From Azolla caroliniana (taxonomy: Eukaryota; Plantae; Polypodiophyta): DNA of 64,000 bases. How positions within the stretch are numbered: the stretch's first letter is position 1; every line of letters starts with the position of its first letter. The position numbers and the translations under genes are program-made. The DNA lies in the NCBI GenBank assembly GCA_043228905.1, contig JBHGNT010000003.1, positions 682,001-746,000 of the forward strand, in the 5' to 3' direction. Below are positions 1 to 64,000 of the stretch, in pieces. The notes beneath the pieces are model-generated. The model searched no databases. It was not told the DNA's origin and was given only the letters and a program-made list of their open reading frames with translations.

Positions 1-550
1 CGGTCCGCCAGATCGAGCCAAGAAATACATACTCTCGGCAGGACGAGCGATATGCCTACCGAGACCAGGATAACGACCGACCGCGATTCCCGGATCGACG
101 GCGCCGAGACGACGACTACCGACGTGATGACCGTCGTGATCACTGTCGCGATGATCAGCACGACGATTATGCTCGATATGATGACGATCGCGATGACCGG
201 TATGACCGACAGAACTCACGCAATGATCGGCGAAACGGCAACCGCAACTCACGCAACAATAGAAGACATAACGACAACCGCCGACGAGACGCTCCTCAAA
301 ATGACCAACGCAACTCCAACGCACCTTGGACCAACCCACCACCAAACGAGACTGGGAATCAACAACAACAGCTTCCACTCACAGACCGAGCGGACACCAG
401 CAGCTCGGCCAACGTTACGTGTTTTAAATGTAACCAACCAGGCCACTACGCCACGCAATGTCCAACAACCGACCGTGGCAAGGCACCCGCGGTGAACAGT
501 ATCATGGCCGATGTTCAAACCGTCACTACCCGGAGTAAAGCTCCTACTCC
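1..550 (+). pseudogene. gag: gag C-terminus: Arg/Asp-rich region and CCHC zinc knuckle
   Basis: CFKCNQPGHYATQC at 420-461; same protein as the ORF at 31997..32839 (-). Confidence 0.85.
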
Positions 551-2079
551 AACTCCAAGAGTTTGATTTCCTACTCCAAGAGTTTGATTTCCAGATTCAG
601 CATCGACCCGGGATACAACACGTCGTCGCCGACTACTTGAGCCGTCTTGAGTCAGGGGAACCGGCGAAAACAACGTATGACGAGCTACCGGATGCCAGCC
701 TATTTAACCTGACCACGATGCCAGACGATAACGAAGATGAATGGATCACGGAGATGGCCCATTTTCTCACTACCGGTTTACCTCCCGAGCACATGCCCCT
801 TGACACGAGAAAACGCCTAGCAGTGTGTAGCCGGAATTTTTGCCTCGTCTCGGACATTCTCTACCACAAAGGCTCGGACGGCATATGGCGCCGAGCGATT
901 CAGCAATTCGAGAAGAACGCCGTTCTTCAGGAAGCCCACCAGGGAGTAGCTAGGGGGCACTACGTCGGGGATTCCACGGCAAGGAAAGTTTGGCAAAGCG
1001 GATTGTGGTGGCCGACAACGAAGAGAGACGCTCACGAGTTTTGCCGGCAGTGCGATTTGTGCCAATGATTGGGGCAACCAATGGAACAGTCACGCATGCC
1101 ACACCAGCCGATTCTTCCGTTGGACCCATTTCAAAAATGGGGTTTGGATTTTGTAGGCCCTTTCAAACCACCCGCGGCCCGTACAGGGAATAGGTATATT
1201 ATCGTTGCCACGGACTACTACACCAAATGGGTCGAGGCTAAGGCACTCCGAGACAACACGGGGGCATCCACGGCTCAATTCATGTACGAGCATCTTTGGT
1301 GCCGTTACGGATGCCCAATTGAGCTCGTTAGTGACCAAGGTGGGCACTTCATCAATCATATAATACGTGAGCTTACACACCACTACGCGGTGGTACACAA
1401 GAAAAGCACACCATACTACCCGCAGGCGAACGGCTTGGCGGAATCAACCAATAAAATCCTCCAAACCATACTGAAGAAGATCGTCAATGAAAACAGGACC
1501 GATTGGGATGACAAACTCTAGAGCGCGTTGTGGGCGTATCGTACGAATTTCAAAACAAGCATCCAATCAACCCCCTTTCGAATGGTGTTCGGGTTAGAAG
1601 CCATAATGCCCGTCGAGTTCCAAGTCCCGAGCCTCCGAATTCAAATCAAAGCACGGCTCCCCGAGGCCCAATCCGAGCAATACCGGCTGGAACAACCCCT
1701 CGAACTCGGCGAAGACAAGATAGAGAGTATGGCCCAGCTCGAACAACGCCAACGACAACGCAAGGCTTTCGTGGATTGACATCGAAACGGGTTGGAGAAG
1801 GAGCTCACCATCGGCAAACCGGTTCTTCTTTTTCAAACACGACTCGAGTCAATGCCGGGAAAATTAAGATTTCGGTGAACCGGTCCATTCTGGATTATCG
1901 ACGAGTTCAACGGGACGTTCCAGCTCGGCACACTCGCCGGCGACACTGTCAAAAGTTGGGCCAATGGTTTCCGACTTCGACCATATCGAGGCACTACACC
2001 ACCCAACCTGTTTACCGAGCCACACGGCACAAACGAGTTTCGGGAGACCCCCACGGAGGAGGCCACGTGTCTCCCTTGA
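541..2079 (+). pseudogene. pol: RNase H tail plus integrase, with in-frame stops
   Basis: LLQEFDFQIQHRPG..VADYLSR, HHCC zinc finger (AHQGVARGH..CRQC) and DDE core. Stops at 1066, 1519 and 1777. Confidence 0.9.
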
Positions 2080-2587
2080 CTCACCAACTTTTTGAAATTA
2101 ATAAAATAGGTGGGATTAACCATAGTTTAGCCGCCGATTAGCTACACCTACACCACCCACCTAGGCACCCACAATTTAGGAGCACCCCTAGCCACCTCTC
2201 ATTTAGTACCTATTTAAGCACATGCAAAGCACTCGAAGCACCCCACTCACCTTCAGGACACGTGGCGCTAGTCACTTATTATGGCACCCACAACTCAGAA
2301 TCTTGAGGATTCGCTTCGGGCACAAAACCCTAGGAGTAAGTTACTAAAATCGTTTCCAAAACGCAGCACATACACAAAAGTGCATTATCGCTTCCAACCT
2401 CCATCGCTCCCAAGCTCAGAAGCCCCTTCTCGCTCTCATCTCTAAACGCTCTTGCTCTCAAGCCCTCTTTCACTCTCATAGCCTCTCTGCCGAGCTTCCC
2501 CTTCCTGCTGTTCCTCCTCTGTCTCACCCTCGCCTCATCACTCTTCCTCACTCTTCCACACAGTCAAACCCCGTCTCCATCTCCACC

Positions 2588-3866
2588 ATGCCTCTTACCG
2601 CTTCAACAGAAACCCGCGCCTGGCTCCAGTAACGAGGAATGGGCGGTTACCTGAAGATCATCGATGCCCCCGCGCACCCGGATGCCCAAGGAGTGGCTAA
2701 ACGTATTTGTCCCGAAGCCATCACCAACAACGTGCTTCCGGCTACTTTGGACCTGCAACGGGGAGGGAACCATGAGGTCGACATACCCCCGGTATCGAAG
2801 CTGAAAGAGTACTTTGGTGAGTACTCAGCCTCAGGGAAGGCATATCGCACGTATGGCGGTCCCAACAGAGCTTTCGGGGAGATTTCTCGTATATTGATGG
2901 AGTATGCGTTCGTGCATACGAACCCAACGAGCATGCCGTAGAACAAGGCAGCCATCATCATTAGCGCATATGAAGGAAACTGAGTCGATTGGGGAATCAT
3001 CACAAGTGAAGGACTCCGCGCCGCCTTAGCCTCATTCCAGTCAGGCAGAGAGAGAAATTGGTTGCCATCAGCCACGAAGCATGGGAGGAGCCCACATCGC
3101 CTTCACCTCCTGCCGCCGACCAAAACCCCGCATCGGCACCACCACCCACCCAACCCCAACAAAAAAGGGCAATTTCCGAAACCTGCCAAGAATGGGAGGA
3201 GGAGATAGCCACAGAGGACAACACGGCAGACGATGTCACCATTCGACAACCAACGTCGCGCCCCGCGGTAACTCCCCCAGGGCCTAGCCCACGCCCCAAC
3301 ACACAGCAAGCAGCACCATCACGACCCAGAAAAGGAAGCAGGCGGAGGAAACGACACTACTGGCCCCGGAACCGCAAACCCAGCCGAGCAAGAGAAGAAG
3401 ACTCAATCGCGAGTCCTCGGCAGAACAGAAAGAGCCACAACAAGAGCAAGCCTTAGTTGTCAGCCAGAGCAACCTGGCCATCATCCCTGAGGAGGCATCG
3501 TTGAACCAGGGAAAGATCGAGCATGGGCAGACAACGCAGATCTCGGAGGATAAAGTCCTCGGTTATAAATACCTCCCTGCGGAGGCTTACGAATTTAGTG
3601 CGCTCCTACGCCTCGGTACAACATTTGAGCTGGTCGACTTCCTCGCCAGAGCCCAAGTCGCGGTAGCCGCTCGAATGGTGGAAGAGCACGCCGAAACAAA
3701 AATGATTCAACACGCGCTATTAGGTGAAATTGAGCCCCAAGATGACAGGGCTTTACAAAAAATAGGGAGGAAGAAGCAAGCAAAACAGGTCGCTCTCCTC
3801 ATGGAGGTCCCCGAGTTGAACACGGCCCTTATCGAGGCATATAGGGACCTGGATCGCACTACGCGG
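2588..3866 (+). pseudogene. Extra (accessory) 3' ORF of Y, N-terminal part
   Basis: ATG in ccaccATG context. YFGEYS..KAYRTYGG..F.EI.R.L.EY and VDW motifs align with ORF 42876..43793 of Z. Interrupted by the W LTR. Confidence 0.75.
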
Positions 3867-4592
3867 TGTCGCGTTGCTACGCGCGTGCGTGGAGAAGGGC
3901 GGGACCACGGGGGTCTTGGACTAAGGAGTAGAGGAGAAGGAATCGGACATGGAATGGAAGCTTTGCTCAAGAAGAAGAAGAATGAACAAGAGATTAGATC
4001 GAACAAGAGGAAGATGGAGACAAGATGATCAACAAGATGTATTAAAATGAAATGAACGATTACAAAATGGTGGCCGCATAGGCCGCACCAAACGACTACT
4101 CGAAACCCTAACCAACGAAGATGAAGATAAAGATAAAGAAAAAGTAACCCTAACCCTAACCCTAACGCTCGACCTATGTGGTATACCTCGCACACTCAAA
4201 ATAGGCAACCCCCACAATGGTGCCTTCCCTCTCCTTTTATAGCACAAGGAGGGAAGACCATTTACAAAAGTGAGACTAAAATATCCCCTTTCATTCAAAG
4301 GGGATATTTGCCTTGATTTGGGGACGGTGAGATTGATGGACCCTTAACGCCCACCTCCACACAAACAACTAGGTACCTATGTACCGCATAGTACCTCTCT
4401 CTCTCTCGCGCGTGGATGTGCGCACAAGACCACATCACCTTTATACCTTAGGGATCCTATGGGGCATTTCTAGCACCATACACTTTACCCTTATTACTAT
4501 TACAAATACATTATGTACGTGTGCAACGTTGCACATCGCTCTTTGGCTCTTGTCGCTCGGGTTTCCGCTTGTTGACGAAAATCTTCACGACA
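3867..4592 (-). repeat. 3' LTR of W (726 bp, TGTCGTG...CGCGACA)
   Basis: Near-identical inverted copy at 25678-26403; TG..CA ends; adjacent PPT. Confidence 0.93.
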
Positions 4593-5241
4593 TCCGCCCC
4601 CACCTAACCGCACATCCACCGGTATGTGCCAAACATAGGGGAGAGAACACGAGATTTTCGGCCACGACGACCGACCGAGTCCTTAGTGTCCTCGTGGGCC
4701 CGCCCGGTTTTGTCTTCCACTTCGAGCAAGACCACCCCATCCACACGAACCGTCGGCCCCATCCGATCCGCCACACTCGACGATGTTCGCCGAGTCGTTG
4801 CCTCCACCCGATCCGCCACGTCCACCGTGGGTCCTCGAACCACCAACTACATCCGACCCGCCGTATCCGATGCCCGTGCTTTCCTCCCCGTTCGGTCCTC
4901 CTGAACGTCGTCGCCGACCCGGTGGCTCTTCCTTTGTCCGCCTCGTATATCCTCCGGATGCGCTCCCAGTCGCATGCCGGATTCCGCTCTTTGCCTGCCG
5001 CACACCTCGGCGTGCCGACTCTCTTCGCTCCGTGCTTGCCTTCCGTAGGCTTTCCCTGTATGTTGATGCTCTCCTCCGAATGCGTGCTCGTGCTTCGGTC
5101 CTTCAATGACCCCATCACGCGCTTTTCGCTTTCCCCTTGTTCGCCGTGCTCTCTCGCGGTAAAGCGTGCCATCACCCCGTCCTTCTTCGTGGCTCTTGTT
5201 ACCGCTTCGCCTCGACCCGCGCCCTCTTGGCCCGATTGGCC

Positions 5242-7347
5242 TCACATGTCCTTCGGGACACCGCATTTTCTCTTCCCGGTCCGTAGCCCTCCGTTCTCCA
5301 CGCACCTCCTCCATTTTCCTAGACACGACTCTCTGCTCATGCCGATCGCGCTCGGCCCACGTCGTCGATCTTGGTGTTTCGCCGCGTCGTCCTTCGTCTC
5401 GCACTTGCCTCTCGAAGGCTTGACCCGACCGTCATCGTCGGTCAATCGTTGTCGCCCATTCGTCGTATGCATGCTTGTGTCTTGGCCCTCCACCGGCCGT
5501 ATTGCATGCGTCTCGTGTCGCGCTTCCGCCGTAGACCCAACCTCCGCTTCGGTCTCCAACTCCTCACCGCCATCCACCGTTTCTTCAGTCTCCCTTCGAT
5601 CCGCGACCGCCGATGCCTCACGGGTAGGTGTGGAGGGTTCCTCCCACTCTTGGTCCACCACCGAGTCCTCGCCTCTCAAAGGCTCAATCGGTCCACCGTT
5701 TCCGGTCACTCGTTGACGCTCCCCCGAGTGCATGCTTGTTCCTTGTCCCTCTGCCGGCCGTAGTGCATGCTTCACTTCACGCTCATCCGCCGTAGACCCG
5801 ACCTCCGCATTGGTCTCTTCATCCTTCCCACACCGGGCATCCGCTCCGGTACCTGATTCCGCATTGTCTTCCAACTCCTCACCGCCACCCGCCATCTCTT
5901 CGGTCTTCCGTTGATCCGCAACCGCTGAAGTCTCAAGCATAGGTGTGGAGGGCTCCTCTTGCTCTCGGCCTCTCACTGACCCGTACTCGTCGTGCCTGGC
6001 TACGAATCGATCAAGCAATCCCGGTCTTGCCGGCTTCCTTCGGTTCGGGCCCGGTTGACCGGCCCCCGCTTCACTCTTCTTCTGCTCCGCCTCCCGATCA
6101 GGTCGGATTACCGACCGGCTCATCTTTCGGTCGGGTCGGTTCCCGACTTGCTCCTCGATGCCGCTCCGGACCTCTCCTTCGGTCTTTTCGCACGTGCCCA
6201 CTCCGGGCCTCTCATCCTCACGGCCACCGCCCATCTCTCCGGTCTTATGTCCGCGCTTGGGCGCAACCGCCGAAGTCTCCGGCCCCGGTGTCGAGGGATC
6301 TCGCCTCCGTCCGCTACAAACCTCCTCTTCGTCATTTTGGTTGCCCGCCTTGCCGCCACCACCGTCCATCTCTCTAGGTCTCACACCGGCTCTCGGGCTG
6401 GTTGCTGGAGTCTCTAGGACCGATGTGTGGAAGGTCGCGGCACCGCCGCTCGTCTCTTCTTCTTCCTCGATTTCGCAAGCCTCGAGTATGCTCGCGAAAT
6501 CCTCGTAGAACGTTTCGGGCAACCGCGTCCCGAAACTTTCGCCCACTCTCGAAGTGGCGTCCATTGCTCCGTAGATATCGGCCTCATCCATGGCCGTCCT
6601 CTTTCCACAAGTCGAGAGGGTCGCTCGCTCCGCACCCTCTCCCACGTTGTCGTCGTGGTCGCCCGCCTTGCCGCCGCCACCATTCGTTACCCTAGGTCTC
6701 ACGCGGGCACTCGGGCCGGCCGCCGGGGTCTCTTGAACCGGTGCGTGTAAGGTAGCAACGCCGCCGCTCGTCGATGCTATGCCCGTAGCCACCTCCATTC
6801 GGACATCGTCGTCCGTGGCTACCCCGCCTCCGTATATGCAAGCATCAATTATGCTTGCCGCCTCCTCTTCCACGGTCTCCATACCGTTGTCTCGGTTGCC
6901 CGTCTCGCCGCCGCCGCCTGTCGCTCTAGGTCTCACGCCGGCAATCGGGCCGACCGCCGGTGCCTCTAGGGCCGGTGTGTGTAAGGTCGCGGCACCGCCG
7001 CTTGTCTCCTCCTCACTCGATGTTGCGGGCCGCCATGTCCCGAATCCGTAGTTACCAGCCTCCATGGCCGTCCATTCGCCGTAAGACGAGAGAGTCGCTC
7101 TTTCCGCACCCTCTCCCATGTCACCATCGTGGTCGCCCGCCTTGCCGCCGCCACCGCCCGTCATTCTAGGTCTCACACCGGCTCTCAGGCCGGTTGCCGG
7201 AGTCTCTAGGCCCGATGTGCGTAAGGTCCCGGCACCACCGCCCGTCTTCTCCCCACTCGATGTTTCAGGCCTCCATGCCCGAACTCCCTTATGTCTGCTC
7301 GAATCGGCGATCGCCGCCTCACCGTTCCCGACCTCGTCCTCAGTCGA
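5242..7347 (-). CDS. Repeat-rich acidic Gly/Glu/Ala/Thr extension of the W gag-derived ORF (5'-truncated)
   Basis: ~700 open codons of imperfect repeats (TSGGAATLHT..LETPA..P.AGVRPR..GGGG); equivalent to 27097-29210 (+). Confidence 0.55.
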   Translation of the reverse strand, partial: STEDEVGNGEAAIADSSRHKGVRAWRPETSSGEKTGGGAGTLRTSGLETPATGLRAGVRPRMTGGGGGKAGDHDGDMGEGAERATLSSYGEWTAMEAGNYGFGTWRPATSSEEETSGGAATLHTPALEAPAVGPIAGVRPRATGGGGETGNRDNGMETVEEEAASIIDACIYGGGVATDDDVRMEVATGIASTSGGVATLHAPVQETPAAGPSARVRPRVTNGGGGKAGDHDDNVGEGAERATLSTCGKRTAMDEADIYGAMDATSRVGESFGTRLPETFYEDFASILEACEIEEEEETSGGAATFHTSVLETPATSPRAGVRPREMDGGGGKAGNQNDEEEVCSGRRRDPSTPGPETSAVAPKRGHKTGEMGGGREDERPGVGTCEKTEGEVRSGIEEQVGNRPDRKMSRSVIRPDREAEQKKSEAGAGQPGPNRRKPARPGLLDRFVARHDEYGSVRGREQEEPSTPMLETSAVADQRKTEEMAGGGEELEDNAESGTGADARCGKDEETNAEVGSTADEREVKHALRPAEGQGTSMHSGERQRVTGNGGPIEPLRGEDSVVDQEWEEPSTPTREASAVADRRETEETVDGGEELETEAEVGSTAEARHETHAIRPVEGQDTSMHTTNGRQRLTDDDGRVKPSRGKCETKDDAAKHQDRRRGPSAIGMSRESCLGKWRRCVENGGLRTGKRKCGVPKDM

Positions 7348-8228
7348 ATACGCATAAGAATACATGAAAAAATATTCTTTAAAAAAAAAGAAAAAAAAAA
7401 GAGTTCGTACTTTTTAGTTTCTAATATATATATCATATAATAAAGAGATTTTCACATTAAATATGGGATATTTAACTTCACATTAAAAAGGAGGCTTACA
7501 CTAAATAATATTTTTATATAATAAATGGAAAAGTTAAAAGTTAAAAGTATTTGTTTTATTTTTAATAAATATAAAAAATATTTAATAATAAATAAAAGGT
7601 TCATTAATTTCCCACTTTACTCTCCCACAAAAATTGATATTTTTATCTGTTATTAAAAGGGAACCTCATACTAATAATATTTTTATAATATATATAAAAC
7701 TTAAATGTATTTGTTTTATTTTTAAATAAAACGAAAAATAAATAAATATATGTAAATAAATTAACTAAATAAAAGGTTCCCATAAATTTCATATTTTTAT
7801 TTCACATTAAAAAGGGGAACTCACACTAATAATATTTTTATAATATTTATCAAACTTAGATGTATATATTTTAATTTTTAATAAAAAAAAAAATAAATAG
7901 AATAAATAAAAGGTTCTCACAAAATTTTATATTTTTATCTCACATTAAAAAGGGGACCTCACACTAATAATATTCTTATAATAGATAAATGAAAAACTTT
8001 AAAGTATTTGTTTTATTTTTAATAAAAAAATTAAAATAAAATAAAAGGTTCATTAAAAAGGGGACCTTATAAGTTAGCCTAATAATATTTTTATATATAA
8101 TATATAAAATAATTTTTTTAAATAATAAATAAATAAACGAATGGTTCTGTAATATTCTTGGGGTCATTTTGTATTCTCGAATATTCTGAATATTACGGAT
8201 GTCGAATATTACGAATTTCATGCATGGG
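7348..8228. repeat. AT-rich degenerate tandem repeat (~110-170 bp units), possibly a non-autonomous DNA transposon remnant
   Basis: Recurring CACATTAAAAAGG..CACTAATAATATT..GTATTTGTTTTATT..TAAATAAAAGGTT units; clustered (T)CGAATATT motifs at the right end. Confidence 0.6.
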
Positions 8229-10019
8229 TCAATCTATACTTAATTGCATGAAAGCTTATTAATATTTAATACAAAGTATATCCCATTGTGATTGGAGCTT
8301 CTATAATGGTGTTTCCTTTCTTCTTTGGCTATTTGTGCAGTTTCACTTTGATTATACAAAGATCATTATAGTACATCAACAATATCTATACTATTCCATC
8401 ATCTTTATGTTATTTCATTTTTTTGTGGTGTCTTTCTATCTCTTAGCCATATACAATGATGGTGAGTTTTTATATTCATGAACCGCAAATTAATTACTAC
8501 ATGCAAGGTCTTATGAGTTGTGTTATGGTGGGCCACAATATTTTTAGATACGCAGAGCTACACTAAGAGGTGAGATGAGTGTCAATGACACAAAATCCTC
8601 TCGTAAAATTAAGAAGTGAGATGGGTGTCAATGAGGTTCAGGCCGGAGTTTGGCTAAGATAAGATGTCATCCTTATGGTGGATTATTGTACTCTAGCATA
8701 TAAAATTTTGTATTCCTAATTTAATAGAGCTTATATTTATCTTATATTTTTTCTTCTTTCACATAACGTTATCTCCATTTCTTGCTTGTGTTTATTTTTC
8801 TTCCTTTCTTTTATGAACTCTCCTCGTTCATAACCCTAGCAGTTCAGTGCACCAATCACAAACGCTACAACATCGTAAATTATGACATGAAAACAAAATT
8901 AAGGATAAGGAACTCTATGAAGGGCGTATGACAGTCATGCTCTCTTCCAAGTGCCATAAGGAAAAACTAAGGCTTAGAGGCAAAGGCCCACACATAGTGA
9001 CTCCCATCACAAAGATTAATGCTTGTTAGTTGACGAACCTCAATGGGCAAGATCTTCCTATTGTCAATGGAATTACTTTGAAGAGGTATTATGGTTCCTT
9101 GCCCTTGAAATCTTACTCTCCATTTGACAAGACTAGATTCAAAAAAATCCAGACAATGCAATAATAATCGTGGCATAGTTAAACATAGACTTAACACAAA
9201 TAAATGTGCTAAGCTCAAACATCATGGGAATCCTATAAACAATACAACATAATGAATCAAGCGACACAAACTCCTTTACTTAACTTGTTGAGTCTCAAAT
9301 GTTTACCTCCCAACCTTGTGGACATTGGTGGGATGAAGGTACTTTTGTCCATTGAGATGTGGGTAACATAAACCTTTGTCCACACAAGAGTAATGCCATG
9401 GGAATTCTTGAAAGAATCTTGCACCTTAGGACAAGATTAGTACTAAGAGAGAAAATGAATGATATCATCAAGTGGTCATGCCATTTATTTCCCAACAACT
9501 AACTGACTCCAATGAGAATCATTACTGGAGACGCTTGTGCATAACATTGAGGGAACATGTGAACAGAATCAACCGCAGGTCCTAGACCCCAACCTAGGAT
9601 GACTCAAGCAATTTAGCCAACATGAAGCATTGGAACTCCACTTGGAACCCCAATGAGACAAAAATGATATGCCTCAAGGTTGGTCTCACACCATCACCGA
9701 CCCTCTTCTTAAGGCTCGGTGGGCGCAACCACATTTGCATCTCCCATTCTTCACCAAAACACCTAAAGGTCATTATTCCATCGCCAACTCACAACAAATC
9801 AACCACACGTCCCTATTCAACCCACACTCTACCCCCTCTTTCATCATTGAGCCTAGTCAATTTTTTACGTTACTCACAATGGTGTGCTCTCGTCTATTTG
9901 GCTAGTTTTTCACAAACCGTGCCACCTCAAACCCAATGCTGCAGTCGGGGGATACACTCATATGGAAGTATTAGCTAGATAGATGAGTACTTGCCAAATC
10001 CTTGATAACTACTTCCAAA

Positions 10020-10260
10020 TGCTATGATCTATATATTGGACATTTAAGACCTGTGTGTATTGTCTTCCAATGAAATGGTGCAAAAGAAGCATTTACCTAA
10101 CCACATTCCTTGTTTAACTAAGGAGAAAATTAATGGGAGCTCACCAATCATAACTTTCCATATGAATACCTTTGCACGGAACGACAAATGTGAAAGCCAA
10201 TCACATTGCAATATTTTGCCACTACTTTGTATTTGAGTCACATACCTTTTTTTAGGTAAT
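10020..10260 (-). pseudogene. LINE ORF2 C-terminal zf-RVT-like remnant
   Basis: WLSHLSFRAKVFIWK..ELPL..CFFC..EDNTH fits the zf-RVT pattern (W..K.K.F.W..LP..CxxC..E...H). Confidence 0.6.
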
Positions 10261-10625
10261 AGCTAAGAAAATGATGCCATTTTATGATGATACAATTATA
10301 TATTTGTAGTAACATATAACAAGAGTGTACCATCCTTTAACTCCCAATCCACCTAAGGGCATCACTTACTTTCATTGCCAAAGATCCATGCAACAATGAC
10401 ACATCTTGTAATTTCTCCCAAATAAATCCATAATGTGGGGGAATACATAATCATTGATTAAAACCTTCAAATTATGAAAACTATTGAGATTCAATATCTT
10501 TAGGGAATTTTCTCTCTAATTGGTCACCTTCTTTTGAGCATGTTTGGTTTGGATATTTTACTCCGATTGGTGTTATTATAGGAGTAAAAGGAACAACATC
10601 TCAAGGAAACTGTTACTATTTTGAT

Positions 10626-11650
10626 ATGTCTAAGGAAGGAAGATTATGGCAAACTGATGTGGAATCGTCAATTTGGCAAACGACATTGCAACATCCGGTG
10701 AGAGTGATTGGTAAATTGGGTAAAAGATGGATTTTAGATCCTTCTCCTTCTGATAGTATGTTATTTTGCCAACTATGGGTTTTAAAAAAAAATTCATTGT
10801 CGGACTTGCATTGGGATCCATTAGATTATCTTTGGAAACATACAAATCCTTTCAATATTTTGTGAAGTTGGGACGAAAGTTGCTCTTAAGTAGGAAATTT
10901 CATTCGCCATTCGCTATGAAAGTGTGGTTGGTGAATGGGGCATCTTTAATGGATGCATCTAAAGATTGGAAGTGGTTATGGAGTATGTAGATTCCCAAGA
11001 AGATTGTCCTTTTTCGTTGGTTATTGATCCATTATGCACTACCGGTTCGGGCTTGGTTGCGGCAATTAGATAGTAAGTCATGTGGTTTTGGTTGTGGATG
11101 TATGATAGAATCAATTAAGCATGTATTGTGGTCTTTTCCTAAAATTATGCAAATATGGCAGAGAGTATTAAGGTTGTTGATATTGATACATGCTAATTGT
11201 GTGGTCACTTGGGGTGCGGTTAGGTGGGGAATTCTAGAGGGACAACTCTTGTTATATGAAAAGGAGGATATAGTGGAAGCTTTTCACATAGTTCCTCCTC
11301 ATATACAAATGGTTCAACCTTTTATAAGTGATAGTTTGCAATTTAGGAATGATATTATATGGAAGACAATTTCATCTATTCTGATGTGGGTAATTTGGAA
11401 GGCGCAATGCACATCAATATTTGATAATGTCACTCAAGATGCTTAAGTTATAATTGCTGAATTTTGGTTGTTACTTGTTTATACATTACGCGGTCAATAT
11501 GAAAGTTTCACAGGCAATGTTGATGCCATTTTCAGGAAACAAATGCATTTTAAAAGGATATGGACCTCTATGCTCATTTTTAGGGAAGATGGAGATCACA
11601 TAATTTGGATGTATACTGTTCCCGTCATTTTGGGAAACCATGTCTACTAA
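10626..11650 (+). pseudogene. LINE (L1-like) ORF2 3' end with zf-RVT, decayed
   Basis: W..IPKKIVLFRWLLIHYALPV..SCGFGC..ESIKHVLW..IW..WVIWKAQC..IF. Confidence 0.7.
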
Positions 11651-12299
11651 CTTTGTTTATGGACATCCTATTGTTACAAATTTTGGGTGCTATAGGTTAC
11701 ATTGAATTCTCAATTGCAGTTTGGGGGGAGTAGATGATAAAAATCTTGGAGATATGGTGTACAAATATGTGTAGTTCTTGCATATACACATCAAATTGAC
11801 TATGAGGAATGACGCTGGAAAGTTGTTATTGTTGCACAAGTTGCAAGATGGATTATGAAAGAGGGGCATCCGTCAAAGTTTGAAAAGCAGAAATCCAGAA
11901 ACAAAAATAGCAAATTGCTTGAAGTTTAACTAAAAACATTTCTACTTTCTGGCATTCAAGTGAAGCACTTCTTACAGATGTTGTTACAATGATAATGTTT
12001 CTATGTCAGTTTTATCAAGCAGTAATTCGGAAAAAACAGCCATTGATAAGCTTATGCACAAGAAGGCCGAGTTTATGAAGCTTTAAAAGCTTCAAAAAGA
12101 TGCAAAACGAGGGCATCTCTCCTTATTGCTTGATCACCCCTTATTGTTGGCTATGCTCAACAAATCGGCTATGATGAGGGTACAAGGGAATCAATTGGTA
12201 TATTTGTTTATCCAACACAACTTTTGTATTTCTTATGATTTAATAATACCAAGGCGCATCTTTTTAGGGGAAAAAAATAAAATAAAAATAAAATCAACC

Positions 12300-14617
12300 A
12301 CACCCCTTATTTCAACTTCTCTTTTCCATTCTAATACAACAATCAAGAATAAACAAGTAATTTAGTTTGTAATGAATTACAAAGCTCTCAATTACTTGAT
12401 GGTGCCCACTCAAAAAATGATAAGACATCTTGCCAAGGCCTAACCAATTGTTGAGTACATACAAAATGTCGAATCTTAAGAGGATTACATCTATTGAGCT
12501 ATGATCACCATGATGCTTGAATCTTAGTTTCTCCATGCACCAATCTTTCATGATGAATAAAACATTGCATCATAGATATCCATGGTTGATCTTGTTAACA
12601 CATATCTTGTAATGATGCAAATCAAATGCGTTTCCAAATTCAATATTGCAACACAACCTAACCGTTTGGGAGTAGCCAAATGATCCCATGAAATTCATGT
12701 AACCCCGATCTTTTCTCTCTTCTATCATAACATGGATTGAATAGGTTACGATAATGTTTGTATCCCTCGTAGTACAAGGGAGCAATGGTAAAAAATATAA
12801 TAACATGGGTACCATGATACATTGCACCACTTTGAGTCGCACATGAATTGACCATAATTGAGACTTTCGATACATAAATTTGTTCTTAAATATAGTACGA
12901 ATCCAGTTAATTAATTGAACATTCACAACATCAACACCCAATGTATACCTTGGCCTCATGTAATCCCAACCCTTGCCATTCCAAATATTCCAAATGACTC
13001 TTTGTAAAAAGACATAATGCGAGACTTCCTCCAAATTATATGTAAGCTGAAATTAAGGCAAATTGATCCCAAATTTGCATAGTCCTTCCAAGATTTTCTT
13101 TTGAGGCTTGTAAAAACATAATTGAATCATTAGGAAAGGCTTGAGCAACTATTTGTCCACCAGAAGCAAGATGCAAACCCATAATATCACCCCTAGCTGC
13201 ATAATTGGACAACATTATTGACAAAGGATGTGTACAAATAGTAAATAACAATGGACTAAGCATCACTTGAGACATTGCAATTTGCCTTAAAAAAAGGTCA
13301 ACACCTATGTGGACCAAACCCCATATATATATCATTCATTGGAGAAAAGACTACTTAACATAATCATGTGCTTTTCCAAATCCAATTTTACCCTACTATT
13401 TTCTTGTAGCTTATGTTGAGCATAATCAATAGCCATTTGAACATCCAACGCATTATGAAATATATTTCTGGCTACAATAAAACCATATTGAGTTGGACGA
13501 ATAAATTGTTGAGAATCGACCCGACCACTACCGGTTTATATGTATGTGAATGCGGGTGCAAAGATCGTGTGATCATAGTACACAGACAAAAGAGAACATA
13601 AATAGAAAGACATGATGTTTTACGTGGAAAACCCGAAAGGGAAAAACCACAGGAGCCCACTGACTCCGAAGTAAGTCACTAACTGTAAGAGGAATATAAT
13701 AAGAACCTACAAGGCACCGAAATTGAGTTCTTCTTCATCTAGACAGACGGCTATGGAGAAGTTACTCACTCTCACTCTCTTACCCCCTTAGTTACAGTGG
13801 CATCGACCAACAATAACTTGTTCAATAATGATCAACAACCACAACCTAACTACTTGCCCTAAGTATATATATACTCATATAAATAACAGACTATTTACAA
13901 ATATAGCCTTAATAGGCACATCTAGGCTATTTACAAATATATCCCCGAGTTGGCTTCGACCGATTCAGCTATTAGCCGAATCGATTCAAATTCAATTATT
14001 CGGCCACGACCGAATCGAACAATCGGTTTGATTTTTCAGCGCCAACCGAGTTGCTATCAACCGATTCAGTTCTTTTTTCAACTCGTGCTCCTCTTCCCAT
14101 CCGGAGGGACATGTTTCCTAACATAAATTGAGGTATTTCTTAGGATGGATTCTTGCAGTGTATGTTGAGCATAATCAATAGTCATTTGAACATCCAATGC
14201 GTTATCAAATATATTTCTGGCTACAATAAAACCATATTGAGCTGGACGAATAAATTGCGGTATTTCTTAGGATGAATCAAACCATACTGGGATGGATGAA
14301 TAAATTGAGATGGTATTTCTGAAGTAGGTTGGATAATGTCTTTGCAAACACTTCATGCAACCCTCCTATTAATGAAATCAACCTCCATTGATGAAACAAC
14401 TAAGGAGATGGTACCTTTTGCATTAGTTTGATTAGGCCCACCTTCCAACACTCAAGCTGGAAACTAAAATCCCCACATTGTTGAAACATTTGCTGTGAAT
14501 ATTGGCCTCTTAAGAATGTAACCATATTTCTTCAAGACTTCATTTGTAATACAATCACGACCAGGACTTTCACTATTTGGAAGGTGTAATGATAACTTTT
14601 CCACTTTTGCTTCTTCA
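12300..14617 (-). pseudogene. LINE (L1-like) reverse transcriptase remnant, with a local tandem duplication and a solo-LTR insertion
   Basis: Motifs ESPGRD (KSPGPDG-like), WRLISL, QYGFIVARNIFDN, VKLDLEK, LSPLLF and AFPND (FADD-like). 13413-13506 is duplicated at 14161-14255. Confidence 0.75.
13507..14123 (-). mobile_element. Solo LTR (probably copia-type), 617 bp
   Basis: TGTTGAG...CCTAACA ends, perfect 5-bp TSD TAAAT, and a GTGGAAAACCC..GGAAAAACCAC motif shared with 58808-59456. Confidence 0.9.
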
Positions 14618-14981
14618 TGTCATGATATAGCATGTTACGGCATCAAAAGGATTTGAACCCATGACCTTGTGTCACATGGGTTGAAGCCTTACCATTAAGC
14701 TATATGTTGTAATACAAAAATTATTATTTCCATTTATTATTTCACTTAGGAAATCCGTGTATATTCTAGATTTCTTTGGAACATTCTAGAAATGTCAAGA
14801 GTATTCCTAAGCCACTATAAAAAGTGGCACATGGCATTATTGAGAACCAAATCGGTTCAACGCCAATCTTAAGCCTCCTAGCTATTCCTGTATATTTTCT
14901 TCATATAATATATATCTTTTGTTATCATTATTCTCTCTCTCTCTCTCTCTCTCCTTCTCCCGAGAGTTCTACACCCCTCTT

Positions 14982-16125
14982 TCTTTTTTTTCTTTTTTTT
15001 TTCCATAAAAAATATCCTCCATTGGTATTAACATAAAGTGGCCAAAGGCAATTTACAAAAAAGTCTAGTATTACAAAGAAAAATGCAACATAATTAACTA
15101 GAAAACTTTTGAACACTCATACAACTCTAAGAGTCTCAACAACACTGGGCTCAAGATTTTGGCCTAATCAAGACCACCCCATATAAAACAAATAGCTTCA
15201 CCTACAGAAAACAACACCTCCTCCACCGTAGTGTTGCTCAATGCAAATATCGCATTCAACGCTGCTTCCAAAAGTAACTTTTCAGGGCCATCATGGAAGA
15301 TATGCCCAGAAAATACTGTTTCTACACCTATATACTACTCATCACCATCAAAAAATAGAGGTAAACAACCCCATAAACCAATATGACCAACTGCTTCCAC
15401 TACAGTTCCTGATAGGAGAGGATTTCTTGTTATCTCACGTGTACTTGTCTTAACCAACTTACTCTCCCAACATACACATTTCTGCAAATTTCTTTGGTGA
15501 CTGAGCAGCAACAACTAGAAGTCCATTTGATGCCTTAACATGTAAATCAACAGTTCCATTTACGGCCATGGCATGTTCCAATAGCAACAACATACGTTCA
15601 TCTAGGGATGATCTGTCAGACTCTTTGTATACCATCTTGGCATCTTGCCAATGTCCATGAAAATCCTATATTAACAACAAAAAATTAGTCTAAAAGTTTC
15701 CTCACCCACTCATGATAGTCGACTTCAACCCCCCCACCATCTTCACTCATCCTTATCACAGAAAAAATTTCTTCATTTAGTCCACATCAGCCATCTCACC
15801 GATTAGCATCTTGCCAATGTCCATGAAAATCTTGTATTAACAACAAAAAATTAGTCTAAAAGTTTCCTCACCCACTCATGATAGTCGGCTTTGACCCCCC
15901 CACCATCTTCACACATCCTTATCATAGAAAACATTTCTTCATTCAGTCCACATCAGCCATCTCGCTAATTAGCATCTTGCCAATGTCCACGAAAATCCTG
16001 TATTAACAACAAAAATTTAATCTAAAAGTTTCCTCACCCACTAATGATAGTCGGCTTCGACCCCCCCACCATCTTCACTCATCCTTATCACAGAAAAAAT
16101 TTCTTCATTCACTCCACATCAACCA
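14982..16125 (-). mobile_element. Non-LTR (TPRT-type) retroposed insert with poly(A) tail
   Basis: 17-bp TSD AGTTCTACACCCCTCTT at 14965-14981 and 16126-16142; T-tract at 14982-15002. Confidence 0.8.
15640..16124. repeat. Three tandem ~166-bp monomers
   Basis: GCATCTTGCCAATGTCCA.. starts at ~15640, ~15806 and ~15972. Confidence 0.9.
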
Positions 16126-16491
16126 AGTTCTACACCCCTCTTAGTACTAATCCTCATCTTTTAGTACTAATTCCCTCTCTGTCTTAGTACTATTCCTGAC
16201 AGTTTGAACCGATTTTGTCCTTCCTTCTATCTTCTTACTTGTCCCTCCTTTCTCTAATACTATGGCAACTGTTAGCGCTCAAGAATATCAATTCGTTTTC
16301 TCATAGTTGCAATGTGTTACCCGTTCCTTTGGGTGAACACCTTCAATAGACCTGCGACTATCGGTATCCAAGGGCGTGGTACGTGAAGGCTCGTAACAGA
16401 GGCGTCGTGAGGGAGAAAATGATCAGAGATAAAACACTAGCGAGATCTTGATAGGCGTGGGCGGCGCTGAAATCATAAGTATGAGCCAAAG

Positions 16492-16956
16492 TATTAGAGA
16501 TTAGGTACTAAAGTAAGCATAAAATAAGGATATATCAATGATAGATCTAGAAAGAATAGAGAGAAAAGAGAGAAAGAAGGGTGCCGATCCACCCGACCAC
16601 CCCCGAGCGAAGGGATCAAGACGGACTCGAGCCTCGATCGGCGTCCCATACCACCGCCTTGGCGTCGAGTCGTACCTGGACGATAGCGCGCTTGCTACAA
16701 GAGTCGTTCCACTCACGGACAGAGTCTCGACGTAGTCAATGCATGCCCCAATGAGGGTAGCTAGGCCTCTTATTTATAGTAATTCTCAAGGCCCCCAGCC
16801 ATGTTCACACTTGGCCTCATGGGTTGTCTCAATCCCGAGGATTAAAAGTAATCCTCCCCTTCTTTAGACTCTTTGTTTAACCCTCACACTTATCCACGTG
16901 TATAGAATACTACGACAATTCTCACCACGGGATATTATATGGTCATGCCCGTAACA
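16492..16956 (-). repeat. 3' LTR of the chromovirus
   Basis: Direct repeat of 23076-23540; PPT AAAGAGGGGGAGTA at 16957-16970 (-). Confidence 0.96.
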
Positions 16957-19900
16957 TACTCCCCCTCTTTAAAACATTGCACTCTTGCAATGGAAAGTTA
17001 GGGAATTTAGTTCTGAGAGTCGTTTCGCATTCCCATGTGGCATCTTTGATTGATTTATCCATCCATTTTATTTTAAATTCTCGGATTTCCTTAGCACGTA
17101 ATTTTTTTGTTTTAACATCGAGAATTCTTTCTGGTACATGTGGTTTAGAAGATAAATCTTCAGAAGTAACCAGAGTTTCAGTTGTAACTGTATTGTCGCC
17201 AGAACCTAGAAGTTCTTTTAGACGACTTACATGAAAGACTAGATGGATTCCAACACCATCGGGAAGAGCGAGACGATAGACTGATGATCCAATGCGTTTG
17301 AGGACTGTAAAAGGTCCACAAAACCGTGGGGCTAACTTAGCGCACTTACCCGTAGACAATGTCTTAGAATTGTGAGGTACACGTAAAAATACCTTCTGTC
17401 CAGGGCTGAATACACGAGGTTGCCTGTGATGATCGGCATAAAAACGCGCTCTATCTTGAGCTGTTTTTATATTATCCCGTGCAATATGCAACATATCTTG
17501 CATATCCCGAAGAAAGTTTTGCGTACTTCGCAACTCATCATGATGTATATTAACATCAATCGGGGCTCGTGGCTGAAATCCATACATCAACATAAAAGGA
17601 CTATATCCCGTCGACGTATGCTTGGAGCTGTTATAAGCAAACTCCAAAATTGGGAGGTAACGTTCCCATTTTGTTGGTTTTGCACCAACGTATGCTCGAA
17701 GCATGTCCTCAATAATTTGATTTACTCGTTCTGTCTGTCCATCGGATTGAGGATGATCCGTGGAGCTCATGCTCAACGTAGTTTCTAACTTCTTAAAGAC
17801 TTGCGTCCAGAAGTCACTAGTAAACTTCGGATCTCGGTCACTCACGATATCCATCGGTAACCCGTAAAAACGAAATAACTCATCAACGAATTGGTAAGCC
17901 AATTCAGGAGCTGTTACCGTGGTTTTAGTAGCAATAAATCTGGCCATTTTAGTTAGTCTGTCAACCACAACCCATATGGCATCATGACCTTTTTGGGTGC
18001 GAGGAAGGCTAACAATAAAATCCATGGATATACTTTCCCACTTATTATTGGGAATGTCCAAGGGATGTAAAAGTCCTGCGGCTTTAAGTCGCTCGGCTTT
18101 GTTAACCTGACATTGGTGACATTTAGTCACATAGCTATGTATGTCAGGACGCATCTTAGGCCAATAAAATTGAGTGGAGATGAGAACGAGTGTACGATGT
18201 ATTCCAGGGTGCCCTGCTGAGGGTGCATCATGGCATTCAAAAAGAATTCTCTTTTTGACCTCAGGTAAATCTGGAACACAAACCTTCCCATTACGGTAGA
18301 GCAGACCGTTAGCAATGTGGAAGTATTCCTTCGAGGGTGTGGTGGTGTCTGTTCCAGACTCGACTCTTGCCCAGTATTTTGCAAAATAATTGTCATCAAG
18401 ATACTTTCCTCGAAGGTGATCATAAAGATCTGATGTTATTTCAGTGAAGCTAAGCATGTTAACTTCACGGATGCGACTTAGTGCATCAGCGACAGTATTC
18501 ATGGAACCTTTACGATATCGTATGGAAAAATCAAAGTCCTGGATGAGATCAGCCCATCGTGCCTTACGACCTTTCAGGTCTTGTTGGTCACAAAAATATT
18601 TCAAGGACTCGTGGTCCGTAGTTACCACAAAGCGATTTCCATAAAGATAATGGCGCCATGTTTTGAGCGCATGTATAACCGCAAATAATTCCTTTTCTTG
18701 AACGGTATACCGACATTGAGCAGAATCAAGTTTCTTACTCTCGAATGCTATTGGTTTACCATCTTGATACAAGACAGCACCTATAGCATAATCGCTTGCG
18801 TCGGTTTCAACCTCAAAAGGTTTTGAAGGATCGGGTAAAAGAAGTGAAGGAGCCTTGCATACCAAGTCCTTGAGTTCCTTAAAGGCGAGGTCTAGTGTAG
18901 CATTCCACACAATAGGTTTTGTAGACTTACGCGTTTGACCTTTTAGAAGATCAGTAAACGGCGTCGTCAATTGTGAGTAATTACGAAGAGATTTTCGCAA
19001 AAATCCGACAAAACCAAGGAATGATCGAACTTCTCGAATATTCCGAAGAGTGGGCCAAAGCTTGATTTTCTCGATGCGAGAAGGATCAATTTCAACTCCT
19101 CGTTCGGTTATGAGATGTCCAAGATAAGTAATTGATTTCTTGAAGAACTCACATTTTGAGATCTTCGCGTAAAATTGTTTGTCACGCAATATTTGTAAAA
19201 CAAAGCGGACATGTCTAGCATGTTCTTGTAATGTACGGCTATAAACTAAAATATCATCTAAGAAGATAACGACAAATTTTCCAAGTTGTTCTCGGAAAAT
19301 GTCATTCATTTCTTGTTGAAATGTAGCCGGAGCATTGGTCAAACCAAAAGGCATAACCAAAAACTCATAATGGCCGTAGCGCGTACGAAATGTTGTTTTA
19401 GGAACATCGTCCTCACTTATTCGTATTTGATGGTAGCCAGTACGGAGATCAAGTTTCGTAAAATACCGAGCTCCCTGGAGACGGTCAATTAGATCGTCAG
19501 CCCGGGGCAATGGGTACGAATTCTTGATCGTCACTTTATTCAAGCGTCGGTAATTAATACACATACGCCATGTGCCCTCTTTCTTTTTAACCAAGAGAAC
19601 TGGTGCACCCCATGGAGATTTACTATAACGTATATAACCCATTCGTAAATAGTCCTTAAGTTGCTTAGCTACCTCATCCTCTTCAGATCGACTTAGGCGA
19701 TACGGAGGTATACTAATGGGTGCAATGCCAGGTACAATATCTATACGATGGTCTATATTACGTTTAGGAGGTAAACCATCGGGTAGTTCACTCGGAAAAA
19801 CATCACGAAAATCGTTTACGATTTCATCAAGTTGTTTTTGTTCAAAATATGTTAATTGACCCGAGACATTATCGATATTGTAAACGTGAATGTCCGGATC

Positions 19901-21466
19901 AAGTACACAATAAAATAACGTAGAACAAGACAACTCGGATATTGATGGACACGAGGAAACAATCGAGAGGGATTGTTTTGTTACACATTGAATAAAATGC
20001 GTACAATCGTTGAGTACAAAAGAAATGGAATGGCGAACCCAATCAATAAATAAAGAAGAGCTTTTATTATAAAACCAGGGATAACCGAGTATTACATCGG
20101 TGGTACTAAGATTCATTACATGGAAGTCTACTTCCTCTATATAGGTATCAATAGAAATTCCTAAAGAATGAATCGCCCCGTTGATGTGTTGTACTCTTCC
20201 ATCAGCCAAGTGCACCGTGTAGGTGTGATCACTTACGGTGGGTTGGATTCCCCATATCTGTACCAAACGATCATTCACAAAATTGTGTGAGCTTCCCGAA
20301 TCAAATAAAAATTGTACGGGAGATCCATTGATATACCCGTTTGCACGTAGTAAATCATTGGGACCCAATACATAATGAGGGAAAGAACATTGACAATTAC
20401 TCAAATGATGTGTATAGACCTGAAGGACATTAGGAATCTGACCTTTATGGTCTGTAGCTTTAGGTTTGGCGTCGTGCTCTTTTCGTTGGAGCTTACGACA
20501 TTGCTCTTTTGTATGACCCTTCTTTTTGCAGAATACGCAAAAAGGATGTTGTCGCTTATAATCGCGATCCATGAATTCGTTGGGTGTCTTGCGTTTCCCA
20601 ACGAATTGCGACTGCTTAGTCCCGGGCGCTTCGTTGGGTTTGTTATGGTCCTTCTTCGAAGTGCGTTGATAGCGAAGAACTATCTCAACGGCCTCTTCGA
20701 AGGATTTTGGATCCTTATCGTGCACTATCCAGTGATAGTCCGAATTGGGGATGCCATTGACAAAACAAGCTATTAACCAATTGTCCCCTTCTAGACCCGA
20801 TTTTTGGATTTGGGTTCTAGCATGGTGGACATAATCTTCTAGCGAGGAAAACTTCCTGCTAGAGAGGTTCATTAAAGCTTGTGCTGCCTCGGTTCGAGAG
20901 GGAGGTTGTAGAAATTGACCCTTGAAAACTGTGACAAAGTCTGTCCAGGTCTCGGGCAATCTCCCCAAAGTTCGGAGCCCACGCCACCAAGCGGCGGCCT
21001 TACCCCCTAGTTCTCGGCCGACATATGCAATCTTCGTACTATCTGGCGTGGGATAGAGCTCAAAATGAGACTCCCATCGGCCCAGCCACGTGCAGATTGC
21101 TTCTTCGGTTCTTTCCTTTTTATCTCCCGTAAATGGCTTTACGACAAATGATGGTTCACCCTGACGCTCATCAGGTCTATTAATCTCATTTTGGAGACTA
21201 ATGACTCGTGCCTCGAGAGCACTTTGAGATTGCCGAAATTCGGTCAACTGCTGCGCGGTTGAACTAAGGAAATGTTGTACTTGTAAAATATACGCCTCAA
21301 TGGACATTGTCCTAGGAGGATTTCCTTGAGGTCTTTCCGCTTGAGCGGAGGGCATCGGGTCGTTATTCTGAGCCATTGAATGATTATTTCTGGCAAAGAA
21401 ATAAGATAAGGTCAGACAAATAGTCATAACATCTTGTCGTGGTGTAAACATATCATGGGCAAACAT
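16943..21466 (-). CDS. gag-pol: Gag-Pol polyprotein (gag, CCHC, protease, RT, RNase H, integrase, chromodomain); start may be Met at 21376
   Basis: [58 protein letters not shown] and PERILD..IKW..ATWE; no internal stops. Confidence 0.96.
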
Positions 21467-23061
21467 TAATCGATATCATGATCTCACGTCAATACCCCTC
21501 TAGACGTATGAGATGAGGTTCAAGATCAGGTTACTATGGTAACACAGAGGTGTTTTAAAAACCATGGGGGTGACAAATGAATGCCTTTCCCTGATCTCTA
21601 TATCGATTTTTTTCATGGCGGCTCCCCGAGGCTCAACCATGTATGTTCGCGTCATGAATAGTTTATACACGAAAAAAATGTTAACAATAACTATGTTTCT
21701 GTGCCCACATATGTGGTTTCGGCTCTTTAAGTCCTATTACGAGGACCCCAAAGTGCACTTAGACCTAAAGTCTAAACATGTATTATAGTCATATGTATCA
21801 ACGATGTTGTATGGTGTTGGTCATATTTGAACTCGAGACCTCGAGGACAAATACATTAAACACTTGAGCCAACCAAGTAGATTGCGCGTCTTGAATGTTT
21901 AATGTTTGAGGCGTATTCGAGATATGCGAGGCATTTGCCCCTATATGTTTTTTTTTAAAAGAAACATATAGGTCAAGTGGCCTTATTTCTCCCTCATTTA
22001 TTACCCACTATGGTTGTACGCTACCTACCCTCAAGCCTCGTAAGTACAATGGCATATGCCAAAGTGTAACCTAATGGTCAAGCCGAATGAGCCCTTGTGT
22101 CTTCGTAGGCTCATGTGGCCCATCACATGGTCACGTCATTACGAATGGCGCTCGTAAGAACGAGCTCATGGTGGCATCGTATCCATGTAACGAGGGGAGA
22201 TGTTGGATACGTGTGTCATTAGAGCGACCCTACTTGATGTGGATCAAGCCCGACGTATTCAACATCATTTTGGCTATACGAGGTTCGTTACGTAACGAAA
22301 GATCAAAGTGACCAACGGGAATTTCAACAATAAAAATTGTTGATAAAAGGGATGGTGACAACGCCATTCTCACAAAAATGTGAGGACGGCCACCAAAATC
22401 CTCTCCCCAATTAGGAAAACATTTGATATGGATCACGTAATCTAAAATATACACATATGTCAATATATCACATATATACGATCAGAGACGTATATAAGTG
22501 ACCACATATGCGTATACTAAATGAATCGTTTTTTTTATATAGCCAACAATGATGTATTCGGGATACGTAATCGAGGCATATACCTCTACGCACACGAAAC
22601 ATCCGAAAATAAGGTTAAGCGTAATTCGCAATTGAGGTATTGACCTCTTACGCATAGTAAATCCAACGCATATCATTTCGAACGAAGCGAGGTATTGACC
22701 TCGTACGCGAACGTAACATATGTTCGTGAACGTAATACGCAATTGAGGTAATAACCTCGTACGCATACGACACTCATCACATATGATTTATATGTCAAAC
22801 GAGGTATTGACCTCGTGGACATATGTAAATGTTTAAGATAACCAATTAAATACCACGTCAACATCATTGAATATATGAAAAAAAAACTACATATTAAGTA
22901 TACACATGTATAGAAGGGAGAAGAAAAATTAGATAAAAAATTAAGGAAAATTTACCGAAGTTCTTTCGCTAATCCTTGTCTGCATGAAGGCGACCGCACA
23001 ACGATCAATCGCCATCCCACGCGAAGACAAAAAGAAAACCAAAAGAAACGTTAGTACATAG

Positions 23062-23073
23062 GCTCTGATACCA
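23062..23073 (-). promoter_or_regulatory. Primer-binding site, tRNA-iMet
   Basis: TGGTATCAGAGC, 2 nt after the 5' LTR. Confidence 0.95.
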
Positions 23074-23075
23074 AA

Positions 23076-23540
23076 TATTAGAGATTAGGTACTAAAGTAA
23101 GCATAAAATAAGGATATATCAATGATAGATCTAGAAAGAATAGAGAGAAAAGAGAGAAAGAAGGGTGCCGATCCACCCGACCACCCCCAAGCGAAGGGAT
23201 CGAGACGGACTCGAGCCTCGATCGGCGTCCCATACCACCGCCTTGGCGTCGAGTCGTACCTGGACGATAGCGCGCTTGCTACAAGAGTCGTTCCACTCAC
23301 GGACAGAGTCTCGACGTAGTCGATGCATGCCCCAATGAGGGTAGCTAGGCCTCTTATTTATAGTAATTCTCAAGGCCCCCAGCCATGTTCACACTTGGCC
23401 TCATGGGTTGTCTCAATCCCGAGGATTAAAAGTAATCCTCCCCTTCTTTAGACTCTTTGTTTAACCCTCACACTTATCCACGTGTATAGAATACTACGAC
23501 AATTCTCACCACGGGATATTATATGGTCATGCCCGTAACA
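23076..23540 (-). repeat. 5' LTR of the chromovirus (TG...TA ends)
   Basis: Direct repeat of 16492-16956, followed by the PBS. Confidence 0.96.
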
Positions 23541-24023
23541 CAAAGCACAGACACATGGAGCAAAATGGGCACAAATCAGATATATTACTGCAACACCAAA
23601 AGGATTACAGAACACGGCCTACGGCCGGTGACCTTACAGGATTATCTAGTTACGATGGACTAAGCTAGTGCTTCCGCCTATATTTTCTGCTCTCGCTCTG
23701 AGGTACTGAACCTCGTTTAAATAACGTTTCCCCTAATACACAACCGAGCCGTCGGTGGCCCGTGATACTCGGACTCGGCGCTCGCTGGCATTCTTTCCTA
23801 CTCGGTTACACTACCGCTGTTTGCTAATTTCCTAATTTTACATTTCTGTCCTCTGGACAACACCTGGCACGCCTGTGGGACAGGACCTTGTCCGTCGGAC
23901 CCATGACTTACAAAATACTAACAACATTACAAAAGTTGCCTTTTAGGCGTGATCCTCGTTTCATTCCTCTTTTAAGATGTCGAGGATGTTTTCAGGGTCC
24001 GGGGTGGTGGCAAGGTGGTCTGG

Positions 24024-25677
24024 TTAGACTGTCGGTGCGGGGGGTTGAGTTTGGTCCGGGGGTGTCATATCCTCTCGGGCGTCCGCCTCAGGTGCGACCG
24101 ATTCTTCTAGTGGTGGTGTGGGTTCGAGGGCGCTGACCTCTACTTCGACTGGATCTGGTATTGTGTGGGAGTCCTCGGGAGGTCTGTTGGCCGGGGCGAG
24201 TTCCTCCTGTGCCGTGTCTGTGATCTCCTCGCTGGGAGGTTCTTCCTTCTGCTCTGTGGCCGTTGGAGGGCTGGTTGGGATGGCTGCGAGTCGTTCTCGT
24301 TCGAAGGCTTCTGCTTCCAGGCGAAACAACATCTGATCGTCATTGAAGTCCTCCAGTATTTGCTCGATTGCCGTGGTGTGAGATTTTGCCAAGGACTGGT
24401 AATCCTCGGTTAAATCTGCACGTAGGTTTTGTATGCTGGCTTCGTCCATTTTGTAAAAGTCGCGGCCCTCCTTCCGTTGGTTCTCGGCGTCGGCGCGTAA
24501 AATATGCAATTCAACAGCTTGGGATGCCCATTCTTCTCTTGTGCGACATAATGTTTCCTCAACCTTTTTGGTGAGATGCTGGCGCTGTTTCTCGATCAAT
24601 ATTCTGATGCGTGTCTCATCCATGCCAGGTTGTGCTCGGACGGCTGCCAATTCCTCTTTTAAGCCGTTGACCTCGGTCTGAAGCTTCTTTGCGAGTAGTT
24701 CATAGGTGGCTTGAGTGTTCTTTGCGTCTGCGGTTATGAGCTGGATAGACTGCTCGTAATGCTTGGTGAGCTCTTCGGTAGCTTTCTCCCATTCTTTTTG
24801 ACACGCGGCCCGGACTTGTTCCCGTTCGACGATTCTCTCTTCTTGTAGGGCGAAGTAGGAATCAGATAATTCGTCTTTTTGCTCCGAAAGTAGCTTGCAT
24901 TTGATGAAAAACTCGTCAGCCATTTCTTTAAGGGTCGTACGCTAACTCTGCATCTCGACATTCTCCGCGATCATTCTCTCCTCCCGTTGGCGATTTCTTT
25001 CCTCTTGCCGGTGGTTCCAGTCTTTCGCATTGTCGAGTGCGGCCTGTAGGTCTAGGACCTCCTTCTCTTTCTCTGCCACTGTGGCCGCGTATTCCTCCAA
25101 CTTGCTTTTGAGTTCTGCTTCTTTGCCCGCGGCTTGCGCTTGTACCCGGCCCAGGGCTTCGTTCTGCTCGTGTATCCTTTGGTTGGCCTGGGCTCTAATC
25201 TCGGCCATCTGTTTGGAAGCTTCTTCTTTAAAGCGAGCCATGGCCTCTTGATGTTGTTGTTCGTGTCTCTCGGTCCACTGTTGTTCTTCTTTAAGCTCCG
25301 CTCGGTAATCCTGGAGCGGGGGTTCTGTCTGGGTTGCCACCTCCTTGGGTGGACGAGGGGGTGGTATCTCGGTCTTCTCCCTGGGCATGGCCGCCTCGGT
25401 TGTTGTGCAGACATCGACCATTTGTAACGAGTCCGTTAGTGTGCTGGTCTGGATCGTCAGGATTGAATCCGTGACGGTGCTTTCATCTATCATTGTTATG
25501 CGTGGAGGGGCTGGGAGGGCCTCGGTGGTCGTGGCCAGAAGGCTCAAGAGTTGTTGTTCCGGCCAGTTTTGCTCCCAGGCTGCCAGTTTCTGTTTCACAG
25601 CGTGCCATAATTCCGTAGCCACCTTAGCCTGTTTTTGGGATGTTTTTATCTTTCGGGCCATGTCTTTGGCTGCTCGT
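24024..25677 (-). pseudogene. Extra 3' ORF of Y, C-terminal coiled-coil part
   Basis: ORFs 24942..25757 and 24024..24923 are E/K/Q/A-rich helical. W...A.EL..LRAD..NQRKEG.D.Y..DDQ..F aligns with 40976..41407. Confidence 0.75.
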
Positions 25678-26403
25678 TGTCGTGAAGATTTTCGTCCACA
25701 AGCGGAAACCTGAGCAACGAGAGCCAAAGAGCGATGTGCAACGTTGCACACGTACATAATGTATTTGTAATAGTAATAAGGGTAAAGTGTATGGTGCTAG
25801 AAATGCCCCATAGGATCCCTAAGGTATAAAGGTGATGTGGTCTTATGCGCACATCCACGCGCGCGAGAGAGAGAGGTACTATGCGGTACATAGGTACCTA
25901 GTTGTTTGTGTGGAGGTGGGAGTTAAGGGTCCATCAATCTCACCCTCCCCAAATCAAGGCAAATATCCCCTTTGAATGAAAGGGGATATTTTAGTCTCAC
26001 TTTTGTAAACGGTCTTCCCTCCTTGTGCTATAAAAGGAGAGGGAAGGCACCATTGTGGGGGTTGCCTATTTTGAGTGTGCGAGATATACCACATAGGTCG
26101 AGCGTTAGGGTTAGGGTTAGGGTTACTTTATCTTTATCTTTATCTTTATCTTCGTCGGTTAGGGTTTCGAGTAGTTGTTTGGTGCGGCCTATGCGGCCAC
26201 CATTTTGTAATCGTTCATTTCGTTTTAATACATCTTGTTGATCATCTTGTCTCCATCTTCCTCTTGTTCGATCTAATCTCTTGTTCATTCTTCTTCTTCT
26301 TGAACAAAGCTTCCATTCCATGTCCGATTCCTTCTCCTCTACTCCTTAGTCCAAGACCCCTGTGGTCCCGCCCTTCTCCACGCACGCGCGTAGCAACGCG
26401 ACA
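25678..26403 (+). repeat. 5' LTR of W
   Basis: Inverted near-identity to 3867-4592; TATAAAA at ~26029; (TTAGGG)3 at ~26105. Confidence 0.93.
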
Positions 26404-26407
26404 TATT

Positions 26408-26425
26408 TGGTGAACCCGACGTGAA
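26408..26425 (+). promoter_or_regulatory. Primer-binding site, tRNA-Trp
   Basis: TGGTGAACCCGACGTGAA is complementary to the plant tRNA-Trp 3' end (..TTCACGTCGGGTTCACCA). Confidence 0.9.
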
Positions 26426-29210
26426 GAGGCAGCAAGGGAGGAAGGAGATGGAAGACGGAGACATCGCGGAAGTAATTACGAGAATGGGAAGGGATTACGC
26501 AAGAAGGAGAGAAAGACGGGAAGAGGCGTACAAGTACGATCGACACGAGTTCGATCTATGGGTGTCGTCGGCAAAGGCTCCTCGAAGCGCAATGAAGGCA
26601 TTCTGGGAGTTCAATCTCCGGTTTTGCCAACTTTCGGTCCGGGATCAAGAATCGGTGGGGGCGGACAAGGTCCCACTATTCTTGAAGTCGGTCAACAAAA
26701 GGGGGAGAATGACCATTTTTCCCTACCTCGAAGACGATGAAGGGGCGTACGGCCTCACCAAAGATTGGAACGAGGTGGAATGGGCGTGCATACAATGCGA
26801 TGAGAGGCGGTTGGCCACAACGCGGCCCGCAAGCGGCGGAGAAGAGAGAGCGGCGACCGACTACGCACTACCGTTGGAAGAAAGCTCAACGCAAATCGGT
26901 TCGGAGGAGCTCGACATCGAAGCCTTGGTGCGGGAAGCGTACGAGATCGTAGAGGCACAAATCGAAGCTGAAGAAGGGCTTATTGCGGAGTCGGGCCGGA
27001 GCGGATCGGAGGATGAGGAGGCCGAAAGAGAATGGTACATCGGTACCATGGGTGAGGGTGCGGAGCGAGCCACCCTCTCGACATGCGGAGAAAGATCGAC
27101 TGAGGACGAGGTCGGGAACGGTGAGGCGGCGATCGCCGATTCGAGCAGACATAAGGGAGTTCGGGCATGGAGGCTTGAAACATTGAGTGGGGAGAAGACG
27201 GGCAGTGGTGCCGGGACCTTACGCACATCGGGCCTAGAGACTCCGGCAACCGGCCTAAGAGCCGGTGTGAGACCTAGAGTGACGGGCGGTGGCGGCGGCA
27301 AGGCGGGCGACCACGATGGTGACATGGGAGAGGGTGCGGAAAGAGCGACTCTCTCGTCTTACGGCGAATGGACGGCCATGGAGGCCGGTAACTACGGATT
27401 CGGGACATGGCGGCCCGCAACATCGAGTGAGGAGGAGACAAGCGGCGGTGCCGCGACCTTACACACACCGGCCCTAGAGGCACCGGCGGTCGGCCCGATT
27501 GCCGGCGTGAGACCTAGAGCGACGGGCGGCGGCGGCGGCGGCGAGACGGGCAACCGAGACAACGGTATGGAGACCGTGGAAGAGGAGGCGGCAAGCATAA
27601 TTGATGCTTGCATATACGGAGGCGGGGTAGCCACGGACGACGATGTCTGAATGGAGGTGGCTACGGGCATAGCATCGACGAGCGGCGGCGTTCCTACCTT
27701 ACACGCACCGGTTCAAGAGACCCCGGCGGCCGGCCCGAGTGCCCGCGTGAGACCTACGGTAACGAATGGTGGTGGCGGCGGCAAGGTGGGCGAACACGGC
27801 GACAACGTGGGAGAGGGTGCGGAGCGAGCGACCCTCTCGACTTGTGGAAAGAGGATGGCCATGGATGAGGCCGATATCTACGGAGCAATGGACGCCACTT
27901 CGAGAGTGGGTGAAAGTTTCGGGACGCGGTTGCCCGAAACGTTCTACGAGGATTTCGCGAGCATACTCGAGGCTTGCGAAATCGAGGAAGAAGAAGAGAC
28001 GAGCGGCGGTGCCGCGACCTTCCAGACATCGGTCCTAGAGACTCCAGCAACCAGCCCGAGAGCCGGTGTGAGACCTAGAGAGATGGACGGTGGTGGCGGC
28101 AAGGCGGGCAACCGAAATGACGAAGAGGAGGTTTGTAGCGGACGGAGGCGAGATCCCTCGACACCGGGGCCGGAGACTTCGGTGGTTGCGCCCAAGCGCA
28201 GACATAAGCCCGGAGAGATGGGCGGTGGCCAAGAGGATGAGAGGCCCGGAGTGGGCACGTGCGAAAAGACCGAAGGAGAGGTCCGGAGCGGCATCGAGGA
28301 GCGAGTCGGGAACCGACCCGACCGAAAGATGAGCCGGTCGGTAATCCGACCTGACCGGGAGGCGGAGCAGAAGAAGAGTGAAGCGGGGGCCGGTCAACCG
28401 GGCCCGAACCGAAGGAAGCCGGCAAGACCGGGATTGCTTGATCGATTCGTAGCCGGGCACGACGAGTACGGGTCAGTGAGAGGCCGAGAGCAAGAGGAGC
28501 CCTCCACACCTATGCTTGAGACTTCAGCGGTTGCAGATCAACGGAAGACCGAAGAGATGGCGGGTGGCGGCGAGGAGTTGGAAGACAATGCGGAATCGGG
28601 TACCGGAGCGGATGCCCGGTGTGGGAAGGATGAAGAGACCAATGCGGAGGTCGGGTCTACGGCGGATGAGCGTGAAGTGAAGCATGCACTACGGCCGGTG
28701 GAGGGTCAAGGAACAAGCATGCACTCGGGGGAGCGTCAACGAGTGACCGGAAACGGTGGACCGATTGAGCCTTTGAGAGGCGAGGACTCGGTGGTGGACC
28801 AAGAGTGGGAGGAACCCTCCACACCTACCCGTGAGGCATCAGCGGTCGCGGATCGAAGGGAGACTGAAGAAACGGTGGATGGCGGCGAGGAGTTGGAGAC
28901 CGAAGCGGAGGTCGGGTCTACGGCGGAAGCGCGACACGAGACGCATGCAATACGGCTGGTGGAGGGCCAAGACACAAGCATGCATACGACGAATGGGCGA
29001 CAACGATTGACCGACGATGACGGTCGGGTCAAGCCTTCGAGAGGCAAGTGCGAGACGAAGGACGACGCGGCGAAACACCAAGATCGACGACGTGGGCCGA
29101 GCGCGATCGGCATAAGCAGAGAGTCGTGTCTAGGAAAACGGAGGAGGTGCGTGGAGAACGGAGGGCTACGGACCGGGAAGAGAAAATGCGGTGTCCCGAA
29201 GGACATGTGA
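26421..29210 (+). pseudogene. Gag-derived N-terminus fused to a ~800-aa repeat region; one CGA>TGA stop at 27648
   Basis: EFNLRFCQLS..DKVPLFLKSV..GLTKDW aligns with the X gag (EFEKWFARLS..RVLLFVKSV..GLTTNW, ~60610-60780 -). The stop is absent in copy 1. Confidence 0.7.
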
Positions 29211-30469
29211 GGCCAATCGGGCCAAGAGGGCGCGGGTCGAGGCGAAGCGGTAACGAGAGCCACGAAGAAGGACGGGGTGATGGCACGCTCTACCGCGAGA
29301 GAGCACGACGAACAAGGGGAAAGCGAAAAGCGCGTGATGGGGTCATTGAAGGACCGAAGCACGAGCATGCATTCGGAGGAGAGCATCAACATACGGGGAA
29401 AGCCTACGGAAGGCAAGCACGGAGCGAAGAGAGTCGGCACGCCGAGGTGTGCGGCAGGCAAAGAGCGGAATCCGGCATGCGACTGGGAGCGCATCCGGAG
29501 GATATACAAGGCGGACAAAGGAAGAGCCACCGGGTCGGCGATGGCGTTCACTTGTGATGATTCCCCAATCGACTCTGTTTCCTTCATATGCGCTAATGAT
29601 GATGGCTGCCTTGTTCTACGGCATGCTCGTTGGGTTCGTATGCACGAACGCATACTCCATCAATATACGAGCAATCTCCCCGAAAGCTCTGTTGGGACCG
29701 CCATACGTGCGATATGCCTTCCCTGAGGCTGAGTACTCACCAAAGTACTCTTTCAGCTTCGATACCGGGGGTATGTCGACCTCATGGTTCCCTCCCCGTT
29801 GCAGGTCCAAAGCAGCCCGAAGCACGTTGTTGGTGATGGCTTCGGGACAAATACGTTTAGCCACTCCTTGGGCATCCGGGTGCGCGGGGGCATCGATGAT
29901 CTTCAGGTAACCGCCCATTCCTCGTTACTGGAGCCAGGCGCGGGTTTCTGTTGAAGCGGTAAGAGGCATGGTGGAGATGGAGACGGGGTTTGATTGTGTG
30001 GAAGAGTGAGGAAGAGTGATGAGGCGAGGGTGAGACAGAGGAGGAATAGTACGAAGGGGAAGCTCGGAAGAGGGGCTATGAGAGTGAAAGAGGGCTTGAG
30101 AGCAAGAGCGTTTAGAGATGAGAGCGAGAAGGGGCTTCTGAGCTTGGGAGCGATGGAGGTTGGAAGCGATAATGCACTTTTGTGTATGTGCTGCGTTTTG
30201 GAAACAGTTTTAGTAACTTACTCCTAGGGTTTTGTGCCCGAAGCGAATCCTGAAGATTCTGAGTTGTGGGTGCCATAATAAGTGACTAGCGCCACGTGTC
30301 CTGAAGGTGAGTGGGGTGCTTCGAGTGCTTTGCATGTGCTTAAATAGGTACTAAATGAGAGGTGGCTAGGGGTGCTCCTAAATTGTGGGTGCCTAGGTGG
30401 GTGGTGTAGGTGTAGCTAATCGGCGGCTAAACTATGGTTATTCCTACCTATTTTATTAATTTCAAAAAG

Positions 30470-32022
30470 TGGGTGAGTCCTTATTAAGGGAGACACGTGG
30501 CCTCCTCCGTGGGGGTCTCCCGAAACTCGTTTGTGCCGTGTGGCTCGGTAAACAGGTTGGGTGGTGTAGTGCCTCGATATGGTCGAAGTCGGAAACCATT
30601 GGCCCAACTTTTGACAGTGTCGCCGGCGAGTGTGCCGAGCTGGAACGTCCCATTGAACTCGTCGATAATCCAGAATGGACCGGTTCACCGAAATCTTAAT
30701 TTTCCCGGCATTGACTCGAGTCGTGTTTGAAAAAGAAGAACCGGTTTGCCGATGGTGAGCTCCTTCTCCAGCCCGTTTCGATGTCAATCCACGAAAGCCT
30801 TGCGTTGTCGTTGGCGTTGTTCGAGCTGGGCCATACTCTCTATCCTGTCTTCGCCGAGTTCGAGGGGTTGTTCCAGCCGGTATTGCTCGGATTGGGCCTC
30901 GGGGAGCCGTGCTTTGATTTGAACTCGGAGGCTCGGGACTTGGAACTCGACGGGCATTACGGCTTCTAACCTGAACACCATTCGAAAGGGGGTTGATTGG
31001 ATGCTTGTTTTGAAATTCGTACGATACGCCCACAACGCGCTCTAGAGTTTGTCATCCCAATCGGTCCTGTTTTCATTGACGATCTTCTTCAGTATGGTTT
31101 GGAGGATTTTATTGGTTGATTCCGCCAAGCCGTTCGCCTGCGGGTAGTATGGTGTGCTTTTCTTGTGTACCGCCGCGTAGTGGTGTGTAAGCTCACGTAT
31201 TATATGATTGATGAAGTGCCCACCTTGGTCACTAACGAGCTCAATTGGGCATCCGTAATGGCACCAAAGTTGCTCGTACATGAATTGAGCCGTGGATGCC
31301 CCCGTGTTGTCTCGGAGTGCCTTAGCCTCGACCCATTTGGTGTAGTAGTCCGTGGCAACGATAATATACCTATTCCCTGTACGGGCCGCGGGTGGTTTGA
31401 AAGGGCCTACAAAATCCAAACCCCATTTTTGAAATGGGTCCAACGGAAGAATCGGCTGGTGTGGCATGCGTGAATGTTCCATTGGTTGCCCCAATCATTG
31501 GCACAAATCGCACTGCCGGCAAAACTCGTGAGCGTCTCTCTTCGTTGTCGGCCACCACAATCCGCTTTGCCAAACTTTCCTTGCCGTGGAATCCCCGACG
31601 TAGTGCCCCCTAGCTACTCCCTGGTGGGCTTCCTGAAGAACGACGTTCTTCTCGAATTGCCGAATCGCTCGGCGCCATATGCCGTCCGAGCCTTTGTGGT
31701 AGAGAATGTCCGAGACGAGGCAAAAATTCCGGCTACGCACTGCTAGGCGTTTTCTCGTGTCAAGGGGCATGTGCTCGGGAGGTAAACCGGTAGTGAGAAA
31801 ATGGGTCATCTTCGTGATCCATTCATCTTCGTTATCGTTTGGCATCATGGTCAGGTTAAATAGGCTGGCATCCGGTAGCTCGTCATACGTTGTTTTCGCC
31901 GGTTCCCCTGACTCAAGACGACTCAAGTAGTCGGCGACGGCGTGTTGTACCCCGGGTCGATGCTGAATCTGGTAATCAAACTCTTGGAGTAGGAAATCAA
32001 ACTCTTGGAGTTGGAGTAGGAG
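30470..32022 (-). pseudogene. pol: RNase H tail plus integrase of Y copy 2
   Basis: ORFs 31495..32052, 31042..31494 and 30784..31035; same stops as copy 1. Confidence 0.9.
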
Positions 32023-32820
32023 CTTTACTCCGGGTAGTGACGGTTTGAACATCGGCCATGATACTGTTCACCGCGGGTGCCTTGCCACAGTCGGTTGTTG
32101 GACATTGCGTGGCGTAGTGGCCTGGTTGGTTACATTTAAAACACGTAACGTTGGCCGAGCTGCTGGTGTCCGCTCGGTCTGTGAGTGGAAGTTGTTGCTG
32201 TTGATTCCCAGTCTCGTTTGGTGGTGGGTTGGTCCAAGGTGCGTTGGAGTTGCATTGGTCATTTTGAGGAGCGTCTCGTCGGCGGTTGTCGTTATGTCTT
32301 CTATTGTTGCGTGAGTTGCGGTTGCCGTTTCGCCGATCACTGCGTGAGTTCTGTCGGTCATACCGGTCATCGCGATCGTCATCATATCGAGCATAATCGT
32401 CGTGCTGATCATCGCGATAGTGATCACGACGGTCATCACGTCGGTAGTTGTCGTCTCGGCGCCGTCGATCCGGGAATCGCGGTCGGTTGTTATCCTGGTC
32501 TCGGTAGGCATATCGCTCGTCCTGCCGAGAGTATGTATTTCTTGGCTCGATCTGGCGGACCGGTGCCGCCGTTGTGCGGTTCAGCATATTATATTCGCAC
32601 TGCTCGACAGTGTGAGCTCGAGACTGACAGATCGGACACTGTGGTCGGTGGGGACATTCGAGGGCCAGGTGCCCTGATCCTGAACACGACGTGCATTGGA
32701 GAGCTTGGCGAAAGCGATTGTCCTCTTGGGGAAGAGCGTTTTGTAAGGATGTCATCGAGAAGGCCGCGCCGTGCTGGGTCCGATCGAGGGCGAGAACCCG
32801 CGCTATGACTTGTTCGATAG
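31997..32820 (-). pseudogene. gag: gag C-terminal half of Y, with three Cys/His knuckles
   Basis: CTSCSGSGHLALEC, CPICQSRAHTVEQC and CFKCNQPGHYATQC; homologous to 53990..54415. Confidence 0.85.
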
Positions 32821-35800
32821 TGTTGAGAATGAAGCTCAACTTGGTCTAGTGTGTGAACTCACCTTGAGAGTGAAGAGACACTCCAACGGTCAAGAGTCAC
32901 CATTATGTCACCACTTTGTATTCTAGCATTTAGTATGAGTCATAGAATCATATTCTATGACACATAACTTATGAGCTTTCACATTCCCCATGCTCCATGA
33001 GGCTTGTAGTTAATGAAGAGAGAGGGTGACTACATAAAGCACCCTCCTCCCACCTTGTATAATGTTGAGTCTTTCTCCTTTGCTAATATAATTTTACCTT
33101 GCATATTCTCTGTGTATTACTCCTTGTCTCTGTCACTCTCTCTCATACACACACAGTTCACACCTATTCCGCTTCACAAGAATCCATCTCTTGATTCTTT
33201 ACATGGTATCAGAGCGATTTGGTAGCTCGATCTAGCCCATTCGCCTCATTGTGATCGTGCGTTGTGATCTACGCCGACGACCAAGAACCGGCTCATAGCT
33301 ATCGTAGCTTCGCTACATAGCTCGCATTCGAAGAGAGAAGAAGAAGAAGAAGAATCGACATAATGAATACTCAAATGGGGAGCGCTCTCCCTACCGAGAA
33401 GTTGGATCGAAACAACTTCGCATCTTGGGAGTACAAGATGCATCAATACCTTGTCGGACAAGGCTATTGGAGCTACATCAAAGGAGCGCATGAAGACTGA
33501 CCCGCCGAAGCGGCTCCCGGATACACGACATGGGAGCAAGCCGCAAGCCGCGTGATGTATTGTTTGGCAACATGTGTTCACGACCACATGCTCGGTTACA
33601 TTCGAGAAGCCAAGACGCCGAAGGAAGCGTGGGAAAATCTATGAAAGATTTTCGCCGCTAACACGACCGCGAGGAAGCTTCAACTCCGCCAAGAGTTGAA
33701 CAACATTCAACAAAGGGACATGTCCATCATGACATACACCTTGAAGATCAAGGAGCTTTGCGACTCGCTCGGCTCAATAAGAGTAAGTATAGATGATGAT
33801 GAGATGGTGCAAATATGCCTCGACGGCCTCGCACCACGGTTCGGCGCGATGCGAACCGCCGTTCTAGCACGGGAGAAATCTCCCTCCTTCTTTGAGCTCC
33901 AATCAATGCTATTGGTCGAAGAAAACCACGTGCGTACAAGGAGCAATGAGTCGGAAGGTCACATGCTCTACACGCACTCTAATGGAGGAAGAGGACACAG
34001 ACGAGCGAGAGGCCGATTCGGCCAAGGACAAGGCGGACGAGGTCCGACCTACGACAACAACTCCCAATTTCGGCCGCAAAATGGAGGCCAACGAGGAACC
34101 TTCGCAAGAAGGGGGAGCTTCCACTCTGGCCCGAGCCGTCAAAATGCAACCGAATGTAGATATTGCGGAAAGCTCAGCCACCACGAAGAAGAGTGCCGAA
34201 AGAAGATGCGTGAATCGGCTTCCACAAGCCGACAACTCACGAATTACGCGCACAATTCCGACTACGAAGAGTATAGCGGAATGTACGGGCACAACTCTGA
34301 CTATGAGGATCGTGGCGGAATGTACGCATACAACTCCGACCGTGGCGGAATGTTCATGATGAAACATAGAGCAAAGTCTATGTCGGCCTCTACCTCAACT
34401 AGTGCCCTCAATCCGGAGGACGTATGGTTTGTTGACTCCGGAGCCTCAAACCATATGACATTCCACAAAGAATGGTTTCTCGAACTTCGAGAGCCGGAGC
34501 GACCCGGTTATGTCGAAACCGGAGATGACACTACGCACCCGATTCGGCACATCGGCAATGTTCCGTTCGGCGAAAGAGGTAAGCAAACATACATTAAAAA
34601 TGTCTTGCATGTACCCACCATCACAAAGAATTTGGTCTCCGTCGGCCAAATGGTTGAGCAAGGGATGCAAGTACGATTCGACCAAGAAGGGTGCTTCATC
34701 GAAAAAGAAGGTTGAATCATCGCACGCGGAAGAAGAGAGGGCCGGATGTTCATTCTCGATTCGCACGAGATGAAATCCGCCATGTTCGCGAAAAGCACGA
34801 AAGCCGACTCCGACATAGAGCTATGGCATAAGCGAATCGGCCACATCAATCTCAACAAACTCAAAGCAATGAAATCGAAAGGAGTCGTCATCGGACTCCC
34901 GACATTCAAAGAGAAGGAGATTGAAGGTGTATGCGAAGCGTGCCAATTCGGCAAGCAACACCGACACCCATTTCCGAAAGAGCGGAATGTGAGCAAAGGC
35001 GTACTCGACGTAATTCATTCCGATGTATGGGGTCCGGCTCAAACGGCGACATTCGGCAGATGCCGATATTACGTGCTATTCATCGACGACTTTTCTAGGC
35101 ACACTTGGATCTATCTGATGCGGCAACAGAGCGAAGTGTTCGGACACTTCCAAAATTTCAAGAATGAAGTCGAGAAAGCCACGGGCCGACATGTACGATG
35201 CCTTCGATCGGATGGCGGCAAGGAGTACTTCTTGGACGATTTCACGGCGTATCTCTGAAAGGAAGGAATTCGGCGAGAATTCACTTGCCGACACACTCTG
35301 CAACAAAACGGAGTACCCGAGCGCAAAAATCGGCACATCCTCGAAGTAGCGTGGGCCATGATGAACGAGAAGCATATGCCCAAGTCATATTGGGCCGAAG
35401 CGGCAAATACGGCCGTCTACCTAATGAACCGGTGCACAACATCCGGCGTGCACGAGGTCACTCCGCACGAAAGATTCTTTGGAAAGAAGCCGAACTTATC
35501 ACATATCCGAATATTCGGCACGATAGCGTACGTGCACATCCCCGACGAGAAGCGTCAAAAACTTGACCCGAAGTCGGAGAAATGTATCCTCGTAGGATAC
35601 TCACTGGAACAAAAGGGGTACAAGTGCTACAACCCCTCAACTCGAAAATTACGGGTAAGTTGAGACGTCGTCTTTGACGAGTCTGCATCCTGGTACGCAC
35701 TAGAGACAACTTCGACTCCGACCCCGCTCGACCCGGAATCCACCGAACAAGAGATAGAGGATGAAGATCACCTTACGCGCATGTTCGAAGAAAGTCTGAT

Positions 35801-38190
35801 CACGACCTGACTGAGCGGACCACAAGAGCCTTTGAGCGATCAAAGCATATCACGGCCTAGCCCGAAGATGGACAAAGGCAAGGCGAAAATGGGGGAATAC
35901 GAAGACGATCGCTTCACCGACGATGAGTCAACTCACTCACTCGACAGTGAGTTTGGCGGTTTCGAGGTACCAATCGGAGCAAAGAAGGCCCTCATCTCTG
36001 CAAATGAAAAGCTCCGCCGATCCACTCGTGAAAAGAACCCCGTAAGTCGATTCGGCTACAACGATTACATGGCGTACCATTACGCCTTTATGATGAAGGT
36101 TACGACAGTACGGGAACCGGAAACCTTTTCGGAAGCCGCGAAGGACCCGCGATGGATCGAAGCAATGAACGAGGAGATGTAGGCACTACGGAAGAATGAG
36201 ACGTGGGATCTCGTTCCCACCTCACCACACAAAAAGGCGATCGGATGCAGATGGATCTACAAGGTGAAGTATAACGCCGATGGCTCCGTAAACCGCTACA
36301 AAGCTTGACTCCTAGCGAAAGGATACGCTCAGACGCATGGCGTTGACTATGAAGAGACCTTTGCCCCGGTGGAAAAGATGACGACGGTACGGACCGTAAT
36401 TGCGATTGCCGCGGCGAAAGGGTGGCACCTCCATCAAATGGACGTCAAGAACGCCTTTCTACAAGGCGAATTAGAAGAGGAGGTGTACATGATCCAACCA
36501 CCCGGCTTTAACTCGAGCACTCTTCCAAAAGCCGTATGCCGACTCAAGAATCCACTCTACGGCCTGAAGCAAGCACCGCGTGCTTGGCATTCGAAGATAA
36601 CACAATATCTTCATCAAATCGGCTTCCGTATATCAAAATCGGACAACTCCCTCTACATACGAAGCGATTCCGCAAGTCTGATCGTCATCATCTTATATGT
36701 GGATGACCTAGTCATTGGAGGTGAGCATCTCGTCGAAATCACTAAGGTCAAATCCCTCCTTTCTGCCAAGTTCGAGATGACGGACATGAAGGAGCTCCAC
36801 TACTTCCTCGGCATCGAGGTAATTCGAACTCCGGCCGGAATCATGATCTCTCAACGGCACTACATCCTCAACTTGTTATACAAATTCGGGATGGCAGAGT
36901 GCAAATCCGTGGCAACCCCGCTTGATCGTAATCTCAAACTAGATGCGCACTCCGGCACCAAAGCGTGTGAGCCGACTCAGTATCGGCAACTCATCGGGAG
37001 TCTCATCTACCTCACGATCACACGACCCGATCTCAGTTATCCGGTCGGTCTCCTTAGCCAATTCATGCAAACACCGCGTGATACTCACTTGGATTGCGCT
37101 AAGCGAGTTCTACGATACGTGAGTGGCACAATGGATTGCGGCATCCTCTACAAGACTGCGATGCCAATACGACTCGAGGGGTACACCGACGCCGATTGGG
37201 CTGGCTACAAAGCTGATAGAAGATCAACCACCCTAAACCGTTCCCATCAAGGATCCGACTCCCCTTTACTGCGATAACATGAGCAGTATTTATTTGGCTC
37301 GGAACCCGGTGTTCCACGCGCGGACAAAGCACATCGAAGTGCACTATCACTTCATCCGAGAGCGCGTTCTGGCTGGCGATGTCGACCTACAACACATTGG
37401 CACCAATCTTCAAACGGCCGACATCTTCACTAAAGCCTTAGGAGCCGACAAGTTATGGCAATTCATGACCGATCTCGGATTGACGATCCCTGACTTGCCA
37501 AGCTTGAGGGGGAGTACTGAAGACACTACGCAATAACACGTAGATTCCGCAACCGCGCACTACGCAATAACGTGTGGATTCCGCAACCACGCAACAAAGC
37601 CGCGAAGAAAGACGCAAGCCGAAGCACAGACTTCGCAACTACGCACAACGCAAGCTGGAGCGCGGATTCTGCAACTCCGCATACATGCGAGTCGACACGA
37701 GTTGACGCAGACTCTAGAACGCGAGTTGAAGCGGATTTCGGATACAGTATGAAACCGACCCGACTTGAGCTTGAGGGGGCGTGTTGAGAATCAAGCTCAA
37801 CTTAGTCTAGCTTTTGAACTCACCTTGAGAGTGAAGAGACACTCCAGCGGTCAAGAGTCACCATTATGTCACCACTTTGTATTCTAGCATTTAGTATGAG
37901 TCATAGAATCATATTCTATGACACATAACTTATGAGCTTCCACATTCCCCATGCTCCATGAGGCTTATAGTTAATGAAGAGAGAGGGTGACTACATAAAG
38001 CACCCTCCTCCCACCTTGTATAATGTTGAGTCTTTCTCCTTTGCTAATATAATTTTATCTTGCGTATTCTCTGTGTATTACTCCTTGTCTCTGTCACTCT
38101 CTCTCTCTCTCTCTCTCTCACTCACTCACTCTCATACACACACAGTTCACACCTATTCCGCTTCACAAGAATCCATCTCTTGATTCTTTA
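32821..38190 (+). mobile_element. Ty1/copia LTR retrotransposon, decayed
   Basis: LTRs at 32821-33203 and 37782-38190 (terminal CA lost), iMet PBS at 33204-33215, PPT at ~37772-37781; domain order gag-PR-INT-RT-RH. Confidence 0.96.
33363..37536 (+). pseudogene. gag-pol: Copia gag-pol with ~8 nonsense codons and an RNase H deletion
   Basis: CRYCGKLSHHEEEC, WFVDSGASNH, WHKRIGH, IHSDVWGP, LRSDGGKEY, QMDVKNAFL, LYVDDL, YTDADW and RTKHIEV. The SWxSKKQ..EAEY segment is missing at ~37230. Confidence 0.93.
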
Positions 38191-40697
38191 TGTTGTACGT
38201 TTTAGGGTTAGGGTTAATGGTAATGATGATTGGTGATGGAGATGGTGTGTTTAATGAGGATGATGAGCGTTATGGGATCGATGGTGAGAGAGACGACAAG
38301 CATTGAGAAGCATTGTGGGGTGGGGGGTGGTGCCTTGAATGGCTCCACCCCCCTCCCAAGGGGGTTCACCGTTAAGGGGAGAGAGAGGAAGAGAGATGAC
38401 AAAGAGAGAGAGAGAGAGAGAATGATTATTCATGTTTCATTCACTCCCCCCCATAAGGGGTTTTAAATAGTACAGGAGGGGGTAGATACATAGGGGTGTA
38501 AGCCCCCTCGAGCATTCATACTGGACACTCACTCACACCTCCTCGTATCCATCCAAATGCACACACGTGTGCATGTGTTCACATACGTATAGACTCACAA
38601 CCTCGCATGCCTCTCTCTTCTCTTTTTTCCTCTCATTTAAAGTTTTGTTCTGTTATTATTTGAGCTTTGTTTTTAGGTCGTTTTTCGTGTTTGTCTTCTT
38701 ACGTTTTCTCCCGCGTGTTGTCCGCATCTTCTTTTTGTCTTCTTCTCTTTCTTCCTTCTTATTTGTGTTTCTGTGGTCTTCTCCCTCCTTCTTGGTGTTA
38801 ACCGTTGTTTCTTCTCCACTTCCTGTCTTTCTTTTCCTCCTCTCTCTTTCTTCTTCTATCTCTGTCATTCGTGCTCTTGTCTGTCTGTCCATGCCTTTCT
38901 CTTCTTCTTTTTCTCTCTTATGATACCCTGCTTCTCTTTCCTCTTTGCTTCATCGTTTCCCTGTACGGTGTCGTTTTTCTCTTCGTTTGGCCCTGTATGG
39001 CCGTTGGTTGTTCGGCCTTCGCCGCTGTTTTAGGATTTTCGGCCATTCTCACAACCACGCCTGTTCTGCCGTCGCAATCTAGTTGGATCTGGTTGTTGGT
39101 TATTCTTGGCCACTGATTGTTTGTTGTCTGGCCATTGCAACTTCGATCGCTGCTCCATCGCCATCTGTCATTCTAGCCCTTACGGCCATCTCTCCGGCGC
39201 TCTGTCTGGCTTGTTTGGCCGTTGTCCCAGCCGCCTTTCTCTCCATCTCTGTCATCTGTATTCTGTCATTGTTCGGTGTTTCGGTTGCCATCGCTTATCT
39301 TTGTCGCTTGTCCAATCACGACTGTTCCAGCCATGTTTTTTCGTTGTTTCGGTCGTCGCTCGGTCTGGCCGCTCCGACTGCTCTTCGGTCGCTCTCCGGC
39401 CGGTGCTTTTCTGGCCTCTCCTCCATATCTATCGATGTCGCCATTATGGCTGTTGTCGATCGCACTTCCGCTCCTATCCGGCGGCACCAACTTCTCTATC
39501 ATCCCTGTCCGGTGCCTGTCCATCCGGCCCGTCCTGCCATCACTATCTTTCCGGCCTTCTCTCACCGTTTCTCCATCTCTCCATCTCTCCATCTCTATTG
39601 GTCACCACTCATCGCTATTCGGTCGTGTCTTTTTGGCTTACGACCCGTCATTTCTAGTCGTGCGTCCCGTCCATCATCCCAGCGGCATGTCTGCTTCCTC
39701 GGCCTTCTCCAGCCCTCCGGCCGCTTCGGCTGCTCTAGCCACTCTCCGACTATTTCGACCAGTTTCCGGCCATTCTAGCTGCACTTTCCGCTGTCTGGCC
39801 CATCCGGCCATGTCTGTCTGGTCCATCTCTAGATGTCTCTGTCGCCAGCCTTGTCGACGCTATTCGGCCGTCTATTTTGGCCAAGGTTCGTCGCTTGGCC
39901 GCTTCAGTCGTCATCCAGTTATCATGCGACTGTTAATGTCTGACGGTCTGTTCAGTAATCATCTGGTTGTTGTTCGGCCATTACGGCCGCTTCGGTGCTA
40001 ACCAACTCTGGTTCTGGTTCCGACTCTCACCGCGTTGCTTCTTTTGGACACTGTGAACACTTCCGATTTCGGTCCCATGCATTCTTAGCACATCATGCCG
40101 GCCTCCGCTCCACACACTACATCTTCCTCCACAGTTTCCTGGTGGGCGTCTCTATCAGGTCATGCTGGCAGCAACTCCCTTCTATCCGGAATTTATGTGT
40201 TGTTTCCTCTGCACACGCATGTTGTCGTTAAACGCACACTCATACATACGTCGTTGATATTCTCGCACTCTTGTTGATTCCATTGCGGGTTCTCTTGCAC
40301 AGACTTCCTCTCGCACAACATCATCGTGTTGCATTCATTGACCTTGATGACTTCCAATCACCATCACCATTTCCTACATGTCGTCCATTTGATTTCTTGC
40401 ATATTTCGTTGTTGTCATGTCTTTGCCACTTAGTAGTCTTCGACTTCGTCTTCAAAGGGGGGTTGCCTTAGTGGTCGCCAAAAGGTGTTGTACGTTTTAG
40501 GGTTAGGGTTAATGGTAATGATGATTGGTGATGGAGATGGTGTGTTTAATGAGGATGATGAGCGTTATGGGATCGATGGTGAGAGAGACGACAAGCATTG
40601 AGAAGCATTGTGGGGTGGGGGGTGGTGCCTTGAATGGCTCCACCCCCCTCCCAAGGGGGTTCAACGTTAAGGGGAGAGAGAGGAAGAGAGATGACAA

Positions 40698-40728
<31 letters not shown>

Positions 40729-40830
40729 TTATTCATGTTTCATTCACTCCCCCCCATAAGGGGTTTTAAATAGTACAGGAGGGGGTAGATACATAGGGGT
40801 GTAAGCCCCCTTGAGCATTCATACTGCACA
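38191..40830 (-). mobile_element. Non-coding non-autonomous LTR element (TRIM/LARD-like), 2.6 kb
   Basis: LTRs at 38191-38527 and 40486-40830, PBS TGGCGACCAC (tRNA-Arg-like) at 40471-40480 (-), purine tract next to the left LTR, no retroelement protein motifs. Flanks do not match. Confidence 0.85.
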
Positions 40831-43571
40831 CTTCCACAACCGACCCTTGTTATTCTTCGTCCAAAATATCCAGATTGCTTTGTTCGAGAGTCTCCAATGG
40901 TTCATCTGGAATTGGTTGTTGTTGTTGTTGTTGTTGCTGCTCTGTTGATGTCTGCTGCGACGGGTCCGTTGGTGGCTACTGCGGCTGCTTCTCCGTTTGT
41001 TGCTCTGACACCGGCGTCTCCGTCGTTGCTCCCTCCGTCGTAGTGGTCTCCGGTTGACTGGTTCCGGGCTGGCCCTCGGCCGGCGACGGTTCCTCATCAC
41101 TAAGGTTAACCGTTGCCGCTTCCCGTGCTTTTTCTTCCTGAACCCAGGACCGCTCGTAGCTTTCAAACTGGATTTGATCATCGTCTAGCTGAGCTACGAG
41201 TTGCCGGACCTGCGCCAGCTGTTCATCCGCCAGGACTTGGAAGTCGTCGGCCAGCTCGTCCCGTATGGCGGTGAAGTCCTCAGAAGTCAACGTATAACAA
41301 TCATCTCCTTCCTTCCGCTGGTTTGCCACGTCTGCCCGTAGCAATTGGAGTTCCGCCGCGTTTTGTGCCCACTTTGTCCACCATCTTACGGAGCTTTCGT
41401 CAATCAAGTGTTTTGTCTGATTCAGCCATGCCCGAAGGATGGACTAAATCCGGCCCGTTCCCAATGGCGATTTGGTTTCCGCCGCTTGCCGTTCCTCCTT
41501 CAGTTGCTTGATGATTTTGACATTGTCTTCCGCCTGCTCCTTGTAATGCGTCAATTGCCTTTGATATGTGCTTTGTAATTTCTGCAATACCGTTGACGCT
41601 CTCTCCTTTTCTTCCTGTTGCTGCCTCTTGAGCTCCATCCGGACCTTCTCCGCCTCGTCCAAGCGTCTTGTATTTTCCGCACATTCGTCGGTGATCGCCG
41701 TCGCGGCCCGATCAACTTCCTGCTGGAGCTCGGCCATCCGTTCCTTATGCTCCGTTTCCAGCCGTTTGTAGTCCCAGTGTAGGTGCTCAAAATCATCTGT
41801 CTTTTGCTTGAGCCGTGCGTTGATCTGTCGACGGGCCCGGTCCTCGCGGTCCTTCTGCTGGCGGAGCTCTTCCTTTAGCCGTTCAATTTCCGTTTCCGCC
41901 GTCTTCCGCAGCTTGTCCTTTTCCTTCAGCACTTTGTCTTTTTCCTCCCTTAGCCGGTCGTACGCTTGATGGCCTTTCCGGAGGCTCTCCTCTGCCCGGC
42001 GGAGGTTCTCAACAGTCTTCTTTAATTTGGCTTCGGCCGCTGTCTTCAATTCCCGTTCACGGCTCCTTAACGCTTCTTGTGCGGCAAGTTCATCTCTCAA
42101 TTCCGCAAGCTCCTGGGCTTGCGCCGCATCTCTCGCCGGAACGGTTTCCGTTGCCAGAGTCTTATTGGTATGTACAGGTCGATCTGTTTCTTTATTCTGT
42201 AGACTTACCGGAGTCACCGGTGATTGGATCTGTGTTGCCGTTAAGGCCATTTTGGCCATCTCTGTCGTGACCTGATCCAAGTCTTTTTCAAGGCACCGGA
42301 TTCTGAACCGGGCTGTCTCTAGTTGTTCGGTTGTGACAAGCAACCGTTCGCTTTGTGCTCTTTCTTCCGCCTCAATATACCCCACTGCTCCGGCTATCTG
42401 TTCGCCTATCCACCGGAGCCACAGGCTACCGGTGCATTGTTGTGCTTGCACGGAGGTTTGACAGATGGGCTCACTTGTAGATGGGTGGTCCCGCCTGGTT
42501 GCACCGAGTTGCAATTTCGTTTCTGCCCGTGGACCACCCTGCTGTCCTGGTTCCCCTTGCGCTTTTTCTTGGTTGGCCGAGGGAGGCTGCACTGACCTTT
42601 CCGGCTTTGGCGGGATGGGACTTGCCGGTGTTGCCGGTGGTGCCGGTGGTGCCGGGGCTTCTGATTCTGGTACCATGCGCACCGGTTCCGGTTCCTCCCT
42701 TGGCGTGGGAGTCTCAGCATGGGGAGCCGGTGTTCCCTCCGTCTGAGGGTCCGAACGTTTCCCGACTGCCTCAACGGTCCTTGCCGACGACCATCGCTGG
42801 AGGTGCTCCGTAGGCTCCTTCCTGAGTCCTGGCATTGAGTTTTGCTTCCAAGGGGTCCGCTTCTCTATTCACCGGTCAGCGGAGTGTAACCTTTACGGGC
42901 CGTGCCGGTGGTTCCTCCTGCGCATCCGTTGGCCCCTTAGTGGCCTTAGAGGCCAACAACTGTGGTCGTTTGGAAGCCGTCTTTGGGGTGTCGTCCGCCA
43001 CTCTTCCTCGCTTCTTGGGCTGGACAGGCTGGACGGGTGGCACAAGCAAGGTGAACCACTGCGTTACGGCGTGCCATATCCTCCGTCCGTCTCGGCCTTC
43101 TTTGCCGTCTTTGCCTCTGACGATCTTGATCGCCGCACACAACCCGTATGCGATCAATACCGGCCAATCCACCTTGATCCCTTCATAGGTGGTGATGATC
43201 ATCCCTGCCCGGTTCTGCGGCATGACAGGGGGTCTAGGGTACACATGGCCGTATTCGTGGAGCACACGAGCAATCTCGCGGAACAACATATCTTCGCCGC
43301 CCTGTGTCCGGTAGCCCTTGTTGGCTAGGGAGTACTCACCAAAATACCTGATGAGTTGCTCCGGGGTCGGATTGTCAATCGTGAGTATGCCTCCCTCTAG
43401 GAGGCCTGTTAACGCTCGAATCGCCTCCGCCGTTATGACCTCTGTGTCGATTTCTTTGATCACCTTGTCGGCTTCTTTGTGTGGCGGTACTTCCATCATC
43501 ATCAAGAAGCCCTCGAGCCCGTGTTGCTTTAGCCATGTCTTGGCGGCTTCCGACAGCGTTTGCGGGTCCAT
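40831..43571 (-). pseudogene. Extra 3' ORF of Z: conserved N-domain, Pro-rich linker, long coiled coil, conserved C-domain
   Basis: ORFs 42876..43793, 41444..42835 and 40976..41407; two blocks align with the Y extra ORF. Confidence 0.78.
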
Positions 43572-43948
43572 GTCTGTGTCGAGGTCGGATTGCGGTGGTG
43601 AGGTTGGATGGTGATGAGAGTGAGATTGAGAGAGAGAGAATTCAGAAGGCGGGGGTTCTGTGTGCGTAGGTTCTCGTCTAATGATCTTGCAGCGCCTTGG
43701 TGCTTCTGTGCTCCTAAGTTCGCGAAAGTAAAGGGTCTCCACACGCAGTGGTTTTTCTCTGTGCATTCTGGCGCCTTTTTCGAGTGTGTGCATGTCGTGT
43801 ACTAAAATAGCATTATGTCCTGTGGTGGCACTTTAAATGCCCACTACGTACCTTTTCGCTCCTGGCTCTTTCATCTATTCATTCCTCGCTTTTGCATGAT
43901 TACTTCGTTTTGTTTTTTTTTTCTTTTTGCATGATAACTAGTGTGACG

Positions 43949-46448
43949 TTACTTGTCCGTTGGTCCTCTCGGACCCTTACCGGCCTCATTCTCCCCAGTT
44001 ACCGGCTCGCCGTCTCTGCTGTCTTGGTGGTTGCCGTTTCCCTCATCGGTGTCGGTCCTTTGCTCAAATGGGTTCTTAGGCATCGGTCCTCTATATGGCT
44101 TCAATCGGAATCCGTTGACCCATTTGCCTAGCACTTCGCCGGCAAGTGTCCCTAACTGGTAGGACCCATTATATTCACGTGTTAGCCAATATGGTCCGGT
44201 CCATCTAAACCGTAGTTTACCCGGCATCTTGCCCATCCGGGTCTGAAATACTAACACCGGTTTGCCGATTGCGAACATTTTTTCGTTTCCTTTCCTGTGC
44301 CGGTCGACAAATGCTTTCCGTCGCTGTTGTTCCAATTCTAAGTGCAGGATGCTTGCTAGTCGTTGTTCCTCGAGTTCACACAGCGCTGTTAACCGTATTG
44401 CCTCCGACTCCTTCTCGTTCAACCGTTACTGTAGCTGGATCCGTAAGCTGGGTACTTGGAATTCCACCGGCATTACCGCCTCTAGTTCGAACGCTAACCG
44501 GAACGGTGTTGTTCGGATGCTCGTTTTGTATGCCGTCCGGTATGCCCAAAGCGCGCTATGTAGCTTGGTATCCCAATCCGTTCGGTTTTCGTTGATGATC
44601 TTCCGGAGGATATTCTGGAGCATTTTGTTCGTCGATTCCGCTAACCTGTTTGCTTGCGGATAGTATGGTGTGCTCCGTTTATGGACAACGGCATAGAATG
44701 TCGTCAAGCTTTCAACTACTTGGCCGAGAAATGCCCCCCTTGGTCGCTTATTAATTCGATTGGGCATCCATAACGACACCAGATGTACTCGTATAGAAAT
44801 TTCGCCGTTGACGCAACGGTGTTGTCTCTTAAGGCTTTGGCCTCCACCCATTTCGTGCAGTAATCCATCGCAACGATGACGTACCGATTACCCGTTCTCA
44901 TTGCTGGTGGTTTGAACGGTCCAACAAAGTCTAGCCCCCACTTCTAGAATGGCTCGAGTGGTAGTACCGACTGGTGTGGCATACGAGCTTGCTCCGTTGG
45001 CTGGCCCATTCGCTGGCATAGGTCACATTCTTTTGCGTACCGTACTGCATCTCTTAATGTTGTTGGCCACCATAGGCCACTTTGCCATATTTTCCTGGCC
45101 GTCGCATCTCTGGCATAGTGACCTCCGGCAACTCCGCAGTGAGCTTCCCTCAGTATCAGGTTCTTTTCATCGTTGCGCACAGCCCGTCTCCATATGCCGT
45201 CTGCGCCCTTGTGGTAAAGTGTGTCTTGCAGTAAGCAGAAATGTCGGCTTTGCACCGCCAGGCGTTTTCGTTCGTCCCGGTTCATCTCTTCCGGAGGCAG
45301 TCCTGTGCTCAGAAACTGGTGCATATTTGTGAGCCACTTGTCTTCCTGTGCCACCGTCTCATCTGTTGCCGTTTCCGTAGTGACTCGAAACAGCCTGCAT
45401 CCGGAAACTCATCCGCTACTCCATCACCTGTCTCTCCGAACTCTAATTTGCTTAAGTAATCCGCCACGGCATGCTGTATACCGGGTCGATGGAATATTTC
45501 AAACTCGAATTCCTGTAACAGTAAGGTCCACCGGGCCAATTTGCCGGTGAGTGACGCTTTGGACACCAGGTAAAGGAGTGCTGAATGATCTACATGGAAG
45601 GAAAAGTTCCTTCCCAATAAATAATGCCGAAACTTTGTCACACTATAGATCATCCCTAGAGCTTCCCGTTCAGTGGTAGAGTAGTTCCGTTTTGCTTGGG
45701 ATAGCTTTCGGCTAGCATAGTACACTGGCCGGTACCACATTGGCTCCGTAAGCTGCATCAGTAGGCTTCCAATTGCGATGTCGGAGGCATCCATGAACAC
45801 ATGAAATTCTTTACTCCAATCCGGAGGCTGCACTACCGGTGCTTGCGACAATAGTACCTTGAGGGCCCTATACGCCCTATCCTCGATGTCGGTCCATTGG
45901 AATGGTGTCCGATGTACGACGGCATTCAACGGTGTAGCCAGGTTGGCCAAGTATTGGAGCATCCGGTTGTGCCACCGGATCTGGCCTAAGAACCGGCTTA
46001 ATGCCTTTGTCGTTGCCGGCGCCGGTGCTTCCAATATGGCTTTCACTTTGTCCGGGTCGACTGCAATTCCTTCCTGGCTCACAATATGTCCTAATAAAGT
46101 TCCACTGGACACGCCAAATACACACTTTGCCGGATTCAAGCTTAGCCAGTACGCTCTACACTTTTCTAGACAAAGACGGAGGTGCTAAAAATGGTCCTCC
46201 TCCCGGTTATAGACGGCGAAATCGTCAAGGAAAACCTGCATAAAAGCCGGAATATATTCACCAAAGATTTCCATGATGATTCGTTGAAATGTTGCCGGTG
46301 CCATTTTGAGTCCGAACATCATCACCACGGCCACAAACACCTCCCATTCGGTGACGAAAGTCATTTTCTCTTGGTCCTCGGGGTGCATCCGGATTTGATT
46401 ATACCCGCTGAATCCGTCTATTAAGCTATAGACCTCATGGCCGGCGAC
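43949..46448 (-). pseudogene. pol: Z pol: RT C-terminal part, RNase H and integrase (frameshifts and stops)
   Basis: DGFSGYNQI, VFLDDF, FMDASD, TTEREAL, HVDHSAL, HHCC and YPQAN.LAE. Confidence 0.92.
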
Positions 46449-46572
46449 TGTCATGGCAAGACTCGAACCCATGACTTTATGCTACATGGGTCGAGCTCTT
46501 ACCATTAGATTAGGAATTGTATTTTGTAGGATATTATTTTCATTTATACTTTATCATAGAAAATTGATGTAT

Positions 46573-46633
46573 ATTCCAGATCTCTCTGGAACATTCTAGA
46601 AGCTTCAAGATTATTCCTAAAAACACTATAAAA
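46573..46633 (+). promoter_or_regulatory. Heat-shock element array plus TATA box in the LTR (also at 51770-51830 and 14763-14823)
   Basis: gGAAc-aTTCt-aGAAg-cTTCa at 46588-46607, within 9 phased pentamers; TATAAAA at 46627. Confidence 0.75.
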
Positions 46634-46945
46634 GGAGGCACAAGGCATTGTTTTGAACCAAATTGGTTCAACGCCAGTCTTAAGCCTCCTAGCCGCTTGT
46701 ACTTATCTTTTCACATAATATATAGCTGCTGTCATCATCTCTCTCACTCTCGCTATCTCTCTCTTTCTCCTCTTCTCACTTCCTCTCGGGAATCTTACGC
46801 AGTCCCGTCCTCTTAGTACTAATAGTACTGTTGTTCTTAGTACTAATTCCATCTCTGTTTTAGTACTATTCCTGACAGTTTGAACCAATTTTTCCTCTAG
46901 CCTACTTGTCACTCTCCCTCATCCTCCTACCCTTTTCCCTATACT

Positions 46946-48103
46946 ATGGCTACTGTTAGCGCCCAAGAATACCAATCCGTTTTCTCCGAGCTACAGTGCC
47001 TAAAAGAAAAGTTTGTTCCCCTGGAACAAGAAAACCAACGGCTGATAGGGGATCTGCAACAAATCGCTCTAGAAAAACAACAAACGCAACAACAACATGG
47101 GGAGTTAGCGTTACGGGTACAACAACTCGAAGCAGCGTTGCAACAACAAGGATCCAGTCCCCAAGGATTTCATAAAGAGCCCAAGATTGGACTTCCTGTG
47201 AAATTTGATGGAACGCGTTCGCAATTCCGGGGATTCCTTAATCAGGTACGCTTAGTCATCCAGATGCATCCTTCCCGATATCCCACTGATGCATCTCGAG
47301 TCGGCCTAATAGGCACGCTACTTAGCGGCTCAGCCTTGGCATGGTTTGCTCCGCTTCTAGAAAAACAATCACCCTTACTTAATAACTTTGAAGATTTTAT
47401 TGGTGAGTTTAAAGCCTGCTTTGGAGACACCGACAGCATCAGGACGGCGATCAACAAGATCCGGTGATTGCGTCAAGGTGATCGTCCAGCCTTTGCCTAC
47501 GCGGCGGATTTCCGCCTACTTGCTTCAGATATACCCTGGGATGATCAAGCACTAATGGAGCAGTTTCGCTATGGCTTGCGAAACGATGTCAAAGATCTAC
47601 TTCTAACTTTCCCCGAAGAACCAAAGTCTCTTACGGAGGCAATCAGTCGAGCAGTTCGATGTGACAACCGCCTTTTTGAACGGCGTTCAGAACGTCAATT
47701 ACAGATACCACGCTCTAGTCTAGAGCCCACTTACGCCGCAGTCGCGGCTAAACCGTTTGCACGAGACACACCTCAAGCAAATACTTCGACACCGATGGAG
47801 ATCGATACCATGCGTCGACGCGGCCCGTTATCGAAAGAAGAAAAGCAACGACGACGTGCCAATCGATTATGTCTTTATTGCGGTGGACCAGGACATATCG
47901 CCATCAATTGTCCCCATAGGCCAAGAAGACAGGTAAATCAAATCGTCGCCTGTACTAAACCCGAGTCAATTCTTCCCTTTGGAGTGTCTGATAGTATTAA
48001 TAGTACTAATAGAGTGTCAGATAGTATTCATAGTACTAATAGCCCAAGTATCTCAAATAAATTTGAAATCCTTAGTCAATTAGATGAAGAGTTAAACGAT
48101 TGA
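46946..48103 (+). pseudogene. gag: Tcn1-like gag (one TGA at 47465)
   Basis: KFDG..FRGFLNQ, LRQG..YAADF, PMEID and CLYCGGPGHIAINC. Confidence 0.9.
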
Positions 48104-51100
48104 GTCCAGCCAAAATAGGAGCCATTTGGTTGGACAGCAGCCCTAGATCTGTACAGCCCATTAGTGGTTCCATTCCTTCCAAGCAAGTTAGCAATGTGTT
48201 CCTAGCCCAAGTCATTGTTAGTACTAAAAGTACTCCCCCAGTACCCGTCCTAGCACTTTTAGATTCCGGAGCTAATTCCTGTTTCATGGATCGAAATTTT
48301 GCCCAAGCTTCTCAGATATCCTTAAGAAAACTTCCTTGTCCCGCATCTGTAGTGGTCATTGATGGTCGTCCCATTGCTTCCGGGAATATTGTAGAAGAAT
48401 CAGAACCCATTCAAGTTGTCCTAGGTAGTTTTGTGTGTATAATATCATTTAATATAATTAGTAGTCCAGAGCATCCCATTGTCCTAGGATTACCTTGGCT
48501 TGAATTACATAATCCAGCCATAGATTGGAGAACAAGAGAAGTCTGATATCGACCACCCCAAGAATCAACTCACCGAGTTTCGACCATTTCACTCCATCAA
48601 CTACGCGAAGAAGGACCCAAGGAGGCAATGTTCCTATTTGCCATATCAGTACATCCTTCTAGCACTATTAAGAAGGTCTCCTCAATACAACTTCCGGCAA
48701 AATATCATCCTTATGCCGATGTATTTGACAAGGTAAAAGCCGGTACCCTTCCTCATCACCGTCCCTATGACTGTCCCATCGATTTACAACCAGGAACCGA
48801 GCCACCATGGGGACCAATTTACAACTTGTCACCCACCGAGTTAGAAGTCCTTCGAGCCTACATAGAGGAGAACTTGGCAAGCGGGTTCATCCGTCATTCG
48901 AAATCTCCGGCTGGTGCACCCATCTTCTTTGTCAAGAAGAAAGATGGCTCACTTCGTCTTGTCGTTGATTACCGCGGATTGAATAAAGTCACCATCCGGA
49001 ATAGGTATGCACTTCCTCTTATATCAAGTCTTTTAGAGCGAGTTAATGGTGCCAAGTTTTTTACTAAAATCGACCTACGAGGAGCGTATAATCTCGTGCG
49101 GATCCGACCGGGAGATGAGTGGAAAACCGCTTTTCGCACGCGGTATGGGCATTTCGAGTATACTGTTATGCCGTTTGGCCTAACCAATGCACCCGCAGTC
49201 TTCCAACACATGGCAAATGATATATTCAGAGACCTCTTGGATATCTGTTTGATCATTTATCTGGATGATCTGTTGATTTATTCGAAGACCCAGGAAGAGC
49301 ACGATTCTCATGTACTATTAGTACTAAAGCGACTCCGCGAGAATGGTCTTTATGCCAAGCTAGAGAAATGTAGCTTTGACTGCAAGCAAGTGGAATTTCT
49401 AGGCTACGTCATCTCCTCAAAGGGCATCGCCATGGATCCAGCTAAAATCCAAACTGTACTAGAGTGGCAAATTCCACGGTCGGTACGAGATGTACAATGT
49501 TTTCTAGGCTTTGCTAACTTCTACCGTAAGTTTATACAGGATTACTCGAAGATTATTTTACCTCTCACACAACTTACGAAGAAGGGCCAAGCATTTCTTT
49601 GGTCCATCGAAGCAGATATGGCTTTTTGGCATCTTAAGAAAGCCTTTACATCAGCACCGATTCTAGCTCATGTGGATACAAGCAAACCATTCATCATGGA
49701 GGCCGACGCATCAGATTTCGCCCTCGGTAGCATCCTTTCTCAACAAGGCGATAAAGAAGAGTTGCATCCGGTGGCTTTCCATTCGCGCAAATTCAATGTC
49801 GCAGAAATCAACTACGAAATACATGACAAGGAGTTATTAGCCATCGTGGATTCATTTGTACAATGGCGGCATTTCTTAGAGGGCTCTCCACATCAGGTCA
49901 TTGTCTTTAGCGATCATAAAAATCTTGCTTATTTTCAGAACGCTCGCGTACTAAATCGACGGCAAGCTCGGTGGGCGCAATTCCTCACGCGTTTCAACTT
50001 CAAAATCACATATCGACCGGGGAAGCAGCAAGGAAAAGCAGATGCACTATCACGGCGTTCATATCTTGCACCTCGTCCTGGTGACGCAACATTTGATAAT
50101 CAAAAGCAAGTAATCTTGGGACCAACACGATTGCACACGACGCGGATTTTTCACACCCCGATGGATTCATGGATTACCGATGACATACGTGCAACCTTGA
50201 AGACGGATAGTTTTGCTCAAGACATCCTGGCGCACATTGATACTTCTCGGGCATCCTGTTCTCAGTCTCAACAACCAGGTATTGACTACTGACAATTCGA
50301 ATATCATGATGGTTTGTTATTCTTTAAAAAGCGCGTATATGTCCCCGATTGCTCCGGTCGCCTTCAAATCGTCCAACATTGTCACGACACCCATACGGCG
50401 GGACATTTCGGTAGTACCAAGACGTTGGAGTTAGTGCAGCGATCTTTTTGGTGGCCCCACATGCGCTGTTTTGTCGACGACTATGTTCGGACCTGTGATG
50501 CTTGCTGCCGAGCAAAGATGCCACGACACTATCCATATGGCTTGTTGGAACCTTTACCAATTCCAAGTAAGCCATGGCAGTCTATTTGTCTTGATTTTAT
50601 TACAGATCTGCCGGTCTCGAAGGGGTTCGATGCTATCCTAACCGTCGTTGATCGATATACGAAGATGGCACATTTTGTGCCATGTACTAAAGCCATCACT
50701 AGCGAGGAAACCGCCGCTCTTGTTATGCGTGAGGTATTTCGGCATCATGGCCTACCAGACAGTATTATCAGTGACCGAGGCCCGCAATTTGTCTCCAAAT
50801 TTTGGCAGCATCTCTTCAGGATGCTCAAGGTCTCCTGCAACCTCTCCTCCGGCTACCATCCTCAAACTGACGGACAGGCGGAACAAACAAATCAAACGTT
50901 GGAGCAATATCTCCGGTGTTTCCTGAGTTATCAACAGGACGATTGGGCCGAGATTCTCCACTTTGCGGAGTTTGCGTATAATAATGCTATTCACTCCTCG
51001 ACTCGGGTCTCCCCATTTCTCGCTTATACCGGTTTCCATCCTCGCTGGTCGGTGATCGACACTCCGGAGCTACCTACCAACCCTCGTGCCGAGGACCATT

Positions 51101-51601
51101 TGGAGAGGCTACGCAAGATCCAGATGGATCTCTCTACTCACCTTCGTCATGCTCAACACACACAGAAGACTTATGCGGATCGTCATCGGATTCCCTCCTC
51201 TTTTGCCATCGGAGACCGAGTGCGACAAGTTGGATTATCGACGACTCGGTCCTTTCCGTATTACGGGGAAGATTAATGATGTCACCTTCCGCCTGGATCT
51301 CCCTCCGCAGCTTCAGATACATCCGGTTTTCCATTGTTCTCTTCTTGAACCTTATAAAGCAAACACCATTCCCGATCGTGTGACACCACCGCCGCCCCCG
51401 CTGGAGTTGGACGACGGCCCGGAGTATGAAGTTGCTGCCATCCTCGATTCCAAACTTGTTCGCAACAAACTTTATTACTTGGTCGATTGGCTCGGTTATA
51501 GTCCGAGCGAACGTACTTGGGAACCCGTCGAGAATGTTGCCAATGCACAAGATCTTCTTGCTGATTTTCACCGAAAGTATCCGGACAAACCCGGTCCGTA
51601 G
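48088..51601 (+). pseudogene. pol: Tcn1-like pol in the -1 frame (PR, RT, RH, INT, chromodomain); stops at 48544 and 50290, small deletion at ~51222
   Basis: [47 protein letters not shown] and the chromodomain. Confidence 0.92.
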
Positions 51602-52076
51602 TTAGCGCCGACTCGTTCCACTCGTCGTCTTTAAGGGGGAGATAGTGTCATGGCAAGACTCGAACCCATGACTTTATGCTACATGGGTCGAGCTCTTACC
51701 ATTAGATTAGGAATTGTATTTTGTAGGATATTATTTTCATTTATACTTTATCATAGAAAATTGATGTATATTCCAGATCTCTCTGGAACATTCTAGAAGC
51801 TTCAAGATTATTCCTAAAAACACTATAAAAGGAGGCACAAGGCATTGTTTTGAACCAAATTGGTTCAACGCCAGTCTTAAGCCTCTTAGCCGCTTGTACT
51901 TATCTTTTCACATAATATATAGCTGCTGTCATCATCTCTCTCACTCTCGCTATCTCTCTCTTTCTCCTCTTCTCACTTCCTCTCTCGGGAATCTTACGCA
52001 GTCCCGTCCTCTTAGTACTAATAGTACTGTTGTTCTTAGTACTAATTCCATCTCTGTTTTAGTACTATTCCTGACA

Positions 52077-55000
52077 GCGACGACATCCAACACTCCATCT
52101 GTGAACGGAAGTGGAAACGCATCCGTTACCGTAGCTGCATTGAGTTTCCTGTAGTCCACACAAACTCGAAATTTTCCGTTCTTCTTCGGTACGACTACGA
52201 TCGGGCTCAGCCATGTCGCTTTCTTTACCGGACGGATAAAGCCAACTCTTAGCAGTTTGTCGATTTCCTCCTTGACTTTGGCGGCATAATTGGGATTCAT
52301 CCGGTACCGTCTTTGTGCCACTGGTTTTGCGTCCTTGCTCAAGTGAGGGTCGAGTCCTCGCATGTCTTCATATGACCAGGCGAACACATCGCGAAATTTC
52401 GTGAGAAGTGTGATCATCACCGTTTTGTCTTCGGACTTCATCTCCTTGGCGATGTGCACCGGTTTTGCTACGTCTGTGGTCCCTAGGTTCACGTCTTCTA
52501 GTTGCGATGCTTTTACGCATTGTGAAACGGCCATTTCCCGTTCCAACGCTTCCTACGCTTGCCGTAACTCCCGGATTGCGTCTTTATCCGGTTCTGCTTC
52601 AGCCTCTTCCGGTTGCGGTAAGTATGGTGCTACTGCTTCAGCAATGTCAATTTCGAAGAGGGGTATGATCTTCGGGTTTTCCTGCAAGTACTGAGCTTCT
52701 TCTTCGTCAGCTAACCCTTCTTGCATGTTGATGCACTCTGCATACAACGGTGTACATTCCTTGCCAGTGCTCGTCCTTGGCTGTGTTGGTACCCGTACCT
52801 TGGCTTTTCCTCGCCGAAAGGTAATTATATTTTTCCTCAAATTCTGTTTGATATGTGCCGCTTTCAACCACGGCCGCCCCAGCAATAGCGGGTATGCGCC
52901 TTGTGCCTGTAATTGTAGCACTACTGCCGAGATGTGAAATGTATGACCGCCCACGGTGACTTCTAATTTCCGTATTAATCCTGTCGGCCGCACTGAGCTT
53001 GTATCGGCCATCCGCAACCAGAACGGACACGGCTCCCACTCGTGGATTCCTAGGGCATCACACATCCGGAGGCTTATTACATTCACCCCAGAGCCTCCGT
53101 CTATAACTGTGCCGGGGAGTTCTTTCCCTTTTACAATGGCAGTGATTACCGGACTGTTGGTGTCCACCACCGTTGGTCCCTCCTCCGGATTCGAGAAGAG
53201 TACCGGTGCCGGTGATGATTCTCCTGCCGTCATGGCCGTCTTCAGTCCTTCCGTGAATCTTGGCACGAGTTGCAGGAGTCTTCCTAGTGGCAGCGTAATT
53301 TGGCATTCTTGCAACGCCTACCATGTCTCGTTCTCGGAGTGACTGCCGCCGGCAAGCCCTACGGTGTTCTCCTTTTGCCGTTGTAAGTCTGTGACATTCT
53401 TCTTGTTTGCTTTCTTCACCCATTCCATTGCTTGTTTCCGGATGGTCTCCTGCGTCTCCCATTCCTTGGCCATGCCCTTCGATCTTGTGGTCACCTGCTG
53501 CAGATCTGCCACCTCAGGGACTACCATATTTACCGCCGGTCGTTTTTTATAGCTCTTCACCGGGCATTGATTACTATAATGGCCTTCCTGTCGGCAGTAG
53601 TAGCAGTAGGCTTTCCGGGTATTGCTGGATTCGGCATTGTCTGTTGTACCCGAGGCAGGTCCTGTGGTACGCGCTGGGTTTTGGGCCGGTTGGCTGCTTG
53701 AAGCTCCTTGTTCCGGATCCCGTGGGTAGCCGCCTTTTTTGAAATGTCGTTTTTTGTTATAGCTCTTCTTATTGCGGTACTCTTGACAGGGTTGCCCGTT
53801 ATATCTGTCGTATTCCTCCCGTTGCTGATGATACCCGGGGGAGTGCTCCCAGTCGTAATGTTCGTACCGTCTATTGTAATCCCGGTACCGATCATGCCGG
53901 TCATAGTTATCCCGCCGATCACCGTACCGGACATCATTCTCCCGTCGATCGCCATACTAGACATCCTATGCCGGTCAGTCGCAGTCCATTCACCGCCAAC
54001 GTTCCTCTTCTTCATCCTGGCTGCTGCGTGGCTCAATTTGTCGGACGGGCGGTGCTTGCCGATTCAATAGATTATACTCGCACCTATCTGTCGTATGGCC
54101 CTTGGATTGACAAATTACACATTGCGTCCTCATAGTGCATTCTACAGCCGAGTGTCTGGAATTCAAGCAGGTTGTGCACTGTATTGCTTGCCGAAACTGG
54201 AGGTCTTCATCAAACGGTAACGCCCGTTGGAGTGCTCCTAGTGTCAGCCAGGAGCTTGTCTTTTCCTTCTCTCTCACCCGGTTAATGACCTGGTCGATGG
54301 TACTTGTGCGGAAGTCGATTACCGTGCAAACCGTGCGTAGGGGTTCCTGGAGCGCATTTAGGAATATAGTCCGTAATTCCTCCTCCAGGGGTGCGCGGGC
54401 AAGCTGACTATGCATCCGTTGAAACCGGATGACAAACTGGGGAACGCTCTCCCCTGCTTCCTATCGGATGGTATAAAATAAGCCTACCATTACGGTCTGG
54501 TCCACCTCCTTTTGGAAAAAATGCAAGAATTTAGCTTTTAAATCTGCAAAGGTGTTGATGGTAGACGGGTCCTGCGTCCGGCGCCATCTTGCTGCCGATC
54601 CCTCCAATGTGACGCCAAATTCCGCTATCTTAGAGCGTTCCTCCTCATCCGGGGTCAATCGCTGGGACACATGGTTGGCTTCCCATGTCTGTTCAAAGGC
54701 GTGCACATGAGCTTCCGCGTCCGGATCATCTATATACTTGGAGTACTGGAACGGCATGTTGTCGTCCGGTATTGGTGCGCGGGCTGGCAGTGTTGGTGCT
54801 CGTTTCGGGATTTTCTCCGGCGTCGGTGGTCTTTCCCGATTTGTTTCCGGCGTCAGTGGTTTTTCCTCTTCTTTTGGTGACGGAGGCCTCTCCTCTTCGA
54901 CTTCCGGTGTCGGAGGTCACTCTTCCTCTGCTGGTTCCGGGGGTTCCAGCATTAGCACTTCCGGTTCTGGTGTCGGTAAGGTATCTGATCCTTCGTCCTC

Positions 55001-55325
55001 CGGTCCGCCAGGGGTTTCGTTGTTGCGACGGTAGTTCGTGTGCACGTTGTATTCCCCTTCGGAGTCTGATTCATACGCTGAAAAGGCTTCTGCTTCGCCT
55101 TCTCCGTTTGTCCCGGAGGTTGCTTAGGCTACTGTCGTCGTCCGGGTGCGATGTTTGCTGTAACCAGAGGGAGTCCTCCGCTACTCTCTGGATTACGTTG
55201 GAAAACGAGCGATCCGCTCTAATTTCCTGCGCCGTTTGCTGCAAAGCCTCACGTCTCCTTTGCCTTTCGGCAAGGCGTCGAGTTCGATCTGTAATCAGGT
55301 CGTGCGTTGATCTAGTCATCCATCC
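52077..55325 (-). pseudogene. gag-pol: Z gag, protease and RT N-terminal part (fragmented)
   Basis: CTTCLNSRHSAVEC, VIDGGSGVN and WLSPIVVVPKKNGK..CVDYRKLN..FPLP. Confidence 0.88.
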
Positions 55326-55804
55326 GTGCCGTCGTTCACTGCAAAAACAAGAATCGTGGTCGCCAAAAACTGTGTTAACTCTTAGGGCCGGACAATGGCC
55401 TAACACAAGGTGTCTACGGAAGACACTTCACCAAAGGGTGTTACGGCAACAGGATTAGACTCAACGATCAATCCGACTTAATTAGGTTACTTAGCATGAT
55501 TGTCTTTAATAATCACACGCGTAAGATATAACAATGAATGCAGAACGGCAATTAACACAGAGAGATAACGACACTAAGCTTTATTAATTAACTGCTATTC
55601 ATTACAAAACGGTGCCATCCGCACTTCTTCGGGATCGGTTCGGATCCGGAACGGCATACCGATTCCGGTCCGTCCGTCCACATCATCCATGTAAGAGCCG
55701 ATTCATGCGCCTTTTTCTCTGATTCCGCCTATGGCTGGTTTTCTTCACGACATCCACCCCCACCAAACTGCGCATCCACCGGCATGCGCCAGAGACGGTT
55801 TTCT

Positions 55805-58790
55805 TCACTTGTCGCTCTCCGATTCTCCGCCGGGCCCGAACCGATCGTCGTCGTCGCTCTCGCTCACCGGCTCCGGCTCGTCTTCGAACCGCCTCTTGAA
55901 CGCTTTGATCTGCTTCCCGGCCACCAGTATTTCTAACCGTGTCCCTTCGAGTTCCGCGAGGTGGTACGTGCCATTGTCGTTCGCGCTCGTCACCGTGTAG
56001 GGCCCGAACCATCTCCTAGCGAACTTTTGCACCGCCTTGTGCTGATTGTCGAGGCTGCTGTCGTATACCAAGACCCAGTCACCTTCCTCGATCTTCTTTG
56101 GTCGCAACCGGTGCGTCCGGTTGAACCGGGTCTTGTTCTGCTCCCTTGCCGCCCGCAGTTTTTTCTCCGCCCGTTTCATGTCCTCTAGCCTCCGCTCGAG
56201 TTGCTGAATCCGCGCCGCCAGCAACTCCTCCCGGCTCATCTCGTCCTTCCAATCTACCGCCGCCCATGAAGAAACCGTCTGTTCCACCATCATGATCGAC
56301 TTTTGTCCGTACATCAGCTCTGCCGGCATAAACCCTGTCACTGAACTGTGCGTAGTTCGGTCCGCCCATAGTGCGTAAGGAAGGAGCCGCGGCCAATTCC
56401 CGACCTGCCCTCCGCATGCACGCACCAACGCCTTTATGATCGGCCCGTGCCCACGTTCTCCCTTCCCATTCGCCTCCGGATTGTACGCCGTAGTGAGGGA
56501 TAGTTTGACCCCTAGCCGGTCGAACAACTCCTCAACTTCCCGCGCATCCAGCTCTCCCCGGTCCGCCACGATCCTCCCGACGCACCCGTACTGACACACT
56601 ACCTCTTCGATCAGGAACCGGCATACCGCCGCGGTTGTCTTGTTCTGCAGCGCACGGCCTTCCACCTGGTTCGTTAAGTCTTCCCGCGCAAGCACCAGGT
56701 ATCGCATCTGTCCTACTCCCATCGGCATCGTCACCAAGTCCACCATCCACTTGAAATGGACCGCAAGCGGGTAAGTCGGGTGTAGCTCGTCCCGATGTCG
56801 GACTACGGAGTGCATCTGATAGCTCTTGCAAGTCGTTACGAACCGATGCACGTCCTAGTATAGCCCCGACCACCAGTACTTCTCCTTCAGCTTCTCGAAT
56901 GTGGCCCATGTTCCGCGGTGCCCGGCCTAGGGACTCTCGTGAAATGCCGCCAGTAGTTCCTCCTGTTCTTCTTTCTTTACCACTATCGGAGCGGGATGCC
57001 GTTTCTTTTCTTTGGGTGCCTTCATATGCACCCGTCCCGCAAGAAGAATCGGTACGCCTTCTTCCGTACCCGGCTCGCCTCTTCTCTCGTCCACGCTGCG
57101 TCCGGTTTCATCACCCGTAGGAACCTCCCGATTTGGAGCCACTCCCCGTCGTACCCGCTTTCGTCAAATTCGTTAAGTGCCGGAGTGTCCCTTTTCCTCG
57201 TCGTCACATTAGCCGACCCGAAGAAGTCCTCGCCGACTTCTTCGTCATCCGAAACCATGCCGTCTTCGTCGTTGAACGTTGCTCTCGAAAGCATGTCGGC
57301 CATGGCGTTATCCTTTCCGGAGATGTGACGTATCTCCGGGTTTAGGGACTTAATGTACGCTATCCACCGGAGCATTGCTAGGTCCGGCGTCGCGCATCCG
57401 GAAACCATGCCGAGTATCGGCAGGCAGTTTGTCTCGATTGTTGCCTCCGTCCCGATCAGGTAGTCCCTGTCGGCCTTGACTGCCGAAACGATACCCCATA
57501 GTTCGCGCTTGACTTGGGCATATCCTCGTTGTCGCTCGCTCAATACCGTCGCCCCAAACCAGATCGGGAACCGTGCGTCATCCTTGTCCTCTTGGTTGAT
57601 CACCCACCCGATCCCGGTCGGGCTCATGTCCACCATTACGTAGATGGGGACCCCCTTACTGTAAACTGCTTTACGGAGAGTTGGCGCTACCGTAAGCGCC
57701 TCCTTTAGTCTCTGGACCGACTCCGTGTGCTCCGTCCTCCACTCAAAGCTACGCCCCTTTTTCAATAGTCCGTAGAGGGGTTCCGCGACATGTGCGTAGT
57801 GCGGGATCTAGATGTGGTAGAACGCGCATGCTCCCAAGAATCGGCGGACCTCCGTGACCGACCCGCAATCGTTCCTCATCGCGGAGATGGCCTCTACCTT
57901 TGCCGGAGACGGTTTCCTACCGTAAGGCCCGCACAGGTGCCCGACCACCAAGATCTCTGATTGCCCATCTCCACCTTTTGCTTTAGAAGCTCCATCAACT
58001 TCGAGATGTGAACTCTCAACACCGGAATCAGTTTGAGATTCCACGGTACATGCGGTACCGTGAAGATCACCATCGGTTCGACGATCGTCGGGTCCACGCA
58101 CCTGATCTCCTCCAGCGAGAACGCGAAGGCTTTCCCATGCCTTTTGAGCATTCTCCGAAACCTATCCTCCTCCGCCGGCAGTAGAAAGCCACCCCCACCG
58201 ACCTTGAGCTCCCGTAGCATTATGTCGGTGAACCGGTGCTTTATGCCAGCCGGATTTCGTAAACTTGGGTCCGACGCGACCCCTTTTATCCGCTCCTCGT
58301 TGCCCTCTGGCAATGGTGTCGCGATTGGCCTCACCTTCCGGTCCACAGTCTTGTACTTTGTATCCACACGGGCCGTTCGATCCGACCTGATCCTTTCCCC
58401 GAAGTCCGTGATGACTTCGTACATTCCCATCGAACTAACCGGAACGGTCCGGTCTTCTCTAAGGTCTTCATCGATCACCTTTCATAACTCGCCCAAGGTG
58501 TCGTCAAAAGAGACCGCCTCCACGGCGCCGCTGATTTCTTCGTCGGGGGAGAGGACTCTGCATCCCCTGAGCCACTTCTCCGCTCGCTTCCTCTCCCGGC
58601 CGCTGACGCTGACTATAGTACAACCTCCGTTTTCGGAGAACCAAAACTTCCTACCTACTGTACATGTGTGGGGGTCTTCCGGTACTTCTCCACGGCCCCA
58701 CGCCTTGATAGCCCTCTCTAAAAATCCCCTCAGCTGTCACCGCCAAGGGTCTCGTGATTCCCCTCATGGTTCGGACATATGGTCATGAAT
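55805..58790 (-). pseudogene. pol: X pol: partial RT, RNase H and integrase
   Basis: VRRFLG, VDMSPTGIG..YAQVKRELWG..MADMLSR, WMVDL/VADRGE/YNPEANG and RWFGPY. No YxDD (deletion at ~57960). Confidence 0.85.
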
Positions 58791-58807
58791 TGGATGGAAT
58801 GCCGACC

Positions 58808-59456
58808 TGTTAGGGAATTGACGCTTTCAAACCTTCACCTCTCGGCCACAACCGAGGAAACACGGATCAATGCAGCAGTAACTCGACAACACAGAGAGAG
58901 ACTCGAATGCACAGGGTTTAGCGTGGAAAACCCTAGACGGGAAAAACCACGGGAGTGTAAGACTCCAACTATCACTATACGCAGGGAATGTACAATGGCG
59001 AGCTGCAAGGCGACGACCTTGAGCTCGTTGTCCTCGCCACAGGCGGCGGTATTACACAGAGGCGTCGACCTCTTCCTTTCTCTCTCTCTCTCACTCTCTC
59101 TCTCGGCTGTTCTCACTTCGCTCCCTCTAAGTGGAAAACAGAAAAATGAGCAACAACACCAAAACTGTTTGCCCTAAGTCATATTTATACACATATGACT
59201 TTCGGGCTATTTACAAATATAGCCTCAAGGGCCCTTGGCAAACATATTCACAAATATGTCCCCGCATCCGGATCTCTCTCCGGGTACATTCGTCATCCGG
59301 CTCTGTAGCCGGGGTCTTCATCATCCGGATCCGGAAACGGGTCTTCATCATCCGGCTCCGTAGCCGGGGTCTTCATCATCCGGATCCGGAACCGGGTCTT
59401 CATTCCCGATTCCCGGACATCCGACCATCCCATCCGGAGGGACCGTAATCCCAACA
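58808..59456 (-). mobile_element. Solo LTR related to 13507-14123, inserted just after the X protease
   Basis: TGTTAGGG..CCCAACA ends; shared GTGGAAAACCC..GGAAAAACCAC, CTATTTACAAATATAGCC and CCCATCCGGAGGGAC; flanks GACC/AACC; internal ~57-bp tandem repeat. Confidence 0.82.
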
Positions 59457-61203
59457 AACCGTCCTGGCTCTTGACGCGCGCGTATGCCGAACCGTTGTCC
59501 AGCACCTTCGTCTTCATGAGTGCTGCCGTAATGTATGGTTCGCCGAGAATCACAGGGTGCAAGGATGTTTCCTGCACGAAGAAATGTTGATCTATCTCGA
59601 CGTCACCGACCTTTACGCGTATATTCAGGCACGCACCATGCAGCTCCTCCGTAGCACGCGTCGCCGCGCGTATCTTCCACCCATGCTTGGTGTTGATCGG
59701 CCATTTACCCCTCTTGTAGAAATCCATGGACATTAGGTTGATTTCGGATCCCCGCTTGCTTCTTTCCGTCCGGCGCGCCTGGGTTGCCGGCACCGGTCGG
59801 TTTCAGTCCGAACCGGGTCTCGTACCTCTGTAGGGGACTAACCCCCCCCCCCCCCCCCCCCCCGGCCTTTCCTGCCTATTTGTCTTCCACCAGAACCTTG
59901 TAGTTCTGGCAAGCGGCTTCTACGAAGCCCGTTTTCTCTTCGACCGGATCATCCCATCCGGTGACCTCCTGGACCCGTTGTTCCGCGCGGTCCGCCTCTT
60001 CTTTCTTCAACCGAACTCCGGAGAGGCCTTCTAGCACTAGCGGCCAGAATCCAGAGTCCTTCACCTTCCAGGTCTCATAATCCCTGACCTGAATTCCCGC
60101 CGACATTGAGTAGTTAACGACTTCTACATGTCGTGCCGAGGCCTCTTCCATCAACCTCTTCATTCTTCCGCACCCCATATTTAGTTCTAGGGCTCTCCGA
60201 GTCTCGCTCGCGTGCACCCGCCCGTTCCAAAGGTACACCACGTTGGTCCTGAGCGCGTTGGCGAAATCCGCATAATCCTTCCGAATGGGATTGATCGCGT
60301 CACACCACATGCACCGCTGCCCAGCCGGCGGCCTCCAGTCGCGAGGTTGTTCACCGTTGTCTCTCCGTGCCTGTGCGATCTGCAGGTCGCGCACCATCTG
60401 TGTCAGCTCCTCTAGAGCCGCTCCTCCGAATGGGCCGCTGACCACGTCGTCCGATGCCGACCCTGACTCCAGCCAAATTCGGGTCTCTTCCTTCCTATCG
60501 GCTGGCACGATACTGGCTCCTCGAGCCTCCTCGTCGGGACCGGCCCTAACCCCGACGAGCTTTCATCGCTCCAATCGCGCCGTTTGTCGAATCGGCTGCA
60601 GACCCGTTTTACCACGACCCAGTTTGTCGTGAGCCCTTCGTCCGTTTACAATAGGGGGCCCACCTTTTCCCTGTCGAGCGCGCCCACCGACTTGACAAAC
60701 AGTAGTACTCGACTCGTTTTGAGCACGGTCTGGTCCAACGTCGATAGCCGCGCGAACCATTTTTCGAACTCCTAGAGGAGCGACGACGTGTTCCTCCCTT
60801 TTCCGGGGCTTTCGACCCATGCCATGAAGTCCCGCCTCGACAGCCGAAGCGAGTCGTCAAACCCATACTTCTCGAGGAGCTGCAGCTCGAACTCCTCCCA
60901 AGTCTGGCATCCGGCCAACACCTCGAGCACCTTTGCGTGGATGCTCGGCGTCACCACCCGAGGGAATCCGGACAGCTGCCTGTCCGCCGGGATATCCCTC
61001 ATGATCATTTCAGCCCGGTAAGCCTCCAAATAACTTATGGCGTCTTTCCCTCCGAACTGGCCTATAGTGCCAACGATCGATTCAATGGCTCTATCGAGGG
61101 TACCCGTCCCCTCACGAGCGCTTACCAGCCAGTCGACGGCCACCACCATTGCCTCTGCTAGCTCCGACCCCCTCATCTTCCGACTCCTTTGCCGCTTGTT
61201 CAC
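59457..61203 (-). pseudogene. gag: X gag and protease remnants
   Basis: ORFs 60772..61203, 59876..60508 (CMWCD knuckle remnant) and 59293..59793 (GSEINLM..VILGEP). Confidence 0.75.
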
Positions 61204-61285
61204 GTCGGGTTCACCAAAGATGTCGCGTTGTTACGCGCGTGCGTGTAGAAAGGGGCGGGACCACAGGGGCCTTGAACCGAGGAGC

Positions 61286-61318
<33 letters not shown>

Positions 61319-61957
61319 AGGAGAAGAGATTTGCAGATACGCAGAAGGGAGAAGGAAAGAGAAAGAAACGAAACACTTAGATACAATAACAGTCGATTAC
61401 AATATCAAGAGATTACAATGTCAAGAGATTACAAGCTCTGACGATTACAACCGGCAAGGCGGCGACGGACCCGACACGGGGATCCTACTCACGCACACAA
61501 ACAAAACACATTGGACCCTAAAAAAAAGAAGCGTAGAAGGGAGAGCCTCTACTGGTAGCGCACGGGCTACCCACGAAGCAGAGGCGTCGAACTCCCAGCA
61601 CCCACAGAGAATGACGATCGCAGGAGGAGAGAGAGCTCAACACTCGGTCCTGCAACACCCTTCCTCTCTAACGCGCGACGCCTTTTCCCTTTTTCCCCCT
61701 TCCTGAATAGTCCCTCCTTAAAAATAGTTTTTCCCAAAAAGGGGTGCCCCTTTCTCCCTATTCAAAACCGCTTTATTCCCTGTCCCTTTCGACAGAGATA
61801 TGCACAATCCCCTAATAAATGTACACTACCTAGTATTTACATCAGCCAACCTAATTATGAATCATGTACAAAATATCAATTTAGCGTCCACCCATGTAAG
61901 AGCCGGTTCATGCGCCTTTTTCTCCGATTCCGCCTATGGCTGGTTTTCTTCACGACA

Positions 61958-64000
61958 ACGTGCAACAACTTGAAGCAACCATTGTAGCATTGCAACAACA
62001 AGGACCAAGTACGCAAGGGATTCATAAAGAACCCAAGATCGACCTTCCTATGAAATTTGATGGAACGCAATCACAATTTAGAGGATTCCTTAATAAGGTA
62101 CTATTAGTCATTCAAATGCATCCTTCTCGATATCCCACCGATGCATCACAAGTGGGTCTAGTAGGCATGTTGCTAAGTGACTCAGCTTTGGCATGGTTCG
62201 CTCTGTTGTTAGAAAAGGAATCTCCATTACTAAATAATTTTGAGGAGTTTATAAGCGAGTTTAAAGCTTGTTTTGGAGATACTGATAGGATAGCATAAGG
62301 ACGACAATCAACAAAATCCGACGATTACATCAAGGTAATCACCCAACCTCCGCATACGTTATAGATTTCTGTCTACTTGCCTCCGATATCCCCTGGGATG
62401 ATCAAGCATTAATGGAACAATTTCGATACGGCCGACGAAATTATGTCAAAGACCTACTCCTGACTTTCCCTGAAGAACCAAAATCGCTCACAGAGGCAAT
62501 CAATTGAGCGGTAAGATGCAATAATCGGCTTTTCGAGTGACATTCAGAATGCCAATTACAAATGCCAAGGACCAGGTTGGAGCCCACATACACCTCGGTC
62601 GCAACAAAACCATTTGCAAGGGAGTCATACAATGCATCTCTGGCAAATACTCCAATAGAAATTTTTGATACTTCTAATAGTACTAATAGCCCAAATCTAT
62701 TAAACAAATTTGAAGTCCTTAGTCAATTAGAAGAAGAGTTAAACGACTAAGTTCATCCAAAATTGGAGCCGTTTGGTTGGACAACCCTAGATCTATGCAA
62801 CCCATTAGTGGTTCCATTCCCTCTAAGCAAGTTAACAATGTGTTCTTAGCTCAAGTAATGGTTAATACTAAAAGTACTCCTCCAATACATGACTTGGCAC
62901 TCTTAGATTCCGGTGCCAACTCTTGCTTCATGGATAGGAATTTTGCCTAAGCTCATCAGATATCCCTAAGAAAACTTTCTTGCCCAACATTTGTAGTAGT
63001 TATTGATGGTCGTCCCATTGCTTCCGAAAATATCGTAGAAGAGTCAGAGCCGATTCAGGGTGTCCTAGATAATTTGGTGTGTGTAGTATCATTTAATATA
63101 ATTAATAATCCAGATCATCCAATTGTCTTGGGGTTACCATGGTTCGAATTACATAACCTAGACATAGATTGGAGAACAAGAGAAATCCGGTATCGACAAA
63201 CCCAAGAACCTACTCATAGGATTGCAACCATTTTGCTACATCAATTGCGTGAGGAAGGATGCAAGGAAGCAATGTTTGTCTTCGTAGTATCAGTAAAAAC
63301 TTCCAACACTACTAAAGAGTAATCCACAGTTCAGCTTCCAAAGAAGTATCGTCATTATGCTGACGTGTTCGATAAGGTACAAGCCAGTACACGCTTCCTC
63401 ACCACCAACCGTATGATTGTCCCATTGATTTACAATCAGGAAAAGAACCACCATGGGGACCAATCTACAACTTGTCACCAACCGAGCTAGAAGTCCTTTG
63501 AGCCTACATAGAGGAGAATTTGGCAAACGGTTCCTTTCGACATTCGAAATCTCCAGCCGGCGCACCCATTTTCTTTGTCAAGCAAAAGGATGGATCACTT
63601 TGTCTCGTTGTAAATTATCGTGGCTTGAATAAGGTCATTATTAGGAATAAGTATGCACTTCCCCTTATCTCGATTCTTTTAGAACAGATCAATGGTGCAA
63701 AATTCTTCACAAAGATCGACTTACGAGGAGCATATAACCTCATACGGATTCGACCAGGAGATGAATGGAAGACCGCATTTCGCACCAGATATGGGCACTT
63801 CGAGTATACGGTTATGCCATTCGGTCTCACTAATGTGCCATTAGTCTTCCAACACATGGCAAATGATATATTCTGAGATCTCTTGGATATTTGTTTGATC
63901 ATCTATTTGGATGATCTACTGGTTTATTCGAAGACTCAAGAAGAACATGATTCTCATGTAGTATTAGTACTAAAACGACTTTGAGAACATGGTCTTTATG
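61958..64000 (+). pseudogene. gag-pol: Old Tcn1-like gag-pol continuation (gag from codon ~58, PR, RT), heavily decayed
   Basis: Colinear with ~47117-49350: [31 protein letters not shown] and YLDDL. Confidence 0.92.

What the first reader, a model, noticed from the sequence alone, without database searches (positions are those of the whole stretch)
46459..46512. Antisense tRNA-type Pol III A/B-box built into the 5' end of a chromovirus LTR
Seen: on the minus strand the LTR start reads TAATCTAATGGTAAGAGC...GGTTCGAGTCT (A-box 46512-46502, B-box 46469-46459). The diverged old copy has TAGCTTAATGGTAAGGC...GGTTCAAATCC (14702-14692, 14659-14649). A-to-B spacing is 43 nt in both, close to real tRNAs, and the old copy keeps a D-arm. 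An ACCCATG/CATGGGT hairpin is also conserved. Known: A/B boxes bind TFIIIC, which can drive Pol III or act as an insulator, and Cassandra TRIMs carry 5S Pol III promoters in their LTRs. Inference: a domesticated tRNA/SINE head that fires outward from the 5' LTR and antisense into pol from the 3' LTR, or shields the heat-shock promoter from heterochromatin. I know of no description of this in Tcn1-like elements.
Basis: partly seen in the sequence, partly recalled or inferred. Interest (0 to 1): 0.85.

Follow-up and report, generated by a model that had tools for sequence, protein, structure and literature searches.

The report
tRNA-type promoter kept in retrotransposon ends
A whole group of moss-type jumping genes keeps the two promoter boxes of a tRNA gene, facing outward, at the very tip of each end-repeat while the rest of the tRNA has decayed, which likely gives each new copy its own polymerase III factor-binding site that would act as a fence against silencing.

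Summary
The boxes lie antisense at the U3 tip of both LTRs of a young, self-priming Tcn1-type chromovirus (46449-52076) and of an older relative. Relatives were picked by integrase protein alone. All 13 clade LTR heads scored carry the A/B pair at 42-46 nt spacing, and 11 have at most 3 mismatches; 0 of 33 other LTR heads reach that. In an unanchored alignment of 7 diverged LTRs, identity is 0.72 (B) and 0.64 (A), against 0.33 for the spacer, 0.38 for flanking U3 and 0.78 for TATA. An AT-rich upstream zone is kept too. The cloverleaf, the hairpin, a terminator and the heat-shock elements are not kept clade-wide. Selection therefore seems to act on a DNA promoter, not on a tRNA. Binding, transcription and barrier function are untested. 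The closest known case is Helenus, which is non-autonomous; this element is coding, antisense and keeps its Pol II promoter. The scan noted tRNA-type boxes in chromovirus LTRs of a probable gut fungus (e1-10420520, not checked here).

The parts
46449..46877 (+). 5' LTR (TG...CA, 429 bp) of a young chromovirus; target-site duplication GCGAC at 46444-46448 and 52077-52081
   Evidence: 428 of 429 aligned bases identical to the 3' LTR, plus one 2-base gap
46449..46519 (-). tRNA-like head: D-loop and T-loop motifs at tRNA spacing; acceptor and anticodon stems lost
46502..46512 (-). A-box (tRNA positions 8-19)
   Evidence: mean identity 0.64 across 7 LTRs
46459..46469 (-). B-box (tRNA positions 52-62), preceded by a conserved variable-loop motif at 46470-46477
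   Evidence: identity 0.72 and 0.71
46453..46505 (.). Subfamily-specific inverted repeat (hairpin) overlapping both boxes
   Evidence: z -5.6; not conserved in other families
46534..46564 (-). AT-rich zone at -15 to -45 of the inferred tRNA +1, a predicted TFIIIB landing region carried inside the LTR
   Evidence: 87% AT here against 66% in the rest of U3; higher in 8 of 8 LTRs
46589..46606 (.). Heat-shock-element-like array (alternating GAA/TTC units)
   Evidence: present in 5 of 8 LTRs scanned
46627..46633 (+). TATA box of the element's Pol II promoter
   Evidence: (identity 0.78)
46660..46671 (+). Predicted RNA 5' end and self-primer, complementary to the PBS
   Evidence: 12 nt complement, 33 nt after TATA
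46880..46891 (+). Self-priming PBS (not complementary to a tRNA 3' end)
   Evidence: changes together with the primer in L005, L011, L017 and the old copy
46946..51598 (+). gag-pol (capsid, zinc knuckle, protease, RT, RNase H, integrase, chromodomain about 51425-51577); interrupted in this copy by stop codons and a frame change
51633..51645 (+). Polypurine tract
51646..52076 (+). 3' LTR with the same head (A-box 51699-51709, B-box 51656-51666, minus strand), pointing into pol; first T4 run 1325 nt away
14618..14960 (+). Old 5' LTR of a related family, first part (about 77% identity); A-box 14692-14702, B-box 14649-14659 and T4 run 14645-14648 on the minus strand
16137..16302 (+). Rest of the old LTR (ends 16201), its self-priming PBS (16204-16215) and the start of gag, separated from the first part by a 1.2 kb insertion

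Best explanation
The LTR tip carries a tRNA-derived A-box/B-box pair, facing outward, that is conserved across a whole clade of Tcn1-type chromoviruses and likely works at the DNA level by recruiting TFIIIC and TFIIIB as a portable chromatin boundary for the element's own Pol II promoter. Shown: (1) the motif pair, its spacing and orientation; (2) its presence throughout one integrase clade and its absence from the sister and outgroup LTRs tested; (3) conservation of the promoter positions and of an upstream AT-rich zone, with decay of the stems and the anticodon arm; (4) an intact TATA and self-priming system beside it. Inferred: (5) one ancient insertion of a tRNA gene or tRNA-SINE head into U3, then copied to both LTRs by ordinary reverse transcription; (6) TFIIIC binds the boxes and loads TFIIIB about 60-90 bp outward of the Pol II TATA box; (7) the chromodomain integrase places copies in heterochromatin, and the complex at the outer edge of the 5' LTR limits spreading of silencing, or read-through from the flank, into the promoter. 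Any Pol III RNA would be a by-product with a variable 3' end.
For: 13 of 13 clade heads have the pair on the minus strand with 0-4 mismatches of 19 (11 with at most 3) at spacing 42-46, while the distance from the B-box to the LTR end varies from 10 to 51 nt. 0 of 33 control LTR heads reach 3 or fewer, nor do any of 25 further outgroup loci with enough DNA, of 28 fetched. Quick tree: one branch (SH-aLRT 99) holds 15 rows, 12 with the head and 3 whose contigs end 9-26 nt into the LTR; the sister branch (L015, L030 tested) lacks it. Unanchored alignment of 7 LTRs: B 0.72, A 0.64, spacer 0.33, flanking U3 0.38, TATA 0.78, self-primer 0.73. Ten universal D- and T-loop positions 0.97, anticodon arm 0.37, acceptor strands about 0.3; box against other positions permutation p 5e-5. 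AT content at -15 to -45 is 74-90% against 47-78% for the rest of U3, higher in 8 of 8, matching the TFIIIB zone described for plant tRNA genes. In four runs the majority letter restores G10 and G45 where this copy deviates. TFIIIC and tDNA barrier, insulator and roadblock effects are described in yeast (passages). A moss chromovirus is described as concentrated in heterochromatin yet transcribed (passages on RLG1; whether RLG1 carries this head was not tested).
Against: There are no binding, chromatin or RNA data, and conservation cannot tell barrier from transcript. Spacing is held at 43-44 nt in 11 of 13 heads, tighter than TFIIIC is thought to need (recalled). The inner D-stem survives in 5 of 7 family representatives, with C-G and U-A exchange at pair 11-24, and positions 44, 46 and 47 outside the canonical boxes are invariant in those 7 (48 in 6 of 7); both could point to an RNA-level constraint. 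L017 and L057 are degenerate (4 mismatches; 3 and 6 of 200 shuffles as good), and L007 has G52T and C61T. One contig in run X18 changes T8 (depth 1551 of 7067). The families are related, so columns are not independent. The per-position test is anchored on the boxes, and the consensus strings are recalled. tDNAs can also repress neighbouring Pol II promoters. Barrier activity of TFIIIC in plants appears in none of the papers I read.
Confidence: 0.45

Rival explanations
1. The unit is a working Pol III promoter whose RNA is what matters: antisense RNA from the 3' LTR tunes the element's own expression, or a short tRNA-like or hairpin RNA acts in trans.
For: The complete promoter layout is kept (A-box, B-box, AT-rich upstream zone). 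The young family forms a strong hairpin over the boxes. A T4 run lies within 51 nt of the B-box in 8 of 14 heads. The inner D-stem is partly kept.
Against: No conserved terminator: the first T4 lies 213 nt (5' LTR) and 1325 nt (3' LTR) away in this element, and 388-1026 nt away in four others. No consensus fold. The covariation score is reached by 63 of 500 shuffles. The hairpin is limited to one subfamily.
Confidence: 0.2
2. An inert relic: a tRNA or SINE fragment inserted once and now decaying, with apparent conservation due to ancestry and to my anchoring.
For: Below the Rfam threshold. L017 and L057 are degenerate. The sister branch and SM-Tcn1 manage without it.
Against: The boxes align without anchoring and match TATA and self-primer conservation, while the spacer between them has drifted to 0.33. 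Loci were selected on protein alone. Spacing is fixed while indels accumulate on both sides.
Confidence: 0.1
3. The genomic RNA carries the complement of tRNA D- and T-loops at its 3' end and pairs with a host tRNA to aid dimerisation, packaging or strand transfer, as with the 3' half of the Ty3 bipartite PBS or the tRNA-like stretch in HIV-1 U3-R.
For: The orientation and place (just after the PPT, antisense) are those of the precedents (passages, title in a reference list only). Transitions in the boxes would be tolerated by G-U pairs. Fixed spacing fits a folded tRNA partner.
Against: The element is self-priming, and primer and PBS change together in 5 of 5 elements examined, so no tRNA primer is needed. 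Stem positions that would add pairing to one specific tRNA are not conserved, and the D-arm differs strongly between families. The upstream AT-rich zone is not explained.
Confidence: 0.08
4. The boxes bind some other host factor or serve as U3 signals for integrase or plus-strand synthesis, and the tRNA likeness is only their origin.
For: They lie 10-51 nt from the LTR end, where integration and priming signals sit. Extra conserved positions (20, 22, 37, 44, 46, 47) fall outside the Pol III consensus.
Against: The invariant set coincides with the universal tRNA promoter positions (0.97), in two blocks at tRNA spacing. The variable distance to the LTR end argues against an end-processing signal.
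Confidence: 0.1
5. The unit is a landing pad that draws Pol III-targeting elements, or sister copies, to insert upstream of it inside U3.
For: An unchecked scan note reports this for a probable gut fungus (e1-10420520). L057 breaks off just upstream of the A-box. One contig of depth 2.8 in run X21 joins the A-box side to another LTR start.
Against: Two anecdotes only. Attracting insertions into its own promoter would not benefit the element, so this would be a consequence rather than the reason for conservation. The 1.2 kb insertion in the old copy lies about 260 nt from the A-box, downstream of the TATA box.
Confidence: 0.07

Closest known systems
Helenus TRIMs and the TRIMp3 group (Kojima 2024, PMC10886601; parts 1-4 of 6 of the text read)
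   Same: [quoted passage not shown]
   Different: Helenus is non-coding, 311-1263 bp and tRNA-primed, and its boxes are proposed to transcribe the element itself. Here the element is a 5.6 kb coding, self-priming chromovirus with its own TATA promoter, and the boxes point away from the element's RNA. The paper says that 'not a few' Repbase LTRs resemble part of a tRNA but analysed only TRIMs, so similar autonomous cases may sit undescribed in Repbase.
Cassandra and Ajax TRIMs (as described in PMC10886601)
   Same: A Pol III internal promoter captured in an LTR and conserved at the promoter motifs.
   Different: 5S-type rather than tRNA-type, and non-autonomous. Cassandra has a conserved terminator and makes its genomic RNA from this promoter.
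Plant Tcn1-clade chromoviruses, such as SM-Tcn1 (PMC2864245, passages and supplement S3; PMC6317226, passages)
   Same: Domain order, chromodomain, TG...CA LTRs of about 430-440 bp, 5-bp TSD and self-priming layout; SM-Tcn1 shares the motif at the predicted RNA start (read by eye).
   Different: The SM-Tcn1 LTR begins with tandem repeats and shows no A/B head by eye. Neither paper's passages mention a tRNA-like LTR sequence.
tDNA and TFIIIC (ETC) chromatin barriers of yeast (PMC4228148, passages)
   Same: The mechanism proposed here: product-independent boundary, insulator and roadblock effects of Pol III complexes.
   Different: Those are fixed host loci with measured occupancy. This would be a mobile version, carried by the element, and its occupancy is untested.
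Ty3 bipartite PBS (PMC11381356, passages) and the tRNA-Lys3-like stretch in HIV-1 U3-R (title only; paper not held)
   Same: tRNA-complementary sequence near the 3' end of the genomic RNA.
   Different: Both serve a tRNA primer, and this element has none.

Membership tests
Tcn1-clade chromovirus (Ty3/gypsy) | gag, protease, RT, RNase H, integrase, chromodomain in that order | tested here: met
Tcn1-clade chromovirus (Ty3/gypsy) | Chromodomain with an aromatic cage | tested here: met
   Tyr, Trp and Tyr at the cage positions, read from the translation; cage positions recalled, feature
Tcn1-clade chromovirus (Ty3/gypsy) | No tRNA PBS; self-priming | tested here: met
   12 nt complement in 4 of 5 elements, 9 nt in the fifth
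Tcn1-clade chromovirus (Ty3/gypsy) | RT/INT phylogeny with named Tcn1 references | tested here: inconclusive
   The tree held no named Tcn1 reference; nearest named hits are fungal, Plasmodiophora and fish elements; SM-Tcn1 compared by eye only; REXdb files too large to read
Helenus / TRIMp3 | tRNA-like sequence in both LTRs, conserved at boxes A and B, no functional cloverleaf | tested here: met
Helenus / TRIMp3 | Short non-autonomous element without coding capacity | tested here: not met
   5.6 kb with gag-pol
Helenus / TRIMp3 | Pol III promoter oriented to transcribe the element | tested here: not met
   Boxes are on the minus strand; the plus strand of the heads has 5-8 mismatches
Helenus / TRIMp3 | PBS complementary to a tRNA | tested here: not met
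Functional tRNA gene | Cloverleaf with acceptor and anticodon stems; passes tRNA finders | tested here: not met
   Acceptor 36% and anticodon 37% paired; Rfam 19.4 and 15.8 bits against 29, none for two others; ARAGORN none
tRNA-derived SINE (SINE2) | Free dispersed copies with body, tail and their own TSD | tested here: inconclusive
   All 16 strong profile hits in 500,735 bases (109 records) are LTR heads; no host genome was available
Type 2 Pol III promoter / TFIIIC barrier | A- and B-box at suitable spacing with an AT-rich upstream zone | tested here: met
Type 2 Pol III promoter / TFIIIC barrier | Conserved oligo-T terminator | tested here: not met
   First T4 at 0-1325 nt across 14 heads
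Type 2 Pol III promoter / TFIIIC barrier | TFIIIC/TFIIIB occupancy, transcription, blocking of silencing | not testable with these tools
   No chromatin data; runs are held as contigs only

The most novel reading that the evidence does not exclude
A clade of heterochromatin-targeting, protein-coding chromoviruses domesticated a tRNA gene promoter as a built-in, outward-facing chromatin barrier, so each insertion brings its own TFIIIC boundary and the host genome is seeded with thousands of mobile tDNA-like insulators that could also reshape host chromatin domains.
Probability: 0.35. Interest if true: 0.85.

Novelty: new variant of a known kind. Interest (0 to 1): 0.62.

Why it matters
Pol III promoters in LTRs are described for short non-coding elements, where they replace the Pol II promoter. 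Here one sits back to back with an intact Pol II promoter in a coding element, points outward, and has been kept about as strictly as the TATA box across families whose LTRs are otherwise barely alignable. If it is a barrier, it offers a testable answer to how chromoviruses that insert into heterochromatin stay transcribable, and it implies many TFIIIC sites spread through the host genome. If it is transcribed, it is a built-in source of antisense RNA. In practice such heads can inflate tRNA pseudogene and SINE counts, and they give a simple sequence marker for this clade.

Tried and rejected
No whole host genome was held, so no genome-wide copy survey was possible. No RNA holder was listed for the element. 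One run guessed to be RNA gave a single contig of depth 2.8, and another was probably DNA; contigs cannot show strand, so this says nothing on expression. The variant tables are incomplete (40 of 107 rows shown; one search missed differences seen), so the lack of listed B-box variants was not counted as evidence. Rfam on the whole window gave only chance hits. Relaxed ARAGORN at 80% called 5 of 13 heads on the minus strand and 0 of 33 controls, but at 70% controls also scored, so it was not used further. A DNA pattern scan of viral contigs found 0. Protein scans of viral and genome contigs gave 28 loci, none above 57% identity. Pairing of an antisense head RNA with the PBS was considered and rejected: only about 9 nt with wobbles, and the L002/L005 PBS does not match its B-box. 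The source tRNA could not be identified, since no host tRNA set was available and ARAGORN isotype calls disagree. My first self-priming check was off by one base and was redone. The careful tree did not finish; the quick tree is reported. L024, L057 and most loci above L045 were not in the tree. From, L005 (near copy of L002) and L024 (rearranged) were left out of the heads; distant loci with no LTR start called, or judged near-duplicates, were left out of the controls; the L018 control window started a few bases early. The sequence look-up in earlier findings found nothing. Ten literature searches listed no paper whose title or abstract describes this feature in Tcn1 or other coding chromovirus LTRs; the library lacks most subscription papers. 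Passages of PMC2774510, PMC13570524, PMC13269885 and PMC1868783 added nothing beyond a mention of Helenus. A recalled report of antisense Pol III transcription in Drosophila mdg1, and recalled Pol III small-RNA cassettes in foamy-virus U3, could not be checked and would lower novelty if they apply. Unreadable supplements of PMC2864245 (five DOC files) and PMC6317226 (element table and FASTA) may hold further Tcn1 LTRs.

Full report
What is there. The finding lies at the left tip of the 5' LTR of a young Ty3/gypsy element at 46449-52076. The LTRs are 429 and 431 bp and differ by one mismatch and one 2-base gap; the target-site duplication is GCGAC. The interior encodes capsid, zinc knuckle, protease, RT, RNase H, integrase and chromodomain, interrupted in this copy by stops and a frame change. 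The PBS is not a tRNA complement. It pairs over 12 nt with LTR sequence 33 nt after the TATA box; the same layout, with different letters, holds in the old copy, L005 and L011 (12 nt) and L017 (9 nt). Self-priming and an aromatic-cage chromodomain are the reported marks of plant Tcn1 elements, found in mosses and club-mosses (passages). The host is therefore probably a moss; this is inferred, as no genome was held. The family is abundant: 1990-3072 contigs per run were laid on a 401-base stretch in four runs of four coded organisms.

The observation. They are the only three B-box matches in the window. The layout between the boxes has the length of a short-arm tRNA. It is not a tRNA gene: ARAGORN finds none, and Rfam gives 19.4 bits for the old copy and nothing for the young one. 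In the four runs the majority letter differs from this copy at tRNA positions 10 and 45, in the direction of the tRNA consensus.

Is it more than chance, and is it kept? Thirteen heads from the element's clade (11 loci and 2 window copies) all show the pair on the minus strand. They have 0-4 mismatches at 19 fixed positions of a recalled consensus, 11 of them at most 3, at spacing 42-46. In 10 of 13, none of 200 dinucleotide shuffles did as well; L007, L017 and L057 were matched by 1, 3 and 6. None of 33 control LTR heads reached 3 or fewer on either strand, nor did 25 further outgroup loci of 28 fetched. In 870,804 strand-bases, 14 sites had at most 2 mismatches, and 11 of them were these heads. 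A quick maximum-likelihood tree places 12 head-bearing rows and 3 rows with truncated LTRs on one branch (SH-aLRT 99). Its sister branch lacks the head where tested, and SM-Tcn1 of Selaginella shows none by eye. Profiles built without a given family recover it at E 3.6e-9 to 0.006 for six family groups and 0.24 for L017, which fits one origin.

What is conserved. An alignment of seven whole LTRs, made with no anchor, brought the boxes into register. Mean pairwise identity was 0.72 for the B-box, 0.71 for the adjoining variable-loop motif and 0.64 for the A-box, against 0.33 for the anticodon spacer and 0.38 for flanking U3; TATA was 0.78 and the self-primer region 0.73. By tRNA numbering in seven representatives, the ten universal D- and T-loop positions average 0.97, the anticodon arm 0.37 and the acceptor strands about 0.3; U33 is not kept. 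The permutation p of 5e-5 is optimistic, because that table is anchored on the boxes and the families are related. The zone 15-45 nt upstream of the inferred tRNA start is richer in A+T than the rest of U3 in 8 of 8 LTRs, as described for TFIIIB sites of plant tRNA genes (abstract, passages).

What is not conserved. The cloverleaf pairs in 49.8% of cells against 47.8% in shuffles, with acceptor and anticodon stems at 36-37%, and the covariation score is reached by 63 of 500 shuffles; RNAalifold predicts no pairs. The D-stem (65%) and T-stem (69%, largely G-U) survive in part, and pair 11-24 alternates between C-G and U-A, which is the best hint of an RNA-level constraint. The hairpin is strong in the young copy and L001 only. 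The first T4 run lies 0-1325 nt beyond the B-box. Heat-shock arrays are present in 5 of 8 LTRs scanned.

How it most likely works. Kept promoter positions and upstream AT zone, with lost stems, anticodon and terminator, are the pattern expected if a protein reads the DNA. I put about 0.7 on a functional TFIIIC site of some kind (inference; the sum of the barrier, transcript and landing-pad readings). Within that, a boundary role is the most economical. The unit sits at the outermost edge of the 5' LTR, between flanking DNA and the Pol II promoter, in an element whose chromodomain is thought to target heterochromatin (passages), and Pol III complexes act as barriers, insulators and roadblocks in yeast (passages). 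Confidence is 0.45. Rivals are a functional antisense or small RNA (0.2), an inert relic (0.1), another factor (0.1), pairing with a host tRNA as in Ty3 and HIV-1 (0.08) and a landing pad (0.07). None of binding, transcription or barrier activity was tested here.

Comparison with what is known. Helenus TRIMs carry tRNA-derived boxes in their LTRs with the same conservation pattern, but they are short, non-coding and tRNA-primed, and are proposed to be transcribed from those boxes. This element works like them in having captured a Pol III promoter, but fails three defining features and is not a member. That paper notes that other Repbase LTRs resemble tRNA parts without analysing them. Ten searches listed no description of this feature in Tcn1 elements, within a library that lacks most subscription papers. 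Earlier scan notes report related arrangements on other DNA, above all tRNA-type boxes in chromovirus LTRs of a probable gut fungus. I could not check them; the AT-rich outgroup loci showed no such boxes in the DNA held.

Verdict. A real, clade-wide and apparently selected feature, and a new variant of Pol III promoter capture in LTRs, with its function inferred only. Interest 0.62.

Noticed in passing
L005, about 1010-1069 and about 6330-6390 (minus strand): A second antisense tRNA-like A/B unit (3 and 4 mismatches) inside the protease-RT linker, read through in frame in the first copy and present in two element copies 77% identical; absent from the same linker in the window element, its relative at 63170, L001, L004, L007 and L011. 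Possibly a second capture in the same clade.
   Followed up: partly
L079, about 1476-1650: A 175 bp solo LTR (TG...CA, 5-bp duplication) with perfect sense A/B boxes, inserted into the RT gene of another Gypsy element; looks like a Helenus solo LTR and served as an unplanned positive control.
   Followed up: partly
L073:6633-6690 and L065 near 9547: Sense A/B-like pair (3 mismatches in L073) within LTR sequence of a distant Gypsy family; weak profile hits, E 0.02-0.05.
   Followed up: no
window 46665-46675 (+): The conserved motif at the predicted RNA start also fits the B-box pattern on the plus strand, but has no A-box upstream and is broken in the L002/L005 family, so self-priming probably explains it.
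   Followed up: partly
SM-Tcn1 supplement of PMC2864245: By eye the SM-Tcn1 PBS is complementary to its LTR just after the TATA region, so it looks self-priming although the paper reports no evidence for that.
   Followed up: no
window 1-7347 and 25678-32562: Two copies, about 98% identical and in inverted orientation, of a large element with internal 240-320 nt repeats and long ORFs without Pfam hits.
   Followed up: no
window 16486-23540 (minus) and 32820-38190 (plus): A chromovirus with a 1510-codon open frame and 99% identical LTRs, and a copia element; both have a conventional TGG-type PBS, and their LTR heads score 4 and 5 mismatches at best.
   Followed up: partly
window 14961-16136: 1.2 kb insertion in the old LTR, including three 166 nt tandem units at 15637-16134.
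   Followed up: no
window 61960-64000: A related element (77-82% identity to gag-pol) whose LTR is not in front of it; another element's sequence precedes it.
   Followed up: no
run X21, contig laid on window 51648-51697: A single 116-base contig of depth 2.8 joins the A-box side of one head to the start of another LTR; could be a nested insertion, a tandem copy or an artefact.
   Followed up: no
L083-L108: Eukaryotic chromovirus sequences occur in 26 loci of prokaryotic genome assemblies, probably as contamination.
   Followed up: no
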